This document shows positions 1-64,000 of a stretch of DNA of 64,000 bases, piece by piece; the first letter of the stretch is position 1; each line of letters begins with the position of its first letter. A program made the position numbers and the translations under genes. The notes below the pieces were generated by a model, which saw only the letters and a program-made list of their open reading frames with translations, made no database searches and was not told the DNA's origin. The stretch covers positions 23,029-87,028 of the forward strand of contig JBAZCA010000004.1 of assembly GCA_041671125.1 (NCBI GenBank). The letters run 5' to 3'. This DNA comes from Patescibacteria group bacterium. GTDB taxonomy: Bacteria; Patescibacteriota; Patescibacteriia; Patescibacteriales; JBAZCA01.

Positions 1-400
1 CGAAGATGAGTTCCAGATTTATTGTTTCCCGGTCGCGCTCCGGATTAACGCTTCCTTCAACGTGGATAATATTGTCGTTTTTAAAATCCCGGACTACCTC
101 GCAGATGGCGTCGCACTCGCGGATATGCGAAAGAAACTGGTTGCCGAGTCCTTCGCCCTTATGCGCGCCTTTGACCAGGCCGGCAATATCAACGAATTCA
201 ATGGCCGCTGGAATAATTTTTTTTGGCTTGCTTAGGCCGGCGATTTTTAGGAGGCGTTCATCCGGTACCGAAACCACCCCGACATTCGGGTCAATAGTAC
301 AAAAAGGGTAGTTGGAGGCTTCCACACCTTTTTTTGTTAGGACGTTAAAAAGAGTGGATTTTCCTACGTTCGGCAAGCCGACGATCGCGATGGATAACAT
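1..400 (-). CDS. ychF: Ribosome-binding ATPase YchF (Obg-like), N-terminal part; gene runs off the left window edge
   Basis: Not in the ORF track because it is open at the edge. Reverse translation from ATG (400-398) gives [50 protein letters not shown]...[29 protein letters not shown]. It contains the P-loop GxPNVGKST and the DxAGLVxGA motif typical of YchF. Confidence 0.85.
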
Positions 401-480
401 AACAAATAGTGGATTAAGCGCTTAGGTTAAATGTCTTAGCAATGATAGCACTTTTTATATTAAAATCAATCAAATTAGAA

Positions 481-538
481 AGTCAAAAAGTCAGTAAGTC
501 AGAAAGTCTGGTTTACTACTGACTTTGGACTCGGGACT
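481..538. repeat. Intergenic word array/hairpin built from AGTC words followed by GACT words
   Basis: The sequence agtcaaaa-agtcagta-agtcagaa-agtctggt is followed by ...actgactttggactcgggact. The same word family occurs at 22583-22676 and inside leuS at 59592-59637. Confidence 0.7.
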
Positions 539-541
539 AAA

Positions 542-1648
542 TTAAGACTTTTCTTTAATCAGCCAGACGGCGAGAAGGGTGGAGAGCGGCATGGATAAAA
601 TAAGGCCGATACTGCCGGAAAGGGTGCGGATAATTTCGGTCGCTAAGGCTTCGTTATTTAAGGCTTGCGAGGCGCTCGCGAAAGCGCTTTGGCCGGTTAA
701 AAATAATATGAGCAGGGGGAGCGAGGCGCCGGCGTAGGCTAAAAACAGGGTATTGGTCATGGAGCTGATATGAGAGACGCCGATGTTCATGGATTTTTTA
801 AAGATTTCCATCCTGGATTGCCCGCTGGTTGAATTGGTGATTTCTTCCACGGCCGTGATTTGGGAGATTACCATGTCATCCAAAACCCCTAAAGCGCCGA
901 TGATGATTCCGGCTAAGAGGAGCCCCTGGAAATTGACGATTCGCGACCCGAACCCGGCGAGAAAACTCGCTTCTTCGTCAGCCAGTCCGGTAAGATGGGC
1001 GAGATTGACGAAAATGTAAGAGATGGCGACCGTAGCGACGAGGCTGAGTAAGATGCTCAAAACCGCTAAGTGAGCTTTCCGGTTAAATCCTTCAGTCAGA
1101 TAAATTACGGATAAGAGAATGACAAACGCTCCGATGAGCGTCGTAATGACCGGATCAGCGCCGTCCATAATCTGCGGGAGGATGTATTTCATGATGACGG
1201 CGAAAGTGAGGGCTAATGAAATGAGCGAGCGAAGACCCTTAAAGCGGCCGACCGCGAGCAGGGAGATAACAAAAATAATTGCCAGCCAGGCGAGACTAGG
1301 AGTGCGGACGTAGTCAGTAATAAAATATTGTAAGTTGTCGGCTTCATCAGCCGTGGCCTGGACCGAAACCCGGTCGCCGGCTTTGTAAATATTTTTGACG
1401 ACTGATTCCGGGCCGCCAATACCCTCGTAATTTATAGTTTTACCCTTTAGCTCTCCGTCCAGGGCGCGCAGTTCAATATCTTGCTGTTTGAAAATTTCGC
1501 CATTTTCACCGGCAACATCCTTTTCTTCCAGTATTCTTACGACTTCGGCGGAAAAAATATTTTGGATCGGCGCGGCCAAAGTATGGGTTGGAGCGAGGAA
1601 AAATATTAAGGCAAAAATGAAAAATATTTTTTTCAGCATACTATTCAA
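542..1648 (-). CDS. YibE/F-family integral membrane protein
   Basis: 368-aa ORF. It has an N-terminal signal/anchor, an extracytoplasmic segment of about 120 aa, and multiple TM helices (GRFKGLRSLISLALTFAVIMKYILPQI, GVLDDMVISQITAVEEI). This matches my recollection of YibE/F architecture. Confidence 0.6.
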   Translation of the reverse strand: MNSMLKKIFFIFALIFFLAPTHTLAAPIQNIFSAEVVRILEEKDVAGENGEIFKQQDIELRALDGELKGKTINYEGIGGPESVVKNIYKAGDRVSVQATADEADNLQYFITDYVRTPSLAWLAIIFVISLLAVGRFKGLRSLISLALTFAVIMKYILPQIMDGADPVITTLIGAFVILLSVIYLTEGFNRKAHLAVLSILLSLVATVAISYIFVNLAHLTGLADEEASFLAGFGSRIVNFQGLLLAGIIIGALGVLDDMVISQITAVEEITNSTSGQSRMEIFKKSMNIGVSHISSMTNTLFLAYAGASLPLLILFLTGQSAFASASQALNNEALATEIIRTLSGSIGLILSMPLSTLLAVWLIKEKS

Positions 1649-2135
1649 TTTTTAAAATTTCATACTCCGTTTCCTTGTCTTTGAGTTTAAGCATCACCCG
1701 ATCTCCCGCTCGCCGACCCATCAAAAGGGAGCCGATCGGCGAATTGCTGGAGATGACGCCCTGGCCGGGATTAGTTTCGGCCGATCCGAGGATGAGAAAA
1801 GTTTTTTCCTTTCCGCCCGCTTTTACGGTTACCCGGCTGCCAAGCGCGACCCGGCTGGTCTGTCCGGGTATGATGATCATTGCCCGTTTAAGCTGGTCTT
1901 CGGTTTCTAAAATCCGCTGGTTTAATCCCCGGAGCCTTCCTTTAGCTATCTGATAAGCGGCGTTTTCGGAAAAATCGCCGTTTAAGGCGTGGAATTTTAC
2001 TTCTTCAATTAAGGCTGGCCGGGATTTTTTCATCCGCTCCAGTTTGTTTTTCAGTTCCTGAAATTTCTCCGCCGTAATATGGGGATCGGGTTTTAGGTGG
2101 GTGTATTGGCCGGGTTTTCTAATCGGGACTCGCAT
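1641..2135 (-). CDS. greA: Transcription elongation factor GreA
   Basis: 164 aa. It has a coiled-coil N-domain (KFQELKNKLERMKK...FSENAAYQIAKGRLRGLNQRILETEDQL) and a C-terminal GreA/B domain (GSRVTV...SSNSPIGSLLMGRRAGDRV). Confidence 0.9.
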   Translation of the reverse strand: MRVPIRKPGQYTHLKPDPHITAEKFQELKNKLERMKKSRPALIEEVKFHALNGDFSENAAYQIAKGRLRGLNQRILETEDQLKRAMIIIPGQTSRVALGSRVTVKAGGKEKTFLILGSAETNPGQGVISSNSPIGSLLMGRRAGDRVMLKLKDKETEYEILKIE

Positions 2136-2205
2136 GAAAAGATTCTAACATATTTCTATTTTTTTTGGTATTTTGCCGGGTTGCGTGCTATATTGCAGAT
2201 ACATT

Positions 2206-3006
2206 ATGATACAGGAAGAAAATTTCTTAATCGCTTTTGGCCTGTCCTTGTTCGCCGGACTCTCAACCGTCCTCGGGGCGATGATTGTCTATGGTTTAAA
2301 AAGCCGGACTCCGAAGATCCTTTCTCTCGGACTCGGTTTTTCCGCCGGGGTAATGCTCTACCTTTCTTTTTTTGAGCTCATTCCCGAAGCCAGGCAGGCG
2401 CTTTTTTCGCAATCAGCCGGCGGTTGGCTCAGCCTATTTTTTTATTTTTTCGCCGGATTGGCAGTAGCGGCTATAATTGATTTTTTCACCCATAATTTTG
2501 TCCATAAAAAAACCGATTGTCCGGTTCCGGGTGAAAAGCCGCGTAAAGGAAAACATCCGCTCCACCAGCTCGGAATCTTTACCGCCCTGGCCATCGCCAT
2601 CCATAATTTTCCGGAAGGCATTGCCACGTTCGCTTCGGCCGCTACCAACCTTTCTTTAGGCATCCCCCTCGCCCTGGCGGTCGCTATCCATAACATCCCC
2701 GAAGGCATGTGCGTCGCCCTGCCGGTTTATTGCGCGACCGGCAGTAAAAGCAAAGGCATCGTCTATACCTTGTGGGCCGGCCTGGCCGAACCGCTCGGCG
2801 CCGTGCTCGCCTATTTTTTTCTCTTCCCGTTTTTTACCGCCTACATAGAAGGCGCGCTCCTCGCGGTTGTCGCCGGAATTATGATTTACGTCGCCCTGGA
2901 CGAACTTCTTCCCGCCGCCCGCGAAAACGGCCAGCTCGGCCGCGCCTTAACCGGACTGGCTTTAGGGGCGGTTTCCATGTACTTAATATTGCCGCTCATA
3001 AAGTAG
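2206..3006 (+). CDS. zupT: ZIP-family zinc transporter ZupT
   Basis: It contains HNFPEGIATF and HNIPEGMCVALP motifs in TM helices. I prefer the ATG at 2206 (MIQEENFL) over the TTG at 2173 in the ORF track, because a TATATT -10-like box sits at 2189-2194. Confidence 0.85.
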   Translation: MIQEENFLIAFGLSLFAGLSTVLGAMIVYGLKSRTPKILSLGLGFSAGVMLYLSFFELIPEARQALFSQSAGGWLSLFFYFFAGLAVAAIIDFFTHNFVHKKTDCPVPGEKPRKGKHPLHQLGIFTALAIAIHNFPEGIATFASAATNLSLGIPLALAVAIHNIPEGMCVALPVYCATGSKSKGIVYTLWAGLAEPLGAVLAYFFLFPFFTAYIEGALLAVVAGIMIYVALDELLPAARENGQLGRALTGLALGAVSMYLILPLIK

Positions 3007-3030
3007 AGGGCTTTAATTTTACCTGAATAA

Positions 3031-3055
3031 ATCCAGCTTTTACGGCTGGATTTTT
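3031..3055 (+). terminator. Rho-independent terminator after zupT
   Basis: Stem atccagc / gctggat with a 7-nt loop, followed by TTTTT. Confidence 0.7.
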
Positions 3056-3072
3056 GACGCGATAAAGTCCGG

Positions 3073-4185
3073 TTATGATGCCTGGCGTTTTAATCCGGCA
3101 AGTTTTTTTAAAAAACTTTTCAGCGCCAGCGCTATAATTAAAAAGAGGCCAAGAAAAAGAATCATCGCCAGCCAGCCGGGAAAAAGTTTAAAAAAAATAT
3201 CATAGCGCGATAAGAGCGGCCAATGAATAAGGTAAATTTCATAAGCGCAGAAGCCGAAAAGGTAAAATAATTTAATCTCAAATTTCTTCAGGATAAAAAA
3301 AATTATTATCGCTCCCATGGTCATAAGGCTGATTATTTGTTCCCGGTCCGGATTTTCACCCACTCCGGAATTATAGGCCGTAAAACCGATTAGAATTAAC
3401 AGGGCGGTTAAAATAATATAACGGACCGGACGGTTAAGATTATGTAAAAAGGATTTGATTTTTACCGGCGCGAAGCGGCTCAGGCGGGACGGTCCGGTAA
3501 ATAGCGAGGCAAAAGCTATGCCTAAAGGAAACGCCAATAAATGCAGTTGGTATAAATGCAAAACGTCAATGGAAACCGGAAGGTTTAATCGCAGGATAAA
3601 AGATGAAATCGCGTAAATAAGGATGGCTGTCAGCCAAGGGCGTTTTTTAAAAAATATCAGGGGAAAAATAAAATAATAAAAAAGGACTGGAGTAAAAAAC
3701 CAAAGAGGCGAGTTAACATCAAGCGACAGGTCGGCGCGCGGGAAAAATCCGAGCAAGGACCGGATAATATAAGGCCAGGAGTAAGAGGCGCGCGAAGAAA
3801 AAAAATCCAGTAAAAAAAAGATAATAGTAGCAATCCAAAAGGGGGCGAATAATTTTAAAAGGCGTTTTTTGTAAAATTTGGCTATTGGCAACTCTCTTTT
3901 AAGCGCGCTCGCCGCTAATCCGTAGCCGGATAAGAATAAGAACAGGTTTACCCCTATGCCCGCCATAATGGAAAGCGGAAATAAAAAACGATGGTCAGCC
4001 GAAAGAAAATAACCGATATGAGAAAAGACTATTGCCAGGATAGCTAACCCCTTAAGCTCCCGCGTGAGCGCCGGCGGAAAAAATTCCGGATTTTTATTCC
4101 GGCGCAGAGTGGCAAGGAGGATAAGAGCGAAAATAGCGATGAATATTTTAGTTGAGAGGATCGGGTCATTTATTGATATCGGCAT
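3073..4185 (-). CDS. Acyltransferase-3 family membrane O-acyltransferase
   Basis: 370 aa with about 10 TM helices. The N-terminal LKGLAILAIVFSHIGYF is typical of acyltransferase_3. It overlaps the upstream SGNH gene by 20 nt. Confidence 0.75.
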   Translation of the reverse strand: MPISINDPILSTKIFIAIFALILLATLRRNKNPEFFPPALTRELKGLAILAIVFSHIGYFLSADHRFLFPLSIMAGIGVNLFLFLSGYGLAASALKRELPIAKFYKKRLLKLFAPFWIATIIFFLLDFFSSRASYSWPYIIRSLLGFFPRADLSLDVNSPLWFFTPVLFYYFIFPLIFFKKRPWLTAILIYAISSFILRLNLPVSIDVLHLYQLHLLAFPLGIAFASLFTGPSRLSRFAPVKIKSFLHNLNRPVRYIILTALLILIGFTAYNSGVGENPDREQIISLMTMGAIIIFFILKKFEIKLFYLFGFCAYEIYLIHWPLLSRYDIFFKLFPGWLAMILFLGLFLIIALALKSFLKKLAGLKRQAS

Positions 4186-4912
4186 AAATTATTTCCGCCC
4201 AAAGCTCATACCCTTTTGCCGAGGGATGGAATAAATCGGCTGAATATAAAGAGGAATCTTTAAACATAAGCTCGGTTGGCGCGTATAAATCCACGTATTC
4301 AATATTATTTTCTCGCGCCAGTTCTTTAATTATTTTATTGTATTCTATCGTCCTAAGCTTAATATATAAATTATAAGGCGGAAGCAAGAGCGTATTTGTC
4401 CCGAGATAGGGAATACTGACAGCGAAAATTTTTGCCTTAGTTCCATCCTTGAGCCGGGTTAAAATCTCTTTATAATTTTCAGAAAATTTTGTTTTAGAAA
4501 CATTGCCGTGGATGTCGTTAACGCCGATAAGTAAAGTAACGATATCGGGTCGGTCGTTAATCGCGGCTGTCAATAAATCATTGATCAGGTCGCTCGTTTT
4601 CGCGCCCGGATAAGCGCGGTCGCGCAATGTTATATTACCGCCGGCGCCGGATATTTTTTGAGCGATCCTGTACGGGTAAGATTCTTCGTATCTTAAAACG
4701 CCCACACCGGCCGCCAAGCTGTCACCCAGAGCCGTATAGATAATATTTGCTTCGTTGTTCTTTTCGTTCCTGATAATGTATTCGCCCATAGTGTCCGGGG
4801 ATTTCAGTCCCGCGCCGCTGATTTTTTTATAAATGTAATAATGCGCCGCGGCTAAATACGCGGTTAAGATAATAAATAACGCGATACTGATAATTGTTAT
4901 TTTCTTTTTCAT
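4166..4912 (-). CDS. SGNH/GDSL hydrolase, membrane anchored
   Basis: 248 aa with an N-terminal TM helix. It has block I ALGDSLAAGVG, block III GVNDI and block V DLFHPSAKGY. Confidence 0.8.
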   Translation of the reverse strand: MKKKITIISIALFIILTAYLAAAHYYIYKKISGAGLKSPDTMGEYIIRNEKNNEANIIYTALGDSLAAGVGVLRYEESYPYRIAQKISGAGGNITLRDRAYPGAKTSDLINDLLTAAINDRPDIVTLLIGVNDIHGNVSKTKFSENYKEILTRLKDGTKAKIFAVSIPYLGTNTLLLPPYNLYIKLRTIEYNKIIKELARENNIEYVDLYAPTELMFKDSSLYSADLFHPSAKGYELWAEIIYADINK

Positions 4913-5025
4913 AATTCGTGGATAACATAGCGCTATCCTGATTATAGCATAAAGTCACGCGGCTTTTAACTTAAGCAGGGTTTAATTGAATGATTAAAGG
5001 AATGGTCCCTCTCCTTCGGGCAATA

Positions 5026-5054
5026 ATAACAAAAAACAGGCGATAAAGCCTGTT
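5026..5054 (-). terminator. Terminator downstream of tRNA-Asp
   Basis: On the minus strand: aacaggc-tttatc-gcctgtt followed by a T run. Confidence 0.65.
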
Positions 5055-5065
5055 TAAAGTTACTG

Positions 5066-5139
5066 CGGAGCGGACGGGGCTCGAACCCGCGACCTCTGCC
5101 GTGACAGGGCAGCGCTCTAACCAACTGAGCTACCACTCC
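5066..5139 (-). tRNA. tRNA-Asp (GTC)
   Basis: Reverse complement is GGAGTGGTAGCTCAGTTGGTTAGAGCGCTGCCCTGTCACGGCAGAGGTCGCGGGTTCGAGCCCCGTCCGCTCCG. It folds as a cloverleaf with anticodon loop CT-GTC-AC. CCA is not encoded. Confidence 0.95.
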
Positions 5140-5207
5140 ATTGAATTGCCAATTTATTTTTCCTTAACCCCAGCTTAATGATTTTAAGCTATAGTTATTT
5201 TCCCTCT

Positions 5208-5235
5208 CAAAAACAAAAATGTCCCCTTTCGGGAT
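5208..5235 (-). terminator. Possible terminator after the TrmH-family gene
   Basis: Minus strand: a short tccc-gaaa-ggga hairpin followed by ATTTTTGTTTTT. Confidence 0.4.
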
Positions 5236-5266
5236 AGAAATATATTAACAAAGAAAGGGGCGGGAG

Positions 5267-6055
5267 TCAACCGGCAGTCCTTTGCCGGAGGGCTTCGTAA
5301 GCGATAATGGCGGCGGAAACTGAGACGTTTAAAGAGTCAATTTTTCCTTTCATCGGGATGCGAGTTTTTTCATCGGCCGCGGAAAGCCAGAATTCGGAAA
5401 GTCCCTGGTCTTCGCTTCCCATTAAAATGGCGGACGGCTTTTTTAAATCAATCTTGGTGTAAATTTTAGCGGCCGCGGGCGTCGTAGCTATCAGGGTGAT
5501 GGCCTTATTTTTTAAAAAATCACAGATTGATTCGGGTGATCCGCTGGCGATTGGGACGGTAAAGACCGTTCCCTGGCTGGCGCGGATAACATTAGGGCTG
5601 TAAATATCGGTTTTCGCGTCGCTTATAAGGACGGCATCGGCTCCGCAGGCATCAGCGGTTCGGAGGATGGCGCCCAGGTTGCCTGGTTTTTCTACAGATT
5701 CAAGAACAATGACTAGCGGGTTTTTTGAAAGTTTAATTTGGTCCAATGAAGTTTCGGTTAAGCGGGTCAGGGCGATGAGGCCGTCCGGATTTTCCCGGTA
5801 AGAGATTTTTTTGAAGATCGCTGGCGGAATTTCGTATATATTATGGCCGATAGTCGGTAAAGGTCGGTCTTTTAAAAACAGGGGGCAATAAAAGAGGGAG
5901 ATGATTTCCATGCCGGCCTGGCTAGCGAGGGTGATCTCCCTCTGACCCTCCACAATGATTAATCCCCGGGTCTGGCGTTCTTTTTTACTGGTTTTCAGTT
6001 TAATAATTTCTTTAATCTTAGCGTTTTCTCGGCTGGTAATGGCAGTATTTAACAT
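5267..6055 (-). CDS. TrmH/SpoU-family RNA 2'-O-methyltransferase
   Basis: 262 aa. It carries SpoU motifs VLESVEKPGNLGAILRTADACGADAVLI, ILMGSEDQGLS and IPMKGKIDSLNVSVSAAI. Confidence 0.85.
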   Translation of the reverse strand: MLNTAITSRENAKIKEIIKLKTSKKERQTRGLIIVEGQREITLASQAGMEIISLFYCPLFLKDRPLPTIGHNIYEIPPAIFKKISYRENPDGLIALTRLTETSLDQIKLSKNPLVIVLESVEKPGNLGAILRTADACGADAVLISDAKTDIYSPNVIRASQGTVFTVPIASGSPESICDFLKNKAITLIATTPAAAKIYTKIDLKKPSAILMGSEDQGLSEFWLSAADEKTRIPMKGKIDSLNVSVSAAIIAYEALRQRTAG

Positions 6056-6073
6056 ATTTTTTTAATCTTGGGC

Positions 6074-6102
6074 TTGACAAGGGATTTAGAGTGTGCTATG
6101 AT
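6074..6102 (+). promoter_or_regulatory. Near-consensus sigma70-type promoter (TTGACA-17 nt-TGcTATGAT)
   Basis: TTGACA at 6074-6079, a 17-nt spacer, and an extended -10 tgcTATGAT ending at 6102. No protein-coding ORF follows on this strand. Confidence 0.6.
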
Positions 6103-6109
6103 AATCAGT

Positions 6110-6345
6110 CAACTGAAATGACAAATTTTCGGATAAGAGAGATTAGCTGACCGAAAGGTTTGGATATAAGTTCTTATTAAAAATAGAAATAAAAATAAAA
6201 TTTGTTAGATTAGTTAAGGCCGACTTAAGCGGGCCAGGCACGACAAGCATGGGGATTTTCACATTACGTTTTCATGGTCTCTGACTGGGAAAATAGTAAT
6301 GGAAATTTCTTGCCTGCCCGCTCAAGTCGGCCTTTTTGTTTGGCT
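6110..6345 (+). ncRNA. Candidate structured small RNA of unknown class
   Basis: It lies downstream of the 6074-6102 promoter. A 24-bp long-range stem forms between aaggccgacttaagcgggccaggca (about 6216-6240) and tgcctgcccgctcaagtcggcctt (about 6311-6334), with 1 mismatch and 1 bulge. The stem is followed by TTTTTGTTT. No ORF longer than 10 codons is present. A second terminator lies at 6395-6418. Confidence 0.45.
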
Positions 6346-6394
6346 CTAAATTTTGCTTGGAGCTTGTCTTAAAAAAAGTTATTAAATTTTTTTG

Positions 6395-6418
6395 CCCGGA
6401 TGTGATTCCGGGTTTTTT
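6395..6418 (+). terminator. Rho-independent terminator (second one downstream of the candidate sRNA)
   Basis: cccgga-tgtgat-tccggg followed by TTTTTT. Confidence 0.65.
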
Positions 6419-6467
6419 ATTTTCAGGACAGCCTTCGCAACCGGATGTTATGTTTTTTGGATTATAG

Positions 6468-8501
6468 TTACAAGCTTCCGACCGGAGTATCGGCGCCGGT
6501 AGTTGGGGTGTCGGCGGGAAGGTTCGCGGCGGGATTGGAAGGATCAGCGGGTATTTCCGGATTTTTCGGAGTCTCGCCGGAAGGGGCGGCCGGATCAGTT
6601 TCACCGGTTTTGTTTTCTCCCTCAGCCGGATTAGTCGTTTCAGCCGCTTTTTCCACGCCCAAAAGGCAAACCGCCTGCCAGGGCCGGTAATGGGAGCTAA
6701 ACCTTTTTTCTTTTATTTCGCCCGAAGGGTAGGTAACCTTGTAATCAAAATAGGCGTCGGCTCCGTTATGGGCGCTTTCGGTGCATTTTTTTTCGCCCGG
6801 TTTCAGGTCAGTAGTCTCAATGATTTTCGTCGGGCCGGGTTTTACGATATTGTAAATGGTCGGGTAGGTTGAAGTGGCGGCGCGCCCGTCCGCGGTTCCC
6901 CAGTAATCAAAATAAATGAGGTCGCCTTCTATCCGGGACTGGATCAGGACATGATGCCCAGTGTCGTTTAAGAATTTAAAATCCGGCGCCGGATCGTAAA
7001 TCGTCGCGTCGGTTCCGGCCGGCTCGTAATAGGAAACCCGGTAAGAGTGGTTGGTTCGCGCGGTAATCGGCAGGCCGGAAGCGGTCGCCCCGCGAAAAAC
7101 CGTTGTGCCGATCTGGCAAAGGCCGCCGCCGTATTCAGGGATGGTTTTATTGCCTTTGATAACGAGTTCGGTCAAATAGCCGGTGGATTTGTCAATCGCG
7201 CCCAGGGTTTTTAAAAGTGAAAATTCTTCGCCCGGCTTAATCAAAGTCCCGTTAACGTAGCTCGCGCCGGTCTTGATGTTATGGCGCCGGTTTTTCGGTG
7301 AGCCGGCAAAGTTGGATTTTCCCGTGCCGATTATTTCTTTTATTCCAAGATCATTAACATCACCTTCTTCTATTTCGCTTTTCACGGCTTCAACCGCCAG
7401 CTCCGAGCGGTTATTTTCTTTTACGGCCAGGCCATATTCAATCCGGGCTAATGTTTCGGCCATATTTACCGAGAGCCCGTCCCGGCCGGCCTGGAAAATC
7501 GTTACCTTGCCGTTTTCCATTTTAAACTTAGCGGTTTGGGCGGGAATTTCAATTTCCGGCAGGATGTTTTTTTCAAAATATTCCCGGACTTTTTCTTCGC
7601 TCAGGCCGGTTTTTATTTCCGGCCGGTTCTCCGGGCATTCCCCTGGTCGGGAAAGGCAATAGGAAAATTCTTTTTTTAAATTGAGCCAGGCGGCGAGTTC
7701 GTCTTTTTCAATTTTCCATTCTTTTTTTTCGTAAGCGATCGTGAGCGGCGCGAGGCTTAAGATTTTTTCCGCCTGATTTATCACGTTGCTTTGTTCGGCG
7801 GCAAAGAGCTTTATTTCCGGGCGGTCGTCCTCATTAATTTCCAGTTCCACCGAAGAAAAGTTTAACCGTCTCAGGTTATTTTTAAAAATATTCAGAGCCT
7901 TTTCGTAATCAATGGTTTTTCCCGTCGCTTCTTTCGTAAGCGAAAACGCGCCGTTTTCGTAAGCGAGCCCCGCGCTCTTCGGCGGAATTTCCAGGCCGGC
8001 GAATCGGGTTTTTAAAAGCTCATTGATTTTTTCTTCATTCACGTCAGCCGCGAGAAAAATCCTTTCCCCGTAGATAGCCGCGGAAATAATGTCTTTAAAG
8101 CCGGAAAAGAATCCATTGCCCCGGCCGTAGGAAAAAATGTTTTTTAATGTCCGGTCTTCGTCAAAATTTATGAGCGGGACCGCGAAATCAGCGCCGGTGC
8201 CGGCCATAACGGGAAAAACAGTCTCTTTTTCCCGCCCAAGGTAAAAATCCACCCCCTTATTTTCCAGCTCACTGATTTTTTTATTTAAGATTTCCGAGGT
8301 TTCGTCCGCGGTCAGGCCGCTTAATTTTTCGGCGCCAAGATAAACACCGGGAAAAATTTTCCCCTGATAGATTTTTTGGAAAGCGAAAACGGCGGCGCCA
8401 AGGATTAAGAAGAGAAGAATCAGGGCGATAAAAAAAATGACTGCTAAATAAAGAGCCTGTTTAATAAGTCCATTTCTGCTACTAAGTTCAAATTTTGGCA
8501 T
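6468..8501 (-). CDS. VanW-domain protein with N-terminal TM anchor, G5-like region and Pro/Thr-rich tail
   Basis: 677 aa. The VanW core is GGGLCQIGTTVFRGATASGLPITARTNHSYRVSYYEP. A G5-like segment (KPGPTKIIETTDLKPGEKK) follows. The C-terminal tail is low complexity and P/T/E-rich. Confidence 0.75.
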   Translation of the reverse strand: MPKFELSSRNGLIKQALYLAVIFFIALILLFLILGAAVFAFQKIYQGKIFPGVYLGAEKLSGLTADETSEILNKKISELENKGVDFYLGREKETVFPVMAGTGADFAVPLINFDEDRTLKNIFSYGRGNGFFSGFKDIISAAIYGERIFLAADVNEEKINELLKTRFAGLEIPPKSAGLAYENGAFSLTKEATGKTIDYEKALNIFKNNLRRLNFSSVELEINEDDRPEIKLFAAEQSNVINQAEKILSLAPLTIAYEKKEWKIEKDELAAWLNLKKEFSYCLSRPGECPENRPEIKTGLSEEKVREYFEKNILPEIEIPAQTAKFKMENGKVTIFQAGRDGLSVNMAETLARIEYGLAVKENNRSELAVEAVKSEIEEGDVNDLGIKEIIGTGKSNFAGSPKNRRHNIKTGASYVNGTLIKPGEEFSLLKTLGAIDKSTGYLTELVIKGNKTIPEYGGGLCQIGTTVFRGATASGLPITARTNHSYRVSYYEPAGTDATIYDPAPDFKFLNDTGHHVLIQSRIEGDLIYFDYWGTADGRAATSTYPTIYNIVKPGPTKIIETTDLKPGEKKCTESAHNGADAYFDYKVTYPSGEIKEKRFSSHYRPWQAVCLLGVEKAAETTNPAEGENKTGETDPAAPSGETPKNPEIPADPSNPAANLPADTPTTGADTPVGSL

Positions 8502-8689
8502 AATTTTTTCTAAATTTTATCGCCTATATGGCAATATAAGCTCAAAAATTTATAAAAAATTCTGCGCAAAATTTGAACTTCTCGCGACGAAAGCGACTTA
8601 TCAAACAGGCTCTTGGCAATCTGTTCTGTCTTAACTGTTCCAGTTTCATTAAAAGGCTCTGCATGTATTTTTAGCGGACCAGCCGGAAA

Positions 8690-8920
8690 TCAGCCGTTAT
8701 TGTCCCCGATATTTAAGATTTCGTTTAAAATGTCTTTGGCTTTTTTTCTTTTTTCCTCTTCGGCTTCAGCTAAAGCGCGGATACTAAAACTAAGCACTGC
8801 CCCTTCATGGGCGTCCGCGGGGAGGAGGTTTTTCGGAAAGATAATAGTTTCCTGACCATCTTCGGTTTTCAGCGCGGCTTTGTCTTCTTCAAAACGATCA
8901 ATTGTAAGATTTATTTCCAT
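8690..8920 (-). CDS. DUF3006-like small protein
   Basis: 76 aa. The pattern IDRFEEDKAALKTEDGQETIIFPKNLLPADAHEGAVLSF matches DUF3006 as I recall it. Confidence 0.55.
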   Translation of the reverse strand: MEINLTIDRFEEDKAALKTEDGQETIIFPKNLLPADAHEGAVLSFSIRALAEAEEEKRKKAKDILNEILNIGDNNG

Positions 8921-8931
8921 GTATAGAGGAC

Positions 8932-9429
8932 TTAAAATTTTTCTTTGACTTTAACGGATATCTGTTTGGCGGTCTGAGCTTTAGGGAGGACGAGGGTGAG
9001 AATGCCGTTTTCCAGGGTCGCTTCAATTTTGTCGGCCTGGATTTCAACCGGCAAAATTACCGAGCGGGAAAAGTTTCCCCAATAGCACTCGCGGAACAGG
9101 TAATTTTCTTCGGCCACGACTTCTTCCATCTCTCTTTTGCCGCGGATGGTGAGCATATCATTGTTAATGGAAATGTCAATGTCGTCGGGCTTGACTCCGG
9201 CTATGGTGGATTTGACGATTATGTCGTCCCGGGTCTGGTAAACGTCAATTGAGAGCTGGCCTTCTTCAAAATCATTTTCCAGCCATTCTTCCTCAAGGTT
9301 GTCGTTTCTATCACTGCCGCTTATAGCGCCGTCCGCGCCCCATGAATCTCCGGCGCCGTCTTTGTCGGCGATGTTTATGACTTCTATGGAATTATTGAGG
9401 CCAGCCAGCCTTTTAAAAATATTTGCCAT
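8932..9429 (-). CDS. Hsp20/alpha-crystallin small heat-shock protein
   Basis: 165 aa. The alpha-crystallin domain reads LSIDVYQTRDDIIVKSTIAGVKPDDIDISINNDMLTIRGKRE...FSRSVILPVEIQADKIEATLENGILTLVLPK. Confidence 0.9.
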   Translation of the reverse strand: MANIFKRLAGLNNSIEVINIADKDGAGDSWGADGAISGSDRNDNLEEEWLENDFEEGQLSIDVYQTRDDIIVKSTIAGVKPDDIDISINNDMLTIRGKREMEEVVAEENYLFRECYWGNFSRSVILPVEIQADKIEATLENGILTLVLPKAQTAKQISVKVKEKF

Positions 9430-9495
9430 ATAGCTTTAGAAAGTTCGCGGCGGTTTTCCGCGAAAAAATTATTTTTTAGAGTAATTACTTTACTT

Positions 9496-9524
9496 ATTAT
9501 ATGATGTTTTAGAAATTGAGGCAA
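9496..9524 (-). promoter_or_regulatory. Putative hsp20 promoter (TTGCCT-17 nt-TATAAT)
   Basis: On the minus strand, TTGCCT (9524-9519), a 17-nt spacer, and TATAAT (9501-9496). The perfect palindrome AGTAATTACT at 9480-9489 lies just downstream. Confidence 0.55.
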
Positions 9525-9650
9525 GAGGTGGCGGAAAAAAGATTCTTTGCCTTACGGTTTTTTATGGAGAGTCTTGGACGGGCGGATAATTTGCGCGCTA
9601 GAGATCCCTCGCCTTGCGGCTCGGGATAATTTGCTCACACGCAAATTACA

Positions 9651-9679
9651 TTGACAAATAGCCTTAAATTTATTAAATT
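9651..9679 (+). promoter_or_regulatory. Possible promoter upstream of tRNA-Arg/His (TTGACA-17 nt-TAAATT)
   Basis: Motif match only. A short GC hairpin plus T run at about 9703-9730 lies between this site and the tRNAs, so the assignment is uncertain. Confidence 0.35.
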
Positions 9680-9758
9680 ATGAAGGATGAAGTATGCGCA
9701 GGCTTGGGCGAAGAGCCCTTTTCTTTTTTACGCCCGCCCGCGAATTTAACGGAATAGG

Positions 9759-9830
9759 GCGCCCATAGTTCAACGGATAGAACACCAGCCTTCTAAGCTG
9801 GTTATGGGGGTTCGATTCCCTCTGGGCGTA
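9759..9830 (+). tRNA. tRNA-Arg (TCT)
   Basis: Sequence is GCGCCCATAGTTCAACGGATAGAACACCAGCCTTCTAAGCTGGTTATGGGGGTTCGATTCCCTCTGGGCGTA. The anticodon loop is CT-TCT-AA. There is a G1:U72 wobble. Confidence 0.9.
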
Positions 9831-9837
9831 CAAGGAA

Positions 9838-9872
9838 ATTGACGATTGACGATTTCCGATTGACGATTTATA
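9838..9872. repeat. Heptamer array ATTGACG x5 (attgacg attgacg atttccg attgacg atttata)
   Basis: A direct 7-nt periodicity can be read in the sequence between the two tRNAs. A related word, caattgacgat, occurs at about 9889-9899. Confidence 0.8.
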
Positions 9873-9907
9873 TTTTAATTTAAAATCGGCAATTGACGAT
9901 CATGTAT

Positions 9908-9979
9908 GGTGGCCATCGTTCAACGGCAGGACAGCGGTTTGTGGTACCGCTAACGAGGGTTCAACTCCCTCTGGCCACC
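9908..9979 (+). tRNA. tRNA-His (GTG) with encoded G-1
   Basis: Sequence is G-GTGGCCATCGTTCAACGGCAGGACAGCGGTTTGTGGTACCGCTAACGAGGGTTCAACTCCCTCTGGCCAC-C. G-1 pairs with C73. The anticodon loop is TT-GTG-GT. Confidence 0.93.
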
Positions 9980-10048
9980 CAAAAAAATATTGTATAAAAA
10001 ATCTCCCTGGCTTATACTAAGGTTGGGGAGATTTTTTATAGAAAAAAT

Positions 10049-10588
10049 ATGAAAAACGCGACAATTTTCCACGGCACCGGCGACGGGCCGGATAAATACT
10101 GGTTTCCCTGGCTGAAAAATGAGCTGGAAGCGCGCGGCTATGAGGTTTGGCTGCCGGCTCTTCCTAATGCCGAACATCCTAATCTTAAAGACTGGTTGCC
10201 GTTTATCCTGAAAAACGGAAAGCTGACGGATGAAACAATTATTATCGGACATTCGGCCGGCGCCCAGATTATTTTAAGCGTGCTGGAGAGCGCGGAAGTA
10301 AAAATTAAAAAAGCCATTTTGGTTTCCGGTTATGCCAAAGCCCTGAGAAAAGACGAGAAGCGCGAGAAAGACTCCGGAGAATATGATTGGGACAAAATTA
10401 AAGGCAAAGCAAAAGAATTTATTTTTATCAATTCTGATAATGACCCCTGGGGGTGCGACGACAAGCAGGGAAGGATAATGCAGGAACACCTGGGTGGACG
10501 ATTGATTACCAGGCATGACGGGCACATGGGATCCACTACTTACAACCAGCCTTACAAGGAGTTTCCTTTGCTTTTGGAATTAATCTAA
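10049..10588 (+). CDS. Small alpha/beta hydrolase (YdeN/RBBP9-like serine hydrolase)
   Basis: 179 aa. It starts with IFHGTGDGPDKYWFPWLKNELE, has the nucleophile elbow GHSAGA, and ends with C-terminal DGHMG. Confidence 0.6.
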   Translation: MKNATIFHGTGDGPDKYWFPWLKNELEARGYEVWLPALPNAEHPNLKDWLPFILKNGKLTDETIIIGHSAGAQIILSVLESAEVKIKKAILVSGYAKALRKDEKREKDSGEYDWDKIKGKAKEFIFINSDNDPWGCDDKQGRIMQEHLGGRLITRHDGHMGSTTYNQPYKEFPLLLELI

Positions 10589-10664
10589 ACGTCTGGACTT
10601 TTTATAGTAACCTGTTAAGCTACCTTTAACGGCGTAATTCGCGCCTTTTTATTTTTTTTACCCT

Positions 10665-12116
10665 ATGGCCGAAGAAGTAATATTGCGTTTTGACGAAGTC
10701 CATTTTGAATACCAGGAAAATAAGCCTATTTTGGACGGGGTCAGTTTTAGCGCGCGCCGGAACGCGAAAATCACTTTAATGGGTCAGAACGGCGCGGGTA
10801 AGAGTTCCATCTTCGCTTTAATTACCGGCGAGCTAAAACCTAAATCCGGCCGGGTTTCAATAACGAACGGCGCCACCATCGCCACCGCCCGCCAGGTTAT
10901 AAGCCGGGAAGATCTTAACTTATCCGTGGAAAAATATTTTGCCAAAGCTTTTGAAGTTGTGCCCGCTAACTTAGCCAGCCGGATCGCTAAAGTTCTTGAA
11001 ACCGTAAATCTTGACGCGCCGGCCGAAAGGAAAGTAAGCGACCTTTCCGGCGGACAGCAGGCGCGACTGTTACTCGCTTTCGCGTTAATCCAAAATCCGG
11101 ATATCCTTTTACTGGATGAGCCGACTAATAACCTTGATCAGGCCGGCATTGACCATTTGGTTGAATTTTTAATCATGTATGAAAAGACCGCGATTGTAAT
11201 TTCCCATGACGCCGACTTTTTAAATTGTTTTACCGAGGGCGTTATTTATCTGGATGTCTTTACCCATAAAACCGAGACTTATGTCGGCGATTATTATTCG
11301 GTGGTGGAAGAAATCGGGAAGCGGGTTGAACGCGAGCAGAGAAGGAACGCCCAGCTGAAAAAGCAGATTGTTGACCGCAAGGAAAAGGTGAATTTTTTCG
11401 CCAACAAAGGCGGCAAGATGCGCAAACTGGCGAAAAAATTAAAAGACGAAACCGCCGAGCTGGAAGAAGACATGGTGGATGTCCGGCAGGAAGATAAAAC
11501 CATCCGGCCGTTTACTATTCCCTGCGAGGATATTACCGGCGAAATCGTAAAAATCAGCGCCGTTAAAGTCATCCGCAACCATGAGCCGGTCATAAAAGAA
11601 ACTAATAAAGTCCTCCGCAAGGGGGCGCACTTGCTCGTTGTCGGCCCGAACGGAGTCGGTAAAAGCACTTTTCTGCGTTCGCTCGTTTCCGGTAAAGATA
11701 AAGAAGCGAAAATTTTAGATAAAGCAACAGTCGGCTATTACAGCCAGGATTTTTCCAACCTTGATTTTAGCCAGACGGTTTTTGATTCCCTGCAAAGCGT
11801 TTTAGCCGACGGCCTGGATACTCAAACCATGCGCTCGGTCGCGGCCGGTTTTTTAATCGGCGGAGATTTGATGGGCCGCAAAATTGGCGAGCTGTCCGAA
11901 GGGCAGAAAGGTCTCTTAGCTTTCGCGCGCCTCGCGCTCGCTCGGCCCGGAGTTTTAATTTTAGACGAGCCGACCAACCATATTAACTTCCGTCACCTTC
12001 CGGTAATTGCCAAAGCAATTAACGAATACGAAGGCGCCATGATTATGGTCAGCCATATGCCCGATTTTGTCAAAAAGATAAAATTTGACGAGGTTCTTGA
12101 TTTGGGAAAGCTATAG
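10665..12116 (+). CDS. ABC-F family ATPase (two nucleotide-binding domains, no TM domain)
   Basis: 483 aa. Walker A GQNGAGKSS and GPNGVGKST, signatures LSGGQQ and LSEGQK, and a charged linker between the two domains. Confidence 0.85.
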   Translation: MAEEVILRFDEVHFEYQENKPILDGVSFSARRNAKITLMGQNGAGKSSIFALITGELKPKSGRVSITNGATIATARQVISREDLNLSVEKYFAKAFEVVPANLASRIAKVLETVNLDAPAERKVSDLSGGQQARLLLAFALIQNPDILLLDEPTNNLDQAGIDHLVEFLIMYEKTAIVISHDADFLNCFTEGVIYLDVFTHKTETYVGDYYSVVEEIGKRVEREQRRNAQLKKQIVDRKEKVNFFANKGGKMRKLAKKLKDETAELEEDMVDVRQEDKTIRPFTIPCEDITGEIVKISAVKVIRNHEPVIKETNKVLRKGAHLLVVGPNGVGKSTFLRSLVSGKDKEAKILDKATVGYYSQDFSNLDFSQTVFDSLQSVLADGLDTQTMRSVAAGFLIGGDLMGRKIGELSEGQKGLLAFARLALARPGVLILDEPTNHINFRHLPVIAKAINEYEGAMIMVSHMPDFVKKIKFDEVLDLGKL

Positions 12117-12118
12117 TT

Positions 12119-12889
12119 TTAATGATCGCCGCAATGGGCGCAATCGGAAAAGCTGATTTTCGGGATAATATGAAGTAAAAGTTTTTTTACGTTTTCGGCG
12201 TTTTTTTGCATGACTTTCAGGATCATGTCCCAGGTAACGGATTCTTCCGTCTCCCGCCAGCAGTCATAATCAGTGCTCATGGCGATTGACGCGTAGCAGA
12301 TTCCGAGTTCGCGGGCGAGAATTACTTCCGGCACGGTGGACATATTTATGACATCGGCGCCAAGCGTTTTAAACATCCGGCTTTCAGCCCGGGTGGAAAA
12401 GCGCGGGCCTTCAATAGTGAGCATAGCGCCTTTGGCGTGGTGAGCTAAATTTAATTCTCCGGCGGATTCTATGAGCGATTCTCTTAAGCCGGGGCAGAAA
12501 GGATCCGCCATGGGCGTGTGGATTACCTTGTCATCGTAGAAGGTAAGGTTGCGGTGCTTTGTAAAATCAATGAACTGGTCAAGGAATATAATATGGCCGG
12601 GTTCTATTTCTTCACGCAGGGAGCCGCAGGCCGTTGTCGCGATAATGTGTGTCGCGCCGGCCTCTTTTAAGGCCCAGATGTTGGCCCGGTAAGGGACTTT
12701 TGTCGGGGGTATAACGTGGCCTTTGCCGTGCCGGGCAAGGACGATGATGTCAACTCCTCCAATTTGGCCGGTTATAAGCGGGCTGGCGGGCTGGCCGAAA
12801 GGCGTTTCCAGATTAATCTCTCTCGGGTTTTTTAAAATTTTTGGGTCATCTATTCCTGAGCCACCTATGATGGCGATTTTATTTCGCAT
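12119..12889 (-). CDS. mtnP: S-methyl-5'-thioadenosine phosphorylase
   Basis: 256 aa. It matches the MTAP/PNP family through IAIIGGSG...[28 protein letters not shown]...[25 protein letters not shown]. Confidence 0.85.
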
Positions 12890-12989
12890 AACTCATAACG
12901 CGCAACCCATAACTCTCATAATATTTCGTAGTAAAAAAAGACGTTCTATGGTTTATGGGAAGTCCACGTATTATAGTATATATAAAATT

Positions 12990-13517
12990 TTATTCAGACT
13001 CATAGTTAATAAGCGATCTTACGGTAAATCCCCGGTCTTTTAATTTTTTTGACCCGCCAAGAAAAGGCAGGTCAACGAGGAAACTGACGCCAACGATTTT
13101 TCCGCCGAGTTCTTCTATTAAATCGCAGGCGGCTAAAGCCGTTCCGCCAGTAGCGCAGAGGTCGTCAATCAAGACGACTTTTTCTCCGGGCCGGACGGCG
13201 TCCTCGTGCATTTCAATCGTATTGCTCGCGTATTCAAGGGTGTATTCCCGGCTGATTGTTTTTGCCGGCAGTTTGCCGATTTTGCGGACAATGGCCAGGC
13301 CGGTTTTAAGGCTGTAGGCAACGGGCGCCGCGAGCAAAAATCCCCGGGCGTCAATGCCGAGAACTTTTTTAATCTCCTGGCCGCTAAACGGCGCGGCCAA
13401 AGAGTCAACTGCCTCGCGGAAAGCGGCCGGGTCTAAGAGCAGGGTTGTAATGTCTTTGAAGTTTATTCCGTCTTTAGGCCAGTCAGGAATTTCCCGGATG
13501 GTTGATTTTAAATTCAT
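12990..13517 (-). CDS. apt: Adenine phosphoribosyltransferase
   Basis: 175 aa. The PRPP-binding motif is VVLIDDLCATGGTALA. The N-terminal IREIPDWPKDGINFKDITTLL is typical of Apt. Confidence 0.9.
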   Translation of the reverse strand: MNLKSTIREIPDWPKDGINFKDITTLLLDPAAFREAVDSLAAPFSGQEIKKVLGIDARGFLLAAPVAYSLKTGLAIVRKIGKLPAKTISREYTLEYASNTIEMHEDAVRPGEKVVLIDDLCATGGTALAACDLIEELGGKIVGVSFLVDLPFLGGSKKLKDRGFTVRSLINYESE

Positions 13518-13577
13518 GGTTTTTGTGTTAAAGTATTAAGGTTGTTTTAATTATATTAATAAATTCAATTAAATACA

Positions 13578-14951
13578 ATGGAATCAAATAGAGACCTTTT
13601 AACTAAGCCGATTCCCGGCCTGATCCGCCATATTGCCGTGCCGGGCAGCGTCGGTTTTATTTTTAATACTCTCTACAATATTATAGACACTTTTTTCGGC
13701 GGCCGGATTTCTACCGACGCTTTGGCGGCCATGTCTTTATCGTTTCCGGTTTTTTTTATCATCATTGCCATGGGTTCGGGCATTTCAACCGGCGCGACGG
13801 CTCTGATGGCCAACGCTTTAGGAGCCGGAGACGCGAAAAAAGCCCGGGTTTATTCGGCCCAGGCCATAAGCTTTAGCATTATCCTGTCGCTTATCTTAAC
13901 CTGGGTCGGGATTACTTTCTCGCCTTTTCTTTTTCGCCTGCTCGGCGCGGAAGGCGAATACCTTAATTTCGCGCTTGCCTATATTAACGTCATATTTTAC
14001 GGAACGGTTTTTTTTCTCCTGAGCTTTACCTTAAATTCAGTTTTGGTCGCGCAGGGAAATACGAAAACTTACCGCAACCTTTTAATCGTCGGTTTTTTTC
14101 TTAATATCATCCTTGATCCCTGGTTTATTTATGGCGGTTACGGGGTTCCGGCCATGGGTATTGCCGGAGTGGCTTGGGCTACGGTTTTAGTCCAGGTAGT
14201 AAGCGCCGGATATTTGTTCATAAAAATCATCCGGACGCACCTGATCCATGACGGTTTTTACGAAGCTTTCCGGCCTAAGCTTTCCCACTATTACGAACTG
14301 GCTAAACAGGGTTTTCCGGCCAGCCTCAACATGATGACCGTGGCTATCGGCGTGTTCGTCATTACCTATTATGTCAGCCGCTACGGGCGGGAAGCGGTCG
14401 CGGCTTACGGTATCGCGACCCGCTTTGATCAGATGGCGCTCCTGCCGATTATGGGAATCAATATGGCTTCCCTGGCTCTAGTCGGGCAGAATAACGGCGC
14501 CCGGCTTTTTAACCGGGTAAGGGAAATTATTAAGCTCTCCCTAAAATATGGCATTTCCCTCGCCCTTATGAGCGGACTGGCAGTTCTTTTATTCGCCCGG
14601 CCGCTCGTCAATTTATTTTCTTCCGACCCGGCGGTAATCGCGATCGGAGAAGGATACTTAAAAATTTCCGTTTTTGTTTACGTGGCCTATACCATATTAT
14701 TTGTAACCGTATCAATTCTCCAAGGGTTGAAAAAACCATTTTACGCCGTCATTGTCGGCGCTTACCGGCAGATCGCGGCGCCGCTTATAATATTCTGGCT
14801 TTTGGCCTCTTTCCTCGGCTTCGGCCTTTTGGGAATCTGGTGGGGGATTTTTATCATCAACTGGTCCGCCGCCCTGTTCACGCTTTTTTATCTTAAGCGA
14901 AGAATGGCAAAATTAGATTATGTTACTCGCGGCGGAAAAGGACGGACTTAA
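13578..14951 (+). CDS. MATE-family efflux transporter
   Basis: 457 aa with about 12 TM helices. The N-terminal PGSVGFIFNTLYNIIDTFFGGRIS is typical of the MATE family. Confidence 0.85.
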   Translation: MESNRDLLTKPIPGLIRHIAVPGSVGFIFNTLYNIIDTFFGGRISTDALAAMSLSFPVFFIIIAMGSGISTGATALMANALGAGDAKKARVYSAQAISFSIILSLILTWVGITFSPFLFRLLGAEGEYLNFALAYINVIFYGTVFFLLSFTLNSVLVAQGNTKTYRNLLIVGFFLNIILDPWFIYGGYGVPAMGIAGVAWATVLVQVVSAGYLFIKIIRTHLIHDGFYEAFRPKLSHYYELAKQGFPASLNMMTVAIGVFVITYYVSRYGREAVAAYGIATRFDQMALLPIMGINMASLALVGQNNGARLFNRVREIIKLSLKYGISLALMSGLAVLLFARPLVNLFSSDPAVIAIGEGYLKISVFVYVAYTILFVTVSILQGLKKPFYAVIVGAYRQIAAPLIIFWLLASFLGFGLLGIWWGIFIINWSAALFTLFYLKRRMAKLDYVTRGGKGRT

Positions 14952-15024
14952 TCTGTTTTTCATCTATTGGTAATACTGTTTATTTACAGGTTGTATTTAA
15001 CTATTTAGCTTAAACATCAATAAC

Positions 15025-15714
15025 ATGAAATTAAAAATAAATAATCGCCAGTCGGTTTATCTTCCTATCCTGGGCGCGGTTTTACTTCTAACTTTTGGCG
15101 GTTGCTCTCTTTGGCCGGGAAATGATCAGGGAAGAGGCAATGATGTCCAGAACGGCAATCAGCCGGGAGTGCGGAACGACGAAATTAATACTAACACTAA
15201 CGCGAACACGAGCGGCAGTACCAATAATCAGCCGGCTGAAAATACCGGCGGAGGAATTATAAAAGAATCCGGCGCGACAATTGATCTTTCCGGAAAAGGC
15301 CTGACCGAGTTTCCCAAAGACATCCTTTCGCGGCGGGGCGTAAAAAAATTAATCCTTTCCAATAACCGGATAAAAAGCCTGCCGTCCGAAATCGGCGAGC
15401 TTACTGATATTGAGGAATTGTATTTAGACGGGAACGAACTCACCGGCGCGCTTCCAGGGGAAATAAGAAAAATGTCAGAGCTAAAAATTCTTGACGCCCA
15501 TAATAATGGGTTAACCGGCATACCGGCCGAAATCGGCCAGCTGAAAAATTTGCAAGTCATAAACTTCAGCGGCAATAAGATTGATACCATGCCGGACGAA
15601 ATCGGGAATATCAAAGGAAATCTGGAGGTTCTAAACATCTCCGGCAACGGATATTCTTCCGACGCGATTAGAAAGATTGAGGATATGCTTCCTGATACGC
15701 AGGTAATATTTTAA
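15025..15714 (+). CDS. Leucine-rich-repeat lipoprotein
   Basis: 229 aa. It has a lipobox LLTFGGC, an N/G/T-rich linker, and about 6 LRRs (LxLSNNRIKSLPSEIGELTDIEELYLDGNELTG...). Confidence 0.8.
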   Translation: MKLKINNRQSVYLPILGAVLLLTFGGCSLWPGNDQGRGNDVQNGNQPGVRNDEINTNTNANTSGSTNNQPAENTGGGIIKESGATIDLSGKGLTEFPKDILSRRGVKKLILSNNRIKSLPSEIGELTDIEELYLDGNELTGALPGEIRKMSELKILDAHNNGLTGIPAEIGQLKNLQVINFSGNKIDTMPDEIGNIKGNLEVLNISGNGYSSDAIRKIEDMLPDTQVIF

Positions 15715-15715
15715 T

Positions 15716-15790
15716 CAATCCGCAATCCGCGACTTTCAATGAGATTATAATCCAAGGATTGTTAATTAAAGGTTGATGGATTAAGGATTC
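15716..15790. repeat. Intergenic word hairpin (AATCCGC words vs GGATT words, about 7-nt phase)
   Basis: aatccgc-aatccgc ... aaggatt-gttaatt-aaaggtt-gatggat-taaggat. Confidence 0.6.
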
Positions 15791-15799
15791 AATAAACTT

Positions 15800-16417
15800 A
15801 TGCCAAAAAATTTTTACGTTCTCCCGGAACTGCCTTACGGTTACGTTGACCTGGCTCCGGTCATGTCCGAGGAGCTTTTAAAAATCCATCATGATAAGCA
15901 CCATGCCGCTTACGTCGCCGGCGCTAATGCCATCCTGGAAAAAATGGATAAGGCGCACACGGGCGGCGCGGAGCTTGATCCTAAAGCCGAGTTAAAAGCC
16001 CTGTCGTTTAATATCGGCGGACATGTCCTTCATTCTTTATTCTGGGAGAATTTAGCTCCTGCTAATAACGGCGGAGGCGGCGAGCCTGGTGGAAAGTTGG
16101 CTGAAAAAATAAAAGAAGACTTTGGCGGCTTTGAAAATTTTAAAGCCGGGTTTATAAAAATCGCCATGACGGTTGAAGGCTCGGGTTGGGCGGCTCTTAC
16201 TTACTGCCTAAAGACCAACCGGCTAATTCCCATGCAGGTTGAAAAGCATAATACCAACCTTTACCCGAATTTTAAAATTATAATGGCCATAGACGCTTTT
16301 GAGCACGCTTATTATCTTGATTATAAAAACGATAAGGCCAGGTTTTTTGAAGCGATCTGGAGCGTCATCAACTGGAAAATAGTTGATGAGCGGTATAAGC
16401 AGGTTGCATCGCTTTGA
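15800..16417 (+). CDS. sodA: Fe/Mn superoxide dismutase
   Basis: 205 aa. It begins LPELPYGYVDLAPVMSEELLKIHHDKHH and contains AIDAFEHAYYLDY. Confidence 0.92.
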   Translation: MPKNFYVLPELPYGYVDLAPVMSEELLKIHHDKHHAAYVAGANAILEKMDKAHTGGAELDPKAELKALSFNIGGHVLHSLFWENLAPANNGGGGEPGGKLAEKIKEDFGGFENFKAGFIKIAMTVEGSGWAALTYCLKTNRLIPMQVEKHNTNLYPNFKIIMAIDAFEHAYYLDYKNDKARFFEAIWSVINWKIVDERYKQVASL

Positions 16418-16420
16418 ATT

Positions 16421-16545
16421 TCAGGGCTTTCAGTTCGGCGCATTTCTGCGTTGGCGCCTGCGATACTCACTCGCCGTACCTTAAAGTACGACTTGTTCCG
16501 TTTCTCGGCGCCGTCTTGAACTGCATCCGAACATGTAAGCCCTGA
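16421..16545. repeat. Palindromic intergenic element, copy 1 of a 2-copy family (core 16437-16513)
   Basis: Terminal stem tcagggctt...aagccctga. The core ggcgcatttctgcgttggcgcctgcgatactcactcgccgtaccttaaagtacgacttgttccgtttctcggcgccg recurs at 49274-49349 with 3 differences. Confidence 0.85.
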
Positions 16546-16693
16546 CTATATGAAATGTGTGTTCTTTGAAAGAGAAATACCTTCCGCTTAAGCGGGGGGT
16601 ATTTTGTTTGACAGCCAGAAAGGATTTTGTTATTATGGTAATAAGCTAGTTTAATATATTTAAACTAGCCTTTTTTATTTTAATACAACTACT

Positions 16694-18154
16694 ATGTCAG
16701 AAATTTCAAACGCCATTAAGCAGATTTGCTCGGAAAAAGGATTAAGCTATGACGCGGTTTTAGCGACTATTGAGGCCGCTCTGGCCGCCGCTTACCGGAA
16801 AGATTTCGGCAACCGCCTGCAGAACATCAAAGTTGAATTTGATCCGGAAACCGCCCATATTAAAGCCTTTGACGTAAAGACCGTTGTTTCCGATCTCCCT
16901 GAGGAAGAATTAAAAGCCCTGGAAGAAGAAAGGGAAAGGGAAAGGCTTGATCCTAAAGCCCGGGCTGAAAGAGCGGAGAAAGAGAAGAAGGCGAGAAAAG
17001 AAGCCAGGGCGGAAAAAATTGAAGCCAAGACTGAAGAAAACTCCGCCTCTACCGAGACGGCAACCGAAGGCGAAGAAGAAGTAAAAAGGTTTAACCCGAA
17101 GACTGAAATCCAGCTTCGGGACGCGGTGATGCTGAAAAAAGATGCTGGTTTAGGCGAAGAAGTTCGGATGGAGCTCGCGGTTCCGGGAGAGTTCGGCCGG
17201 ATGGCCGCCCAGACCGCTAAACAGGTAATTATCCAGAAACTCCGTGAAGCCGAGCGGGACATGGTTTTTGAAGAGTTTAAAGATAAGGAAAAGGAAGTGG
17301 TTTCCGGCGTGATCCAACGCCGGGAAGGGCGGATTGTTCTCGTTGACCTCGGCAAAGCCGTCGGCATACTGCCGCCGGAAGAGCAGATCCGCGGGGAAAA
17401 TTATCGGCCCGGAGCCAGGCTGAAAGTTTTTGTCCGGGAAGTCCGGATGGGAGCCCGCGGCCCGGAAATAGTCCTTTCCCGCGTCTCGGAAGAAATTTTA
17501 AGAAAAGTTTTTTACTTAGAAATCCCGGAGATAGCGAACGGGCTTATTGAAATTAAAGCCGTGGCCCGGGAAGCCGGCGCCCGTTCAAAAGTGGCGGTGG
17601 CGACCGAGGCCGAGAACGTTGACCCGATCGGTTCCTGCGTTGGCCAGCGCGGTTCAAGGATTCAGACCATAATCTCGGAACTGGGCGGAGAAAAAGTGGA
17701 CATCATAGAATTTGACGCCGAACAGGAAAAATTTATCGCCAACGCCCTGTCGCCCGCGAAGATCGTAAGCATCAAGCTGAATAACGAAGAAAGGCGGGCT
17801 TCGGTAACGGTCAACGCCGACCAATTCTCTTTGGCTATCGGAAAAAGCGGCCAGAACGTCCGGCTGGCGGCTCACCTCACCGGCTGGAAAATTGACATTG
17901 AAGAAAACAAAAAAGAAAAAAAGAAAGATGAGGACGCTGGCGCGGACGAGGGTGAGCCGGAAGAAAGCGCTTTAGCCGAGCCTGAAGCTGAAACTCCGGA
18001 AAATGAAGCTCCGGCCGAAACCGAAAAATTACCGGAAAGCGCCTTAGTAGTAAAAGACGAAAAAAAAGTGAAGAAAGAAAAGAAAGCTACGGAGGACAAG
18101 AAAAAAACCAAAGTTAAAAAAACTGAAGAGAAGGAAGAAAAAGATGGAGAATAA
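16694..18154 (+). CDS. nusA: Transcription termination/antitermination factor NusA (with charged insertion and K/E-rich tail)
   Basis: 486 aa. It contains TAKQVIIQKLREAERDMVFEEF, an S1 domain, and KH domains (GACVGQRGSRIQ-like IGSCVGQRGSRIQTI, AIGKSGQNVRLAAHLTGWKIDI). Confidence 0.92.
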   Translation: MSEISNAIKQICSEKGLSYDAVLATIEAALAAAYRKDFGNRLQNIKVEFDPETAHIKAFDVKTVVSDLPEEELKALEEERERERLDPKARAERAEKEKKARKEARAEKIEAKTEENSASTETATEGEEEVKRFNPKTEIQLRDAVMLKKDAGLGEEVRMELAVPGEFGRMAAQTAKQVIIQKLREAERDMVFEEFKDKEKEVVSGVIQRREGRIVLVDLGKAVGILPPEEQIRGENYRPGARLKVFVREVRMGARGPEIVLSRVSEEILRKVFYLEIPEIANGLIEIKAVAREAGARSKVAVATEAENVDPIGSCVGQRGSRIQTIISELGGEKVDIIEFDAEQEKFIANALSPAKIVSIKLNNEERRASVTVNADQFSLAIGKSGQNVRLAAHLTGWKIDIEENKKEKKKDEDAGADEGEPEESALAEPEAETPENEAPAETEKLPESALVVKDEKKVKKEKKATEDKKKTKVKKTEEKEEKDGE

Positions 18155-18173
18155 TTAATAATAAAGACTCAAT

Positions 18174-19106
18174 ATGCCGGAAAAAATTTACGTTTTGGGC
18201 CACAAGTCGCCGGACTTGGACTCTGTGGCGGCGGCTATAAGCTACGCCCATTATAAAAATAAGACCGAAGAAACTGACGTTTACCTGCCCCGCGTTGCCG
18301 GCGGCTTAAACCGGGAGACCGAATACATCCTCGGTAAATTCGGTTTTGACGCGCCGGAAATTATGGAATCGGCCAAAGGGGAAAATGTCATTCTTGTTGA
18401 CCATAATGAATTATCGCAGGCGGCCGACGGTATGGACGAGGCGAAAATCGCGGAAGTCTTAGACCACCATAAAATTGATTTTAAATACGCCGAGCCGATG
18501 AGGTTTGAAACTTATCCCTGGGGTTCAACCTGCACTATCGTCGCCAATAAGATGTTTATGTCCGGACTGGAAATTTCGAAAAATATCGCCGCCCTCCAGC
18601 TTGCCGCGATATTGGTTGATACGGTAATAACCAAATCGCCGACCACGACCGATATGGATCGCGACATAATAGAGAAGCTTTCCGAACTCTCCGGCATTTC
18701 CGACTGGAAAAGATTTGGCCTGGAGATTTTTAAAATCCGTTCCAGCGCCAAGGAATTAGGCGCCGAGGAAATAATCAAATACGATTTTAAGGATTTTAAT
18801 TTCAAGACCGGAAAATTCGGCGTCGGCCAGGTGGAAACCGTTGACTTAAACGATTTTAGCGGCCGGGAAGACGAGCTTCTCGCTAAGTTAAAAGAAATCA
18901 GGGAAGCCGGCGGCTATCATTCAGTCATATTATTCATTACCGATATTATGAAAGAAGGGTCGCTTTTTCTCGTCGCCACTTCGGATCGGGAAAAAGTTGA
19001 GGCGGCTTTGGGCGGGAAGCTCCAAGATGACCGGGTTTATCTTAACGGCGTAATTTCCCGGAAAAAGCAGGTAGCACCGAAATTTATGGAGGTTTTTGAC
19101 AGATAA
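18174..19106 (+). CDS. ppaC: Family II (Mn-dependent) inorganic pyrophosphatase, DHH/DHHA2
   Basis: 310 aa. It contains VLGHKSPDLDSVAAAISYA, VDHNE and LDHHK motifs, plus a C-terminal DHHA2-like domain. Confidence 0.8.
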   Translation: MPEKIYVLGHKSPDLDSVAAAISYAHYKNKTEETDVYLPRVAGGLNRETEYILGKFGFDAPEIMESAKGENVILVDHNELSQAADGMDEAKIAEVLDHHKIDFKYAEPMRFETYPWGSTCTIVANKMFMSGLEISKNIAALQLAAILVDTVITKSPTTTDMDRDIIEKLSELSGISDWKRFGLEIFKIRSSAKELGAEEIIKYDFKDFNFKTGKFGVGQVETVDLNDFSGREDELLAKLKEIREAGGYHSVILFITDIMKEGSLFLVATSDREKVEAALGGKLQDDRVYLNGVISRKKQVAPKFMEVFDR

Positions 19107-19114
19107 GTGAGTCA

Positions 19115-19263
19115 AAAGCGAAACGAACATTTTAAATTTCTTCTGCGGAAGCGCCCGCAATTCGCTCTGTTTGCACGGATTTGCTAATGGCTTTGGCGTC
19201 AAAAGGTTAATGCTCAGTGGCGCACATGTCCTCGCGCGAAATTTAAAATGTTCGCTTCGCTTT
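19115..19263. repeat. Long hairpin element closed by a 26-nt terminal inverted repeat
   Basis: The left arm aaagcgaaacgaacattttaaatttc pairs with the right arm gaaatttaaaatgttcgcttcgcttt at 25 of 26 positions. The interior is GC-rich. Confidence 0.8.
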
Positions 19264-19287
19264 ATTTATAGATTAAAAATTGTTTGT

Positions 19288-20619
19288 ATGAATATTCAAA
19301 AAAACGATTTAGGAAAGTCGCAGATTGAAATTACAGTAGAATTGTCTGTTGAGGAATTCGCGCCTTACGTTTCCAAAGCGGCGGAAAAGATCGCCAAGGA
19401 CATAAAAATTGACGGTTTCCGGCCGGGGCACGCGCCGGTTGACATGGTTAAAAAGAAAGTTGGGGAAATTACCATCCTGGAAGAAGCCGCTAACCTGGCC
19501 ATTAATAAGACAATCGGCGAAATTTTTGAAAAGCATTTCGGCGAGGATCAGCCGATTGGCCGGCCCGATATCAGGATTACCAAACTGGCGCCCGGCAACC
19601 CGCTGGAATATAAAATTATCGCCGCGATTTTGCCGACGGTGGAACTTGGGGAGTATAAAAATTTCGGGCTGAAAAAGGACGAGATAAAAATAACCGATGA
19701 AGACGTCCAGAAAGTTGTCAGCCAGCTCGTTGAGATGAAAGCGAAAGAAGTGCTAGTTGACCGCGAAGCTCGGGAAGGCGATAAGATAATCGCCGATATT
19801 GAGATGTTTCAGGATAAAGTGCCGATTGAAGGTGGAAAAGGCAAGAACGCTTTTGTTATAATCGGCAAAGAGAATATTATTCCGGGGCTGGATAAGAAAC
19901 TAATGGGAATAAAAAAGGGCGAGGTTCGGGAATTTGAACTGCCCTACCCGGCTGATTTCCATCAAAAAAATCTAGCCGGAAAGATGGTTGAATTCCGGGT
20001 AAAGGCGATTGATGTTTTTGAACGGCAGCTGCCAAAAGCGGACGGCGAGTTAGCTAAAAGTTTCGGCGCCAAGACTCCGGAAGAAATGAAAGAAAACATA
20101 AAAAAAAGCCTTAAGCAGGAGAAAACCGACCAGGCTGAAGCCAGACTGGATTCGGAAATAATGGAGAAGATCGTGAAGAACGCGAAATACGGCGATATTC
20201 CTGAAGCCTTAATAAACGAAGAAATCCATAATTTAATGCATGAAATTGAACATCAGATTGAAGGCCAGGGCGGTAAATTTGAGGATTATCTTTTGAGCCT
20301 CAAAAAAACCAAAGGGGAATTCATGCTGGAGCTCTCCCCCGAAGCGGTCCGCCGGATAAAAATTGGTTTAGCTTTCAGGGAAATTATTAAAAAAGAAAAA
20401 ATTGAAGTGAGCGCGGCCGAAGTGGACAAGCGCCAGGAAGAATTATTAAAGCAGTATAAGGGTTACGAGAAGGTGGAGGAAAAAATCAGCGGCGCGGATT
20501 ATAAGAGACAGATCCACTCCATGATTCTCAATAAGAAAATTAACGATAAGCTCAGGGAATGGAATCTTACTGGTAAAAGCGGCCAGAAGATGGAAGAAGC
20601 GTCAGAAAGTGAAAAATAA
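19288..20619 (+). CDS. tig: Trigger factor
   Basis: It starts MNIQKNDLGKSQIEITVEL...FRPGHAPVDMVKKKVG and has PPIase and C-terminal domains. I trimmed the track start (19171) because the extra 39 aa are read from the 19115-19263 repeat. Confidence 0.88.
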   Translation: MNIQKNDLGKSQIEITVELSVEEFAPYVSKAAEKIAKDIKIDGFRPGHAPVDMVKKKVGEITILEEAANLAINKTIGEIFEKHFGEDQPIGRPDIRITKLAPGNPLEYKIIAAILPTVELGEYKNFGLKKDEIKITDEDVQKVVSQLVEMKAKEVLVDREAREGDKIIADIEMFQDKVPIEGGKGKNAFVIIGKENIIPGLDKKLMGIKKGEVREFELPYPADFHQKNLAGKMVEFRVKAIDVFERQLPKADGELAKSFGAKTPEEMKENIKKSLKQEKTDQAEARLDSEIMEKIVKNAKYGDIPEALINEEIHNLMHEIEHQIEGQGGKFEDYLLSLKKTKGEFMLELSPEAVRRIKIGLAFREIIKKEKIEVSAAEVDKRQEELLKQYKGYEKVEEKISGADYKRQIHSMILNKKINDKLREWNLTGKSGQKMEEASESEK

Positions 20620-20732
20620 TTGCACTCTGTAAATCCGTCCATCAAAGGGCGGATTTTTGGTTGCGCAAAAAAAACCTCCATCAGCCGCGCTCCTTAGGGG
20701 AGAGGGATAATGGAGGTGTGTGGGGCGGAGGG

Positions 20733-21029
20733 TCAGCGTTTTAATATCTTCTCCCCCGCCACCTTGTAGAACTCTCCAATTGCTTTGGAGAGTTCTAGGG
20801 TTAGGAGTTCTTCATGGGGGACGTCTTCCTCCAACGCCCCCAGAATTTTTACTATTTTGCGAAGCTCCGTTAGCTCCGCTTTTAACTCCCTCCTTTTTTT
20901 GAGAGAAAAAATTTCCCCCTCTAACGCCCTCTTCAGGGCGTATATTAATCTCCAGTTAAGACCACCGGAGATTGGCGCATAGACAAAAACATGGTCGGCC
21001 AGTTGGCCGACGAAGTGATAGAAAGACAT
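20733..21029 (-). CDS. Hypothetical 98-aa protein
   Basis: An ORF with its own downstream hairpin plus T run (about 20668-20722 on the minus strand). It is divergent from the TrmB-like regulator. I recognise no family. Confidence 0.45.
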   Translation of the reverse strand: MSFYHFVGQLADHVFVYAPISGGLNWRLIYALKRALEGEIFSLKKRRELKAELTELRKIVKILGALEEDVPHEELLTLELSKAIGEFYKVAGEKILKR

Positions 21030-21185
21030 ATTTTTTCCTCTCTCCTGCCAAAGGTAGGGTTATAAAAAGATCGATTGTATACATAAAAAATAGCTCTCGG
21101 CATGGGTACGAGCAATCTTAATATTTGTTAAAAGAGTAAGAGCCGGAAGTTAAGCATATCATTGCCAAAATAAAGGCCTTTTGTT

Positions 21186-21989
21186 ATGATGAATGACGCC
21201 AATAAATGGCGTCATAATTTAAAATACCGCGCGTCTATGGAATCATATTTAAAAAAAATGGGTTTTGAAGATAAGGAAACAAGGGTTTACCGGGCTTGCC
21301 TGGATTCAATAAAAACCACTCCGGCGGACATTGTCAAAGAAACCATGATAAGAAGAAGCACGGTTTATCTTTGTCTGGAAAAACTAAAAGGAAAAGGACT
21401 GATAGGGACGAGGATCGCGGGGCGGAGAAAATATATTTTCGCGGTTTCGCCGAAAGAGGCTTTTGAGAATTTCCTCGCGGGTGAAGAAGAAAAGTTGAAA
21501 CAAAACCGGAAAATTATTAGGAAACTAAAAATCAGGCTGGAAAAATCCGGAAGCCAAAAAAACCGGGAAACTGAAGTGAGTTTGTATGAGGGGAGCGCCG
21601 GGGCAAAAATCGTGATAGACAAAGTGTTAAAATCAAAAGAAGATATTTATTGGCTGGGTTCGCTTGATAATCTGCGTTCGGTCATGTCCGACGAAGAATT
21701 TTACCGGAAAATGACTCTTGAAAGAATGAAAGGCAAAACTACGCTTTATGTTATAACTGACGATGAGCGGCTTAAATCCGCCCGGCGGCGCGATAATTAT
21801 GGAAATTTTCGGAAAGTAAAATTACTGGAAAAGCGTTACGATATCCCGGCCACTCTCGCTATGTTCGGCGATAAGTTGATGATTGGTTCGGCTAAAGACA
21901 AAAAGATAAGAATAGTTCTCATAGAAGACGCGGCTATGGCACGGGCTGTCCGGTTTTTGTTTAATAATCTTTGGGAACGAATGGAGTAA
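21186..21989 (+). CDS. TrmB-family transcriptional regulator
   Basis: 267 aa. It has an N-terminal wHTH (GFEDKETRVYRACLDSIKTTPADIVKETMIRRSTVYLCLEKLKGKGLI) and a C-terminal effector-like domain. The true start may be the internal MES at about 21234. Confidence 0.7.
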   Translation: MMNDANKWRHNLKYRASMESYLKKMGFEDKETRVYRACLDSIKTTPADIVKETMIRRSTVYLCLEKLKGKGLIGTRIAGRRKYIFAVSPKEAFENFLAGEEEKLKQNRKIIRKLKIRLEKSGSQKNRETEVSLYEGSAGAKIVIDKVLKSKEDIYWLGSLDNLRSVMSDEEFYRKMTLERMKGKTTLYVITDDERLKSARRRDNYGNFRKVKLLEKRYDIPATLAMFGDKLMIGSAKDKKIRIVLIEDAAMARAVRFLFNNLWERME

Positions 21990-22047
21990 TACGGCTAAAA
22001 AGGGTAAAAGTCAGCCAAAATTAAACAACTTTTGCCGCTAAAACAGC

Positions 22048-22076
22048 TTGATTTTTCGCGAGTGATTTGTTATATT
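22048..22076 (+). promoter_or_regulatory. Putative smpB-ssrA promoter (TTGATT-17 nt-TATATT)
   Basis: Motif match with correct spacing, 40 nt upstream of the smpB ATG. Confidence 0.5.
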
Positions 22077-22116
22077 ATTTTAACGTAAAGGAATCTCAAT
22101 ATTTATAACAGCGTAT

Positions 22117-22584
22117 ATGCCGGCATTGGCGGAGAACAAAAAAGCATTTTTTGATTACGACCTTTTAGAAAAATTTGAGGCCGGGCTGGTTTTATATGGC
22201 CATGAGGTAAAATCCATTAAGACCGGCCACGTCAGCCTTAAAGGGTCTTACGTAACTTTTAAGGCGTCCGCCAAACCGGGAAAACTTCCCGAAGCTTACC
22301 TCATCAATTCCCATATTCCGCTATATAAGTTCGCGGGTAAAAACCTGCCGCACGATCCTTTAAGGTCAAGAAAACTACTCGTAAAGAAGAGCGAAATCAA
22401 TCATCTGATGGGCAAAAAGCAGGAACAAGGCTTGACACTCGTGCCCTTGAAAATATATACTAAGCATGGCCTTATAAAGCTTGAATTCGCTCTTGGCCGC
22501 GGGCGGAGAAAACATGACAAACGGGAAGTGATTAAGAAGCGGGAGGCCGACCGGACGATCAGGAGAACTTTGAAAACAAAATAG
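22117..22584 (+). CDS. smpB: SsrA-binding protein SmpB
   Basis: 155 aa. It contains ENKKAFFDYDLLEKFEAGLVLYGHEVKSIK...RSRKLLVKKSEI. It lies directly upstream of the tmRNA gene. Confidence 0.93.
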   Translation: MPALAENKKAFFDYDLLEKFEAGLVLYGHEVKSIKTGHVSLKGSYVTFKASAKPGKLPEAYLINSHIPLYKFAGKNLPHDPLRSRKLLVKKSEINHLMGKKQEQGLTLVPLKIYTKHGLIKLEFALGRGRRKHDKREVIKKREADRTIRRTLKTK

Positions 22585-22676
22585 TCCAGCAGTCAATTAG
22601 TCAGATAGTCAAAAGTCCGATAAGTCCGCTAGTCCGAAAAGACTGCTCAAGACTTTTGGACTTACTGACTTTGCGA
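22583..22676. repeat. AGTC/GACT word array between smpB and ssrA
   Basis: The words agtccagc-agtcaatt-agtcagat-agtcaaa-agtccgata-agtccgct-agtccgaaaa are followed by gactgctcaa-gacttttg-gacttact-gactttgc. It shares agtcaaaagtcc with the leuS-internal array. Confidence 0.75.
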
Positions 22677-22686
22677 CATTTATTAC

Positions 22687-23075
22687 GGGGATGATCGGTT
22701 TCGATAATAAAATTCTCTTGATTATACGCGAGGCGCGGGCATGGGTTACCGCGTTATCACTGCCCATAACCTATAAGTGCAAATTCATTTGCCAGCAAAG
22801 TTCGTAATGGCGTTTTCGCCGTTCCGGCTTTCGCTCCTGTTGTAGCTTAAAGCTCACAACCATTCGCCCGGCTACTCCTGATATCCGTCAGCGGGTGTAA
22901 TATTATCAGGATGCATTCGCGACCCGCCCTTGGCCGCGGGTAAAGACTAAAGGGGCTCGCCGCCGTTTATTTGGCCCGGTTTTAAGAACGGCGGTCAAAC
23001 CAAACAAGCCGGGATATTCTCGTAAACGTAAATTAAGGGATTTATTAGACGCGGGTTCGATTCCCGCCATCTCCA
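22687..23075 (+). ncRNA. ssrA: tmRNA (SsrA)
   Basis: The 5' end GGGGATGATCGGTTTCGA and the 3' end GACGCGGGTTCGATTCCCGCCATCTCCA form a tRNA-Ala-like acceptor (G3:U70) and T arm. The tag reading frame runs from GCA (22779) to TAA (22848-22850), with the stop in a hairpin loop. The gene is adjacent to smpB. Confidence 0.93.
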
Positions 23076-23081
23076 CATAGA

Positions 23082-23116
23082 GATTTGCGATTTGCGATTT
23101 GCGATTGACGATTTGT
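23082..23116. repeat. Heptamer array GATTTGC x3 + GATTGAC + GATTTGT
   Basis: A perfect 7-nt phase can be read directly. Positions 23097-23114 form an imperfect inverted repeat with 23483-23500. Confidence 0.8.
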
Positions 23117-23120
23117 TTTT

Positions 23121-23498
23121 ATGGATCAACGGGAGCTCAAAGATAGGTTTAAGAAATTCGCTTTGAGAATTATGAAGTTGGCTAATAGCCTTTCTTCTGT
23201 CAATCGTGGAAGGTTAATTGGAGATCAATTGTTTAGATCCGGAACTTCTTCGGCGGCTAATTACAGAGCCGCTTTAAGAGGGAGATCTGTTAATGAATTT
23301 ATTTCTAAGTTGTGTATTGCAGAAGAGGAGTTAGATGAATGCATGTTTTGGATGGAGTTAATGATTGAAGGCGGTTTTATGAGGGAAGAGATGATTAAGC
23401 CGCTCCTTAACGAGGCTAACGAATTATTATCAATAGTAATTTCCACAAAAAAAACCACAAGAAAAAATAAATTGCAAATAGAAAATCGACAATCGTAA
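23121..23498 (+). CDS. Four-helix-bundle protein (23S rRNA intervening-sequence protein / Avd-like family)
   Basis: 125 aa. It shows the typical FALRIMKLANSL...GDQLFRSGTSSAANYRAALRGRSVNEFISKLCIAEEELDECMFWMEL. Confidence 0.8.
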   Translation: MDQRELKDRFKKFALRIMKLANSLSSVNRGRLIGDQLFRSGTSSAANYRAALRGRSVNEFISKLCIAEEELDECMFWMELMIEGGFMREEMIKPLLNEANELLSIVISTKKTTRKNKLQIENRQS

Positions 23499-23514
23499 AT
23501 TAATCAGTCATACT

Positions 23515-23598
23515 GGTCCAGTGGTGGAACTGGTATACACGAGAGACTTAAAATCTCTTGAGGGCAACCTCATGTGGGTTCGACTCCCACCTGGACCA
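23515..23598 (+). tRNA. tRNA-Leu (TAA), class II with long variable arm
   Basis: Sequence is GGTCCAGTGGTGGAACTGGTATACACGAGAGACTTAAAATCTCTTGAGGGCAACCTCATGTGGGTTCGACTCCCACCTGGACCA. Confidence 0.92.
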
Positions 23599-23668
23599 CA
23601 AATTGATTTACGATTTAGTGGATTCAGCAATGTATGTAAATCGGAAATCGTCAATCGTAAATTCATAT

Positions 23669-23740
23669 GCGGGTATCGTATAGCGGCTATTATGCTACCT
23701 TGCCAAGGTAGAGATGGGGGTCCGACTCCCCCTACCCGCT
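23669..23740 (+). tRNA. tRNA-Gly (GCC)
   Basis: Sequence is GCGGGTATCGTATAGCGGCTATTATGCTACCTTGCCAAGGTAGAGATGGGGGTCCGACTCCCCCTACCCGCT. The T loop reads TCCGACT, so C replaces the near-universal U55. Confidence 0.85.
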
Positions 23741-23751
23741 CACAACAAAAA

Positions 23752-23778
23752 ATAACCCTTAAAGGGTTATTTTTATTT
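23752..23778 (+). terminator. Terminator after the tRNA-Leu/Gly pair
   Basis: ataaccc-ttaaa-gggttat followed by TTTTTATTT. Confidence 0.7.
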
Positions 23779-23911
23779 GGTTTAATAAAGAATCAGAGGT
23801 TCGACCCGAATTTAGGGTTAGTTTAACAGATAATTTTTGAATAAAACTACTAAATTTGTTAAACTAAAAATATTGATGAGATAATAAAATATAGGTTTAA
23901 GTAACAAAAAT

Positions 23912-24886
23912 ATGCGCAAATCAATCTGTTTAAAAGTTAAGACGATCAGGTATAGCGGCGATTCGGTTGGACGCGATATTCGCGTTGAGATTAAGGTCTT
24001 TAATAAATCTTTTCGTATTGACAAAAGGATCAAGATTGGAGAGATAAAAGATATCAATCAGGAGATAGAAAGAATTGAAACAGACAAAAAATTATTGGAA
24101 TCAGATATTTCCATCACTGTTATTGAGAAAGACTTATTATTTAGCGATACCGGTAATACCAAGGGTAATATTAAAATTGATACCGCCTCAACAAAGTCGC
24201 AATCATTCATGTTTGAAGTTGAAGTAAAAGAAAGTCGTTCCTTCTTAAGTAAATTGTTTTGGGGGAGAAGATCGGCGGTTTTTGAGATTGAGCTAGAGGC
24301 TCAATCCGGCGAAATTGAACGGTTTACACCGGATATTGAAAATGGTGATGGCTGGATCGTAACCAAAAACAACAAGGGAGAAAGTATCTCATTGCCGGCT
24401 TATGTTAAGGTTACCCCTAAATATATCAAGGGCGGACGCGAATATTTTGTTCCGTTGGAAGGAACGCATCGGGACGAATTGTTATCGGTTCCGCAACAGG
24501 ATAGCAACTCATCTTACCTTATATCCGGCGTTCAGCATGCGCCTATGGTTAAAGCCACTTATTCTATTTCCAAAAAAATTTTCGTATTAAACGGAAAGCA
24601 ATATAAAGCGACCGACGATCCGGATGCTCCCTGGAAGAAAGGGGTATATAATATCGGAATACCTGATTTTCCTCATGGGCGCAATAATAGATATGCTGAA
24701 GCAATAAGGCAAAAGATTTGGTTTCCGATTAATTTTGAAAGCGCAAGATATTTACATGTTGGCGCTCATTCCCTGGGCTGTATGACCATAATTGAAACCA
24801 CTCGTTGGATGGAAATATATAATTCGTTAATTAAGGCGCGCAAAGGAGATTTAAAAAACGTGGGCGTTGTCGAGGTAATAGATTAA
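23912..24886 (+). CDS. Hypothetical protein with C-terminal Tlde1/DUF2778-like (YkuD-type L,D-transpeptidase fold) domain; novel N-terminal region
   Basis: 324 aa with no signal peptide. The C-terminus reads VLNGKQYKATDDPDAPWKKGVYNIGIPDFPHGRNNRY...IWFPINFESARYLHVGAHSLGCMTIIETTRW...VGVVEVID. This matches the remembered DUF2778 pattern (G-x-Y-x-IG ... R-x-F-x-IHG ... S-x-GC-I ... L-x-V). The assignment rests on motifs only. Confidence 0.45.
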   Translation: MRKSICLKVKTIRYSGDSVGRDIRVEIKVFNKSFRIDKRIKIGEIKDINQEIERIETDKKLLESDISITVIEKDLLFSDTGNTKGNIKIDTASTKSQSFMFEVEVKESRSFLSKLFWGRRSAVFEIELEAQSGEIERFTPDIENGDGWIVTKNNKGESISLPAYVKVTPKYIKGGREYFVPLEGTHRDELLSVPQQDSNSSYLISGVQHAPMVKATYSISKKIFVLNGKQYKATDDPDAPWKKGVYNIGIPDFPHGRNNRYAEAIRQKIWFPINFESARYLHVGAHSLGCMTIIETTRWMEIYNSLIKARKGDLKNVGVVEVID

Positions 24887-24887
24887 T

Positions 24888-25541
24888 ATGAAGTTAGTTA
24901 ATAAAAATATTTATTTCCGATTAGCGATTGTAACAGTTATTGCGGTTATTTTTATGTTAGCTTCTGTTTTTTTAATTAACAGCTTCAGACGTTGGAGAAA
25001 TGGACAGGTATTATCGCGAGTGGATTATCGGATATTTGCCTGTGGTAAAGAAATATTTCTTAAATCTGGGGAAGAATCGCCGGTCGGGAAAGGAAAAGGT
25101 TTATTTGCGCGAAGCGAACAGGGTAGCATTGTTGCTAAAGGAAAGCCGCGTTCCATCAAAGACATTACATTGCCAGCCTATTTCGGAGCTGCCGGAGGAG
25201 CGCTTGAATTTCCGACAGGAAACGAAAATACTGAAATATTTAGGGTCCCGACCAGCGCTGGCATGCGCGAATTTCGTTCGGGCGATCAGTGTAACGGGAA
25301 AAAAGCCAGTCTTCATGTGCTACATTACAGGGTGGATGCTTCAACAAAACCGTGGTCGGTTTTTAAGCGAATTTTTTGGAAATACCCTGATTACGTTTTA
25401 CAAAACAATTACGGCAAAGTTCCGCCAGGCGATTGTCTAATATTTATTTTTGATTCCGAAGATGTATTAGAGCGTCCCTGGCCGCGTTGCGCTTCTTTAG
25501 ATAAAGCCATAGCCGACGGGAGTTTGATTTTGAAAGAATAG
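24888..25541 (+). CDS. Hypothetical single-pass membrane protein (candidate immunity/partner protein)
   Basis: 217 aa. It has an N-terminal TM helix (FRLAIVTVIAVIFMLASVFLI). Its ATG lies 1 nt after the upstream stop. I recognise no family. Confidence 0.4.
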   Translation: MKLVNKNIYFRLAIVTVIAVIFMLASVFLINSFRRWRNGQVLSRVDYRIFACGKEIFLKSGEESPVGKGKGLFARSEQGSIVAKGKPRSIKDITLPAYFGAAGGALEFPTGNENTEIFRVPTSAGMREFRSGDQCNGKKASLHVLHYRVDASTKPWSVFKRIFWKYPDYVLQNNYGKVPPGDCLIFIFDSEDVLERPWPRCASLDKAIADGSLILKE

Positions 25542-25708
25542 ATCGTATTTCTATGTTTTAAAACTTTAGTAAAGGATTGATATTAACTCTTAAATGGTGT
25601 TTTTAACTTCTTCTAATAATCTGAACCGATAAACACAGGTTTGACTACGATACCTTTCAGAGCTCATGTAAATTTTCAATTGTTGATTTTAGATTGTCGA
25701 ATTAAAAG

Positions 25709-25734
25709 ACAGGGTTTTACGCCCTGTTTTTTAT
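25709..25734 (+). terminator. Terminator closing the two-gene module
   Basis: acaggg-ttttacg-ccctgt followed by TTTTTT. Confidence 0.7.
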
Positions 25735-25892
25735 TTAAGCAGTTATTTGCGCGTCCGGGATTATTCCTCTTTTTTCTCCCGGCCGGCGGCGTTCATGGCT
25801 GCGCATTCATTAAATAACCGGTTTTCGCGGGCGGTGCAGATGCTGTTATTATTAAGATGTTTTTTAGAAGCAAAGCTCAAGGCGGGCGAGAG

Positions 25893-25921
25893 TTTACAAA
25901 ATATTATCGGCATAATATACT
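25893..25921 (+). promoter_or_regulatory. Putative pur operon promoter (TTTACA-17 nt-TATACT)
   Basis: Motif and spacing match. It lies about 50 nt upstream of the purL ATG, which has an AGAGGA RBS. Confidence 0.5.
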
Positions 25922-25973
25922 AAAGTCATAAATTGCTTATTCAATTAATAAAGGTTGGTAAAAGAGGAAAATT

Positions 25974-28970
25974 ATGTCTTGCCGCGTTTACATAGAGAGC
26001 GCCATTCCCGACACCCGCGCCGAAGTGAAAAAAAATTACTTTAACAGCCTGGGGCTTAGCGTCAGGGTAAAAGCCGTCAGTCTGGCGGATTGCTACGTCA
26101 TTGATAAGGAGTTAGGCGGAGAACAGCTAAAAAAGGCCGGAGAATTGCTCGCTAACCCGTTAACCGAGCGAGCCGCGGAAAAACTTTTGGCTCCGAAAAA
26201 GTTTGACTGCGCCATAGAAATCGGCTTTCTGCCGGGGGTTACCGATAACGTCGGCGGAACGGCCAGGGAAACTTTGGAAGACGGCCTGAAAATAAAATTC
26301 GCGCCCGCGGAAAACGTATATTCGTCGCGGGTGTTTTTTGTTAGCTTTGAAAAAAAGCCCGGATCCGCTGAGTTGGAAAAAATTAAACTAAGCCTTTTTA
26401 ATCCGCTTATTGAACGGGCGGCGATTAAATTACCGGTTGATTTTAAAAAAGACGGCGGCATGGATTTAGTAATTCCTAAAGTAAAATTGGAAGCAAAAAC
26501 CGAGGTGACCGAAGTTAACCTCGCGCTAAGCGATCGCGAACTGGAGGCGCTCGGCAAGCTCGGCATAGAAAATAAAGACGGCACAAGGCGCGGGCCTTTA
26601 TCTTTAAGTCTTGATTACCTTAAAGCGATTAAAAAATATTTTGACGAACAGGGTCGGAAACCGACTGACGCGGAATTGGAAACGCTCGCCCAGACCTGGT
26701 CCGAGCATTGCAAGCATACTATTTTTGCCGACCCGATGGATGAATTGGAACGAGGCATATATAAAACTTATATCAAAGGCGCGACCGAAGCGATTCGGAA
26801 GAAAAAAGGAAAAAATGACTTTTGCGTTTCGGTTTTTACCGATAACTCGGGCGCTATTGCTTTTGACGAAAATTACCTTATTACCCATAAAGTGGAAACC
26901 CATAATACCCCCTCGGCTCTTGATCCGTTCGGCGGGAGTATTACCGGTATCGTTGGCGTGAATCGCGATTGCCTCGGTTTCGGTCTTGGCGCCAAACCGG
27001 TGATTAATATATTTGGATTCTGCCTGGCTAATCCGGATGATCGCACAGACTTATACCGCGATAAAGAAAAGAAACAGAAAATGCTTTCCGCCCGGCGGAT
27101 CATGGAGGGCGTGGTAGCCGGGATTAACGCCGGAGGAAACCAGTCCGGCATCCCGACCGATCTCGGATTTATTTATTTTGATCCCCGCTTCCGCGGCAAG
27201 CCTTTGGTTTTTGCCGGTACAATCGGAATTATTCCGCGTAAGATAAAAGGCCAGCCGTCGCATATTAAAAAATCAAAACCCGGCGACCTGATAGTTACCG
27301 TCGGCGGACGGATCGGGGCGGACGGCATTCACGGCGCGACGTTTTCTTCCGAAGGGCTCTCAGCCAACAGTCCGGCCACGGCCGTCCAGATCGGCGATCC
27401 GATTACCCAGAAGAAAATGTCTGACGCGCTAATTAAAGAAGCCCGTGATTTAGGGCTTTATTCAAGCATAACCGATTGCGGCGCCGGCGGGTTGTCCTCG
27501 GCGATCGGCGAAATGGCCGAAGCGACAGGCGGTTGTATCGTCAATTTAGAAAAAGCGCCTCTTAAATACCCGGGGCTCGCTCCCTGGCAAATCTGGATTT
27601 CCGAATCGCAGGAGAGGATGGTGCTTTCGGTACCGGAAAAAAATTGGCCCGCCCTGCGCTCCCTTCTTTTAAATCGGGGAGTGGAAGCCGAAGTAATCGG
27701 TAAATTTACTGACTCAGGAAAAGCCTCTGTAAAATTCGGGAAAGAAATTGTCCTTGATTTGGACATGGATTTTCTTCATAACGGCCGGCCGATAAAAAAA
27801 CAGGCAACGAAAAAACCCGCGCAAACGGATTCGTCTCTCCCCTTCGTAAGGGGAGGGAATAATAAAAAAAATTATTCCAAAGAAATTTTAAAGTTGTTAT
27901 CGCGATTAAACATTTCCAGTTTTGAATTTATTACCCGGCAATACGATCACGAAGTCCAGGCCGGCTCGGTTTTAAAACCTTTGCAGGGAGCCGGAAGAAT
28001 TAATACTGAAGCAACAGTTACCCGGCCGGTTTTAAATTCTAAAAAAGGCGTAGTTTTATCCTCGGCTCTTTATCCGGCTTTAAGCGAAGCCGATCCTTAT
28101 AAAATGGCCGCCAATTCAATTGACGGCGCGGTCCGGGCGGCGGTCGCGGCCGGGGCGGATATTGATAATCTCGCGCTTCTTGATAATTTTTGCTGGTCCA
28201 GCTCCGAAAAACCGGAAAGGCTTTGGCAGTTAAAAGAAGCCGCCCGGGCCTGTTATGATACGGCCGTCGCGTACGGCACGCCGTTTATTTCCGGCAAAGA
28301 CAGTATGTTTAATGACTTTAAGGGTTTTGACGCGGACGGAAAGCCGATAAAAATTTCCATTCCGCCGACGCTTCTTATTTCCGCTATCGGCGTTATTCCG
28401 GACGCGGTAGAGTCAATATCGCTTGATGCTAAAGTCCCGGGCGATTATATATATGTGATAGGCGATACGGGTAATGAAATGGGTAATAGTGAATATTCGA
28501 CCATGTTAAAATCCGGCTTGTCAGTTGAAACGGCCGCGGAAACCGGAACAGTTCCTGAAATTAATCCTGAAAAAAATTACCGAAGCTATAAAGCATTTTT
28601 TAAAGCCGCGCGAAAGAACTTAATCGCTTCAGCCATAAGCATAAGCCGCGGCGGACTGGCTGTCGCTTTGGTTAAAACTTTGGCCGGTGGACGGCTAGGA
28701 GGCGAAATCAGTTTAAAGGATTTGCCGGGAAACTGGAGCGAAAATTACCAGGCGCTCTTTTCGGAAAATGGCGGCAGGATTTTAGCGACCGTGGCGAAAA
28801 ACAAAGCAACGGAATTTGAAAAAACCATATCCGGCGCTTCTTTTTTCCGGATCGGCCGGGTAAAAACTGGCGCTGATGTAATAATTTTTAACAGTAATAA
28901 AAAAATAATTGCCAGTTTAAAGATTAAAGATATTTTAAAAGCCTATCGGCAAAGTCTCGGAAGCTATTAG
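25974..28970 (+). CDS. purL: FGAM synthase, large-type synthetase subunit without glutaminase domain (PurL with fused PurS-like N-terminal region)
   Basis: 998 aa. It contains ETLAQTWSEHCKHTIF, KVETHNTPSALDPFGGSITG and ITDCGAGGLSSAIGEMA. It has about 200 more N-terminal aa than small PurL. No purS ORF is present in the window. Confidence 0.88.
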   Translation: MSCRVYIESAIPDTRAEVKKNYFNSLGLSVRVKAVSLADCYVIDKELGGEQLKKAGELLANPLTERAAEKLLAPKKFDCAIEIGFLPGVTDNVGGTARETLEDGLKIKFAPAENVYSSRVFFVSFEKKPGSAELEKIKLSLFNPLIERAAIKLPVDFKKDGGMDLVIPKVKLEAKTEVTEVNLALSDRELEALGKLGIENKDGTRRGPLSLSLDYLKAIKKYFDEQGRKPTDAELETLAQTWSEHCKHTIFADPMDELERGIYKTYIKGATEAIRKKKGKNDFCVSVFTDNSGAIAFDENYLITHKVETHNTPSALDPFGGSITGIVGVNRDCLGFGLGAKPVINIFGFCLANPDDRTDLYRDKEKKQKMLSARRIMEGVVAGINAGGNQSGIPTDLGFIYFDPRFRGKPLVFAGTIGIIPRKIKGQPSHIKKSKPGDLIVTVGGRIGADGIHGATFSSEGLSANSPATAVQIGDPITQKKMSDALIKEARDLGLYSSITDCGAGGLSSAIGEMAEATGGCIVNLEKAPLKYPGLAPWQIWISESQERMVLSVPEKNWPALRSLLLNRGVEAEVIGKFTDSGKASVKFGKEIVLDLDMDFLHNGRPIKKQATKKPAQTDSSLPFVRGGNNKKNYSKEILKLLSRLNISSFEFITRQYDHEVQAGSVLKPLQGAGRINTEATVTRPVLNSKKGVVLSSALYPALSEADPYKMAANSIDGAVRAAVAAGADIDNLALLDNFCWSSSEKPERLWQLKEAARACYDTAVAYGTPFISGKDSMFNDFKGFDADGKPIKISIPPTLLISAIGVIPDAVESISLDAKVPGDYIYVIGDTGNEMGNSEYSTMLKSGLSVETAAETGTVPEINPEKNYRSYKAFFKAARKNLIASAISISRGGLAVALVKTLAGGRLGGEISLKDLPGNWSENYQALFSENGGRILATVAKNKATEFEKTISGASFFRIGRVKTGADVIIFNSNKKIIASLKIKDILKAYRQSLGSY

Positions 28971-29049
28971 GTTAAAAAACCGGATTAAAATCAAGGCTAA
29001 TACTGCTTGATTTTTAGTTTTTATCGGGGTATACTAAACATACATAATA

Positions 29050-29820
29050 ATGATTCATCCAAAAATAATTATTCTTTCCGGCTACGGCCTTAACTGCGAA
29101 GAAGAAACCGCCCATGCTTTTAATTTGGCCGGCGGCAAAGCGGAAATCGTCCATATTAACGACCTCGTAGCCGGAAGAAAAAAACTGAAAAACTACGAGA
29201 TACTGGCTGTTCCGGGCGGTTTCTCCTACGGCGACGATACTGGTTCGGGCAAGGCTTACGCCAATAAGCTGAAGAATCATTTAAGAGAAGAGCTGAATGA
29301 ATTTGTTTTAAAAGATAAGCTGGTAATCGGCATCTGCAACGGTTTTCAAATATTAACTCAGACCGGCCTTTTACCCGGGGCGCTTAAGACCAATAAGAAC
29401 GCGCGCTATCTTGACCGCTGGGTGGATTTGAAAATTTCGGGAAAGTCGCTTTGGTTAAAAGGGATAAAAAAGTTGTCCCTGCCTATTGCTCATGGCGAAG
29501 GAAAATATTTTGCCGATAAAAACATTTTAGCTGGGTTGAAAAAAGAAAACGGTATTGTCTTAAAATACGTTAAGGGCGAGATTTGCGAGTACCAGGATTT
29601 AGAGCCTAACCCTAACGGCGCCATGGAAGATATCGCCGGAATAACCGGTTACAACGGCCGGGTTTTAGGGCTCATGCCCCATCCGGAGCGCGCCATGTTT
29701 TTTCATCATCTGCCAAATTGGCCGGTCAGAAAAGAAAAACTGTCGCGCAAAGGTTCGCCGTTGCCTGAATATGGGCCGGGCATGAGGATTTTTAAAAACG
29801 CCATTGGATATTTTAAATAA
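29050..29820 (+). CDS. purQ: FGAM synthase glutaminase subunit PurQ
   Basis: 256 aa. It is a class I amidotransferase with GGFSYGD, GICNGFQIL and MPHPER motifs. Confidence 0.9.
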   Translation: MIHPKIIILSGYGLNCEEETAHAFNLAGGKAEIVHINDLVAGRKKLKNYEILAVPGGFSYGDDTGSGKAYANKLKNHLREELNEFVLKDKLVIGICNGFQILTQTGLLPGALKTNKNARYLDRWVDLKISGKSLWLKGIKKLSLPIAHGEGKYFADKNILAGLKKENGIVLKYVKGEICEYQDLEPNPNGAMEDIAGITGYNGRVLGLMPHPERAMFFHHLPNWPVRKEKLSRKGSPLPEYGPGMRIFKNAIGYFK

Positions 29821-29889
29821 TTGAATTTAACATTGACTGCCGGATGGCTTTCGCGCCGACAGCCTGTTTTATTATTCATCATTATAGCT

Positions 29890-31284
29890 ATGGCCAAAAT
29901 CGGTGAAAAATGCGCTGTGTTTGGGATTTACGGCAAAGGGCTTGACGTTTCCCGGCTGACTTTTTATGGGCTCTTCGCTCTCCAGCACCGCGGCCAGGAA
30001 TCATCCGGCATAGCGGTCGGGGACGGCAATGAACTTGACTGCTATAAGAACGCGGGGCTGGTAACCAACGTCTATAACGAGCGGATTATCAAAAGCCTCC
30101 GGGGCCATCTCGCCGTCGGCCATAACCGCTATTCCACCTCAGCCGGATCCGGGCTTGAGCACGCCCACCCGGTTGTAATTGATGATAAACTGGCTTTAGT
30201 TCATAACGGTAACCTGCCTTCGGTAGCGGCCCTGGTTGAATTCTTAAAATCCAAAGGCCAGCGAACCCGGGGCTATTCTGATTCGGAGCTGATGGCTTAC
30301 GCCATCCACTGGCACATGGAAAACGGTAAAAATCTTTCGGACGCGGTAGAGGCCGCGTTCCCTTTGTTTACGGGCGCTTTTTCCGCCCTGGCCATGACCC
30401 GCGATACGCTCGTGGCTTTCCGCGACCAGTGCGGCATCCGGCCTTTTGCCGCCGGAAAAATAAACGGCGGGTATGTTTTTTCCTCGGAAACCTGCGCTTT
30501 TAAATTGATTGGCGCCGAATTTTTGCGCGAAGTTAATCCGGGCGAGATTATTACGGTTAACGAAGAAGGCTTAAAATCCGTCCAGGCGGCTTTGGCTGAC
30601 CCGAAAATTGACATCTTTGAATTTGTTTATTTTTCCCGGCCGGATTCGGAAATCGCCGGCCAGCTGGTTTATGATGTCCGGCGTAATTTTGGCCTCACTC
30701 TCGCCAAAGAAAATCCTTTAGATATTGACGTGGTCGTGCCGGTGCCGGAAACGGCTATCCCGGTCGCCATCGGCTATAGCGCCGGATTAAAAGTTCCTTT
30801 TGAAATGGGGCTGATAAAAAACCGCTACGTCCACCGGACTTTTATTGAACCGGATCAGCACACCCGCGACCTCGGCGTTTTAATGAAATTTATTCCTCTT
30901 TCCAATGTCCTTCGCGGCAAACGGGTGGCGCTGATGGATGATTCCATTGTCCGCGGCACGACTTCCCAGAAATTAGTCAAAGCCATTTTTGACGCTGGAG
31001 CCAAAGAAGTCCACATGATAATAAGCTCCCCGCCTTTGGTTTATCCGGATTTTTACGGCATTGATACTCCGGAGCAGGGAAGGTTAATCGCGGCTCATAA
31101 AACCGTGCCGGAAATTTGCGAATTTTTAGGAGCCACTTCGCTATATTATCTTTCGTTAGAAGGTATGATCAGTTCCACCGGCCTGCCTGCCGACCGTTTT
31201 TCCACTTCCTGTTTTACCGGCGTTTATCCGGTTGATTTGCGCGAGAGAGTGAAAGACTATAAGAAACCGGAATATGGAAATTAA
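29890..31284 (+). CDS. purF: Amidophosphoribosyltransferase
   Basis: It starts MAKIGEKCAVFGIYG, a short propeptide before the catalytic Cys. It contains LQHRGQESSGI and the PRTase motif VALMDDSIVRGTT. I chose the ATG at 29890 over the TTG at 29821. Confidence 0.9.
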   Translation: MAKIGEKCAVFGIYGKGLDVSRLTFYGLFALQHRGQESSGIAVGDGNELDCYKNAGLVTNVYNERIIKSLRGHLAVGHNRYSTSAGSGLEHAHPVVIDDKLALVHNGNLPSVAALVEFLKSKGQRTRGYSDSELMAYAIHWHMENGKNLSDAVEAAFPLFTGAFSALAMTRDTLVAFRDQCGIRPFAAGKINGGYVFSSETCAFKLIGAEFLREVNPGEIITVNEEGLKSVQAALADPKIDIFEFVYFSRPDSEIAGQLVYDVRRNFGLTLAKENPLDIDVVVPVPETAIPVAIGYSAGLKVPFEMGLIKNRYVHRTFIEPDQHTRDLGVLMKFIPLSNVLRGKRVALMDDSIVRGTTSQKLVKAIFDAGAKEVHMIISSPPLVYPDFYGIDTPEQGRLIAAHKTVPEICEFLGATSLYYLSLEGMISSTGLPADRFSTSCFTGVYPVDLRERVKDYKKPEYGN

Positions 31285-31310
31285 GGTAAGTAATATGAGG
31301 ACAGTTTAAT

Positions 31311-31445
31311 TTTCAATTATCAATTACCAATGATCAATAAATTTTCAATTAACCAATTCCTAAATTTTCAAACGTTTGAAAATTAAATCATTGAAACATT
31401 GAAAATTTATTGAAAATTGAAAATTGATCATTGGTAATTGAATTT
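31311..31445. repeat. Nested inverted heptamer arrays between purF and purN
   Basis: The left array is tcaatta-tcaatta-ccaatga-tcaataa. The right array is attgaaa-attgaaa-attgatc-attggta-attgaat. An exact 18-nt arm, caattaccaatgatcaat (31321-31338), pairs with 31423-31440. A central perfect palindrome, ttttcaaacgtttgaaaa, sits at 31365-31382. Confidence 0.85.
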
Positions 31446-31450
31446 ATATT

Positions 31451-32170
31451 ATGCGTATTGCCATGCTCATCTCCGGCGGCGGAACGACGATGGCCGCTAT
31501 CTTAATCGCCGTTAAGAATGGGCGGCTAAAAAACGTGGAGCCGGTTTTAGTAATTGCCTCTAAACCTGATTCGCAAGGGATTGAAAAAGCCCTGAATCTC
31601 GGCATGCCCAAGGAAGATGTCATAGTCGTTAAACCCAAAGATTTTAAAACAAGGGAAGAATTCGGTCAGAAAATTATTGACGAATGTAAAAAGCGGAACG
31701 TGAAATTCATCGGCCAATATGGCTGGTTATGTCTGACTCCGGAAAATGTAATAAAAGAATTTGAGGGGATGATAGTTAATCAGCATCCGGGGCCGCTAGA
31801 TCCCGGGCGACCGGATTTCGGCGGCAAAGGGATGTTCGGCCGGGCGGTGCACTCCGCCAGACTGGAATTTGTTCATAGGACAAATCGTGATTACTGGACT
31901 GAAGCGACGGCCCACCGGGTAACGGCTGAATATGACCGGGGAGCGGTATTAAATATTGTTAAAGTATTGATAGAAAAAGATGATGACGTTGACGCGCTTC
32001 AGCAAAGGGTTTTGCCTTTTGAATATGAAGCGCAGATAAAAACTTTGCAGGATTTTGCCGATGGGAATATAAAAGAAATAATTCGCGCTGAACCGTTAGT
32101 TCGGCCGGAAGAATATGAAATATTGGAAGAGTGCAAAAAATTAGCGATAGAAAAATATCCTAAGGGTTAA
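31451..32170 (+). CDS. purN: Formyltransferase, probable phosphoribosylglycinamide formyltransferase (atypical PurN)
   Basis: 239 aa. It starts MRIAMLISGGGTTMAAIL and has an NQHPGPLD motif in place of NIHPSLLP. It lies within the pur operon. Confidence 0.6.
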   Translation: MRIAMLISGGGTTMAAILIAVKNGRLKNVEPVLVIASKPDSQGIEKALNLGMPKEDVIVVKPKDFKTREEFGQKIIDECKKRNVKFIGQYGWLCLTPENVIKEFEGMIVNQHPGPLDPGRPDFGGKGMFGRAVHSARLEFVHRTNRDYWTEATAHRVTAEYDRGAVLNIVKVLIEKDDDVDALQQRVLPFEYEAQIKTLQDFADGNIKEIIRAEPLVRPEEYEILEECKKLAIEKYPKG

Positions 32171-32180
32171 GCCGTTTTTT

Positions 32181-32326
32181 GTCATCCCGAGGAGGAACGA
32201 CGAGGGATCTAACCGCGCTAATCATGAAGATAAATTGAATTGAAAAAAATAAAAATTGTTTTGTTTGAAATTTAATTTGATAAAATCATTTTGAGCAATT
32301 AGATCCTTCGCTCCGCTCAGGATGAC
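32181..32326. repeat. GTCAT...GATGAC inverted-repeat element (long copy, AT-rich interior)
   Basis: The left end is gtcatcccgaggaggaacgacgagggatct. The right end is agatccttcgctccgctcaggatgac. Confidence 0.8.
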
Positions 32327-32339
32327 AATATGAAAATCT

Positions 32340-33626
32340 ATGCCTAAAATTTTAATCATCGGCGGAGGAGGAAGGGAACATGCTTTAGCCTGGAAATTAA
32401 AACAGTCGCCCAAGGTGGAAAAAATTTATTTGGCGCCAGGTAACGGCGGAACAGCGGCTCTAGGGGAAAATGTTTCCGTCGCTTCAACCGATCTTTCCGG
32501 GTTGGTAAAATTTGCCGAGGAAAATAAAATTGACTTAACAGTAGTCGGGCAGGATGATCCTTTGGCTTTGGGCGTGGTGGACGCGTTTCAGGAAAAGGGG
32601 CTAAGGATTTGGGGGCCGGCGAAAAAAGCGGCGCAAATTGAAGCGTCCAAAGCTTTTGCCAAAGATTTAATGGCTAAGCAAAATATTCCGACCGCGCAAT
32701 TTTCTACTTTTACCGATTATGATGAGGCGCTAAAATACATCCGGGAAAAAGGCGCGCCAATCGTTATTAAAGCCTCAGGCCTAGCTTTAGGCAAAGGCGT
32801 TACAGTCTGCCAGACCCTAGAACAAGCCGAGACCGCTTTAAAAGAATCCATGCTGGATAAGGTTTTTGGCGAATCAGGCAGTACTGTTGTTATAGAAGAA
32901 TGCTTAGTTGGGCCGGAATTTTCGGTTCATGCTTTTTGCGACGGGAAAAGTTATAAACTGTTTCCAACGGCTCAGGATCATAAGCCGGTTTTTGACGGCG
33001 GCAAGGGGCCGAATACCGGGGGGATGGGAACTATCGCTCCGGTACCGTGGGTGACTGAAGAAATTATGGATATAATAGAATTAAAGGTTGTTAAACCGGT
33101 TTTGGAAGGTTTGAAAAATGAGGGCACGCCTTTTGTCGGCCTTATCTATCCCGGGATTATGCAGACTAAGGATGGCCCTAAGGTGATAGAATATAACTGC
33201 CGCTTCGGCGATCCGGAAACCCAAAGCTATATCCGGCTGTTAAAGACCGACCTGTATGATATTCTTGACGCGTCGGTTGACGGAAAACTGGATGAAGTGG
33301 AAATTGAGTGGTATCCGGGGTTTGCCTGTTGTGTCGCTTTAGCTTCGGGCGGCTATCCCGGACCTTACGAAAAAGGCAAAGAGATAACCGGGATTGAAGA
33401 AGCGGAAAAGCAGGATGACATAATTGTTTTTCATGCCGGCACAAAACTGGACAACGGAAAAATCCTGACCGCGGGCGGCCGAGTTTTAGGAGTTACAGCC
33501 ACGGCTGACACTTTGCGTGGTGCCTTAGACAAAGCTTACGCCGCCATAAAACTTATTAATTTTCCCGGCATGCACTACCGAACGGATATCGGTCAGCAGT
33601 CGCTTGAGGAACAGCCCAATGCCTAA
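32340..33626 (+). CDS. purD: Phosphoribosylamine-glycine ligase
   Basis: 428 aa. It starts KILIIGGGGREHALAWKL and has an ATP-grasp core. It also contains EYNCRFGDPETQ. Confidence 0.92.
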   Translation: MPKILIIGGGGREHALAWKLKQSPKVEKIYLAPGNGGTAALGENVSVASTDLSGLVKFAEENKIDLTVVGQDDPLALGVVDAFQEKGLRIWGPAKKAAQIEASKAFAKDLMAKQNIPTAQFSTFTDYDEALKYIREKGAPIVIKASGLALGKGVTVCQTLEQAETALKESMLDKVFGESGSTVVIEECLVGPEFSVHAFCDGKSYKLFPTAQDHKPVFDGGKGPNTGGMGTIAPVPWVTEEIMDIIELKVVKPVLEGLKNEGTPFVGLIYPGIMQTKDGPKVIEYNCRFGDPETQSYIRLLKTDLYDILDASVDGKLDEVEIEWYPGFACCVALASGGYPGPYEKGKEITGIEEAEKQDDIIVFHAGTKLDNGKILTAGGRVLGVTATADTLRGALDKAYAAIKLINFPGMHYRTDIGQQSLEEQPNA

Positions 33627-33638
33627 CCGTGAAATATT

Positions 33639-34307
33639 ATGATCAAGCTTGTCGCTTTTGACTGGAACGGAACATTATTCGCCGACACTCAGGCCATTCT
33701 TAAGGCAATGAATATAATTGCAAGGTCTTATGGTTTTAAGAAAATAAGTCTGCTGCAATACCAGAAAACTTTTGAAATCCCTATTTCTAATTTTTGGGTG
33801 GTGAATGGCTTTACGAAAAAATCATTTGAAAAAGAGGGTGAAAATGTCCAAAAAATATTTATTGACAGTTACGAACCTTTAGCTGATGAATGCCGAACCC
33901 GGAGCGGAACCAAAGAAGTATTAAAAGAGTTAAAAAAACAAAAAATCCAAGCCATAATTTACAGTAACCACACCCGGTTGGATATTCATCGGCAGGTAAG
34001 CCGCTTAAAAATTGACGGCCATTTATTGCGTATTCTCGCCCGTGAGTATGGTGACCATTCTCATTTGCACGGGAGAAGTAAGGAAAAAAAGTTAGTCCAA
34101 TATATTAAAGAATATAAGATTAAGCCTAAAGAAGTTGTGACTGTTGGTGATACTTCGGAAGAAACTGAGATCGGGAAAAAGCACGGCTTCGCAACCGTAG
34201 CCATAACCGGCGGGTACAGCACTGTTGCCAGGTTAAAAAAGCATAAACCCGATTTCCTGATTCATAACATGAAAGAGTTAATTGGAATTATAAAAAAATT
34301 GAATTAA
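33639..34307 (+). CDS. HAD-superfamily hydrolase
   Basis: 222 aa. Motif I is [10 protein letters not shown], with a later SNH motif and GDTSEE. It is embedded in the pur operon. Confidence 0.65.
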
Positions 34308-34314
34308 AAAATAT

Positions 34315-34809
34315 ATGAAACCACAAGTTGGAATACTCATGGGTTCGGACAGTGATTTAGGCGTCATGTCCGAGGCTGGTAAAATTTTAAAAGAATTTGG
34401 CGTGGCTTATGAAATTACGGTTTGTTCGGCGCATAGGACGCCGGATCGGGCGCATGAATACGCGATAACCGCCCGCGAGCGCGGATTGAAAGTGATAATT
34501 GCCGGAGCCGGCGGAGCGGCGCACTTAGCCGGAGTTTTAGCCGCTCAAACGACCTTGCCGGTAATCGGCGTGCCGATTAACTCAAAGCTCAAAGGCCTTG
34601 ATTCGTTACTTTCTACTCTGCAGATGCCTTCAGGCATTCCGGTGGCGACAGTCGCCATAGATGGCGCGAAGAACGCCGGAATTCTGGCTGTAGAAATTTT
34701 AGGGACGGCTGACGATGGACTGGCGGAAAAGTTGGATGAATATAAAAAAAAGATGGCAGAGGAAGTTAATGAGAAGGCGAAGAGGATGGAGAAAATAAAT
34801 AAAAATTAA
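34315..34809 (+). CDS. purE: 5-(carboxyamino)imidazole ribonucleotide mutase PurE
   Basis: 164 aa. It contains [20 protein letters not shown] and [15 protein letters not shown]. Confidence 0.9.
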
Positions 34810-34810
34810 T

Positions 34811-35926
34811 ATGCCAAAATCCGAATACGCGAAATCAGGAGTAGACTATACGGTGATGGAGCCTTTTAAGATGGCGATGATTGAAGCCGGGAAAAAAACT
34901 TTGCATTTTCCAGAAAAACGCGATGTCTATATCGTAAAAGACGCCATCCACGCCCATGGCGCGGTTTTTGAATACCGGGGCAAAGATCAGCCGATCTGGT
35001 GCAAGACCCAGGAAGACTTAGGCAATAAAAATTGGATTGCCGAATGGATGTATCAAAATACCGGTAAAACCTATTACGACGCTATTGCCATTGATACGGC
35101 GCTTATCGTTGTAAACGACGTCATCGCCCAAGGCGCTTTACCGGTTGTTTTTAATGATCAGCTGGAAGCCTCGTCTAGCGAGTGGTATAGCGATGAATTA
35201 CGGGCTAAAGATTTCGCGAATGGCCTCGTAAAAATTTGCGAAGAGGTCGGAATGGCTCTGCCGGCCGGGGAATCGGCCAGCTGTAAATACTTAATTAACC
35301 CAAAACCGCCGGTAAAAGAAATTGCTACTCTCTCCGGATCGGTTACCGGGATAATCGCGCCGCGGGGAAATTTAATCACTGGACGGGATTTATCGGCTGG
35401 CGATCATATAATTGCAGTCGCTTCTTCCGGGTTGCACGCCAATGGAATTTCGCTGGTAATCAGAAAATCCATGGAGTTAGGGGAAGGTTTTTTAACCAAA
35501 CTGCCCAGCGGTAAAACCATTGGTGAAGAAGCGCTAATTCCTACACGTTCATACGTAAAATTAATTGAAACATTATTAGAACACAAAATAAAAATCCATG
35601 CTTTGCTTCCCGGCACCGGCGACGGGGTGGGAAAAATCGCTTTTGATAAGCGGCCGTTTACTTACCGGCTTCATTCCTGGCTGACGATTCCGCCGCTCAT
35701 GCAATATTTTCGCGATAACCTGAATATCCCGATTAAGGACTGTTTAAAAACTTTTAACTGGGGCGCGGGTTATTATATTTATGCGTCTGCCGATCAGGTG
35801 GATGACATTTTAGCGATCGGTAAGCAGGCCGGGTATGATTTGGCTGACGTAGGAAGAGTGGAAGAAGGGAAGAGGCAAGTAATTTTTGAGCCGGAAAATA
35901 TTACCCTGGCGCCGCCGGGGGAATAA
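34811..35926 (+). CDS. purM: AIR synthase-related protein, probable PurM
   Basis: 371 aa. It begins YAKSGVDYTVMEPFK, and the domain layout is PurM-like (AIRS N and C domains). Operon position supports the call. The sequence is divergent from canonical PurM. Confidence 0.6.
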   Translation: MPKSEYAKSGVDYTVMEPFKMAMIEAGKKTLHFPEKRDVYIVKDAIHAHGAVFEYRGKDQPIWCKTQEDLGNKNWIAEWMYQNTGKTYYDAIAIDTALIVVNDVIAQGALPVVFNDQLEASSSEWYSDELRAKDFANGLVKICEEVGMALPAGESASCKYLINPKPPVKEIATLSGSVTGIIAPRGNLITGRDLSAGDHIIAVASSGLHANGISLVIRKSMELGEGFLTKLPSGKTIGEEALIPTRSYVKLIETLLEHKIKIHALLPGTGDGVGKIAFDKRPFTYRLHSWLTIPPLMQYFRDNLNIPIKDCLKTFNWGAGYYIYASADQVDDILAIGKQAGYDLADVGRVEEGKRQVIFEPENITLAPPGE

Positions 35927-35936
35927 AATTTTTTTT

Positions 35937-35962
35937 GTCATTCCCGCGGAGGCGGGAATGAC
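35937..35962. repeat. GTCATTCCCGC-GGAG-GCGGGAATGAC hairpin
   Basis: A perfect 11-bp stem after purM. A related half-site, ggattcccgctttcgcgggaatgac, occurs at about 56744-56770. Confidence 0.8.
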
Positions 35963-36008
35963 ATAGAGATAACTAGTAATTTGAATTTGTATATTTATAG
36001 CCACTCAT

Positions 36009-36974
36009 ATGAACAGACAAATAATTGAAAAAAACCTAAATCGCGTCCTTGAAAAAACCGATTTTTTTAAACTTGGCGAACGGCGGCAGGGAAAAGTCAG
36101 GGATATTTATACGCAACCGGATAAAATTATTTTAGTTTCCACTGACCGCTACTCAGCCTTTGACCGCAACCTGGCTTTGATTCCTTTTAAGGGGCAAGTT
36201 TTAACCCAGACCAGTAAATGGTGGTTTGAAAATACTAAGGATATTATTCAAAATCATCTCATTGATTCTCCGGATCCGAATGTCGTCGTCGTAAAAAAAT
36301 GTTCGGTCGTGCCGATTGAAGTTGTTGTCCGGGGTTATATTTCCGGCGTAACCGGCACTTCGCTCTGGACGCTTTATAAAGATGGACAGCGCGATTTTGG
36401 CGATTTTACTTTGCCGGAAGGGATGAAAAAAAATCAAAAATTGGAAACGCCGGTATTAACGCCGACTACGAAGTCCGACGAACATGACCGGCCGATTTCG
36501 GAAAAGGAGATTGTGGAAGAAAAGATTGTGCCGGAGGAACTCTGGAAGAAAATCGCGGACATCGCGCTCAAATTGTTCACGCGCGGGCAAGAGCTGGCCT
36601 TGGCTCACGGCCTTATCTTAGTGGACACAAAATATGAATTTGGTCTGGACGAGAATAACGAACTGATATTGATTGACGAAATTCATACGCCCGACTCATC
36701 AAGATATTGGCAAGCCGATTCATACCAGGCGAGAATTGATCAGGGACTGGAACCGGAAAATTTTGACAAAGAATTTTTGCGCCTCTGGTTTAAGGAAAAT
36801 TCCAACCCTTACGAGGATGAAATCCTGCCGCCTGCTCCGGCTGATATGGTCGTTGAACTTTCATCCCGGTATATCCGGATTTACGAGCAGATAACCGGAA
36901 AGAAATTTGAAACCGATCTGGAAACGCCGGTTTTAGAAAGAATTGAAAAAAATTTGCTCGCTTACAAAATTTGA
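36009..36974 (+). CDS. purC: SAICAR synthase (long form)
   Basis: 321 aa. It contains GKVRDIY, STDRYSAFD, LVDTKYEFG and IDEIHTPDSSRYW. Confidence 0.9.
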   Translation: MNRQIIEKNLNRVLEKTDFFKLGERRQGKVRDIYTQPDKIILVSTDRYSAFDRNLALIPFKGQVLTQTSKWWFENTKDIIQNHLIDSPDPNVVVVKKCSVVPIEVVVRGYISGVTGTSLWTLYKDGQRDFGDFTLPEGMKKNQKLETPVLTPTTKSDEHDRPISEKEIVEEKIVPEELWKKIADIALKLFTRGQELALAHGLILVDTKYEFGLDENNELILIDEIHTPDSSRYWQADSYQARIDQGLEPENFDKEFLRLWFKENSNPYEDEILPPAPADMVVELSSRYIRIYEQITGKKFETDLETPVLERIEKNLLAYKI

Positions 36975-37018
36975 CGAGAGAGACTGTAATCACTAATGAT
37001 AACCTTGAAATAATTTTT

Positions 37019-38410
37019 ATGAACCTATTGCAAAACATTTCACCCATAGACGGCCGCTACAAAAAATACACGGAAATACTGGTTCCGTTTTTCAGTGAAG
37101 CGGCCGGCATGAAATACAAGGTTTTAATGGAGTGCGAATACCTGATTGCGCTTTCGGAAACGGACGGCGTCAAAGCGCCAAAGCTTAACGAAGCGAAAAA
37201 AACGGCAATCAGAAAAATTTACGAAAATTTTTCCGAAGCCGACGCCCGGCTGATTTCCGATTTTGAGCTCCGAGGCAAAGGAAAAATTAAGGCCACCAAC
37301 CACGACTTCAAAGCCATGGAATATTTTATTAAAGAAAAACTCGCGAAAAATGGCTTAGATTCATTAGCCGAATGGGTTCATTTCGGCCTTACTTCAGAAG
37401 ACGCGAGCAACATCGCTTACGGGCTAATGGTTTCCGAGAGCTTGCGGGGCGCAATAATCCCGGCTCTGGAAAAAATTGTTTCCCAAATCAAAAGTCTGAT
37501 CCGGGCGGGAATTAACGCCCCCATGCTCGCCCGGACGCACGGCCAGCCAGCCTCGCCAACGACTTTCGGAAAGGAATTTAAGATTTTTTCCGCGCGGATT
37601 GACCGGATTATAAAGAAGCTTAAAAGCCATTCTATCCAGGCCAAATTAAACGGCGCCACCGGCAATTACAACGCGCTCGTTGCCGCTTTTCCCAAAGTTA
37701 ATTGGATTAAATTTTCGGAAAATTTTATCCGGCAGATTAATAAGCAGAGAAAAACCCGGCTGGAAATTAATTTATTTACCACCCAGATTGAATCGCACGA
37801 CAGCTTAGCCGAGCTCTTTAACATGCTTCGGCGCGCCAATACCGTCTTAATCGGGCTGGATCAGGATCTTTGGCGCTACGTTTCCGACGGCTGGCTCGCG
37901 CAGAAACCGGTGGCCGGTGAAGTAGGTTCGTCCACCATGCCCCATAAAATCAATCCCTGGTTTTTAGAAAACAGCGAAGGTAATCTCGGAATGGCTGATG
38001 CCATGCTGGAATTTTTTAGCCGCAAACTGCCAATCTCCCGCCTGCAAAGGGATTTATCCGATTCAACCGTGCTAAGAAATATCGGTACGGCCTTCGGTCA
38101 TTGTCTCGTAGGTTACGGCTATCTCGGCCTTCAGCTTGAACGGCTGACAATTAACCGGGAAAAAGCTTTGGCCGATTTAAAAAGCCATCCGGAAGTGATT
38201 GCCGAAGCGATCCAGACGATCCTCCGCCGGGAAGGGGCGGTCATGCCTTACGAACAACTAAAAAATCTTACCCGGGGACGGCGGCTAGAGATAGAGGATT
38301 TTCATAAATTTATTGACGGCCTGAAAATTTCCCAGGAAGTAAAAAAAGAACTGAAAAAAATCAGACCGGAAAATTACATCGGCCTGGCCGCGAAGCTCGC
38401 CGGGCTGTGA
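37019..38410 (+). CDS. purB: Adenylosuccinate lyase
   Basis: It starts MNLLQNISPIDGRYKK and contains the signature GSSTMPHKINP. I chose the ATG at 37019 over the TTG at 36971. Confidence 0.92.
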   Translation: MNLLQNISPIDGRYKKYTEILVPFFSEAAGMKYKVLMECEYLIALSETDGVKAPKLNEAKKTAIRKIYENFSEADARLISDFELRGKGKIKATNHDFKAMEYFIKEKLAKNGLDSLAEWVHFGLTSEDASNIAYGLMVSESLRGAIIPALEKIVSQIKSLIRAGINAPMLARTHGQPASPTTFGKEFKIFSARIDRIIKKLKSHSIQAKLNGATGNYNALVAAFPKVNWIKFSENFIRQINKQRKTRLEINLFTTQIESHDSLAELFNMLRRANTVLIGLDQDLWRYVSDGWLAQKPVAGEVGSSTMPHKINPWFLENSEGNLGMADAMLEFFSRKLPISRLQRDLSDSTVLRNIGTAFGHCLVGYGYLGLQLERLTINREKALADLKSHPEVIAEAIQTILRREGAVMPYEQLKNLTRGRRLEIEDFHKFIDGLKISQEVKKELKKIRPENYIGLAAKLAGL

Positions 38411-38563
38411 TATGGACATTTAGGCTGTTATTTGCTAATCTGGTTATATTACAAATTCACAAATCAGGCACAAATAATACAAATGCTATTTGTGAATTTG
38501 TGTTATATTTGTAAATTAGTAATCTATTTTATGCGAAAAATCTGGAGACGGGCCAAACCAAAA

Positions 38564-39082
38564 ATGGAGAAAAGATTCAGGGTTAACGAGTATATTCGGA
38601 TACCCCAGGTTTTTTTAATTGACGAGAATAACGACCGCATCGGAGTCGTTACGATTGAAGAAGCGAGAAAAAAGGCCGAGGAAGCCGGATTAGATCTCGT
38701 TGAAGTTGATCCGACTCCTAACCCTTCGGTTGTCCGGATCATGGATTTTGGCCAGTTCAAGTATACCCAGGAAAAAAAATCCAAAGCTAACCAGAAAAAC
38801 AAAGCGGCCGAGCAGAAAATTATCCGCCTTACCGTCCGCATCGGCAAACATGATTTTGACGTCCGGGTGGATCAGGCCGTAAAATTCCTTAAAAAAGGCC
38901 ATCCGCTCCTCGTAATGTTGCAGTTAAAAGGCCGGGAAAAGGCTTATCCGCAAAAAGGCGAGGAAACCATGAAGGAATTCGTTGCCGCCCTAGACGGCAC
39001 TCCGGACATGAATCTGGAGCGCATTGAGGACTTGACAAGAAAGGGCGGAAGATTTACAATAGAGCTATCAAATAAAAAGTAG
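38564..39082 (+). CDS. infC: Translation initiation factor IF-3 (start uncertain; alternative ATG 38531)
   Basis: MEKRFRVNEYIRIPQVFLIDENNDRIGVVTIEEARKKAEEAGLDLVEVDP...VVRIMDFGQFKY aligns in length with Bacillus-type IF3. The long track ORF from 38432 reads through an inverted-repeat region. Confidence 0.85.
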   Translation: MEKRFRVNEYIRIPQVFLIDENNDRIGVVTIEEARKKAEEAGLDLVEVDPTPNPSVVRIMDFGQFKYTQEKKSKANQKNKAAEQKIIRLTVRIGKHDFDVRVDQAVKFLKKGHPLLVMLQLKGREKAYPQKGEETMKEFVAALDGTPDMNLERIEDLTRKGGRFTIELSNKK

Positions 39083-39170
39083 TTCTTCCGTTGACAATCA
39101 GGTGAATGCCTGTTTTTTTATATCCACGAAGCTATTCTGCGGTATCGCGGGAATGATTTAAGGAAACTAT

Positions 39171-39368
39171 ATGGGAAAGATGAAAACTCACAAAGCTACG
39201 GCTAAAAGGTTTAAAATAACCAAAAATAAAAAAGTCCTGAAACGGAAAGCCGGTCAGGATCATTTTAACGCCCGCGAAACAGGCGCCGTAAAGCGCCGGA
39301 AAAGGCGGGATATTCTTCTGTCAAAAAGCGATGTGAAGAATATTAAGCTGATGATGCCCTATAACTAA
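39171..39368 (+). CDS. rpmI: 50S ribosomal protein L35
   Basis: 65 aa. It starts MGKMKTHKATAKRFKITKNKKVLKRKAGQDHFN. Confidence 0.93.
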   Translation: MGKMKTHKATAKRFKITKNKKVLKRKAGQDHFNARETGAVKRRKRRDILLSKSDVKNIKLMMPYN

Positions 39369-39394
39369 ATTTGAAATTTGAAATTTAAAATTAA
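39367..39394. repeat. Heptamer array AAATTTG x2 + AAATTTA + AAATTAA
   Basis: The 7-nt phase can be read directly between rpmI and rplT. Confidence 0.7.
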
Positions 39395-39399
39395 GGAAT

Positions 39400-39747
39400 A
39401 TGCCCAGAGTAAAACGAGCTAAAATCCACCTGAAAAAACGGAGAAAGCTATACGCAAAGACCAAAGGCTATAAATGGCGGCGGAAAAATACCGTCAAGCA
39501 GGCCAAGGAGGCGGTTGTTAAAGCCGGTGTCCATTCTTACGTTGACCGGAGGAAAAAGAAAAGAACCGCCCGCGGACTCTGGCAAATCCGGATCGGCGCC
39601 ATGGTTAAGAATTACGGCCTGAGCTACTCAAAATTCATGGGCGCCCTGAAAAAGAATAATATTATTTTAGACCGGAAGATCCTTTCCGGCCTGGCCGTTA
39701 ACGATAAAAAAGTTTTTGAAAAAATCATTGAAAAGGTCAAGGCTTAA
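39400..39747 (+). CDS. rplT: 50S ribosomal protein L20
   Basis: 115 aa. It starts MPRVKRAKIHLKKRRKLYAKTKGY and contains LWQIRIGA. Confidence 0.93.
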   Translation: MPRVKRAKIHLKKRRKLYAKTKGYKWRRKNTVKQAKEAVVKAGVHSYVDRRKKKRTARGLWQIRIGAMVKNYGLSYSKFMGALKKNNIILDRKILSGLAVNDKKVFEKIIEKVKA

Positions 39748-39773
39748 TTGCCTCTTATTTTTCCGCGTTTAAT

Positions 39774-40001
39774 ATGAAGTATCTTCAAATAGCTCAGCCG
39801 ATTATCGCCATCCTCCTTATAGTTTCCATCCTCCTGCAGAACCGGGAATCCGGGCTGTCCGGCGTTTTCGGCGGCGGCGGAACGGTTTTTCGGACCAAGC
39901 GGGGGTTAGAAAAAATATTATTTATCGCCACTATTGTTTTAGTCGTGATCTTTATCGGCATTTCTCTCGCAAGCCTGGTATTTGGAACTCAGAGCGCTTA
40001 G
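39774..40001 (+). CDS. secG: Preprotein translocase subunit SecG
   Basis: 75 aa with two TM helices flanking the motif LLQNRESGLSGVFGGGG. Confidence 0.8.
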   Translation: MKYLQIAQPIIAILLIVSILLQNRESGLSGVFGGGGTVFRTKRGLEKILFIATIVLVVIFIGISLASLVFGTQSA

Positions 40002-40176
40002 AATGTGTTTAAAAACCCTTTCTACTGCGGCTTTACCGCTTCGGCTTCGACTTCGTCAGACTTCGCAAAATAATACTCACCGTAGCTTAGGCTACGCCTC
40101 GTATTGTTTTACTCGTCTTCCTCGTCTCGCTCAAAACGGGTAAAGCCTCGCGACGAAATGGTTTTTAAGCACATTC
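40001..40176. repeat. Long imperfect hairpin element with locus-specific terminal stem
   Basis: The left end gaatgtgtttaaaaaccctttc pairs with the right end gaaatggtttttaagcacattc. The interior has nested stems (gcggctttacc...ggtaaagcc; gtagcttaggctac). Confidence 0.75.
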
Positions 40177-40340
40177 TTAAAGCGGACGCGGCGAATAGCT
40201 CCCGCGGACAGCATTTCCGGAACCGGTGCAGGGACTTGAATTTTTCTGCGGATATGTTATTATAGAAATAACATCGGGCTTCACTAATATTATCAGGAAA
40301 ATCTCTCCTTGATCATCGTTTTCCTGATTTTAAGATTATT

Positions 40341-42293
40341 GTGGACTCTCTAAAAAATAAAATTTTTTCCATTTTTAGCGCGCTAAAAGCCTCGCTTTCC
40401 TTTAGCGGGATTAAGGCTTGGTTCTATGGTTTGCCGGGAATAAAAAAAGGCGCCGGCCGGGTTCAGGACGAAATAGACAAAAAGCTGGTTTATTCCATGT
40501 CCCGTTCAAGAATCCCGAGCCTTAAACAGGCTAAATACATTAAAATGTATCTTAGCCCGAAGGAAGGCTTAATAATAAAAGTTTGCCTGGGAATAATTTT
40601 TATTAATCTTTTGTTTTTAGGCGGTAGGTTTTATAAGAATCATTTAAAAATCGTCCCGGAGATCGGGGGAGAATACCGCGAAGGGTTGGTCGGAAGCCCG
40701 AAATATATCAACCCGCTTTATTCTTCAACAAACGATGTTGACAGCGATATTTCCCTCTTAGTATTTTCTTCGCTTTTTAAAAGGGACGATGAAGGGAAAA
40801 TTATCGGCGACCTGGCCGAGAGTTACAAAGTAAGCCCGGACGGAAAAAAATACAGCCTGAAAATAAGGTCTGGCGCCAAATGGCATAACGGAAACGCCCT
40901 GACCGTTGACGATATAATTTTCACTTTCGGCGCCATAAAAGACAGTGAATTTAAATCAACCCTGCACGCGAGTTTCGGCGGGGTGGAAATTGAAAAGATA
41001 GACGAAGAAAACATCAGCTTTAATTTAGCCGAACCTTACGCCCCGTTTATTGAACTTCTGACTTTTGGCATACTGCCCCGGGAAATCTGGGAGCAGATTC
41101 CTCCGGCTTCGGCCCGTCTCGCCGAACTAAACCTAAAGCCGATTGGCTCCGGACCCTATAAATTCAAGTCGCTCTTAAAAGATAAAAATGGCAACATCAA
41201 GGCCGTAAACCTTTCGCTAAACGAGGATTATTACGCCAAAACGCCCTATATCAAGGAACTGACTTTTTCTTTTTTCCCCAATTACGAAGAGATGGTGGCA
41301 GGGATAAACGGCAACCAGATTGACGGCATGAATTATCTCCCTCAGAACCTCATAAAAGACATTGCCGCCAGGGATTCCTACAACCTGAAAAAAATCAACT
41401 TGCCCCAGCTTACCGCTCTATTTTTTAATCCGGCCAATAATTCCTTTTTAGCGGATAAGGGGGCGAGAAAGGCCCTGGCCCTGGCCATGCCCAAAGAAGA
41501 AATCATGGGAGGAATTTTTAACCAGGATGACTATAAACTCATTTATTCGCCGATTTCAGCCGACAGCCCCTATTATTTTGACGGAGTGAATAAATACGGG
41601 TTTAACGCCGAAGAGGCGGCAAAGAATTTTACCGGGGCCGGCTGGAAAATTGAGGAAATAAACGAAGAGGCAATCCGGAAAGCCGGGGAAGAAAAAGATT
41701 CCGAAGACGCGGCGGTCAAGGCCAAAGCCGAAGCAATCTTAACGCAGGGAGTGGGAAAATGGCTTAAAAATGAGGGCGGAAAATATTTTAATTTAAAAAT
41801 TACCACTGTTGATTCGGAAGATAATTTCCGGGTGGCCGAAGCGATTAGAACAAATTGGGAAAAGGCTGGCATCAAAATTACGGTGGAATTAATTCCAGCC
41901 GGACAGATCCAAAGTCAGGTCCGCGCCAAAAGCTATGAAGCCCTGTTGTATGGAATAACCCTGGGTCCTGATCCGGATTGTTACGCCTATTGGCATTCCA
42001 CCCAGGCGGAAAAAGGCCTAAACCTCGCCAACTACAGCAACAAGACCGTTGACGCCTTGCTTGAGGACGGCCGGGCGGCGCTTAGTACTGAAACCAGGAA
42101 AGGGAAATATAAACAGTTCCAGGAAATAATTTCCGATGAGGTGCCGGCCATATTCATTTATTCGCCTTTTTATAATTACATCCAGGCCAAGAAAATAAAA
42201 AATTTCAACACCGTCAAAATATACAATCCTTCGGACCGTCTTTCGGGAATCGGGGAGTGGTATATAAAAACCCAGAAGAAGATTGTCTGGTAA
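40341..42293 (+). CDS. ABC transporter substrate-binding protein, family 5 (peptide/nickel type), membrane anchored
   Basis: 650 aa with a GTG start. It has a TM anchor and an SBP_bac_5-like body (EGLVGSPKYINPLY...WHNGNALTVDDIIFTF...GSGPYKF). Confidence 0.7.
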   Translation: MDSLKNKIFSIFSALKASLSFSGIKAWFYGLPGIKKGAGRVQDEIDKKLVYSMSRSRIPSLKQAKYIKMYLSPKEGLIIKVCLGIIFINLLFLGGRFYKNHLKIVPEIGGEYREGLVGSPKYINPLYSSTNDVDSDISLLVFSSLFKRDDEGKIIGDLAESYKVSPDGKKYSLKIRSGAKWHNGNALTVDDIIFTFGAIKDSEFKSTLHASFGGVEIEKIDEENISFNLAEPYAPFIELLTFGILPREIWEQIPPASARLAELNLKPIGSGPYKFKSLLKDKNGNIKAVNLSLNEDYYAKTPYIKELTFSFFPNYEEMVAGINGNQIDGMNYLPQNLIKDIAARDSYNLKKINLPQLTALFFNPANNSFLADKGARKALALAMPKEEIMGGIFNQDDYKLIYSPISADSPYYFDGVNKYGFNAEEAAKNFTGAGWKIEEINEEAIRKAGEEKDSEDAAVKAKAEAILTQGVGKWLKNEGGKYFNLKITTVDSEDNFRVAEAIRTNWEKAGIKITVELIPAGQIQSQVRAKSYEALLYGITLGPDPDCYAYWHSTQAEKGLNLANYSNKTVDALLEDGRAALSTETRKGKYKQFQEIISDEVPAIFIYSPFYNYIQAKKIKNFNTVKIYNPSDRLSGIGEWYIKTQKKIVW

Positions 42294-42399
42294 GAGGGGA
42301 CGTGGCGTCTGCCTGCTCGCCTCGATTCTGCTTCGGCGAAGCGGGTCTATAGGCGAGAAACCAACAGATTTATACCCCGCTCCATTAAAATTTACTATT

Positions 42400-42483
42400 G
42401 CCTTGGTGGCGAAACTGGTAGACGCGCATGGTTCAGGGCCATGTGGGAGTAATCTCATGGGAGTTCGAGTCTCCCCCAAGGCA
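42400..42483 (+). tRNA. tRNA-Leu (CAG), class II
   Basis: Sequence is GCCTTGGTGGCGAAACTGGTAGACGCGCATGGTTCAGGGCCATGTGGGAGTAATCTCATGGGAGTTCGAGTCTCCCCCAAGGCA. Confidence 0.93.
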
Positions 42484-42575
42484 CAAAAGAAATTAACTCT
42501 CTTAAATAACTAATTAACTGGTCATTGATTGCTGATATATATCACTCGTCACTGATCACCAATTGAACAAGCAGT

Positions 42576-44495
42576 ATGATTACAAAGTACAAATCCGCCC
42601 CCCGGCCGGGAAATTCCCCGCGTCTGGTGAGGCCGAAAAGAACCGGCTATGCGAAGCCGCCGGTATTAAAAAAGGCGCCTTTTGACGCGAAAGGCGTGGG
42701 CGAGGTTCCGAGTTCTCGGGACGGCGCCGAGACGGAAGGAAATTACTTTCGTCATGGCGCTACGACTTTCGCGGCCCGGCCGGTTGCCGGAGAGGCCGGA
42801 AAACAGTCTGACGCCGGAAAACTAAAAATCATGGTTTTAGGCGGGCTGGAAGAAGTCGGCCGCAACATGACGCTTTTGGAATTTGACAAAGAAATCATAA
42901 TCATTGACATGGGCCTCCAGTTTCCGGAAGAAGACATGCCCGGCATTGATTATATTATTCCCAACATATCCTATCTGGAAAACAAATTGGACTGGATTAA
43001 AGGGGTCGTCATTACCCATGGACACATGGATCATATCGGCGGCATTCCCCATATCATGGGAAAAATCGGTAATCCGCCCATGTTTATGGGCAAGCTTACG
43101 GCCGGGCTGGTAAGGAAGCGGGTGCAGGAATACCGCGACTGTCCCCAATTAAATATCCAGGAAATTGACGAAGATTCGGTTGTGCGGCTCGGAAAAAATT
43201 TTCGGTTGGAATTTTTAAGGGTCAACCATTCAATTCCGGATTCGTTTGCCGTAATCGCCAACACGCCTTTGGGTCGGGTGGTCCACACCGGCGATTTTAA
43301 GATTGATTATTCGCCGGTAAACGACAAGCCGGCTGATTTAAACCGGATCGCGCAAATCGGCGGGGAGGGTATCCTCTTAATGATGTCCGACTCAACCGAT
43401 TCAACTCATCCGGGCTACCAGGTTTCCGAGTCATCCATCGGAGACGAGCTCGGAAAAATTTTTGAGCACTCCGAAGGTCGGATTATTATTGGCACTTTCG
43501 CCTCGCAGATAAGCCGCGTGCAGAAGATTTTTGAAATCTCGGAAAAATACGGTCGCAAAATATTTTTGCAGGGTCGGAGTATGAACAACAATGTTGAAGT
43601 AGCCCACCAAATCGGTTACCTTAAATTTAACCCGCGGATTCTCATAAACAACGAAAACGAATTGCGGAAAGTTCCGGATAATAAGGTGGTTATCATCGGC
43701 ACCGGCGCTCAGGGCGAATCAAACGCGTTTTTGATGCGGGTAGTTAATAAAGAACATAGGTCCATAAGCCTCCAGGCCGGCGACACTGTGATTTTTTCTT
43801 CGTCAGTCATTCCGGGCAACGAACGCACGATCCAGTCTTTAAAAGACATGCTCGTCCGGCAGGGCGCCAAAGTAATCCATTACGAAATGATGGATGTCCA
43901 CGCCGGCGGCCACGCCAAACAGGAAGACTTGAAGTTAATGATGCGGCTTTTTAGGCCGGAGTATTTCATGCCCATTGAGGGCAATCATTACATGCTTCGG
44001 GCTCACGCTGAACTGGCCGAGCAGGTTGGGATTCCCAAGGAAAAAATTTTTGTGGCCGATAATGGCCAGATCGTGGAATTCGTAAAATCGCCGGTAAAAG
44101 GCTCTTTAGGTCGTCTTACCCAGGAAAAAATCAATACCGACCATGTTATGGTTGACGGGCTCGGCGTCGGCGACGTATCCAATATCGTTCTCCGCGACCG
44201 TCGGGTTATGGCCGAGGACGGCATGATCGTTATTATCGCGACCATTGATTCTTCCACCGGCGACATCATCGGCAATCCTGATATAATCTCCCGCGGCTTT
44301 GTTTACATGAAAGAAAACAAGGAGCTCATTGAAAAAACTAGGATGAAGGTAAAGAAAATGGTTAAAACCTTAGACACTTCCACCCCGGCTGATGACGATT
44401 ACATAAAGAACAAAATGCGGAACGAAATCGGCGCTTTCCTTTTTGGTCAAACAAAGAGACGCCCCATGGTTTTGCCGGTGGTGATTAGGGTGTGA
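42576..44495 (+). CDS. rnj: Ribonuclease J (with about 85-aa basic/disordered N-terminal extension; start uncertain)
   Basis: 639 aa. It has the metallo-beta-lactamase motif THGHMDHIGG, a beta-CASP region and a C-terminal domain. The conserved core begins at KLKIMVLGGLEEVGRNM. Confidence 0.88.
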   Translation: MITKYKSAPRPGNSPRLVRPKRTGYAKPPVLKKAPFDAKGVGEVPSSRDGAETEGNYFRHGATTFAARPVAGEAGKQSDAGKLKIMVLGGLEEVGRNMTLLEFDKEIIIIDMGLQFPEEDMPGIDYIIPNISYLENKLDWIKGVVITHGHMDHIGGIPHIMGKIGNPPMFMGKLTAGLVRKRVQEYRDCPQLNIQEIDEDSVVRLGKNFRLEFLRVNHSIPDSFAVIANTPLGRVVHTGDFKIDYSPVNDKPADLNRIAQIGGEGILLMMSDSTDSTHPGYQVSESSIGDELGKIFEHSEGRIIIGTFASQISRVQKIFEISEKYGRKIFLQGRSMNNNVEVAHQIGYLKFNPRILINNENELRKVPDNKVVIIGTGAQGESNAFLMRVVNKEHRSISLQAGDTVIFSSSVIPGNERTIQSLKDMLVRQGAKVIHYEMMDVHAGGHAKQEDLKLMMRLFRPEYFMPIEGNHYMLRAHAELAEQVGIPKEKIFVADNGQIVEFVKSPVKGSLGRLTQEKINTDHVMVDGLGVGDVSNIVLRDRRVMAEDGMIVIIATIDSSTGDIIGNPDIISRGFVYMKENKELIEKTRMKVKKMVKTLDTSTPADDDYIKNKMRNEIGAFLFGQTKRRPMVLPVVIRV

Positions 44496-44504
44496 GGGTA
44501 CGGG

Positions 44505-44532
44505 GTAGAGACGCATTGCAATGCGTCTCTAC
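44505..44532. repeat. GTAGAGACGCATTGCAATGCGTCTCTAC perfect palindrome
   Basis: A 28-nt palindrome. A related copy, gtagagacgccccggcggggtgtctctac, lies at 44613-44641. Confidence 0.85.
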
Positions 44533-44552
44533 GTTACGGTTGAAAATAAATT

Positions 44553-44585
44553 AAAAAACTGTTCCCTGAAAGGGAACAGTTTTAT
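44553..44585. terminator. Bidirectional terminator between rnj and the convergent 70-aa gene
   Basis: A 10-bp stem, actgttccct-gaa-agggaacagt, is flanked by an A run upstream and a T run downstream. Confidence 0.75.
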
Positions 44586-44612
44586 TATGTGCCAAATTTT
44601 GATAATTTTTTT

Positions 44613-44641
44613 GTAGAGACGCCCCGGCGGGGTGTCTCTAC
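44613..44641. repeat. GTAGAGAC...GTCTCTAC hairpin, second copy
   Basis: gtagagacgcc-ccggcgg-ggtgtctctac. It abuts the stop codon of the 44642-44854 gene. Confidence 0.8.
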
Positions 44642-44854
44642 CTATTTTACTAGTAAATCCTCAGCGTCGGTCCAGCGTTCTAAGAGTTCGTCCTCCATCT
44701 GTTCGTAATCGTCATCATCGGTGATTTTTCCTTTTTCCTGAAAATAGCTGATGGTTTCGCTTATAAATTCCCGAAAAGCGTCGCGATCATAGGCGCCCTG
44801 TTCGCGCATTTTTTTTAAAACCAGTTCAAATATTTCCTGTTGTATATTGTCCAT
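44642..44854 (-). CDS. Hypothetical acidic 70-aa protein
   Basis: ORF only. It appears helical and is D/E-rich. I recognise no family. Confidence 0.4.
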   Translation of the reverse strand: MDNIQQEIFELVLKKMREQGAYDRDAFREFISETISYFQEKGKITDDDDYEQMEDELLERWTDAEDLLVK

Positions 44855-44929
44855 AGAGTTTTATTACTTTTTTCACTTAGATTATAGCAGATAAATATTA
44901 AATGTAAATAGGATTTACGCGCCTGCCGG

Positions 44930-46024
44930 TTAAAGACGGAGACCGGGGTCGGCTATTACTTTTTCCGGTTTGCTAAACCCGCGGCCTTTGGACTGAAAAT
45001 ATCCGGCCGCGGCGATCATGGCGGCGTTGTCGGTTGAATAAATTGAATTTGGAATTTGGAATTTGGAATTTGGAATTTTATTCTTTATAGCTTCGTCCAT
45101 CTTTTGCCGCAGTTCTTTATTAGCGGAAACGCCGCCGGAGAGCATGATAGTCTTTACCTTATATTCATCGGCGGCTTTAAGGGTTTTAGCGATAAGGACA
45201 TCTATTATTGCCTGCTGGAACTCAGCCGCGTATTCAGGGATATGTTTTTTCCAGTTTTGGTCTTTTTGTACTTTGTACAATAGCGCGGTTTTCAGGCCGG
45301 AAAAAGAAAATTCATAATTGCCGCTGTTAATCATTGGCCGGGGGAGAGTGATTTGTGATTGGTGATTTGAAAATTTAGCGGCCTCAGCCGCGATAGCCGG
45401 TCCGCCCGGATAACCAAGCCCTAAAATTCTTGCGGCTTTGTCAAAAGCTTCGCCGGCCGCGTCATCCCGGGTCTCTCCGATTGTTTTGTATTTCCCATAG
45501 TCCGTCATGAGCACGAGCATGGTATGGCCGCCCGAGACCGTCAAAACCAGGGCGGGAAATTGAAGGCTGGTTTTTGTTTGTTTGGCTAGAGAATTGCCAG
45601 CCGCGCCAGCCGGTTCCAGCCAATTCGCGTAAATATGGCCTTCAATGTGGTTGACCGCGATAAGGGGCAGTTGCCAGGCGAAAGCCAGGGCTTTCGCGGT
45701 TTCTACGCCGACCATCAGCGAAGTCGCGAGCCCGGGTCCGGCGGTTACGGCAATGGCGTCTAACCCCGCCCCAGCCCTCCCCGATTCCTTTCGTCGCGGG
45801 GAGGGTAATATTATTCCGGATTTTTTTAGCGTCTCATCAATCACCGGAATGATCATTAAGATGTGTTTGCGCGCCGCCACTTCCGGGATGACACCGCCGT
45901 AGCCTTTGAATGTTTCTATCTGTGAAGAAACGACACTGGAAAGGACTCTGATTCTCGTGCCTTTTGCTTCTATTATTGCCGCCGCGGTTTCGTCGCAACT
46001 TGATTCAATGCCGAGTATAATCAT
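44930..46024 (-). CDS. tsaD: tRNA N6-adenosine threonylcarbamoyltransferase TsaD
   Basis: It starts MIILGIESSCDETAAAI and contains VNHIEGH, SGGHT, AAGEAFDKAARILGLGYPGGP, SFSGLKT and STDNAAMIA. I prefer the ATG at 46024 over the TTG at 46057. Confidence 0.92.
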   Translation of the reverse strand: MIILGIESSCDETAAAIIEAKGTRIRVLSSVVSSQIETFKGYGGVIPEVAARKHILMIIPVIDETLKKSGIILPSPRRKESGRAGAGLDAIAVTAGPGLATSLMVGVETAKALAFAWQLPLIAVNHIEGHIYANWLEPAGAAGNSLAKQTKTSLQFPALVLTVSGGHTMLVLMTDYGKYKTIGETRDDAAGEAFDKAARILGLGYPGGPAIAAEAAKFSNHQSQITLPRPMINSGNYEFSFSGLKTALLYKVQKDQNWKKHIPEYAAEFQQAIIDVLIAKTLKAADEYKVKTIMLSGGVSANKELRQKMDEAIKNKIPNSKFQIPNSIYSTDNAAMIAAAGYFQSKGRGFSKPEKVIADPGLRL

Positions 46025-46240
46025 ATTGGAAAATAAAAATGTAAAAACTAATCCCAAGTACTCGGGAATAATGACAATGCCGAATAATTTTAAATTTTAA
46101 TTTTTAAGTTTTAAATGAATTTTAATTGACTAAATTTTAAATTAGCAAGGACTCGTAATTTACCATTTTAAATTTAAAATTGATTTAAAATTGAAAATTT
46201 ATAACTTAAAATTATAATCTGTCATTTTCTATTTTATTTT

Positions 46241-47716
46241 CTAAATTTTTATTAACTTTCTGTATAACTTCAAATACTCTTTCGCCGGTTTTTTCCAGGA
46301 AAAATCTTTTTTCATTCCGGCTATCTGGATTTTTTTCCATTGTTCCGGTTTATTGTGGTATGTTTTTAGAGCCTTGATCAAGACCGTAGCAAAGGCTGAG
46401 GGTAAGTAATCCTTAAATGTGAAGCCGACTTTTGAATTTACTGTGTCTTTTAATCCGCCGGTTTGCCGGACGATTGGGACTGAACCGTAACGCATGGCAA
46501 TCATCTGTGTCAGGCCGCAAGGCTCAAATCTTGACGGGACGAGAAAAATATCCGACCCGGCGTAAATTTGGCGGGCCAGCTGTTCATTAAAGCCGATTAT
46601 GGTTTTTATAAAGGAGGGATATTTTTTAGCGAGTTTTTCAAGCTGGTTTTCGTATTTTTTTTCTCCAGACCCAAGAAATACGAAACTGCACGGAAGATTC
46701 TTCTCGGTGAGTTTTACTAGGAGCTCTTTATTAAATAAATCAATGCCTTTTTGCCAGACCAGCCGGGTTACGAGGCCAATAAGGCAGGTTTTTCCATCCG
46801 GCTTAAAGCCCAGTTTTTTCTGCAATGCCAGTTTGTTTTTAAGCTTATTTTTTAAGGAGCCGGACGTGTAATGAAAATTGATTAACTTATCTCCGGCTGG
46901 GTTAAAATCTTCGGTATCAATTCCGTTCAATATACCATATAGGCTTTTTTTCTTCCGGCTAAGAATATCATCAAGTCCGGCTCCCTGGCAATGGGTAAGG
47001 ATTTCTTTGGCGTAAGACGGGCTTACGGTCGTAACCGCGTCCGAGGCGAGGACGCCCTGGACCATGAAATTCAAGTCCCCGTTTTTCAGGTCGGCTTTTA
47101 CGATCGGGAGATTCGGGTCAATCCGCGAGTAGTCGACGATTTTTGGATCGGCGATTCCCTGGTTGGCGAGATTATGGATGGTGTAAACAACTTTGGCGTC
47201 CCGAAAAAAATTATTATTGCCATTGGAAGTTTTTATCATATCGCCGACTAGCGCCGTGTGCCAGTCATTAGCGTGAATTATGTCCGGCCGGAAATTAATG
47301 GCTTTAGCCGCTTCAAGCGTCGAATTGGAAAAGAAAGAAAAGCGCTTTATATCGTCCATGTGCCGGGTATATTTATTGCTTTTCATTTTTTTTCCGCGGA
47401 GATAAATAGTCTTGGATTTGAAAAAATCGTGCTTTATGAGGTAAACCGGGACCGCGGTTCCCGGGAGGACAGTTTCCCAAAGGCTCACAGAAGTTTTTTT
47501 ATGGTCAACCGGGACGGCGATATTCTCCCTGATTTTTTTCGCGCCGATTTTTTTCGCGTCAATAAACCCGTAATAGGGCAGGCAGACCCTGATATCAACT
47601 CCTAATTTTTCAAGCGCTTTGGGCAGGGCGCCAGCGACGTCCCCCAAACCTCCGGTCTTGGCGAGAGGGGCGACTTCGGCGGAGAGGAATAAGATTTTAA
47701 GGTTTTCTTTTTTCAT
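46241..47716 (-). CDS. glgA: Glycogen/starch synthase (GT5), paralogue 1
   Basis: 491 aa. It contains ILFLSAEVAPLAKTGGLGDVAGALPKAL, PSRFEPCGLTQMIAMRYGSVPIV and TGGLKDTV. Confidence 0.88.
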   Translation of the reverse strand: MKKENLKILFLSAEVAPLAKTGGLGDVAGALPKALEKLGVDIRVCLPYYGFIDAKKIGAKKIRENIAVPVDHKKTSVSLWETVLPGTAVPVYLIKHDFFKSKTIYLRGKKMKSNKYTRHMDDIKRFSFFSNSTLEAAKAINFRPDIIHANDWHTALVGDMIKTSNGNNNFFRDAKVVYTIHNLANQGIADPKIVDYSRIDPNLPIVKADLKNGDLNFMVQGVLASDAVTTVSPSYAKEILTHCQGAGLDDILSRKKKSLYGILNGIDTEDFNPAGDKLINFHYTSGSLKNKLKNKLALQKKLGFKPDGKTCLIGLVTRLVWQKGIDLFNKELLVKLTEKNLPCSFVFLGSGEKKYENQLEKLAKKYPSFIKTIIGFNEQLARQIYAGSDIFLVPSRFEPCGLTQMIAMRYGSVPIVRQTGGLKDTVNSKVGFTFKDYLPSAFATVLIKALKTYHNKPEQWKKIQIAGMKKDFSWKKPAKEYLKLYRKLIKI

Positions 47717-48336
47717 TTTTTAAATATCATTAAGTTTTTAGTTACCCACCAAACCACGCCCGCCGACTTCATTTCATTACGCATTAGTTGAGTGGTCGTT
47801 TTTTTATACTTAAAACCGCGCTTTTTGAATCGTTTTTTCCAATAATGGTGTGGTTGTTCGTTAATATGGCCTATGGAAGCCGGACCTTGGCCTGGAGTGG
47901 CGGCCGTGAAAACAATAGTATCAGATAAACCAGTAAGGCTCTCAATTAGAGATATTTCACAGTTTTTAGGTAGGTGCTCGGCCACTTCAACGCAAAGGCA
48001 AAGGTCAAATTTTCGTTTTAATCTGAGCGGTCGACGGAGATCGTGCAGTTTAATAAGGTTTCCAACCAGGGAATTTTTTATTGCTTCGGGTGCTCCGTCA
48101 AAGCCAAGAATTTCTATTCCTTCTTTTTGAAATTCCTTTAGGTAAATTCCAATGCCGCAACCAATGTCAACAACGGAATATGGCGTTAAATGCCGGATAA
48201 TAATCCGGATAGCGGATTTGGCAGACGGTCCTTCAAGTCTTAACGTATTTTGAAAAAAATGTTTATCATAAATCCGCGACATGGGCCAGCTTTTTCCCGC
48301 CAGTTCAGGTCCTTCAAAAATAAGGTGGTGCGACAT
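47713..48336 (-). CDS. Class I SAM-dependent methyltransferase
   Basis: 207 aa. The SAM motif I is VVDIGCGIGIY, followed by an acidic loop FDG and VEVAEHL. Its stop overlaps the glgA start by 4 nt. Confidence 0.7.
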   Translation of the reverse strand: MSHHLIFEGPELAGKSWPMSRIYDKHFFQNTLRLEGPSAKSAIRIIIRHLTPYSVVDIGCGIGIYLKEFQKEGIEILGFDGAPEAIKNSLVGNLIKLHDLRRPLRLKRKFDLCLCVEVAEHLPKNCEISLIESLTGLSDTIVFTAATPGQGPASIGHINEQPHHYWKKRFKKRGFKYKKTTTQLMRNEMKSAGVVWWVTKNLMIFKK

Positions 48337-48387
48337 TTATTTAAGGAATTAGTATTAGTGTCATTAGATAAAATGTAGCGAATTTGG

Positions 48388-49248
48388 TTAGCCGATAATT
48401 TTTTCAACTCCGTTTAGATAACTAGAATCAATCCGGTAATAATTATGGGAGCATTTTACTCTGGATTTAGTGCGCTCAAATTTATGGAAATCCGATCCTC
48501 CGGTGGAGATGAATTTTAATTCCCGGGCCAGGAATTGGGCGTACATTACCGTTCCGAGGTTATGGTGCGGAGACAGGACTTCCAGGCCCAGAACGCCGAT
48601 TTTTTTAAGTTTCAGGAGAAAATCCAGTTTCAGCTGGTTGTATTTTCCCGGGTGGTTGAGTATCAATTGTCCGCCCAGTTTTTTTTTCAGGTTAACCACC
48701 CTCTTCATATTTAAATAGCTCTCCCGCAGAATGCCGACTTCCGGATTCCGGAAATAGTTTTTTATCACATCGTCTTCCCTGATTATCTTGACTTTAAGCT
48801 CCCTTTTTATTTTTTTTCTGTTGTATGGGTTGTTAAGAACATCGTCAACGAGATGGTTGATGGCGATGTAATGGGCGTACTTATCAACCGTGGCGCTGAC
48901 TTTTATTTTGAATCCGTGTTTTTTCAGGGCGCGAAGCATTCTTCTCGCCATGTTTTTTCTCCTTAGTTGGCTTTCCCTTAAAAGGGAGTGGAGCGCCGGG
49001 TCGTCTTTAAAGTTAAACCAAAGCAAATTAAATTTTCTTCCGCCGAGTTTAACGTAAAGCTCCAGCCCGGGGATGGCCTTAATTTTTTCCTTTCGGCAGG
49101 CGCGGAGAAATTCTTCCTGGCCGGCGACGGTATTGTGGTCGGTCAGGGAAGCGATCGCCACTCCCTGCGATTTTAAGAATCCGGCTAGCTCGGTGGGCGT
49201 AAGGTAGCCGTCGGAATAAGTTGAATGGACTTGGAGGTCAATTAACAT
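48388..49248 (-). CDS. PHP-domain phosphoesterase
   Basis: 286 aa. It starts MLIDLQVHSTYSDGYLTP and contains LTDHNTVAG and GGSDFH. Confidence 0.65.
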   Translation of the reverse strand: MLIDLQVHSTYSDGYLTPTELAGFLKSQGVAIASLTDHNTVAGQEEFLRACRKEKIKAIPGLELYVKLGGRKFNLLWFNFKDDPALHSLLRESQLRRKNMARRMLRALKKHGFKIKVSATVDKYAHYIAINHLVDDVLNNPYNRKKIKRELKVKIIREDDVIKNYFRNPEVGILRESYLNMKRVVNLKKKLGGQLILNHPGKYNQLKLDFLLKLKKIGVLGLEVLSPHHNLGTVMYAQFLARELKFISTGGSDFHKFERTKSRVKCSHNYYRIDSSYLNGVEKIIG

Positions 49249-49257
49249 TTATTTAAG

Positions 49258-49400
49258 CAGAACTTAAGCTTTTGGCGCATTTCTTCGTTGGCGCCTGCGA
49301 TACTCACTCGCCGTACCTTAAGTACGACTCGTTCCGTTTCTCGGCGCCGCCTTCCTGCCTGCCGGCAGGCAGGGAACTGCATCCAAAAGCTTAAGTTCTG
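49258..49400. repeat. Palindromic intergenic element, copy 2 (core 49274-49349) with a nested 20-bp palindrome
   Basis: It has the same core as 16437-16513. The terminal stem is cagaacttaagctttt...aaaagcttaagttctg. An extra cctgcctgccggcaggcagg is inserted. The right arm overlaps the last codons of the kinase gene. Confidence 0.85.
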
Positions 49401-50413
49401 AGGATATTGTCTTTTACTTCTTCCAAAAGCTCCGCCGCCCGTTCGGGATTCGGGTCATGCTTTAAGAGCAGATAAACGGCAGTACGGAGGGCGGTCCAGT
49501 TGTAATAGGTGGCGATTCTTTCGGCGATGGCGTCGCCCATTTTAATTTCCGAATTCTTAAAATACGCTGATAAGAAAATGTTTTTTATTTTTTCGGTAAA
49601 TTCCTTATCGCCAATCCTTCTTCGGCATTTGTATTCCAGCTGTTGGAGGAAGGAGCCGATGTCTCTCGTAAAGTCAGAAAGGCAGATATCAGTAAAGTCT
49701 ATAAAAGCCATTTTTTTATGGCCGATTTTTATGACGTTTTCCGGGTGGGCGTCGCCGTGGATAATCCAGCGCCGTCGGCTCGCGTTAAGGAATTTTTTTT
49801 CCCGGCTGATGACGATATTGAACGCCTCTTCTAAAAGGCTCAAGTATTCCGGATAGCGTTCGCCGATTACTGAAAGGATATGTTTTTTTCCGGGGACCAC
49901 GGTTTCTATCCGGCTGTTGGCTTTATTGAAATTCAAGGCGTTATCGGTCGGGGCTTTATGGAGTTTCGCGAGCCAGAGCGCCGATTTATTGACGATTCTT
50001 TCAATCTCGGGGTAATTTTTTTCGCAGATATAATAGAACAGGTTATGGCCTTTGACCCCGCGATAGAAAACGGCGTTAAAGCGGTTGGAATAGAAAAGCG
50101 GCCGGGGAACGGTAAGATAGCCCTGGGAAAAACCGTTGTTCCAAAGGAACTTCAAAGCCGTATAAACATTTTTTCTCGGCTCCGAATCATGAGCCGAGCA
50201 GAATATCGGAAGCCGCTGAACCCTTTTTTTATCGTCAATAAAAGAAACTTCGTATTCAATTACCACATGGTAAGCCTCTTCCCAGACGTTTTTTTTAATG
50301 GGTGAAATTTTAACTTTTTTTACTTTTTTGAAATTCGGGTAGCGGGGCAGGATTCTTTCTTTAAAAAGATCGGCCGCGAAATTCTCGTCAAAGAGGCTGA
50401 GGATGGAATTCAT
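49391..50413 (-). CDS. Aminoglycoside-phosphotransferase-fold kinase (possibly a sugar kinase such as maltokinase)
   Basis: 340 aa. It has the catalytic loop IHGDAHPENV and the metal-binding motif FIDFTD. The context is alpha-glucan metabolism. The substrate is not determinable from the sequence. Confidence 0.55.
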   Translation of the reverse strand: MNSILSLFDENFAADLFKERILPRYPNFKKVKKVKISPIKKNVWEEAYHVVIEYEVSFIDDKKRVQRLPIFCSAHDSEPRKNVYTALKFLWNNGFSQGYLTVPRPLFYSNRFNAVFYRGVKGHNLFYYICEKNYPEIERIVNKSALWLAKLHKAPTDNALNFNKANSRIETVVPGKKHILSVIGERYPEYLSLLEEAFNIVISREKKFLNASRRRWIIHGDAHPENVIKIGHKKMAFIDFTDICLSDFTRDIGSFLQQLEYKCRRRIGDKEFTEKIKNIFLSAYFKNSEIKMGDAIAERIATYYNWTALRTAVYLLLKHDPNPERAAELLEEVKDNILRT

Positions 50414-50445
50414 ACTGGTTAAGTAGTGGATGATGGTATTAATTA

Positions 50446-51603
50446 TTAATTATATTGTTTCCAGTGCTTTTCCCAGATCATTTTTTTTATGTCCAGGGTT
50501 AGGCGTTCGGCGTTTAATTTTACTTCAAGGCTGGTAAATTTGTTAAGCGACCTGGCTGACCTTATAAGTTCATTCACCCCTTTTTCCGTTTCATCCGGAT
50601 TCCAGGCGATTGGGCCGAAAATATCGCGGAAATCTTTTCCCGAAGCCCACCAGAAGGTACAGCTCGCCAGGCCGCGGAAAAGATGCCAGCGCGACCAGGA
50701 AGATTCGTCTTTATCCTTATGCCTTAAGTAAAGTTCCTGGGCCAGGCGAGCTAATTCCCAGAGTTTGTTATGGATGATATCATCATTATCCCAGAGTGCG
50801 TAAGGCTTTTTTCCGGCAAGCTCCTCCTCAGTTGATTCCCATGAGCTGGACAGGAGATCTGCAGTATCTTTCTCGCCCGCTTGGCTTTGGATGAATTCTG
50901 AAATAGTAAGCGTTTTAACCGAAGGATGGTTTAGAAGTTCTTTAAGCTTGTTTTTTATGTCCTGGTGCCGAAGGCCGTAAAGTTCTGCGTCAGTGGCAGT
51001 GATAATGGTTTTTTTTTCGTTTTTTGTAAGTTGTTCAAGGATAAGGCCTGGTACGAATCCGCTTGAGTATTGGCGGTTTCTAAAAATGACATTAAGGCCG
51101 CTTTTTTTATCTTTATAAACCCGGCCGCAATTAATAGTCCCAAGCTTTCCTTTCGCGCTTATCTCGTCCAGCGCTATCCATTCATAATCCAGGCTTTTAA
51201 CAATTCTCCCTATTTTTGGCGAATAGGCCATCTCCGGGAGGAAAAAACCGGAAAGTTTTAAGCCAGGGCCGAAATATTTTTTAAGTATTTCTCGGTTTTG
51301 GATTATTTGTTCAATAGCGACTTCTTCTTTTACTAAAGGGAGCAGGGCGTGATAGGCGGCGGAACCGGTAAGCTCCAGGCGGCCGCTGTTAACTAACCGG
51401 CTAATTCTTTTAATAAGGGATCCGTACTTTAGTTCGTCAAGCCGCGAAAGAAGACAGCCGGCGATATTGGCGGTAAACTTCGCCTCCGGGCTTTTTTCCA
51501 GCCTTCTTATAATCCTTTCGTAGCTTTTTACCGCGGCTTCAGTAATTTTTTCCGGCTCCATGTTTGCCGGCTGGTAGAAATGAAGAAAATTTATCCAAAG
51601 CAT
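50446..51603 (-). CDS. Glycoside hydrolase family 57-like protein
   Basis: 385 aa. It starts MLWINFLHFYQP and contains TATDAELYGLRHQD, which resembles the GH57 D-x-E-L-F-G-H motif. Confidence 0.6.
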   Translation of the reverse strand: MLWINFLHFYQPANMEPEKITEAAVKSYERIIRRLEKSPEAKFTANIAGCLLSRLDELKYGSLIKRISRLVNSGRLELTGSAAYHALLPLVKEEVAIEQIIQNREILKKYFGPGLKLSGFFLPEMAYSPKIGRIVKSLDYEWIALDEISAKGKLGTINCGRVYKDKKSGLNVIFRNRQYSSGFVPGLILEQLTKNEKKTIITATDAELYGLRHQDIKNKLKELLNHPSVKTLTISEFIQSQAGEKDTADLLSSSWESTEEELAGKKPYALWDNDDIIHNKLWELARLAQELYLRHKDKDESSWSRWHLFRGLASCTFWWASGKDFRDIFGPIAWNPDETEKGVNELIRSARSLNKFTSLEVKLNAERLTLDIKKMIWEKHWKQYN

Positions 51604-51662
51604 TTTTATGGGATTATTGGGATGGTTAAGATTAGGCTGTAGAAGAATGTGACTCCTCTTTT

Positions 51663-51755
51663 GTCATTTCGAGCCCGACGCAAGGAGGGCGAGAAATCTA
51701 ATCTTCGTGAAAAAGCATTTATAGCAATTAGATCCCTCGCTTCGCTCGGGATGAC
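51663..51755. repeat. GTCAT...GATGAC inverted-repeat element (93 nt)
   Basis: gtcatttcgagcccgacgcaaggagggcgagaaatct ... agatccctcgcttcgctcgggatgac. Confidence 0.8.
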
Positions 51756-51769
51756 AAAACATTGCTCTG

Positions 51770-53230
51770 TTATCCGTTTATGGCTTTTCTATACAGCTTG
51801 ACGTATTTTTTCGCCGGTATTTCCCAGCTGTTGGACTGCTTTAATGCCCGGCTGACGATCATGTTCCAGTAATTTTTCTGCTTATAAGTTTCTAAAGCCC
51901 TTATTATGGTACCGTATAGGGAAAATTTGTCAAAATTCTTAAAAGAAAAGCCTGTTCCCCGGGCAGGTTTCCTTATATCAAAATTATCCACTGTGTCATT
52001 TAAGCCGCCGACCTTCCTTATGATCGGGATAGCTCCGTAGCGCATGGCGATAAGCTGGTTGATGCCGCAGGGCTCGTGATAGGAGGGAAGGAGAAACAAA
52101 TCCGCGCCGGCGTAAATCAGAGTTTCAATTTTCTGGTCAAAGGGAATCCAGTAGATTTTTTTCGGGTATTTTTTCCGGATTTTTTTCAAAGCGTTAATAT
52201 ACTCCTTATCGCCGTTCCCCATAATGATTAACTGCAAATCAAGTTTGGCCAGAGACTCAAGCAGTTTTACGATTAACTCAAAGCCTTTCTGAAAAGTTAC
52301 CCTTGAAGTTGAGCAGATTAGCGGGATGCCGCCTTCCGGCGCGAGGCCGAACATTTTTTGGACATACTCCTTGTTGGTTTTTTTATTCACGCTGGATTGT
52401 TCGTCAAACCTTTTTACGAGCCCCGGGTCATTGGCCGGATTATAGGCTTTGTAATCTATGCCGTTAATAATTCCGTAAAGCCGGCCGGAGCGGTTCCTCA
52501 AGATACAATGGAGATCCTGGCCGAATTTTTTAGTCATAATTTCTTCCCGGTATTGCTCGCTTACCGTGTTAATTATGTCGGCAAAAAGTATTCCTCTTTT
52601 GGCGAAATTCAGGTACTCAATATTCGGATTCGCCAGAGCCGGTATATCGCCTTTCCCATAGTCCTTTTTTTCCGGAGGCACTTCCCACCAATTCCTTCCG
52701 AGCTGGAAAGCGAGGTTATGGATAGTAAACACCGATTTGGCGTTCCGGAGAATTTCATAGTCTTTAGGCCTGGTTTTTAAAAGGTAGGGGATTAGTCCGG
52801 TTTGCCAGTCATGGCAATGGATTATATCCGCCCTGAATTTGAGAAGCGAGACCAGTTTTAGGGCGGCGGCGTTAAAAATAAAAAATCGGGCGTTTTCATG
52901 CAGCGATCCGTAAATGGCTTTTTTCCCTGAAAAGTATTTTTTGCATTCCACGAAATATACCGGCGAATCTTCTTTTAAATAGCCGCGCCAGTAATTGACC
53001 TTTATGGATTCGGCTGAATTCAGGCTGACGCTGATATCTCTTTCAACCAGTTCCAGATCATATTTTTTTTTATCGGTTATTTTTCCGTAAAGGGGTGTAA
53101 TAACTATTACTTCATGCCCAAGCCGACCGAGCGCCTTTGAAAGGCTTCTTACCACGTCCGCCAGTCCGCCGGTTTTTGAGAACGGCGCCACTTCGCTGGC
53201 TATGGAAACAATTTTCAATTTGTTGGACAT
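51770..53230 (-). CDS. glgA: Glycogen/starch synthase (GT5), paralogue 2
   Basis: 486 aa. It contains IVSIASEVAPFSKTGGLADVVRSLSKAL, PSYHEPCGINQLIAMRYGAIPII and VGGLNDTV. Confidence 0.88.
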   Translation of the reverse strand: MSNKLKIVSIASEVAPFSKTGGLADVVRSLSKALGRLGHEVIVITPLYGKITDKKKYDLELVERDISVSLNSAESIKVNYWRGYLKEDSPVYFVECKKYFSGKKAIYGSLHENARFFIFNAAALKLVSLLKFRADIIHCHDWQTGLIPYLLKTRPKDYEILRNAKSVFTIHNLAFQLGRNWWEVPPEKKDYGKGDIPALANPNIEYLNFAKRGILFADIINTVSEQYREEIMTKKFGQDLHCILRNRSGRLYGIINGIDYKAYNPANDPGLVKRFDEQSSVNKKTNKEYVQKMFGLAPEGGIPLICSTSRVTFQKGFELIVKLLESLAKLDLQLIIMGNGDKEYINALKKIRKKYPKKIYWIPFDQKIETLIYAGADLFLLPSYHEPCGINQLIAMRYGAIPIIRKVGGLNDTVDNFDIRKPARGTGFSFKNFDKFSLYGTIIRALETYKQKNYWNMIVSRALKQSNSWEIPAKKYVKLYRKAING

Positions 53231-53239
53231 GATGGGTGT

Positions 53240-54469
53240 TTAGCCGACAAAGTTTGGCGCATCGGCGCTGAATTTTTTAAAATCAGAGATGATTTTTTTA
53301 ATCATGTCCCTGGTTATGTCCCGTCCGCCAAGGCCGACGACGAAACTTTTTATTTCGGCCGGGTTTTTCTGGAGGACGGCTTTTAGATCCGAAGCCAGCG
53401 GCCCGATATGGCCTAAAGATATGGATTTATCAATAACCGCTATTTTTTTCGTTTTTTCGCAGATTTTTCCGATCTCTTTGCCAGGAAAAGGCCGGAAGCA
53501 TTTTATTTTTAAAATTCCGACCCGATGTCCGGCGGATTTTTTATCCGCATTCCATTCGTCAACAGCTTCTTTCATGGTTCCGATGACCGATCCCATGGCG
53601 ACGAGAATAATGTCCGGATTTTTCGGGCCATAGTATTCGGTTAAACCCGTATCTCGTATCTCATATCTCATATCTCGCCTGCCTGCCGACGAGGCAGGTA
53701 TTTTATCTTTTTTCTGATTTTTCGTTTCAGCCAGGCTAAAGATGTTCATCAGTTTTTCATATTCATCCGAAATAATTTTTTTTGAAGCCAGGATGTCGTC
53801 ATTTAAGTCCTGCCTTATTTCCATGTAATGGTCAGGTGTCGCGAGCGCCCCGAGGGTAACCGGGTTAGCCGGATCAAGATATTCTCCGGTTTTTGGCTTA
53901 TAATCCGGCAAGAATTTTTTTATGGTTTTTTCATCCGGAAGCGCCACCGGCTCAAGGGTGTGGGTAAGGATAAATCCGTCCAGGTTTACCATGACCGGAA
54001 TTTGCAGTTTTTCCGCTACTTTATAAGCGAGCAAATGCTGGGCAATAGTTTCCTGGACGTCTTCGGCGAAAAGCATGATCCAGCCGGCGTCGCGGACGGC
54101 CATGGCGTCGGACTGGTCGTTCCAGATATTAATCGGAGCGGAAACCGCCCGGTTGGCGACGGTCATGACAACCGGCAGGCGCATGCCAGCGATATTAAAA
54201 ACTACTTCAGCCATAAGCAATAGTCCCTGGGAGCTCGTTGCCGTATAAGTCCGTACCCCAGCCGCCGAAGCGCCGGCGACTATGGAAGCGGCGGCGAATT
54301 CGCTTTCGGCCCGGACATATTCGTATTTTCCTTCACCGTCGGCTTTGAATTTCGCCAGGTCTTCAACAATGTGGGTTTGGGGAGTTATCGGGTAAGCCGA
54401 AACCACGCCCGGGTTTATGAGGTTTATTAACTTTGCTATGGCGTTTGAGCCTTCAAGAATTTGCCGCAT
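53240..54469 (-). CDS. porA: 2-oxoacid (pyruvate):ferredoxin oxidoreductase alpha subunit
   Basis: 409 aa. It contains EGSNAIAKLINLINPGVVSAYPITPQT, ESEFAAASIVAGASAAGVRTYTATSSQGL and LVAMGS. Confidence 0.85.
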   Translation of the reverse strand: MRQILEGSNAIAKLINLINPGVVSAYPITPQTHIVEDLAKFKADGEGKYEYVRAESEFAAASIVAGASAAGVRTYTATSSQGLLLMAEVVFNIAGMRLPVVMTVANRAVSAPINIWNDQSDAMAVRDAGWIMLFAEDVQETIAQHLLAYKVAEKLQIPVMVNLDGFILTHTLEPVALPDEKTIKKFLPDYKPKTGEYLDPANPVTLGALATPDHYMEIRQDLNDDILASKKIISDEYEKLMNIFSLAETKNQKKDKIPASSAGRRDMRYEIRDTGLTEYYGPKNPDIILVAMGSVIGTMKEAVDEWNADKKSAGHRVGILKIKCFRPFPGKEIGKICEKTKKIAVIDKSISLGHIGPLASDLKAVLQKNPAEIKSFVVGLGGRDITRDMIKKIISDFKKFSADAPNFVG

Positions 54470-54492
54470 AAAAGTTTAGAATTTAAAATTTT

Positions 54493-54762
54493 TCATTTTT
54501 GTTCCAGATCCATGCCAATCACTTTAAACGGGCATTCGCCCGCGCAAAGGCCGCAACCTTTGCAGTAATCGTAATTGATTATTGCTTTAGGTTTGGCGTG
54601 GCCGGTTACCGGGTCAATGGAAATAATCCCTTCCGGGCAGACCCGGGTGCAGATTGCGCAGCCGGTGCATTTATTAAAATCCACCTCTGGCTTAAAAGTC
54701 CGCCAGGCGCCGGTTTTATTTTTTTCCGTGGAATTGGGTTTTACGGATATGGGTAATTTCAT
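54493..54762 (-). CDS. porD: 2-oxoacid:ferredoxin oxidoreductase delta subunit (2x[4Fe-4S] ferredoxin)
   Basis: 89 aa. It has CTGCAICTRVCP and CKGCGLCAGECP cluster motifs. Confidence 0.85.
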   Translation of the reverse strand: MKLPISVKPNSTEKNKTGAWRTFKPEVDFNKCTGCAICTRVCPEGIISIDPVTGHAKPKAIINYDYCKGCGLCAGECPFKVIGMDLEQK

Positions 54763-54776
54763 GTTTTTATTTTATC

Positions 54777-54869
54777 GTCATCCTGACCCCGCATTCGCGG
54801 GGGAAGGATCTCGCATTTAGAGCTATTACCACGGGATTCTTCGCTACGTTTCACTTCGCTCAGAATGAC
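54777..54869. repeat. GTCAT...GATGAC inverted-repeat element (93 nt) between porG and porD
   Basis: gtcatcctgaccccgcattcgcgggggaaggatctcg ... cgggattcttcgctacgtttcacttcgctcagaatgac. It is stop-free in the VIL... frame. Confidence 0.85.
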
Positions 54870-54876
54870 GGCCGAT

Positions 54877-55449
54877 TTATTTAACTGCCGCGTAGGCTTT
54901 TTCTATGGCGGCGATATTCTTTTTTACCACTTCTTCGCCCTTTCCGGCAAGCTGTTCCTTAATAGCTTCATCAAGTGATTTCAGCGTAATGAAACCGGTA
55001 ATTTTTGAAAAAGCTCCAAGAATTACCGTATTAACAATGTTTCTGCCGATTGTTTCCAGGGCGATTTTAGTCGCGTCCAGGGTGTGGATTTTTTCGGCCG
55101 GCAACTTAGCAACTTTACTTATTTCCTCCGCGCTTTTGGCGGTGTTAATAATCATTATCGTATTTTTTCCGGCGCCTTCGGAAAGGTTAACCGCGCCTAA
55201 AAGGGTCGCGTCCTGGACGATTATCACGTCCGGATGGTAGACATGTTCGCGCAGGCGGATCGGTTTTTCGTCAATCCGGGAAAAAGCCATAATCGGCGCG
55301 CCCCGGCGTTCCACGCCGAAATAGGGGAAGGCCTGGGCTTCTTTTCCGTCGCGGAAAGCCGAGACGGCGATCAATTCGGCGGAAGTAACGACTCCCTGGC
55401 CGCCGCGGCCGTGGATTCTTATTTGGAGCATAGAAGTGATAATTTTCAA
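54877..55449 (-). CDS. porG: 2-oxoacid:ferredoxin oxidoreductase gamma subunit
   Basis: 190 aa. It contains IRIHGRGGQGVVTSAELIA and FPYFGVERRGAP. Confidence 0.85.
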   Translation of the reverse strand: MKIITSMLQIRIHGRGGQGVVTSAELIAVSAFRDGKEAQAFPYFGVERRGAPIMAFSRIDEKPIRLREHVYHPDVIIVQDATLLGAVNLSEGAGKNTIMIINTAKSAEEISKVAKLPAEKIHTLDATKIALETIGRNIVNTVILGAFSKITGFITLKSLDEAIKEQLAGKGEEVVKKNIAAIEKAYAAVK

Positions 55450-55470
55450 TTTCTAATTTTAAATTAGTTC

Positions 55471-55548
55471 GTCATTCTGAGGCCGAAGGCCGAAGAATCT
55501 CGTGGCAATAGCTCTGTTCACGGGATCCTTCGCTACGCTCAGGATGAC
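55471..55548. repeat. GTCAT...GATGAC inverted-repeat element (78 nt)
   Basis: gtcattctgaggccgaaggccgaagaatctcgtg...gggatccttcgctacgctcaggatgac. This is the closest relative of the leuS-internal copy. Confidence 0.85.
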
Positions 55549-55595
55549 GACAAAAATTTTTTCATTTTATATTTAGTTCTTTCCGCGAATAGGGT

Positions 55596-56249
55596 TTACT
55601 CACTTGTCATCTGCTTTATTAATTTATCCCAAATGTCCAGTGGCATATCTCCTTTTACCATATAACCGTTTATAATCCAAGTCGGTGTGCCTGAGAGGCC
55701 AATTGCCTGCGCTTCCAAGACATCCTTCTTAATATCCTCCCGGTATTTATTTCCATCATAGCATTCTTTAAAGCGGGCTTCGTTAGCGCCGATTTGTTTC
55801 GCGGCTTCCAGTATGCCGTCCGCCGTATTAATGCCCTGGTTTAAAAAAAGCTTGTCATGCATGGGCCAGAAAAGCCCCTGCTCGCCGGCGCATCTCGCCC
55901 CTTCGGCAAGATCCAAAGATTCTTCAAACTGCGGGTAATCCTTGTAAACCAGTTGGACGTCTTTTTTGTAAGTCGTTATCAGTTCGCGGATAGTTGAAAA
56001 GGAATTTTTACAGTTCGGACAGGCAAAATCGCCGAACTCAATAATCGTTACTTTCGGGTCAGCCGATCCGAGCCAGTAGTTGCCGACAATATTAATATCA
56101 TGCTTTTTTCCGCCGAGCCGTATTTTGCCGGCGAGATCAGCCCGGGTTTCCCGGTATATTTTAACGATATAGAAACCAAAGGCAATGCCAAAAGCCAGGG
56201 TAAAGAAAAGCGCGAGGAACAAAATTATTTTTAATATTTTTTTCGCCAT
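55596..56249 (-). CDS. DsbA-family thiol:disulfide oxidoreductase, membrane anchored
   Basis: 217 aa. It has an N-terminal TM helix and the thioredoxin-fold active site FGDFACPNC. Confidence 0.78.
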   Translation of the reverse strand: MAKKILKIILFLALFFTLAFGIAFGFYIVKIYRETRADLAGKIRLGGKKHDINIVGNYWLGSADPKVTIIEFGDFACPNCKNSFSTIRELITTYKKDVQLVYKDYPQFEESLDLAEGARCAGEQGLFWPMHDKLFLNQGINTADGILEAAKQIGANEARFKECYDGNKYREDIKKDVLEAQAIGLSGTPTWIINGYMVKGDMPLDIWDKLIKQMTSE

Positions 56250-56327
56250 TTGAAATAGCGCTAAGGATGGATTATAATGTAAATAGATAGCTTAATTTAA
56301 ATCTGCGATGCTTTAAAATAAATATTT

Positions 56328-56476
56328 GTCATCCTGAGGCCGATTAGGCTGAAGGATCTGCAGTTGCAATAATCTGGAGATATTGCATGTTCTATAAGGT
56401 TAGTCTATAAATTGACCGCCATTTGACTATGCAAGGTTGTAGATCCTTCGCTCCGTTCCACTCCGCTCAGGATGAC
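56328..56476. repeat. GTCAT...GATGAC inverted-repeat element (long copy)
   Basis: gtcatcctgaggccgattaggctgaaggatct ... agatccttcgctccgttccactccgctcaggatgac. Confidence 0.8.
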
Positions 56477-56504
56477 AATGGTAATAATATTATATCATTT
56501 TCTC

Positions 56505-56660
56505 ATGAATAAACAAAGTAAAAGTAATTACGAAGCCATCCAGTCTGAACTGGAAAAAAAACGCGAGAGGCGGGAGAGAAAAAAACGGCCCAAGATGAAA
56601 GTGAGCGGCGCGGGGGTGAAGAGGTTGCAGGGATTGATTATTAAGAAAGCGGTTTCTTAA
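56505..56660 (+). CDS. Hypothetical small basic protein (51 aa)
   Basis: MNKQSKSNYEAIQSELEKKRERRERKKRPKMKVSGAGVKRLQGLIIKKAVS. I trimmed the track start (56472) because it lies inside the repeat element. Confidence 0.35.
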   Translation: MNKQSKSNYEAIQSELEKKRERRERKKRPKMKVSGAGVKRLQGLIIKKAVS

Positions 56661-56939
56661 TTTGTCATACCGGCCAGCGAGCCGGTATCCAGGCTTAAGA
56701 GGCAATAATGCCTTTAACTTAAAAACATCAAAAGAGCTTTTGACTCTGGATTCCCGCTTTCGCGGGAATGACAGGTAGGGAGTGCCATGGCTCGGTTGAC
56801 AAGCCCGGCTATAATAGGGTAAGTTAATGGGTTATTTATATATTTTGCTCGTTTAAATAGTGTTTTTTCCGGACAATACCAGGCAGGCTGGCGGTTATCC
56901 GGTGGAGGATATTTTTTGAATTTTTGAGAGGGAAAGGGG

Positions 56940-57197
56940 GTGATTTTATTGAAGGCAAGAATCGCTTTAGCGATTCTGAGCCATGCCCCGGCTTGTGTGC
57001 TGGGAAAGGCGGTGCTTTTACTGTTGGGTACCGCTGTCTACTTCTTCTGGAGTGGGCAGGTTTCCTGGCTTACGTTAGGGGCGGCCGTGGCGACTGGAAT
57101 CATGGGGTTGGTATTGATTTGGTTCCAGGCAGATCTGGCACTTTGGTTTCTGGCGTCAAACGAAGATGTCGCCATGGCATGGAAGGAAGAGGGGTAA
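56940..57197 (+). CDS. Hypothetical small membrane protein (85 aa, 3 predicted TM helices)
   Basis: A GTG start preceded by GGGAAAGGGGG (RBS-like). It is followed by a strong terminator at 57220-57250. The overlapping frame 56924-57232 is less protein-like. Confidence 0.45.
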   Translation: MILLKARIALAILSHAPACVLGKAVLLLLGTAVYFFWSGQVSWLTLGAAVATGIMGLVLIWFQADLALWFLASNEDVAMAWKEEG

Positions 57198-57219
57198 AAT
57201 CCTCTGAACATTTTTGTCT

Positions 57220-57250
57220 GCCCGGGAGATAGGAACCCGGGCTTTTTTTT
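57220..57250 (+). terminator. Rho-independent terminator
   Basis: gcccggg-agataggaa-cccgggc followed by TTTTTTTT. Confidence 0.8.
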
Positions 57251-57397
57251 GTCTGAACTACTGATCTGCCCTCGCTCGCCTCGCTTTCGCTCCGGCGAAG
57301 CGGGCCGGCTGGCGGGTTTTCACATGATTTCCCTGATTATACTGATTTTAATTTTCTGTGTAATCACGTGCTTTCAGTAAGAATCAGTGGTTCAGAC
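57251..57397. repeat. Long hairpin element upstream of leuS with locus-specific terminal stem
   Basis: gtctgaactactgat...gaatcagtggttcagac. The interior block ctcgctcgcctcgctttcgctccggcgaagcggg resembles 42312-42345. Confidence 0.7.
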
Positions 57398-57481
57398 AAG
57401 CGGCACGGCAAGGCTTGAAAAATCATGAAAATTAGCCTAATATGGTAAACATAATAATTGGAGTAAAAATAAGGCAACAAT

Positions 57482-60109
57482 ATGGCTAAATACAATCACA
57501 AAGAAATTGAACCGAAATGGCGAAAGAATTGGGATGAGTCGGGAATTTATAAAACTGGAGAAGGTAAGGACAAGCCCAAATACTATATCCTGGACATGTT
57601 TCCGTATCCTTCGGGCGCCGGGCTGCATGTCGGCCACCCCAAAGGCTACATTGCTACGGATGTGTATGGAAGAATGAGGATGATGCAGGGGTATAATGTC
57701 TTGCACCCAATGGGCTGGGACGCGTTCGGCCTGCCGGCCGAGAATTTTGCCCTCGCGAACAAAGTCCATCCGCGGATAGCGACGGAAAAAAATATCGCCA
57801 CTTTTAAAAAACAGCTCGCGCAATTAGGCTTTACTTATGACTGGGAGCGGGAAATCAATACGACTGACCCGGAATTTTATAAATGGACCCAGTGGATATT
57901 TTTAGAAATGTTTAAACGCGGCCTGGCATACGAATCGCGCGAACCGATAAATTGGTGCCCGTCCTGCAAAACCGGCCTCGCTAACGAAGACCTTGAAAAC
58001 GGACGTTGCGAGCGTTGCGGTTCGGTCGTGGAAAAAAAGCCCATGCGGCAATGGGTTCTAAAAATCACCGCTTATGCCGAACGGATGCTGGATGACTTAG
58101 AAAAACTGCCGGACTGGGAAGAGTCTATTAAGGAAATGCAGAAGAATTGGATTGGGAAATCGGAAGGAGCAAGTATAAAATTTCCTGTCATTCTGAGTGC
58201 AGCGGAGCGGAACGAAGAATCTCGTGAAGAGACGGGATCCTTCGCTGACGCTCAGGATGACGTTAGTATTAAGGTTTTTACTACTAGACCTGATACTCTT
58301 TTCGGCGCGACTTACATGGTTTTGGCGCCGGAGCATGAATTAATTAAGAATTATGAATTAAGAATTAAGAATTATGGAGAGGTTAAAAAATACGCTGAAG
58401 ACGCGAAGAAGAAAAGCGAGATAGACCGGGCGGATGTGCAAAAAGAAAAAACCGGCGTTGAGTTAAAGGGAGTGAAGGCAATTAATCCGGTTAATAACGA
58501 GGAAATCCCGGTTTTTGTCGCCGACTATGTTTTAGCCGGTTATGGAACCGGGGCGATTATGGCGGTTCCGGGACATGACGAGCGGGATTTTGAGTTCGCG
58601 AAAAAATACGGACTGGCTATCAGGGAGGTTGTTAAAGCCGAAAAGAAAAATGACGGAGAATGTTTTAGCGGCGAAGGCGTTAGCGTTAATTCCGGGTTTT
58701 TAGACGGCCTTACGACCCCTGAAGCTAAGAAAAAAATGATTTTTTGGCTGGAAGAAAAAGGTATTGGCAAGAAATCAGTGAGTTACAAAATTAAAGACTG
58801 GGTTTTCTCAAGGCAAAGATACTGGGGAGAACCTTTTCCGCTTGCCTATTGCGAACACTGCAAAAATGCGGTTGATGACTTTATTGCCACTTCAAAAATT
58901 GACCTGGGAAAAATTAGATCCTTCGCCTCCTCCGCTGATGCGGGGTCAGCTCAGGATGACAGAGAGAGAGGCGGTTTTACTCTCGGTGAATTATTAAATC
59001 CCGGTTGGATCGGTGTTGATGAATTACCTGTTACATTGCCCGAAGTAGAACATTATGAACCGACCGGAACCGGCGAATCGCCGCTGGCGAATATTGTCGA
59101 ATGGGTGAATACTAAATGTCCGAAATGCGGGGGCGCGGCTAAGCGGGAAACCAACACCATGCCGCAGTGGGCCGGGTCGTCCTGGTATTATCTTAGGTTT
59201 GAAGATCCGAAAAATGATCAGGCTTTGGTTAATAAGGAAAAAGAAAAATACTGGTCGCCGGTGGATTTTTACGTCGGCGGAGCCGAACACGCCACCCGGC
59301 ATTTAATTTACGCCCGCTTCTGGCATAAATTTTTATACGACATCGGCGCTGTCTCTTATGACGAACCGTTTACCCGGCTCCAGCATGTCGGTTTGATATT
59401 AGCCGAAGACGGACGGAAGATGAGTAAGCGTTGGAATAACGTTATCAATCCGGATGAAATCGTTGAAAAATACGGGGCGGACGCCATGCGGGTTTATGAA
59501 ATGTTCATGGGGCCGTTTTCCCAGCCAGTAGCCTGGAATACTAACGGGCTTATTGGGGCGAGGAAATTTCTTGAACGAGTATGGAAATTGAAGTCAAAAG
59601 TCCAGAAGTCAGAGAGTCAAAAGTCCAGAAGTCAGAAGCTTGATAATTTACTTCACAAGACCATAAAAAAAGTCGGGGAAGATATTGAATCGTTTAAATT
59701 TAATACGGCCATTTCCCAGATGATGATCCTGGTTAACGAGATGACCGCGGCTGATGGCCTTAGTAAGGAACAATATCAAGCGTTACTAAAAATACTCGCG
59801 CCGTTCGCCCCGCATTTATGCGAAGAGCTTTGGACGGAAGTGAGAAGCGAGAAAGAATTGGAGAGTATATTTAATGAAGAGTGGCCGAAATATGATCCAG
59901 AGTTAATTAAGGATGAAATAATTGAACTGGTTATCCAGGTGAACGGCAAAGTTAGGGACATGATCAGCGTGGACGCGGAAGTTTCCGAAGAAGAAGCGAA
60001 GAAAATCGCTTTGGAAAGCGAGAACGTAAAAAAATGGACTAAAGGGAAAAGGGCGGAAAAAATCGTGTATGTCAAAGGAAAGCTGGTTAGTATCGTGGTT
60101 AAAGATTAG
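57482..60109 (+). CDS. leuS: Leucyl-tRNA synthetase (carrying repeat-derived in-frame segments)
   Basis: 875 aa. It has the HIGH-type motif PYPSGAGLHVGHP and the KMSKS motif KMSKRW. It also contains FTTRPDTLFGATYMVLAPEH and CP1/editing-domain features. Confidence 0.95.
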   Translation: MAKYNHKEIEPKWRKNWDESGIYKTGEGKDKPKYYILDMFPYPSGAGLHVGHPKGYIATDVYGRMRMMQGYNVLHPMGWDAFGLPAENFALANKVHPRIATEKNIATFKKQLAQLGFTYDWEREINTTDPEFYKWTQWIFLEMFKRGLAYESREPINWCPSCKTGLANEDLENGRCERCGSVVEKKPMRQWVLKITAYAERMLDDLEKLPDWEESIKEMQKNWIGKSEGASIKFPVILSAAERNEESREETGSFADAQDDVSIKVFTTRPDTLFGATYMVLAPEHELIKNYELRIKNYGEVKKYAEDAKKKSEIDRADVQKEKTGVELKGVKAINPVNNEEIPVFVADYVLAGYGTGAIMAVPGHDERDFEFAKKYGLAIREVVKAEKKNDGECFSGEGVSVNSGFLDGLTTPEAKKKMIFWLEEKGIGKKSVSYKIKDWVFSRQRYWGEPFPLAYCEHCKNAVDDFIATSKIDLGKIRSFASSADAGSAQDDRERGGFTLGELLNPGWIGVDELPVTLPEVEHYEPTGTGESPLANIVEWVNTKCPKCGGAAKRETNTMPQWAGSSWYYLRFEDPKNDQALVNKEKEKYWSPVDFYVGGAEHATRHLIYARFWHKFLYDIGAVSYDEPFTRLQHVGLILAEDGRKMSKRWNNVINPDEIVEKYGADAMRVYEMFMGPFSQPVAWNTNGLIGARKFLERVWKLKSKVQKSESQKSRSQKLDNLLHKTIKKVGEDIESFKFNTAISQMMILVNEMTAADGLSKEQYQALLKILAPFAPHLCEELWTEVRSEKELESIFNEEWPKYDPELIKDEIIELVIQVNGKVRDMISVDAEVSEEEAKKIALESENVKKWTKGKRAEKIVYVKGKLVSIVVKD
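58187..58261. repeat. GTCAT...GATGAC element copy (75 nt = 25 codons) inside the leuS reading frame
   Basis: gtcattctgagtgcagcggagcggaacgaagaatctcgtgaagagacgggatccttcgctgacgctcaggatgac is translated as VILSAAERNEESREETGSFADAQDD. Confidence 0.85.
58916..58960. repeat. Half element (AGATCCTTCGC...CTCAGGATGAC, 45 nt) inside the leuS reading frame
   Basis: agatccttcgcctcctccgctgatgcggggtcagctcaggatgac is translated as RSFASSADAGSAQDD. Confidence 0.75.
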
Positions 60110-61103
60110 CCAGAAGCCATTTTCCGTCGGGTTGTTTTTTTACGTGATAATTAACTTTGACTTTGTAGCCACCGAGAGAGAAGAAAATTTCATTGGTGTA
60201 AGTGTATTCTTCCGCCGAAGATTGGGAAAGCTTTGCGTTAAGGAGCATGTTAGCCAGCGTGAATTCCCCGTCTTTATCAAGAAAATCAACCGTGTATTTG
60301 GCTAATTTTTGGGTTTGAGGAGTAAAGTAAGAAACCGCTTCAGCTGCGTCGCCGTCTCTAATAGCTTTGGCCGCTCCGGCCATAACATCGCCAGGGCTGT
60401 TTCTTTCCGCTTCATTTTCGCAATCCGCGCAATCCGGGTTGTTTTCGTTTTCTTCCTCGGGATGATTTTCTTCAGCGCCCGAAGAGCTGGTAACTATTTT
60501 ACTAAAATTTTCATTGGTTATTCCCAGCCCCAACCTTTTAACGACAGCCAGAATATCTTCGGCATCGCTCAAAAGATATTTTTTATTGTCCAGCGGGTTT
60601 ACATACCAGGCCCGCCCTTTGTTTTCCACCTGCAGGAATATTCTGCCGGCGTTTTTCTTAGAAAAAATCGGATCCAGTACTGTTTTTTTCCGATCCAAAG
60701 GACTGTAACCATTAATAATTTCCGTTTTATCATCATAGCCATCGGAATCGGAATCGCGATTATCGGGATTGGTTCCCAGCGCGTCTTCAAGCTTATCGGG
60801 TACGCCGTCAGCGTCCCGGTCGATTATTCCGGTTTCCGCGATAAGGCCAATCGGAATTTTTTTAATGTCGGCGTCAGTAATGCCGATACCCGCCTTTTTT
60901 ATCGCTTCAAAAAAATCAGGTTGCTGGCCCAGACGGTATTTTTTTAAATTTGCGGGGTTTAAATACCAGGCCTCGCCCCTTGACTCAACCTGCAGTATGA
61001 TTCTTCCTGACAGTCTTTCAATAAAATATTCGGCGGCGGAGGTTCGGGCGATGAACCCGCCGGCTATCACTACGGGGATGATTATTATTAATACCTTTCT
61101 CAT
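60099..61103 (-). CDS. Secreted/anchored hypothetical protein with duplicated module and thrombospondin-type-3-like Ca-binding repeats
   Basis: 334 aa with an N-terminal signal/anchor. One module occurs twice: GRIILQVESRGEAWYLNPANLKKYRL...GIGITDADIKKIP and GRIFLQVENKGRAWYVNPLDNKKYLL...GLGITNENFSKI. Between the copies lies DRDADGVPDKLEDALGTNPDNRDSDSDGYDDKTE. Its 3' end overlaps leuS by 11 nt in convergent orientation. Confidence 0.6.
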   Translation of the reverse strand: MRKVLIIIIPVVIAGGFIARTSAAEYFIERLSGRIILQVESRGEAWYLNPANLKKYRLGQQPDFFEAIKKAGIGITDADIKKIPIGLIAETGIIDRDADGVPDKLEDALGTNPDNRDSDSDGYDDKTEIINGYSPLDRKKTVLDPIFSKKNAGRIFLQVENKGRAWYVNPLDNKKYLLSDAEDILAVVKRLGLGITNENFSKIVTSSSGAEENHPEEENENNPDCADCENEAERNSPGDVMAGAAKAIRDGDAAEAVSYFTPQTQKLAKYTVDFLDKDGEFTLANMLLNAKLSQSSAEEYTYTNEIFFSLGGYKVKVNYHVKKQPDGKWLLANL

Positions 61104-61159
61104 TTTATTTAATAATGCTATAATAATGGTATTAAGATGGCTATGAAAAAGCTTAAGTT

Positions 61160-61651
61160 ATGAATATTAAAAAAATACTTTTTCAATTATTAATAGCCGG
61201 GGCAGGAGTTTTTATTTTAGGTGCTGTAATTTATCTTGGGATCGGGGTGAATGATTATTTAAAATGGGTTAAGGTTAAAGCGGCAGTAGCGGAAGGAGCT
61301 TTCCCATGGCAATGCGGAGCGTTTCAAATACTCGGCGGCATGGCCGGGTGCACGGAAACGCAGTATGGCTGTACCTGTAAACTCTGCGAAGCGCTCTGCA
61401 ATGAAAGCACTTTTGTCCAGTTCGTCGGCCAGCCAGGCTGTGGCGGTATGAATTACGCCTGTATTTCCCCGGAGGTAATGCCTTCGGGTATGCCGATTCT
61501 AATGTCCAGCCAAGCGATTTTAGCGGGGACTTCTAATATGATAAGCGCCAACGGGGTAGTCGGTACTCAGTCGCTCGCGGCCCACAGGGTGGAAAAAATT
61601 CTAGATTACTTCAAGGTTATTATAGCAGGAAAGAAGGAAAGTAAAAAATAA
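61160..61651 (+). CDS. Hypothetical membrane-anchored cysteine-rich protein (8 Cys)
   Basis: 163 aa. It has an N-terminal TM helix, then WQCGAF...GCTETQYGCTCKLCEALCNES...GCGGMNYACIS. It is the first gene of a tightly packed plus-strand operon. Confidence 0.5.
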   Translation: MNIKKILFQLLIAGAGVFILGAVIYLGIGVNDYLKWVKVKAAVAEGAFPWQCGAFQILGGMAGCTETQYGCTCKLCEALCNESTFVQFVGQPGCGGMNYACISPEVMPSGMPILMSSQAILAGTSNMISANGVVGTQSLAAHRVEKILDYFKVIIAGKKESKK

Positions 61652-62620
61652 TTGAGTATGCCAATCAAAAGAAAATACCTTTATATTATTTTGCCGGTGG
61701 TTTTTATGGCTGGTATTATTTTTTTCGCGCTGAAAGATGAATCAGCAGAAGCGGCGGCCAAAGCGCTTAATTACTGCGTGGACGCGAAAAATTATTTTTA
61801 CACCAATATCGGATCTTTTGACAGGAGCCGGATAAACGAAAACGACAGAGATGAGGCCAAACTGCTTTATGAATATTACGGCCGCGACGCTAAATGCGAT
61901 ACCGGAAGCGAAGAGGAAAAAAGAATGTGCCATCTTAACCGGTTCATTTTCGGCTGGCCGGGAACATTCCGGCTGGCTGGTAATTTAATCATCCACGGCG
62001 CCAATATTTTCAATTATGGCGCTGACTCCGCCGGCCTCCATTGGATCATGAGCGGATTATATGAAGGAATAAATAACGCGATCGGATTTTCCAATAAGGA
62101 GAATAAAGTTTTGTTCGGGAGAAACGTGTTTACTGATGGGAGTTTCATAATGCCGGCTAAGGGAAATAACAGTATAGCTTTTAGCGGAAAAAATAAAGTT
62201 TCCATAAACGGGAAACAAGACGCGAGCGGGGAAGAGTTAAGTTTTTATGTTGCCACGGGGAATGTTTTATCTCTGCGCGATTCAAATCAATCAGTGGTGA
62301 GCGTAGTGCCGACCGGAGCTGAGACAGGCTTTTTAAGCGTTGGCGATTTTTTCAAAGCCGATAAAATAAGTTTCAGGGGCGAACGGCTGAAATATTGCGA
62401 CTGCGGGAACATTTCCTGCTCCTGCTCCGGAGAAGTAAAAAATTGTTCCTGCAGATGCGATAACGAAGGCAAATGCGTTTGCGAGTGCGCGGGATGCGAG
62501 TGCGCGGGATACAGCGCCGAATATAACTGCGACGAAGAGGGAGCATGTTTGCCGGTTTATAAATGCAGAGGACTCGGGAACGTCTGCGCGAAAAGCGGAG
62601 AAAAAATGATTATTAGATAA
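61652..62620 (+). CDS. Hypothetical anchored/secreted protein, paralogue A, with 16-Cys CxC-rich C-terminal tail
   Basis: 322 aa. The start abuts the upstream stop. It shares YGRDAKC and GTFRLAGNLIIHG blocks with the next gene. The tail reads YCDCGNISCSCSGEVKNCSCRCDNEGKCVCECAGCECAG... Confidence 0.55.
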   Translation: MSMPIKRKYLYIILPVVFMAGIIFFALKDESAEAAAKALNYCVDAKNYFYTNIGSFDRSRINENDRDEAKLLYEYYGRDAKCDTGSEEEKRMCHLNRFIFGWPGTFRLAGNLIIHGANIFNYGADSAGLHWIMSGLYEGINNAIGFSNKENKVLFGRNVFTDGSFIMPAKGNNSIAFSGKNKVSINGKQDASGEELSFYVATGNVLSLRDSNQSVVSVVPTGAETGFLSVGDFFKADKISFRGERLKYCDCGNISCSCSGEVKNCSCRCDNEGKCVCECAGCECAGYSAEYNCDEEGACLPVYKCRGLGNVCAKSGEKMIIR

Positions 62621-62627
62621 TTTATTC

Positions 62628-63494
62628 ATGAAAATAAGAAAATTAAAAAATTATTTTTCGGCGATTTTCCTGCTTTCTGCGGCGTTGTTATTCACTGGAG
62701 CGTATTTTTATTTTTCATTTCTGGCCGGCCGGGCCGCGGACAGCAAAGGATCGCCGGATTTTAATGATACTGAAGTAATTTATGATTACCTGGATTGCTC
62801 TGAAGGGACCTGCGGTCTTGATACTGACGGCAAAGGCAGGGATTCAAAAGCGCTTTTTAAATTTTTCGGGCGCGACGCTGACTGCCTGAATCTAAAAGTT
62901 GACTGCAAAGACTTAACGCTGGAAAAATGCAAAGAGGCGTTTAAAAACGAGTATGACGCTTGCCGGAAAAATTTCAATTACGGCCAGGCGGGTTCTTTTG
63001 AGATGGCCGGAGACCTTAAAGTCAATGGCATAAGGACATACATTGACGGCTATGATAATTTCGGCCGGCATTGGTATAAATCGGGACGGGAGAACGAGGA
63101 TACGGGACAAATAGCGCTTCTGGATAACGCCCGGGGGGTACTTTTTAGCGGCAATATTTATCTGCAGGGCAATACGGCGATTTTTGAGTACGGGCCGAAT
63201 ATCATCGGCTGGAATCTTTCCAAAGGCGAGAGAATAACTCTTGGCGAAGATGTTATGGATTTTTTCTCAAGAAACATAAAACTGGCGCGAATTGATTGGT
63301 TCGGCATGAGAGTAGAAACCGGATTGGAAGTAAAAGACATGAGAATCAATAACGGTATAAGCTGGCGGAGTAAGAAGCTTGGCTGGTCGCCGGTAATCGG
63401 CAATACGACAACTGCCGCCTATAAAGGTTCGGGTGAAAACAAGCAGATTTTTATGTATTGTGATAATGGATTACTGGACTGCCTAGAACAATAG
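62628..63494 (+). CDS. Hypothetical anchored/secreted protein, paralogue B
   Basis: 288 aa with an N-terminal TM/signal. FGRDADC and GSFEMAGDLKVNG...GRHWYKSG...VLFSGNIYLQGN align with paralogue A. Confidence 0.55.
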   Translation: MKIRKLKNYFSAIFLLSAALLFTGAYFYFSFLAGRAADSKGSPDFNDTEVIYDYLDCSEGTCGLDTDGKGRDSKALFKFFGRDADCLNLKVDCKDLTLEKCKEAFKNEYDACRKNFNYGQAGSFEMAGDLKVNGIRTYIDGYDNFGRHWYKSGRENEDTGQIALLDNARGVLFSGNIYLQGNTAIFEYGPNIIGWNLSKGERITLGEDVMDFFSRNIKLARIDWFGMRVETGLEVKDMRINNGISWRSKKLGWSPVIGNTTTAAYKGSGENKQIFMYCDNGLLDCLEQ

Positions 63495-63541
63495 TTAATG
63501 ACAAATTCAAATTTATACCGCGGAAACCGGGAAAAAAACAC

Positions 63542-64000
63542 ATGAAATTAAAATCTACAAACGGAATGTTTTCAGTAAAAATATTTTTGGGTCTTTTGTT
63601 TTTCCTGTTTTTTTTACCGTTGCGGCCGGTGTCGGCTGATTTTTTTGAATGCTACGAAACAGACTCAGACAACATTTTGGATAAATTTTTAGATTATATT
63701 TTGCCGGTTGGAAATTGCCGGGCGCCCCTCTTTCTCCAAAACCGAGGCGACGCGGTTTATAAGAGCTACGCTTTATATGAATGGGAAGAGCCCGGCTGTC
63801 CTAAAAATAATCTCACGATAAAAAACACGCGAAATTGTGGCGACAAAGATTTTCCCTGCTACTGCGATTCAAAATCCGGCAATCCCGAATACCAGTGCGG
63901 AAAAATCAAAGGCGCGGCTTACATTGACCGTCCGTTTTACTATATTTATCATGATGACGGAGATTTTGAAATCAAGGGGAACATCGGTTCAACCGGAGAT
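63542..64000 (+). CDS. Hypothetical secreted cysteine-rich protein, probable paralogue C (runs off the right window edge)
   Basis: Not in the ORF track because it is open-ended. The ATG at 63542 gives MKLKSTNGMFSVKIFLGLLFFLFFLPLRPVSADFFECYETDSDN...CGDKDFPCYCDSKSGNPEYQCGKIKG...GDFEIKGNIGSTGD. It is in frame to position 64000. Confidence 0.5.
   Translation, partial: MKLKSTNGMFSVKIFLGLLFFLFFLPLRPVSADFFECYETDSDNILDKFLDYILPVGNCRAPLFLQNRGDAVYKSYALYEWEEPGCPKNNLTIKNTRNCGDKDFPCYCDSKSGNPEYQCGKIKGAAYIDRPFYYIYHDDGDFEIKGNIGSTGD

Follow-up and report, generated by a model that had tools for sequence, protein, structure and literature searches.

What is a 138-nt palindrome doing between purF and purN of an uncultured Patescibacteria (candidate phyla radiation) bacterium, and how did it come there? 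Patescibacteria genomes are among the most compact bacterial ones, yet in this one junction hairpins of 100–170 nt are tolerated, or are colonising, at places where the nearest relatives overlap their genes. Such junctions offer a natural system for studying the birth of intergenic DNA. An earlier note on a 64-kb stretch of this genome (the window; ~45% G+C) had described arrays of short words, mostly with a 7-nt period, at this junction and in many other gene gaps. The observation holds, and the arrays show more structure than was first described. We give an even chance to the following account of the purF–purN element. It would be a young, dispensable DNA quasi-palindrome of degenerate heptamer words and would belong to a population of A+T-rich heptamer microsatellites that is spread through the Patescibacteria. 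Its origin would be mutational, by slippage and fold-back duplication, with operon junctions as places where such products are tolerated.

Anatomy of the purF–purN hairpin

The element exactly occupies the purF–purN junction (Table 1). Its two 69-nt arms are 77% complementary and are separated by a 0-nt spacer. The earlier note had reported an exact arm and a central palindrome of 18 nt each. Both are present, but their lengths are 19 nt (31320–31338 with 31423–31441) and 22 nt. The 19-nt match is offset by 7 nt, that is one heptamer, from the symmetric register. When the arms are split at C|AAT, common odd-length variants of 15, 8 and 11 nt are seen in mirrored order from the centre, and the AATTTTC-type heptamer units are placed differently in the left and the right arm. 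From the mirrored variants and the perfect zero-loop centre we infer fold-back copying. The arms would then descend from an inverted duplication of one composite array, with later slippage at the level of single units. As RNA, the element folds with an energy of -42.2 kcal/mol (z = -5.45), which none of 200 shuffles equals. BLAST against the window, ~140 loci and 10 kb of extra contig (~84 kb of this genome) found no second copy.

The heptamer ATGAGGA upstream of the palindrome appears to be left over from an ancestral junction in which purF and purN overlapped, as its alignment with hairpin-less relatives suggests. Downstream of the palindrome stands ATGCGTA, which is identical to it at 5 of 7 positions. 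These flanks could be a decayed target-site duplication or a relic of recombination. The GAGGA located 3 nt before the hairpin was also considered as a hairpin-bridged Shine–Dalgarno sequence, comparable to phage T4 genes 25 and 38. We dropped this as a general explanation because the other purF–purN hairpins have nothing comparable.

Table 1. Arrays, hairpins and neighbouring genes of the 64-kb window (window positions; a dot marks features without a strand)
Position	Strand	Feature	Context and detail
477..541	.	AGTC-word array (8-nt period), then inverted GACT words	after stop of minus-strand YibE/F gene
9838..9905	+	CGATTGA-word hairpin	tRNA-Arg / tRNA-His spacer
15716..15790	+	CAATCCG / GGATT hairpin	upstream of sodA; 98–100% conserved in relative B
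22579..22676	+	AGTC-word hairpin	between smpB and tmRNA
23082..23120	+	5' cassette array	GATTTGC x3, then GATTGAC
23121..23498	+	TIGR02436 / PF05635 four-helix-bundle gene ('23S rRNA intervening sequence protein')	125 aa
23466..23500	+	3' inverted array	AAAATCGACAATCGTAAAT; pairs with 23082–23120 in MFE and centroid fold
23600..23665	+	ORF-less CGATT-word inverted arrays	tRNA-Leu / tRNA-Gly spacer
29821..31284	+	purF (amidophosphoribosyltransferase)	upstream of the purF–purN hairpin
31296..31302	+	ATGAGGA	aligns with purN start-codon region of hairpin-less relatives (ATGAGGA / ATGAGAA)
31305..31373	+	left arm	words AATTTTC AATTATC AATTACC AATGATC, then 11-, 8-, 15-nt variants
31363..31384	.	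perfect 22-nt central palindrome	AATTTTCAAACGTTTGAAAATT; no loop
31374..31442	+	right arm	ATTGAAA-type words; 15-, 8-, 11-nt variants, mirrored order
31451..32170	+	purN (formyltransferase)	ATG 8 nt past hairpin
39367..39392	+	AAATTTG x3.7 array	ends 3–8 nt before rplT ATG
45045..45078	-	GAATTTG x4.9, copies 100% identical	tsaD residues 327–338, variable segment
45348..45369	-	GTGATTT x3.1	tsaD residues 230–237
46084..46215	.	AATTTTA / TAAAATT inverted arrays	42-nt arms, 86% complementary; between Glyco_transf_5 glycosyltransferase gene and tsaD, minus strand
53648..53677	-	CGTATCT x4.3	PFOR-alpha inter-domain linker, residues 265–274
58342..58374	+	AATTAAG x4.7	leuS editing domain, residues 287–298
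59590..59638	+	AGTC-word array, 23-nt super-unit x2	leuS residues 703–719

Excess of 7-nt periodicity

Tandem Repeats Finder detects about 20 period-7 arrays in the window. By lag-autocorrelation against shuffles, 8 exact runs at lag 7 reach a length of 10 nt (0.16 expected), and windows with 18/21 lag matches at period 7 are observed 6 times (0.02 expected). Other periods are near 0 in the latter scan, with zero for periods 2–5 and 9–13. Among the tandem periods that are not codon multiples, period 7 alone is strongly over-represented in the window. Intergenic DNA, which makes up 14% of the window, holds 6 period-7 arrays by itself (0.01 expected), and its array density is ~12 times that of genes. 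A wider set of 1.38 Mb of Patescibacteria purF loci was scanned for arrays with at least 2.5 exact copies. Period 7 is represented by 36 arrays against 3.0 expected, period 5 by 115 against 102 and period 8 by 3 against 0. At two copies the period-7 excess in these loci is only 1.6-fold. The excess being small at two copies and large from 2.5 copies on, the bias emerges in the expansion stage. A 50-kb control stretch of E. coli contains 0 period-7 arrays.

The periodicity claimed in the earlier note is thus far above chance in the window as well as in related loci. All of its tracts at 9838, 15716, 23082, 39367, 481, 22583, 45045, 45347, 53651 and 59592 are present. Their concentration in gene gaps, with some tracts in coding DNA, is borne out by the intergenic density and by the tracts inside TsaD, PFOR-alpha and LeuRS. 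One could still suspect an assembly artefact, which the earlier note had itself raised, or low complexity that arose by chance in A+T-rich spacers: metagenome assemblers can produce spurious inverted duplications, and the spacers are ~75% A+T. This reading is effectively refuted, since every repeat tract of window 13121–33498 recurs in another assembly (L133), which matches these 20.4 kb with 100% identity, the purF–purN hairpin lies mid-contig between intact genes, the same architecture is found in dozens of independent assemblies and composition-preserving shuffles yield ~0 arrays.

The words are A+T-rich and diverse, with 14 distinct canonical words among 16 arrays. The composition of the arrays (A 40%, T 37%, C 14%, G 9%) is that of ordinary leader regions. 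For this reason a special role of G-poor arrays as unstructured leaders was rejected.

Position, pairing and words of the arrays

A census of the window and 80 loci comprises 48 arrays. Fourteen of them lie inside genes and 28 abut the 5' end of a gene. Of these 28, 17 finish at -5 to +13 nt from the ATG, and all except one of the 17 lack a Shine–Dalgarno-like motif. Such a motif is found in only 8 of the 53 window genes. With so few Shine–Dalgarno sites genome-wide and a leader-like array composition, the position of the arrays is best seen as permissive and not special. Some junctions carry array hairpins again and again, with differing words. At purF–purN they are observed in at least seven genomes (the window, L002, L003, L005, L006, L008 and L061) and at a membrane-fusion/ABC-ATPase junction in L026, L032 and L033. 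The recurrent hairpins of both junctions each end 3–13 nt before the ATG. Where purF has no tandem gene downstream, the hairpins after it are stems of an ordinary kind without periodicity.

Ten of the 48 arrays (~20%) have an inverted tandem partner within 160 nt; when the words are reversed or complemented as a control, the number is 2–3 of 48. Inverted partners thus exist above controls, but 'often', the word used before, is too strong. The regions were also folded in silico. Significant hairpin folds are obtained for the purF–purN element and four loci (22575–22686, 462–545 on the minus strand, 15712–15799, and 46078–46222 on the minus strand) and a weaker one for 9832–9908, but no significant fold for 42485–42575 (z = -0.6) and 23600–23668 (z = -1.1). 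The words are also not strictly specific to their loci, as had been supposed, because two families recur. AGTC-N4 triplets at 481–508, 22583–22670 and 59599–59618 give 6 matches against 0 expected, and the copies at 489–508 and 22651–22670 are closely similar. Tandem CGATTKN words number 16 against 3.8 expected, and all of them flank stable-RNA genes. A dispersed palindromic family, GTCATCC...GGATGAC, is also present in the same genome.

The coding arrays fall in variable segments of TsaD, PFOR and LeuRS, whose length there differs little or not at all from that of solved homologues. Their presence in variable loops of these essential genes argues for a mutational process that is indifferent to function. 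The AAATTTG array before rplT has the right form for a frameshift slippery heptamer; it was dismissed as such because the array is non-coding. Exact-protein look-ups for PurN and for the ORF at 1641–2135 returned no match.

The hairpin among relatives

All matches of a protein search with PurF are Patescibacteria assemblies, with L001 (89% amino acid identity) and L002 (78%) nearest and Doudnabacteria-like genomes next at ~63% identity. The hairpin is absent from L001, from L081 (83% PurN identity) and from L131 (purF 95% identical in nucleotides). In these three assemblies, which represent two lineages, purF and purN overlap. Absence from the nearest relatives indicates that the element is young or imported, and dispensable. 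At the purF–purN junction of L002, ATTGAAA-like words are found as in the window.

L001 is syntenic with window 16560–41977 at ~80% nucleotide identity. It has a 9–12-nt spacer or overlapping genes at purF/purN, smpB/tmRNA and tmRNA/tRNA-Leu, where the window has array hairpins. The other array hairpins of this 25-kb block are likewise absent from it. Four further assemblies (L130, L131, L132 and L081), here called relative B, are 84–96% identical to the window. Relative B has a purF that is 95% identical up to 31278; purN follows 10 nt on without the hairpin, and identity is then 82%. With this jump in identity located at the junction, the hairpin may have come by recombination and not by growth in place. 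On these alignments it is either young or was brought in by a recombination event that ended at the purF–purN junction.

Slippage and turnover

Array lengths differ by whole units between near-identical strains. The GATTTGC array at 23082 is one unit (7 nt) longer in the window than in relative B, and the tRNA-Leu/Gly spacer is 21 nt longer in relative B than in the window; the flanks are identical in both cases. L136 and L137 differ by 14 nt in the array upstream of a four-helix-bundle protein that is 100% identical between them. Such steps of 7, 14 and 21 nt are direct evidence of heptamer-unit slippage, which had been proposed as a mechanism and is now visible. The comparison of orthologous regions, also suggested earlier, shows that arrays turn over between relatives. 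The smpB–tmRNA junction is a case in point. An AGTC-word hairpin is found there in the window, an unrelated hairpin in relative B and none in L001, and the flanks are almost identical between window and relative B. For two unrelated hairpins at one site in near-identical backgrounds, insertion is an easier explanation than drift.

Tests of function

Terminators had been among the functions suggested for the arrays. The consensus terminator scan does not call the purF–purN hairpin, and classical terminators are called elsewhere (e.g. 23748–23774 and 39099–39112); the number of calls is near that of shuffles (33 vs 28.8). The array hairpins are long A+T-rich stems without a T-tract and none of them receives a terminator call, which speaks against termination. 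Since the hairpins abut the next ATG, there is no room for a promoter. A promoter-like match in the purF–purN hairpin (TTGATC-17-TATTAT) is weak and overlaps the ATG, and a leaderless or internal promoter within the right arm was rejected on spacing.

The two strands of the element fold about equally well (sense -41.5, antisense -43.4 kcal/mol), and the sense strand folds better for only 5 of 18 array hairpins. This likeness suggests a symmetry at the DNA level and not a selected RNA stem. The absent sense advantage argues against RNA-stem selection in general; the hairpin upstream of sodA is the exception, with -22.2 kcal/mol for the sense and -12.5 kcal/mol for the antisense RNA. At Rfam gathering thresholds, only tRNAs and tmRNA are found in the window. 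CRISPR arrays have 23–50-nt repeats with unique spacers of similar length, and the units here are 7–8 nt long and contiguous. A search by motif found no RNase III within the 64-kb window, an uninformative result.

Cassettes with a four-helix-bundle gene

One pair of arrays brackets a gene. The cassette at 23082–23500 lies between tmRNA and tRNA-Leu and is wholly absent from L001. Eleven cassette loci with a four-helix-bundle gene were examined (9 distinct sequences), and each of them lies in an operon junction. At least nine are visibly bracketed by pairing inverted repeats, with word arrays in most (the window, L043, L074, L020, L073, L136/L137, L138 and L140/L141); in L074 this is a perfect 25-nt inverted repeat. 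Only one flank is clearly seen for the cassettes of L006 and L135. The junctions include purQ/purF (L043), DUF3467/dnaJ (L136, L137), tmRNA/tRNA (L140, L141) and, in the planctomycete L138, mreB/mreC. Homologues that are 57–75% identical to the protein of the window have CGATTnn words, and more distant ones have other words. ORF-less CGATT hairpins adjoin the window cassette beside tRNA genes, and their 3' arms are similar to that of the cassette; the 3' half of the arrays at 23600..23665 is an example.

Inverted repeats around these genes, with related words for related proteins, give rise to a testable hypothesis that the protein binds the arrays or moves with them. Processing sites and protein-binding arrays, both put forward in the earlier note, gain interest as hypotheses from this link. 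TIGR02436/PF05635 genes with their flanking inverted heptamer-word arrays might form an unrecognised class of compact, intervening-sequence-like cassettes that colonise operon and stable-RNA junctions in several phyla (Patescibacteria and, by one planctomycete locus, beyond). The protein would recognise co-evolving words, and ORF-less hairpins like the purF–purN element would be non-autonomous derivatives. We regard this generalisation as doubtful. If true, it would trace bacterial heptamer repeats, long without an explanation, to a specific selfish element, and the 'S23p' family would gain a function. The idea may extend to the unexplained heptamers of cyanobacteria, Bacteroidetes and Beggiatoaceae.

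Origin of the purF–purN element

The mutational account that we prefer has three steps. Arrays gain and lose whole 7-nt units by replication slippage, the step that the strain differences show. Strand-switch (fold-back) copying would then turn an array into an inverted pair, and later template switching between the arms could preserve complementarity while the words drift. Finally, the products would build up in very short operon junctions, where the hairpin may fold out of the co-transcribed mRNA and the cistrons stay together. As Shine–Dalgarno sequences are hardly used, the region before the ATG would need only to be A/U-rich. Any function would be secondary, most probably RNA punctuation or processing as in an rRNA intervening sequence (an RNase III stem) and not classical termination. 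Several observations count against this account. The recurrence just before the ATG, at purF–purN and at membrane-fusion/ABC-ATPase, looks like positional selection or targeted insertion, and L002 has words like those of the window at purF–purN. The jump in identity to relative B at the junction and the two unrelated hairpins at smpB–tmRNA also speak for arrival from elsewhere, and other hairpin families of the same genome are paralogous or demonstrably mobile. The reason for the number 7 is not explained by the mutational account; it is borrowed from the published polymerase-footprint hypothesis.

The element could instead be an ORF-less, non-autonomous derivative of a mobile intervening-sequence-like cassette whose autonomous form carries the TIGR02436 gene, imported by insertion or recombination. 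Several of the results above would fit: the bracketed cassettes in operon junctions, the CGATTnn words common to related homologues, the ORF-less CGATT hairpins with their alike 3' arms, the presence and absence of the element among close relatives with a possible recombination breakpoint, the two different hairpins at the smpB–tmRNA site, and the mobile or dispersed nature of other hairpin elements in the genome. However, the element is single-copy in the 64–84 kb of genome searched, and its AATTNNC words match none of the cassettes seen. Its perfect zero-loop centre is unlike a remnant of ORF deletion. To our knowledge, no transposase, target-site duplication or excision product has been described for such cassettes. 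We take this origin to be the main rival of the mutational account, though a less probable one.

The element might also be a selected cis-regulatory part of the pur operon, acting as an intercistronic RNA stem that adjusts how stable or how well translated purF and purN are relative to each other, an RNase III site or a protein-binding array as proposed for TAACTGA repeats. At purF–purN, structure and position recur among the seven genomes while the sequence turns over, the hairpins stop just short of the ATG, and stems are non-periodic where purF lacks a tandem gene. The sodA-upstream hairpin is both conserved and sense-biased, and translational regulation has been proposed for heptamer arrays before start codons (PMC4679880). 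Against this, the three closest relatives do without the hairpin and overlap the genes, the sense strand has no folding advantage, and T-tract, terminator call and Rfam match are all absent. Moreover, many kinds of housekeeping genes are affected, and arrays also occur within coding regions. We judge selection on the purF–purN element to be unlikely, though some members of the array population may have a selected regulatory role.

Phase variation by heptamer repeats exists in other bacteria, for example in Haemophilus, where 7-bp repeats precede the hmw adhesin genes. Contingency repeats of this kind, phase- or rheostat-variable, whose unit number would tune downstream expression, might be suggested by the unit-number differences between strains and by the arrays in 5' leaders; they are very improbable here, as the genes hit are housekeeping ones (purN, rplT, tRNAs, tmRNA, ABC ATPase) and have nothing to do with the cell surface or restriction, the arrays have few copies (3–5) and the purF–purN element is a palindrome and not a simple array.

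Relation to known repeats

The earlier note knew of no description of such arrays. Mobile and repetitive classes such as MITEs and REP/BIME elements are intergenic, hairpin-forming, co-transcribed and polymorphic in presence and absence. MITEs occur in many copies with common terminal inverted repeats; in the window, ~140 loci and 10 kb of extra contig, the purF–purN element is single-copy. Unlike MITE and REP/BIME elements, it has no terminal repeats common to other loci, and it has an internal 7-nt periodicity. Cyanobacterial STRR heptamers consist of few fixed words in very high copy number. The arrays here are like them in being tandem intergenic heptamers that are lineage-wide, but STRR words are not tandem in the window. 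STRR heptamers are mentioned for Calothrix (PMC4692102).

Heptameric repeats are over-represented in bacteria, and a slippage hypothesis based on the polymerase footprint has been put forward for them (PMC4692102, citing a 2007 survey). Heptamer arrays just before start codons are known from marine Beggiatoaceae, cyanobacteria and Bacteroidetes, in Shine–Dalgarno-poor genomes (PMC4679880). The heptamer excess, the slippage idea and the pre-start arrays had thus been published. Within our incomplete coverage of the literature, no paper treats heptamer repeats of Patescibacteria or the candidate phyla radiation, and none treats four-helix-bundle genes with heptamer arrays or inverted repeats. 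What is apparently new, as not found in the literature searched, is the Patescibacteria setting, the hairpin architecture and the link to cassettes; the heptamer excess itself is known.

The elements resemble heptameric SSRs, TAACTGA repeats and rRNA intervening sequences in part and belong to none of them. They have tandem 7-nt units above shuffles and whole-unit copy changes between strains. With the bacterial heptameric SSRs (PMC4692102) they share the 7-nt unit, the intergenic bias, the variation between close relatives, some inverted pairs and the proposed slippage. According to the same source, one G-rich word that is capable of forming G-quadruplexes dominates the genome in Xanthomonas (GGGAATC) and Nostoc (GGGGAYT), unlike the diverse A+T-rich words observed here. 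Many arrays here are, in addition, paired into long hairpins that fill operon junctions, and they belong to Patescibacteria, in contrast to the published heptameric SSRs. TAACTGA repeats occur in 2–6 copies that end near start codons, over the position of the ribosome-binding site, with some in ORFs (PMC4679880), and the arrays are similar in this respect. The 17 of 28 arrays that finish near the ATG match this placement, but the whole genome is Shine–Dalgarno-poor. TAACTGA is also a single fixed word and is almost never inverted (PMC4679880), unlike the words here. No tandem TAACTGA, CCCCAGT, TTGGTCA, CAACAGT, GGGAATC or GGGGAYT is found in the window.

Intervening sequences of 23S rRNA are sporadic in distribution and are cut by RNase III; their termini are complementary, and some of them carry an S23p ORF (PMC4990558). 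The elements here are like them in the complementary termini that form a long stem, in the optional PF05635/TIGR02436 ORF and in the sporadic occurrence among relatives, and the ORF-less intervening sequences of ~100–200 nt (PMC4990558) are comparable with the purF–purN element. Folding out of the host RNA is what would make an element of this kind tolerable. A stem around an ORF is found for the cassettes at 23082–23500, in L043, in L138 and at others, and the purF–purN element is a stem only. RNase III excises intervening sequences from helix 9, 25 or 45 of 23S rRNA, whereas the elements here lie between protein, tRNA and tmRNA genes (purF/purN, tmRNA/tRNA-Leu, purQ/purF, mreB/mreC and DUF3467/dnaJ). 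Their stems also differ in consisting of tandem heptamer words.

The unit-step differences between strains reveal heptamer-specific slippage in an uncultured lineage, and the arrays could serve as strain markers. They are also a hazard for annotation, as the tracts yield spurious N-terminal extensions and can pass for terminators.

Word arrays around four-helix-bundle genes and upstream of sodA

Inverted heptamer-word arrays flank a TIGR02436/PF05635 four-helix-bundle gene in the window, and the two arrays pair in predicted folds. Further cassettes of this type are found at other loci compared with the window (handles beginning with L in the table). The cassette sites are operon or stable-RNA junctions, including tmRNA/tRNA-Leu, purQ/purF, DUF3467/dnaJ and mreB/mreC. 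When the cassettes are compared, the array words are alike where the four-helix-bundle proteins are related.

Among the array hairpins, the one preceding sodA stands out as a candidate functional RNA, which most of the others are not. It is 98-100% identical to relative B (L130, L131, L132 and L081), versus 70-97% in the flanking coding DNA, and its predicted fold is far more stable as sense RNA (-22.2 kcal/mol) than as antisense (-12.5 kcal/mol).

Locations of hairpins, inverted repeats and cassettes
Feature	Locus	Coordinates
Four-helix-bundle cassette	window	23082-23500
Four-helix-bundle cassette	L043	9549-9988
Four-helix-bundle cassette	L074	~3745-4165
Four-helix-bundle cassette	L020	~14330-14800
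Four-helix-bundle cassette	L073	~13395-13880
Four-helix-bundle cassette	L136/L137	~555-990
Four-helix-bundle cassette	L138	~550-990
Four-helix-bundle cassette	L140/L141	
Four-helix-bundle cassette	L135	
sodA-upstream hairpin	window	15716-15790
GTCAT-ended hairpin	window	32181-32326
GTCAT-ended hairpin	window	51663-51755
GTCAT-ended hairpin	window	55471-55548
GTCAT-ended hairpin	window	56328-56476
GTCAT-ended hairpin	L134	~14480-14510
184-nt inverted repeat	window	39997-40180
184-nt inverted repeat	L130	1490-1673
26-nt-arm element	window	19108-19273
84-nt repeat	window	16434-16517
84-nt repeat	window	49271-49353
Nested inverted repeats	window	8451-8614

Other hairpins and inverted repeats

An inverted-repeat element of 184 nt (GAATGTGTTTAAAAACC...GGTTTTTAAGCACATTC) is missing from the matching site in L001, the syntenic relative, and lies at another junction (MatE/LRR gene) in relative B with 89% identity. 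As judged from this sequence comparison, the element is mobile. Between a DHH-family gene and the trigger factor gene lies another element, whose inverted arms of 26 nt are 96% complementary and enclose a 97-nt core; it causes the over-extended N-terminus of the trigger-factor ORF call. The window has this element in common with relative B, while L001 lacks it.

The members of a dispersed hairpin family share the conserved termini GTCATYYYGAG...CTCRGGATGAC but vary in their cores, which are roughly 80-150 nt long. L001 lacks the copy located at the purN/purD junction (32181-32326). A dispersed intergenic repeat is present in two 84-nt copies with 94% identity. Nested, non-periodic inverted repeats with 26-nt (88% complementarity) and 35-nt (71%) arms cover the start of a VanW-domain gene and the spacer ahead of the Hsp20 gene.

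Mosaic identity and gene content

Over 13427-31872 the identity to L130/L131 of relative B is mosaic, being about 85% at 13427-20565, 93-96% at 22123-31278 and 82% in purN. One boundary coincides exactly with the hairpin between purF and purN, suggesting that lineages have recombined.

Compared with L001, the window has extra genes in regions 20566-22122, including a TrmB-like regulator (21186-21989), and 23743-25971, an interval about 1.1 kb shorter in L001. Two ORFs in the latter (23912-24886 and 24888-25541) have no Pfam match and are also present in relative B, where an additional sulfate-transporter gene follows their counterparts. The same contig carries, about 5.7 kb past the end of the window, a giant gene (L134 15711-20867) whose product is at least 3089 aa long and has no Pfam match. 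The predicted tag peptide of the tmRNA (22687-23076) is unusually long: ANSFASKVRNGVFAVPAFAPVVA.

Translation starts

Among all gene starts of the window, a Shine-Dalgarno-like motif lies within 20 nt of the start in only 8 of 53 genes, and the leaders are ~73% A+T. The organism therefore seems to rely on initiation without Shine-Dalgarno sites.

What the first reader, a model, noticed from the sequence alone, without database searches (positions are those of the whole stretch)
58187..58261. Complete 75-nt inverted-repeat element sits in frame inside leuS
The element starts exactly at a codon boundary (57482 + 705). It is 25 codons long and encodes VILSAAERNEESREETGSFADAQDD. Block for block it is homologous to the intergenic copy at 55471-55548: GTCATTCTGAG ... 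GAAGAATCTCGTG ... GGGATCCTTCGCT.ACGCTCAGGATGAC. It lies between the conserved NWIGKSEGASIKF and IKVFTTRPDTLFGATY blocks. In E. coli LeuRS, as I recall it, the equivalent blocks are separated by about 8 residues (NVNDYDNT). Here the separation is 28 residues. Two intergenic copies that I translated (54777-54869, 93 nt; 55471-55548, 78 nt) are also multiples of 3 and stop-free in the same V-I-L frame. The copy at 51663-51755 has an in-frame TAA. This resembles the behaviour described for Rickettsia palindromic elements, here in an unrelated lineage and an essential aminoacyl-tRNA synthetase.
Basis: partly seen in the sequence, partly recalled or inferred. Interest (0 to 1): 0.7.

Follow-up and report, generated by a model that had tools for sequence, protein, structure and literature searches.

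The report
Ssn-type hairpin pair translated inside leuS
A 75-base palindromic repeat, made of two facing copies of the hairpin motif associated with Ssn GIY-YIG nucleases, sits in frame inside the essential leucyl-tRNA synthetase gene of a Patescibacteria genome and adds a 25-residue floppy surface loop; this is a real, fresh example of a behaviour already known from Rickettsia palindromic elements, not a new kind of element.

Summary
Window 58187-58261 is a 75-nt palindrome that starts on a codon boundary of leuS (57482-60109). It is read as VILSAAERNEESREETGSFADAQDD and is homologous block for block to six intergenic copies in the window.

It is not an anonymous MITE. Each arm has the architecture of an Ssn-related motif (SRM/NTS, Chenal et al. 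2025): YGTCAT, stem, loop, stem', C. The element is a convergent SRM pair. In other genomes the same arms flank a 96-aa GIY-YIG gene.

The subfamily occurs in many bacterial phyla. Copy lengths show no 3n bias (49/148). Stop codons in the termini leave only the V-I-L...Q-D-D frame open in 3n copies, so genic copies look like survivors of a filter.

The closest relative without the insert is 75% identical, and an 85% relative carries a different palindrome there. Eight listed LeuRS clusters, including the window's own, carry SRM pairs of several subtypes at exactly this codon boundary.

AlphaFold gives pLDDT <50 for the insert, at the tip of a beta-hairpin 8 residues before the TTRPDT editing motif. 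leuS also holds a third, single SRM (58917-58960). Sister genomes carry in-frame pairs in ksgA.

Verdict: a new member of known kinds (SRM; RPE-like behaviour). The recurrent-site pattern is unexplained.

The parts
57482..60109 (+). leuS (leucine--tRNA ligase, 875 aa), intact ORF carrying three SRM hairpins
   Evidence: ORF list and translation. 100% match to 'MAG: leucine--tRNA ligase [Patescibacteria group bacterium]'. E = 2e-216 to T. thermophilus LeuRS 1H3N. HVGH and KMSKR motifs are present in the translation.
58187..58261 (.). 75-nt convergent SRM pair (the finding). In frame, 25 codons, VILSAAERNEESREETGSFADAQDD (LeuRS residues 236-260)
   Evidence: Identical 75/75 in relative L208, whose leuS is 91% identical. 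AF2 gives pLDDT <50 for residues 244-259, between strands 226-238 and 262-267.
58187..58221 (+). Left arm: SRM-like hairpin (CT)GTC-ATTCT-GAGTGCAGCGGAGCGGAACGA-AGAAT-C
   Evidence: Generic SRM scan. The ssDNA MFE structure pairs ATTCT with AGAAT but is weak: -2.7 kcal/mol, not better than shuffles.
58236..58261 (-). Right arm: SRM-like hairpin (AC)GTC-ATCCT-GAGCGTCAGCGA-AGGAT-C on the minus strand
   Evidence: -4.5 kcal/mol; ATCCT pairs with AGGAT.
58917..58960 (-). Single SRM-like hairpin inside leuS at a second variable site; read in frame as RSFASSADAGSAQDD (about residues 479-493)
   Evidence: Orthologous copy in L001/P0002 (RSFADAQDD), with both conserved boxes identical and an 18-nt loop expansion in the window. 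Absent from P0242 and P0003. AF2 pLDDT <50 at 481-493.
55471..55548 (.). Intergenic convergent SRM pair (78 nt); closest paralogue of the leuS copy
   Evidence: Absent from the orthologous spacer of L001 and L208.
54777..54869 (.). Intergenic convergent SRM pair (93 nt)
   Evidence: Absent in L001.
51663..51755 (.). Intergenic convergent SRM pair (93 nt; GTCATTTCGAG / GTCATCCCGAG stems)
   Evidence: Absent in L001.
56328..56476 (.). Intergenic convergent SRM pair with a long AT-rich centre (149 nt)
   Evidence: L001 keeps only a 3' remnant, AAGGATGACAATAGGAAT. Absent in L208.
56664..56772 (.). Intergenic convergent SRM pair (109 nt). Its right arm, TGTCATTCCCGCGAAAGCGGGAATCCAG, is a near-canonical Neisseria-type NTS
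   Evidence: the only window hit to the published SRM search pattern, and 27/28 to the NTS consensus. ssDNA hairpin -10 kcal/mol, z = -5.2. Conserved in L208.
32181..32326 (.). Intergenic convergent SRM pair with an AT-rich centre (146 nt)

Best explanation
What it is. The 75-nt insert is a gene-less, MITE-like derivative of the SRM-ssn-SRM cassette. It consists of two Ssn-related-motif hairpins (YGTCAT, stem, loop, stem', C) facing each other. This is the layout that in other genomes flanks a roughly 96-aa single-domain GIY-YIG (Ssn-like) nuclease gene.

Shown here:
- the architecture of the arms;
- membership of a multi-copy, cross-phylum repeat family;
- association of identical arms with GIY-YIG genes;
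- presence/absence differences between close relatives.

Inferred history and consequences:
- A copy landed, or was copied, into the tip of the first beta-hairpin of the LeuRS editing (CP1) domain, after the lineage split from the P0002 and P0003 lineages.
- It survived because its length is 3n and because it sits in the only frame of the element that lacks stops (GTC-ATY-CTG ... CAG-GAT-GAC).
- That frame encodes a hydrophilic peptide in a loop that tolerates almost anything.
- It is transcribed and translated as a disordered 25-residue loop and is near-neutral for LeuRS.
- Mobilisation in trans by an Ssn nuclease acting on single-stranded DNA is inferred. It has not been shown here or in the literature.
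For: Arm architecture.
- The stem 5-mers co-vary across subfamilies: ATTCT/AGAAT, ATCCT/AGGAT, ATGCT/AGCAT, ACCCT/AGGGT, ATTGC/GCAAT, ATCCC/GGGAT.
- 273 of 883 YGTC sites have the reverse complement of the stem within 40 nt, against 30 in the control.
- All seven window pairs are convergent.
- One window arm matches the published SRM pattern and the NTS consensus at 27/28 positions (PMC11893778).

Link to GIY-YIG genes.
- L045 4057-4431 has the same arms around a 96-aa GIY-YIG ORF (PF01541, E = 3.8e-18).
- Of 68 metagenomic homologues of that ORF with both flanks available, 16 have both arms of this subtype. Most others have variant GTCATTGCGAG.../...CTCGCAATGAC arms.

Family size and spread.

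Turnover between relatives.
- L002 (75% aa) has an empty site.
- L001 (85% aa) has a different palindrome at the site and lacks the window's intergenic copies.
- L208 (91% nt) lacks two of the intergenic copies.

Filter rather than adaptation.
- 49/148 copies are 3n.
- In 3n copies frame 0 is open in 27-33 of 49, and the other frames are closed in at least 47 of 49.

Structure. pLDDT is below 50 at both inserts, between confident strands.

Other in-frame copies.
- ksgA of L001 and L207.
- Large Planctomycetota proteins in L089 and L095.
- LeuRS P0040 at a third site.
Against: - No Ssn/GIY-YIG gene lies in the 64-kb window or in the related leuS loci. The rest of the genome was not available.
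- The leuS arms do not match the published degenerate SRM search pattern. As isolated ssDNA hairpins they are weak, so the long arm-to-arm hairpin would dominate thermodynamically.
- There is no target-site duplication and no clean empty-site/filled-site pair, so insertion as a discrete event is inferred.
- All eight full SRM pairs at this LeuRS loop, and five remnants, start at the same codon boundary (F-x|V). A pure tolerance filter does not obviously predict that.
- Transcription and translation of the insert are untested.
Confidence: 0.75

Rival explanations
1. The insertion at this LeuRS codon boundary is ancient, shared by much of this Patescibacteria LeuRS clade. It is kept 'young' and switched between SRM subtypes by concerted evolution: Ssn-triggered or homology-driven gene conversion from other genomic copies, using the shared GTCAT/ATGAC ends. 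It has been deleted repeatedly. On this view the window copy is not a recent independent insertion.
For: - The junction is identical (NNT|GTC ... GAC|) in 6 of 6 copies examined at DNA level and in 13 of 13 at peptide level, across LeuRS proteins only 60-66% identical.
- Several subtypes (VILS, VILE, VIAS, VIPS) occupy the same slot.
- Decayed remnants exist: VIASEAKQSNEQD, VIPSEAEGSLSE.
- The same phenomenon occurs in one ksgA loop with two subtypes.
- The element is 75/75 identical between the window and L208, while the flanks are about 91% identical.
- The boxes of the site-2 SRM are identical between the window and L001 at about 80% background identity.
Against: - The 75% relative has a clean short loop. 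The 85% relative has an unrelated palindrome with no SRM trace.
- Carriers are scattered over a neighbour-joining LeuRS tree (weak resolution).
- The 75/75 identity is only modestly unusual: 3.6% of 75-nt windows in the same alignment are also difference-free.
- Non-Patescibacteria LeuRS have the short loop.
Confidence: 0.2
2. The element is an ordinary MITE mobilised by a DDE or other transposase, and the resemblance to Ssn-related motifs is coincidental.
For: It has terminal inverted repeats, small size and many copies, and copies are present or absent between relatives. No Ssn gene lies in the window.
Against: - No target-site duplication: 2-5-nt direct repeats are at or below expectation.
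- No transposase with matching ends was seen.
- The same arms repeatedly flank a GIY-YIG gene.
- Each arm is itself a co-varying hairpin of NTS design. TIR recognition does not need that.
Confidence: 0.05
3. The 25 residues are a selected, lineage-specific functional loop of LeuRS, and the DNA palindrome is incidental or secondary.
For: The insert is retained intact in at least three independent assemblies spanning about 9% leuS nucleotide divergence. The loop lies 8 residues upstream of the TTRPDT editing motif.
Against: - The same sequence occurs in intergenic DNA.
- The closest outgroups lack it.
- It is predicted to be disordered.
- Other lineages fill the same loop with unrelated repeat-derived peptides or whole domains.
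Confidence: 0.05
4. The hairpin is not translated. It is bypassed by the ribosome or removed from the mRNA, as with T4 gene 60 or the mitochondrial bypass elements.
For: The mRNA hairpin is very stable (-39.7 kcal/mol).
Against: Every genic copy found in an intact conserved gene adds 3n bases and is stop-free in the host frame. Bypassing or excision would not require that. No Rfam family matched.
Confidence: 0.03

Closest known systems
Ssn-related motifs (SRM), including the Neisseria NTS/dRS3 repeats, and the NTS-ssnA-NTS cassette of Ssn GIY-YIG ssDNA nucleases (Chenal et al., Nat Commun 2025, PMC11893778)
   Same: - Design YGTCAT, stem, loop, stem', C.
- Hundreds-of-copies behaviour.
- Convergent copies flanking a single-domain GIY-YIG gene of about 95 aa.
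- One window arm is 27/28 identical to the NTS consensus.
   Different: - The leuS arms use a different stem (ATYCT-GAGCG...CGA-AGRAT, with tandem G.A) that the published search pattern misses.
- Here the unit is a gene-less pair behaving like a MITE.
- Here it is read in frame inside essential genes. The paper reports NTS as rarely genic (2%) and does not discuss translation.
Rickettsia palindromic elements (RPE; Ogata et al. 2000, 2002, as summarised in PMC10969869), especially RPE4 (NCBIfam TIGR03777)
   Same: - Palindromic repeats inserted in frame into unrelated housekeeping genes, compatible with the protein fold.
- The RPE4 motifs RGLTTGS and DPVVKPRDD (my recalled peptide hits TIGR03777 at E = 5e-12) back-translate to mutually reverse-complementary arms ending in ...GGGATGAC. 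That is the same GTCAT-terminated hairpin-pair design (inference).
   Different: - The host is Patescibacteria.
- The element is 75 nt rather than about 100-150 nt.
- The window peptides match no RPE/WPE model.
- There is no 3n or coding bias in the family at large.
REP/BIME elements with RAYT (IS200/IS605-like Y1) transposases
   Same: Short hairpin repeats occur in alternating orientation and are tied to a small single-strand-specific nuclease gene flanked by its own repeats. The Ssn paper draws this analogy.
   Different: The enzyme fold differs (GIY-YIG versus HUH/Y1). There is no GTAG head. REPs are essentially extragenic.
Intragenic bacterial MITEs (ERIC, Correia, Nezha, etc.; PMC10969869)
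   Same: Small non-autonomous inverted-repeat elements that occasionally create in-frame fusions.
   Different: Those have target-site duplications and DDE-transposase parents. Neither was found here.

Membership tests
Ssn-related motif (SRM/NTS) repeats | Oriented leader YGTCWY followed by a hairpin (stem-loop-stem') and a C-containing tail | tested here: met
   Both leuS arms and all 15 window hairpins have this layout. Position -1 is T in 78% and C in 18% of 298 flanks.
Ssn-related motif (SRM/NTS) repeats | The stem is a real pairing (co-variation between the two stem halves) | tested here: met
   Nine stem variants each have the matching complement. 273/883 against 30 control.
Ssn-related motif (SRM/NTS) repeats | Match to the published degenerate pattern HGTCWYN(0-2)YYVSBRHN(0-5)WNVSBRGN(0-2)RNCYNB | tested here: not met
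   Only 56746-56773(-) matches. The leuS arms do not, because the stem composition differs. The pattern was built by hand from 29 genomes, so this bears on the pattern's breadth more than on the architecture.
Ssn-related motif (SRM/NTS) repeats | Copies flank an ssn-type single-domain GIY-YIG gene on both sides in some genomes | tested here: met
   L045. 16 of 68 metagenomic loci have both arms of this subtype, and most of the rest have variant arms.
Ssn-related motif (SRM/NTS) repeats | An Ssn (cd10448) gene is present in the same genome | tested here: inconclusive
   None in the 64-kb window or in L001-L003 and L204-L207 by tblastn or HMM. The cd10448 assignment of the L045 protein could not be run; its best PDB match is UPF0213 BH0048, E = 1.8e-5.
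Ssn-related motif (SRM/NTS) repeats | Bound and cut upstream by the cognate Ssn as single-stranded DNA only | not testable with these tools
   Biochemical property.
Rickettsia palindromic elements (RPE) | Palindromic repeat found in frame within unrelated protein-coding genes, at positions compatible with the fold | tested here: met
   leuS, ksgA in L001 and L207, L089 and L095.
Rickettsia palindromic elements (RPE) | Encoded peptide matches a curated RPE/WPE family model | tested here: not met
   0 NCBIfam hits at E <= 10 for 16 different insert-derived or family-representative peptides, two of them my own back-translations rather than observed inserts. A positive control peptide hits RPE4.
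Rickettsia palindromic elements (RPE) | The family as a whole keeps an open reading frame (coding-biased repeats) | tested here: not met
   49/148 copies are 3n. Only about 55-67% of those are open, even in the one permissive frame.
Classical MITE | Terminal inverted repeats plus target-site duplication, derived from a transposase-encoding IS | tested here: not met
   TIRs are present. No TSD. The only gene found between such arms is a GIY-YIG nuclease.

The most novel reading that the evidence does not exclude
SRM pairs are not merely tolerated in coding DNA. They may be directed to, or actively maintained at, particular codon boundaries at the tips of surface beta-hairpins of conserved housekeeping genes (LeuRS CP1, KsgA). 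The mechanism would be Ssn-dependent single-strand cleavage and copy-repair. 'Protein-coding palindromes' in Rickettsia (RPE4), Wolbachia and Patescibacteria would then be one pan-bacterial phenomenon driven by the Ssn/SRM system. That system would generate lineage-specific protein loops and possibly modulate recombination of the genes that carry them.
Probability: 0.2. Interest if true: 0.8.

Novelty: new member of a known kind. Interest (0 to 1): 0.5.

Why it matters
- It connects two literatures that, in the papers I could read, are not connected: the 25-year-old puzzle of in-frame palindromic elements in Rickettsia, and the Ssn/SRM nuclease-hairpin system described in 2025.
- It shows the same behaviour in reduced-genome Patescibacteria, inside an essential aminoacyl-tRNA synthetase.
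- It gives a simple mechanical reason for the constant V-I-L...Q-D-D peptide frame.
- It shows that a very widespread SRM subtype escapes the published search pattern.
- It flags one LeuRS loop as a repeatedly used acceptor site. That makes target choice versus tolerance testable.
- Practically, such inserts inflate and diversify Patescibacteria protein sequences and seed spurious small ORFs in annotations.

Tried and rejected
- Rfam scan of 50000-64000 at E <= 1: nothing. The element is not a described RNA family or ribozyme.
- Literature search by DNA string: only primer coincidences. Searches for Candidate Phyla Radiation plus palindromic in-frame repeats, and for COG2827/UPF0213: nothing relevant.
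- My first regex for a GIY-YIG signature found nothing. The ORF in L045 was found by reading the one long copy.
- blastn of the element against PLSDB plasmids: no match.
- Clean empty-site/filled-site junctions: the intergenic sites are too remodelled between the window, L208 and L001 to define them.
- I first reasoned that only one frame is ever open. That holds for 3n copies only; non-3n copies can read VIL...LRMT or HPE...QDD.
- DNA-level constraint on the insert: 75/75 identity against 91% flanks looked strong by a uniform model. It is only p about 0.04 empirically, because differences in leuS are clustered.
- Ogata 2002 (PMC186582) is not held, so the RPE nucleotide consensus could not be read.
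Full report
OBSERVATION

The window comes from a Patescibacteria (CPR) metagenome-assembled genome. The ORF 57482-60109 matches, at 100% rounded identity, a protein that NCBI names 'MAG: leucine--tRNA ligase [Patescibacteria group bacterium]'. It aligns to T. thermophilus LeuRS at E = 2e-216.

They form a 75-nt near-perfect palindrome that begins 705 nt (235 codons) into leuS. The ORF reads through it as VILSAAERNEESREETGSFADAQDD. As RNA it folds into one long hairpin of -39.7 kcal/mol, z = -6.1.

Its 11-nt terminus GTCATYCTGAG occurs 12 times in the window, against 0.63 expected. A multiple alignment shows block-for-block homology with the intergenic copies.

The stretch between the conserved ...IKF and IKVFTTRPDT blocks is 28 residues here. 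T. thermophilus has 8, and the shortest Patescibacteria homologues have 7.

WHAT THE ELEMENT IS

About four matches would be expected by chance in the whole collection (my estimate). Hits came from Bacteroidota, Acidobacteriota, Chloroflexota, Bacillota, Proteobacteria, Planctomycetota, Verrucomicrobiota, Omnitrophota, Patescibacteria and others.

All copies share two conserved boxes per arm: GTCATYCTGAG and CGAAGRATC.

One longer copy, L045 4057-4431 from an Omnitrophota MAG, carries a 96-aa ORF between the arms. That ORF is a single-domain GIY-YIG nuclease (PF01541, E = 3.8e-18).

I fetched 80 metagenomic loci encoding relatives of this protein. Of the 68 with both flanks available, 16 had both arms of exactly this subtype. 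Most others had variant arms such as GTCATTGCGAG...CTCGCAATGAC, GTCACCCTGAG/CGAAGGGTC or GTCATGCTGAG/CGAAGCATC.

Across these variants the 5-mer after GTC always co-varies with its reverse complement just before the final C: 273 of 883 sites against 30 in a control. Each arm is therefore itself a small hairpin: YGTC, stem, loop, stem', C.

This is the architecture of the Neisseria NTS (CGTCATTCCCGCGMAVGCGGGAATCYRG) and of the 'Ssn-related motifs' described by Chenal et al. 2025 (PMC11893778). They showed the following:
- Ssn proteins (about 94 aa, GIY-YIG cd10448) bind these hairpins and cut upstream of them, in single-stranded DNA only.
- 42% of ssn homologues are flanked by SRMs on both sides.
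- The layout resembles an insertion sequence.

The window ties itself directly to that family. The pair at 56664-56772 has an arm, TGTCATTCCCGCGAAAGCGGGAATCCAG, that matches their search pattern and 27 of 28 NTS positions.

The leuS arms do not match their hand-built pattern, because the stem differs. As isolated ssDNA hairpins they are weak. I therefore file the element as a distinct SRM subtype, on architecture and on gene association rather than on the published regex.

The window holds seven convergent pairs and one single SRM. It holds no Ssn gene; the rest of the genome was not available.

WHY IT IS IN FRAME

The family is not biased to coding. Length mod 3 is 42:43:41 in the first census, and 49 of 148 copies are 3n.

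In 3n copies only the frame GTC-ATY-CTG ... CAG-GAT-GAC can be open. It is open in 27-33 of 49 copies. The other two frames hit TGA in the conserved termini in at least 47 of 49 copies, on either strand, because the ends are palindromic.

That explains the constant V-I-L...Q-D-D reading without invoking adaptation. Genic copies are what survives a filter of frame, length and structural tolerance.

AlphaFold2 (76-sequence alignment, mean pLDDT 81) gives pLDDT <50 for residues 244-259, between confident strands 226-238 and 262-267. By alignment to 1H3N this is the tip of the first beta-hairpin of the CP1 editing domain, 8 residues before the TTRPDT motif.

HISTORY

- The syntenic relative L002 (LeuRS 75% identical) has a short, empty loop.
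- L001 (85%) has an unrelated perfect palindrome there (CCGCCCGAGGCGGATCCGCCTCGGGCGG, peptide ...ARGGSASGGE...). It lacks the window's intergenic pairs except for one remnant.
- Two cluster members at 90% or more (P0241, and P0242/L208) carry the identical 25 residues. For L208 the DNA is also identical, 75/75, against about 91% in the flanks.
- That conservation is only modestly unusual, because 3.6% of 75-nt windows in the gene are also unchanged.
- L208 lacks two of the window's intergenic pairs. The family therefore turns over on this time scale.

A RECURRENT SITE

Among the 120 best LeuRS homologues, eight clusters including the window's own (P0001) carry full SRM pairs at this same codon boundary (F-x|V-I-...). 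The other seven are only 59-69% identical to the window protein. Five more carry remnants.

The subtypes differ: VILS, VILE/VILN, VIAS from the GTCATTGCGAG subtype, and VIPS.

In six loci I confirmed the nucleotide palindrome and the same junction, NNT|GTCAT...ATGAC|. Carriers are scattered on a neighbour-joining tree (weakly resolved).

Other lineages fill the loop with other repeat-derived peptides or with whole hydrolase or NUDIX domains.

The same thing happens in ksgA. L001 and L207 carry in-frame pairs of two different subtypes in one loop.

No target consensus exists beyond the element's own T at -1, and there is no target-site duplication. I cannot decide between three histories:
- repeated independent insertion plus a strong positional filter;
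- some form of targeting;
- an old insertion kept homogeneous, and switched between subtypes, by conversion from other copies.

This is the part that remains unexplained.

SECOND SITE

leuS also carries a single SRM at 58917-58960 on the minus strand, read as RSFASSADAGSAQDD. L001 shares it, with both boxes identical and an 18-nt loop expansion in the window. It is missing from P0242 and P0003. AF2 again gives pLDDT <50, at 481-493.

Its distribution is incongruent with overall identity: present in the 85% relative and absent in the 94% one. That suggests recombination within leuS.

COMPARISON WITH KNOWN SYSTEMS

The behaviour is that of Rickettsia palindromic elements: in-frame insertion into housekeeping genes, compatible with the fold (PMC10969869).

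The window peptides match no curated RPE or WPE model, so the element is not a member of those families.

A Rickettsia peptide I recalled from memory (RGLTTGSSKNLINLLDPVVKPRDD) hits NCBIfam RPE4 at E = 5e-12. Its two motifs back-translate to mutually reverse-complementary arms, CGTGGCTTGACCACGGGATCC and GATCCCGTGGTCAAGCCACGGGATGAC. Those arms have the GTCAT-terminated hairpin design.

Chenal et al. list Rickettsia and Wolbachia among SRM-rich taxa but do not mention RPEs or in-frame copies. That RPE4 is a translated SRM pair is therefore a plausible inference, not a tested result.

VERDICT

The coding-bias hint is wrong. The element belongs to an already described family (SRM/Ssn) as a subtype the published pattern misses.

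What is new:
- the host lineage;
- the essential target gene;
- the frame-filter explanation;
- the repeated use of one LeuRS loop.

Noticed in passing
LeuRS homologues P0008, P0017, P0020, P0021, P0026, P0032, P0034, P0036, P0047, P0056, P0057, P0059, P0084, P0088, P0092, P0095, P0108: Many Patescibacteria LeuRS carry whole extra domains (alpha/beta-hydrolase, NUDIX, others; 130-350 aa). The domains sit in the same two loops that hold the hairpin repeats: after WIGxSEG...F, and within the HCExCG knuckle.
   Followed up: partly
L001 10691-10771 (leuS of the 85% relative): The same LeuRS loop holds a different perfect palindrome, CCGCCCGAGGCGGATCCGCCTCGGGCGG (peptide SARGGSASGGE). The motif GGSASGG recurs in P0035. 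This suggests a second in-frame repeat family in these genomes.
   Followed up: partly
L001 19263-19327 and L207 ksgA (5599-6498): The rRNA adenine dimethyltransferase gene (KsgA/RsmA) carries in-frame SRM pairs in one loop just before the KxYK(I/V)VANLPYN motif. The two loci have two different subtypes: VILRELATEESIIDPSLTLRMT, and RHPRESGDP...IPAFAGMT (NTS-like).
   Followed up: partly
P0242 / L208 versus window 58840-59000: A LeuRS 94% identical overall has the short site-2 segment typical of the 75% relative. The 85% relative shares the window's long SRM-containing segment. This mosaic pattern suggests recombination inside leuS.
   Followed up: partly
window 57249-57399; also 8451-8614, 19115-19263, 31305-31442, 40000-40177, 46084-46215, 49258-49400: Several other inverted-repeat elements of about 100-160 nt, unrelated in sequence to the SRM pairs, are scattered through the window. 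One lies just upstream of leuS. They may be further MITE-like families.
   Followed up: no
L089 6812-6901 (Planctomycetia MAG) and L095 6886-6960 (Thermoguttaceae MAG): 3n-length SRM pairs (90 and 75 nt) lie in frame inside very long ORFs (over 2600 and 1181 codons). In-frame copies are therefore not confined to Patescibacteria. The host proteins were not identified.
   Followed up: partly
window leuS codon 444 versus P0001: P0001 (reported as 100% identical) has W where the window and P0241 have R, in the conserved RQRYWGEP motif. The window therefore corresponds to the P0241 sequence (MFA6928302.1) rather than to P0001.
   Followed up: no
L016 7582-7751, L060 3237-3838, L097 1647-1889: In some genomes the pairs occur in tandem clusters of two to four copies, reminiscent of the NTS clusters / NIME arrays described in Neisseria.
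   Followed up: no
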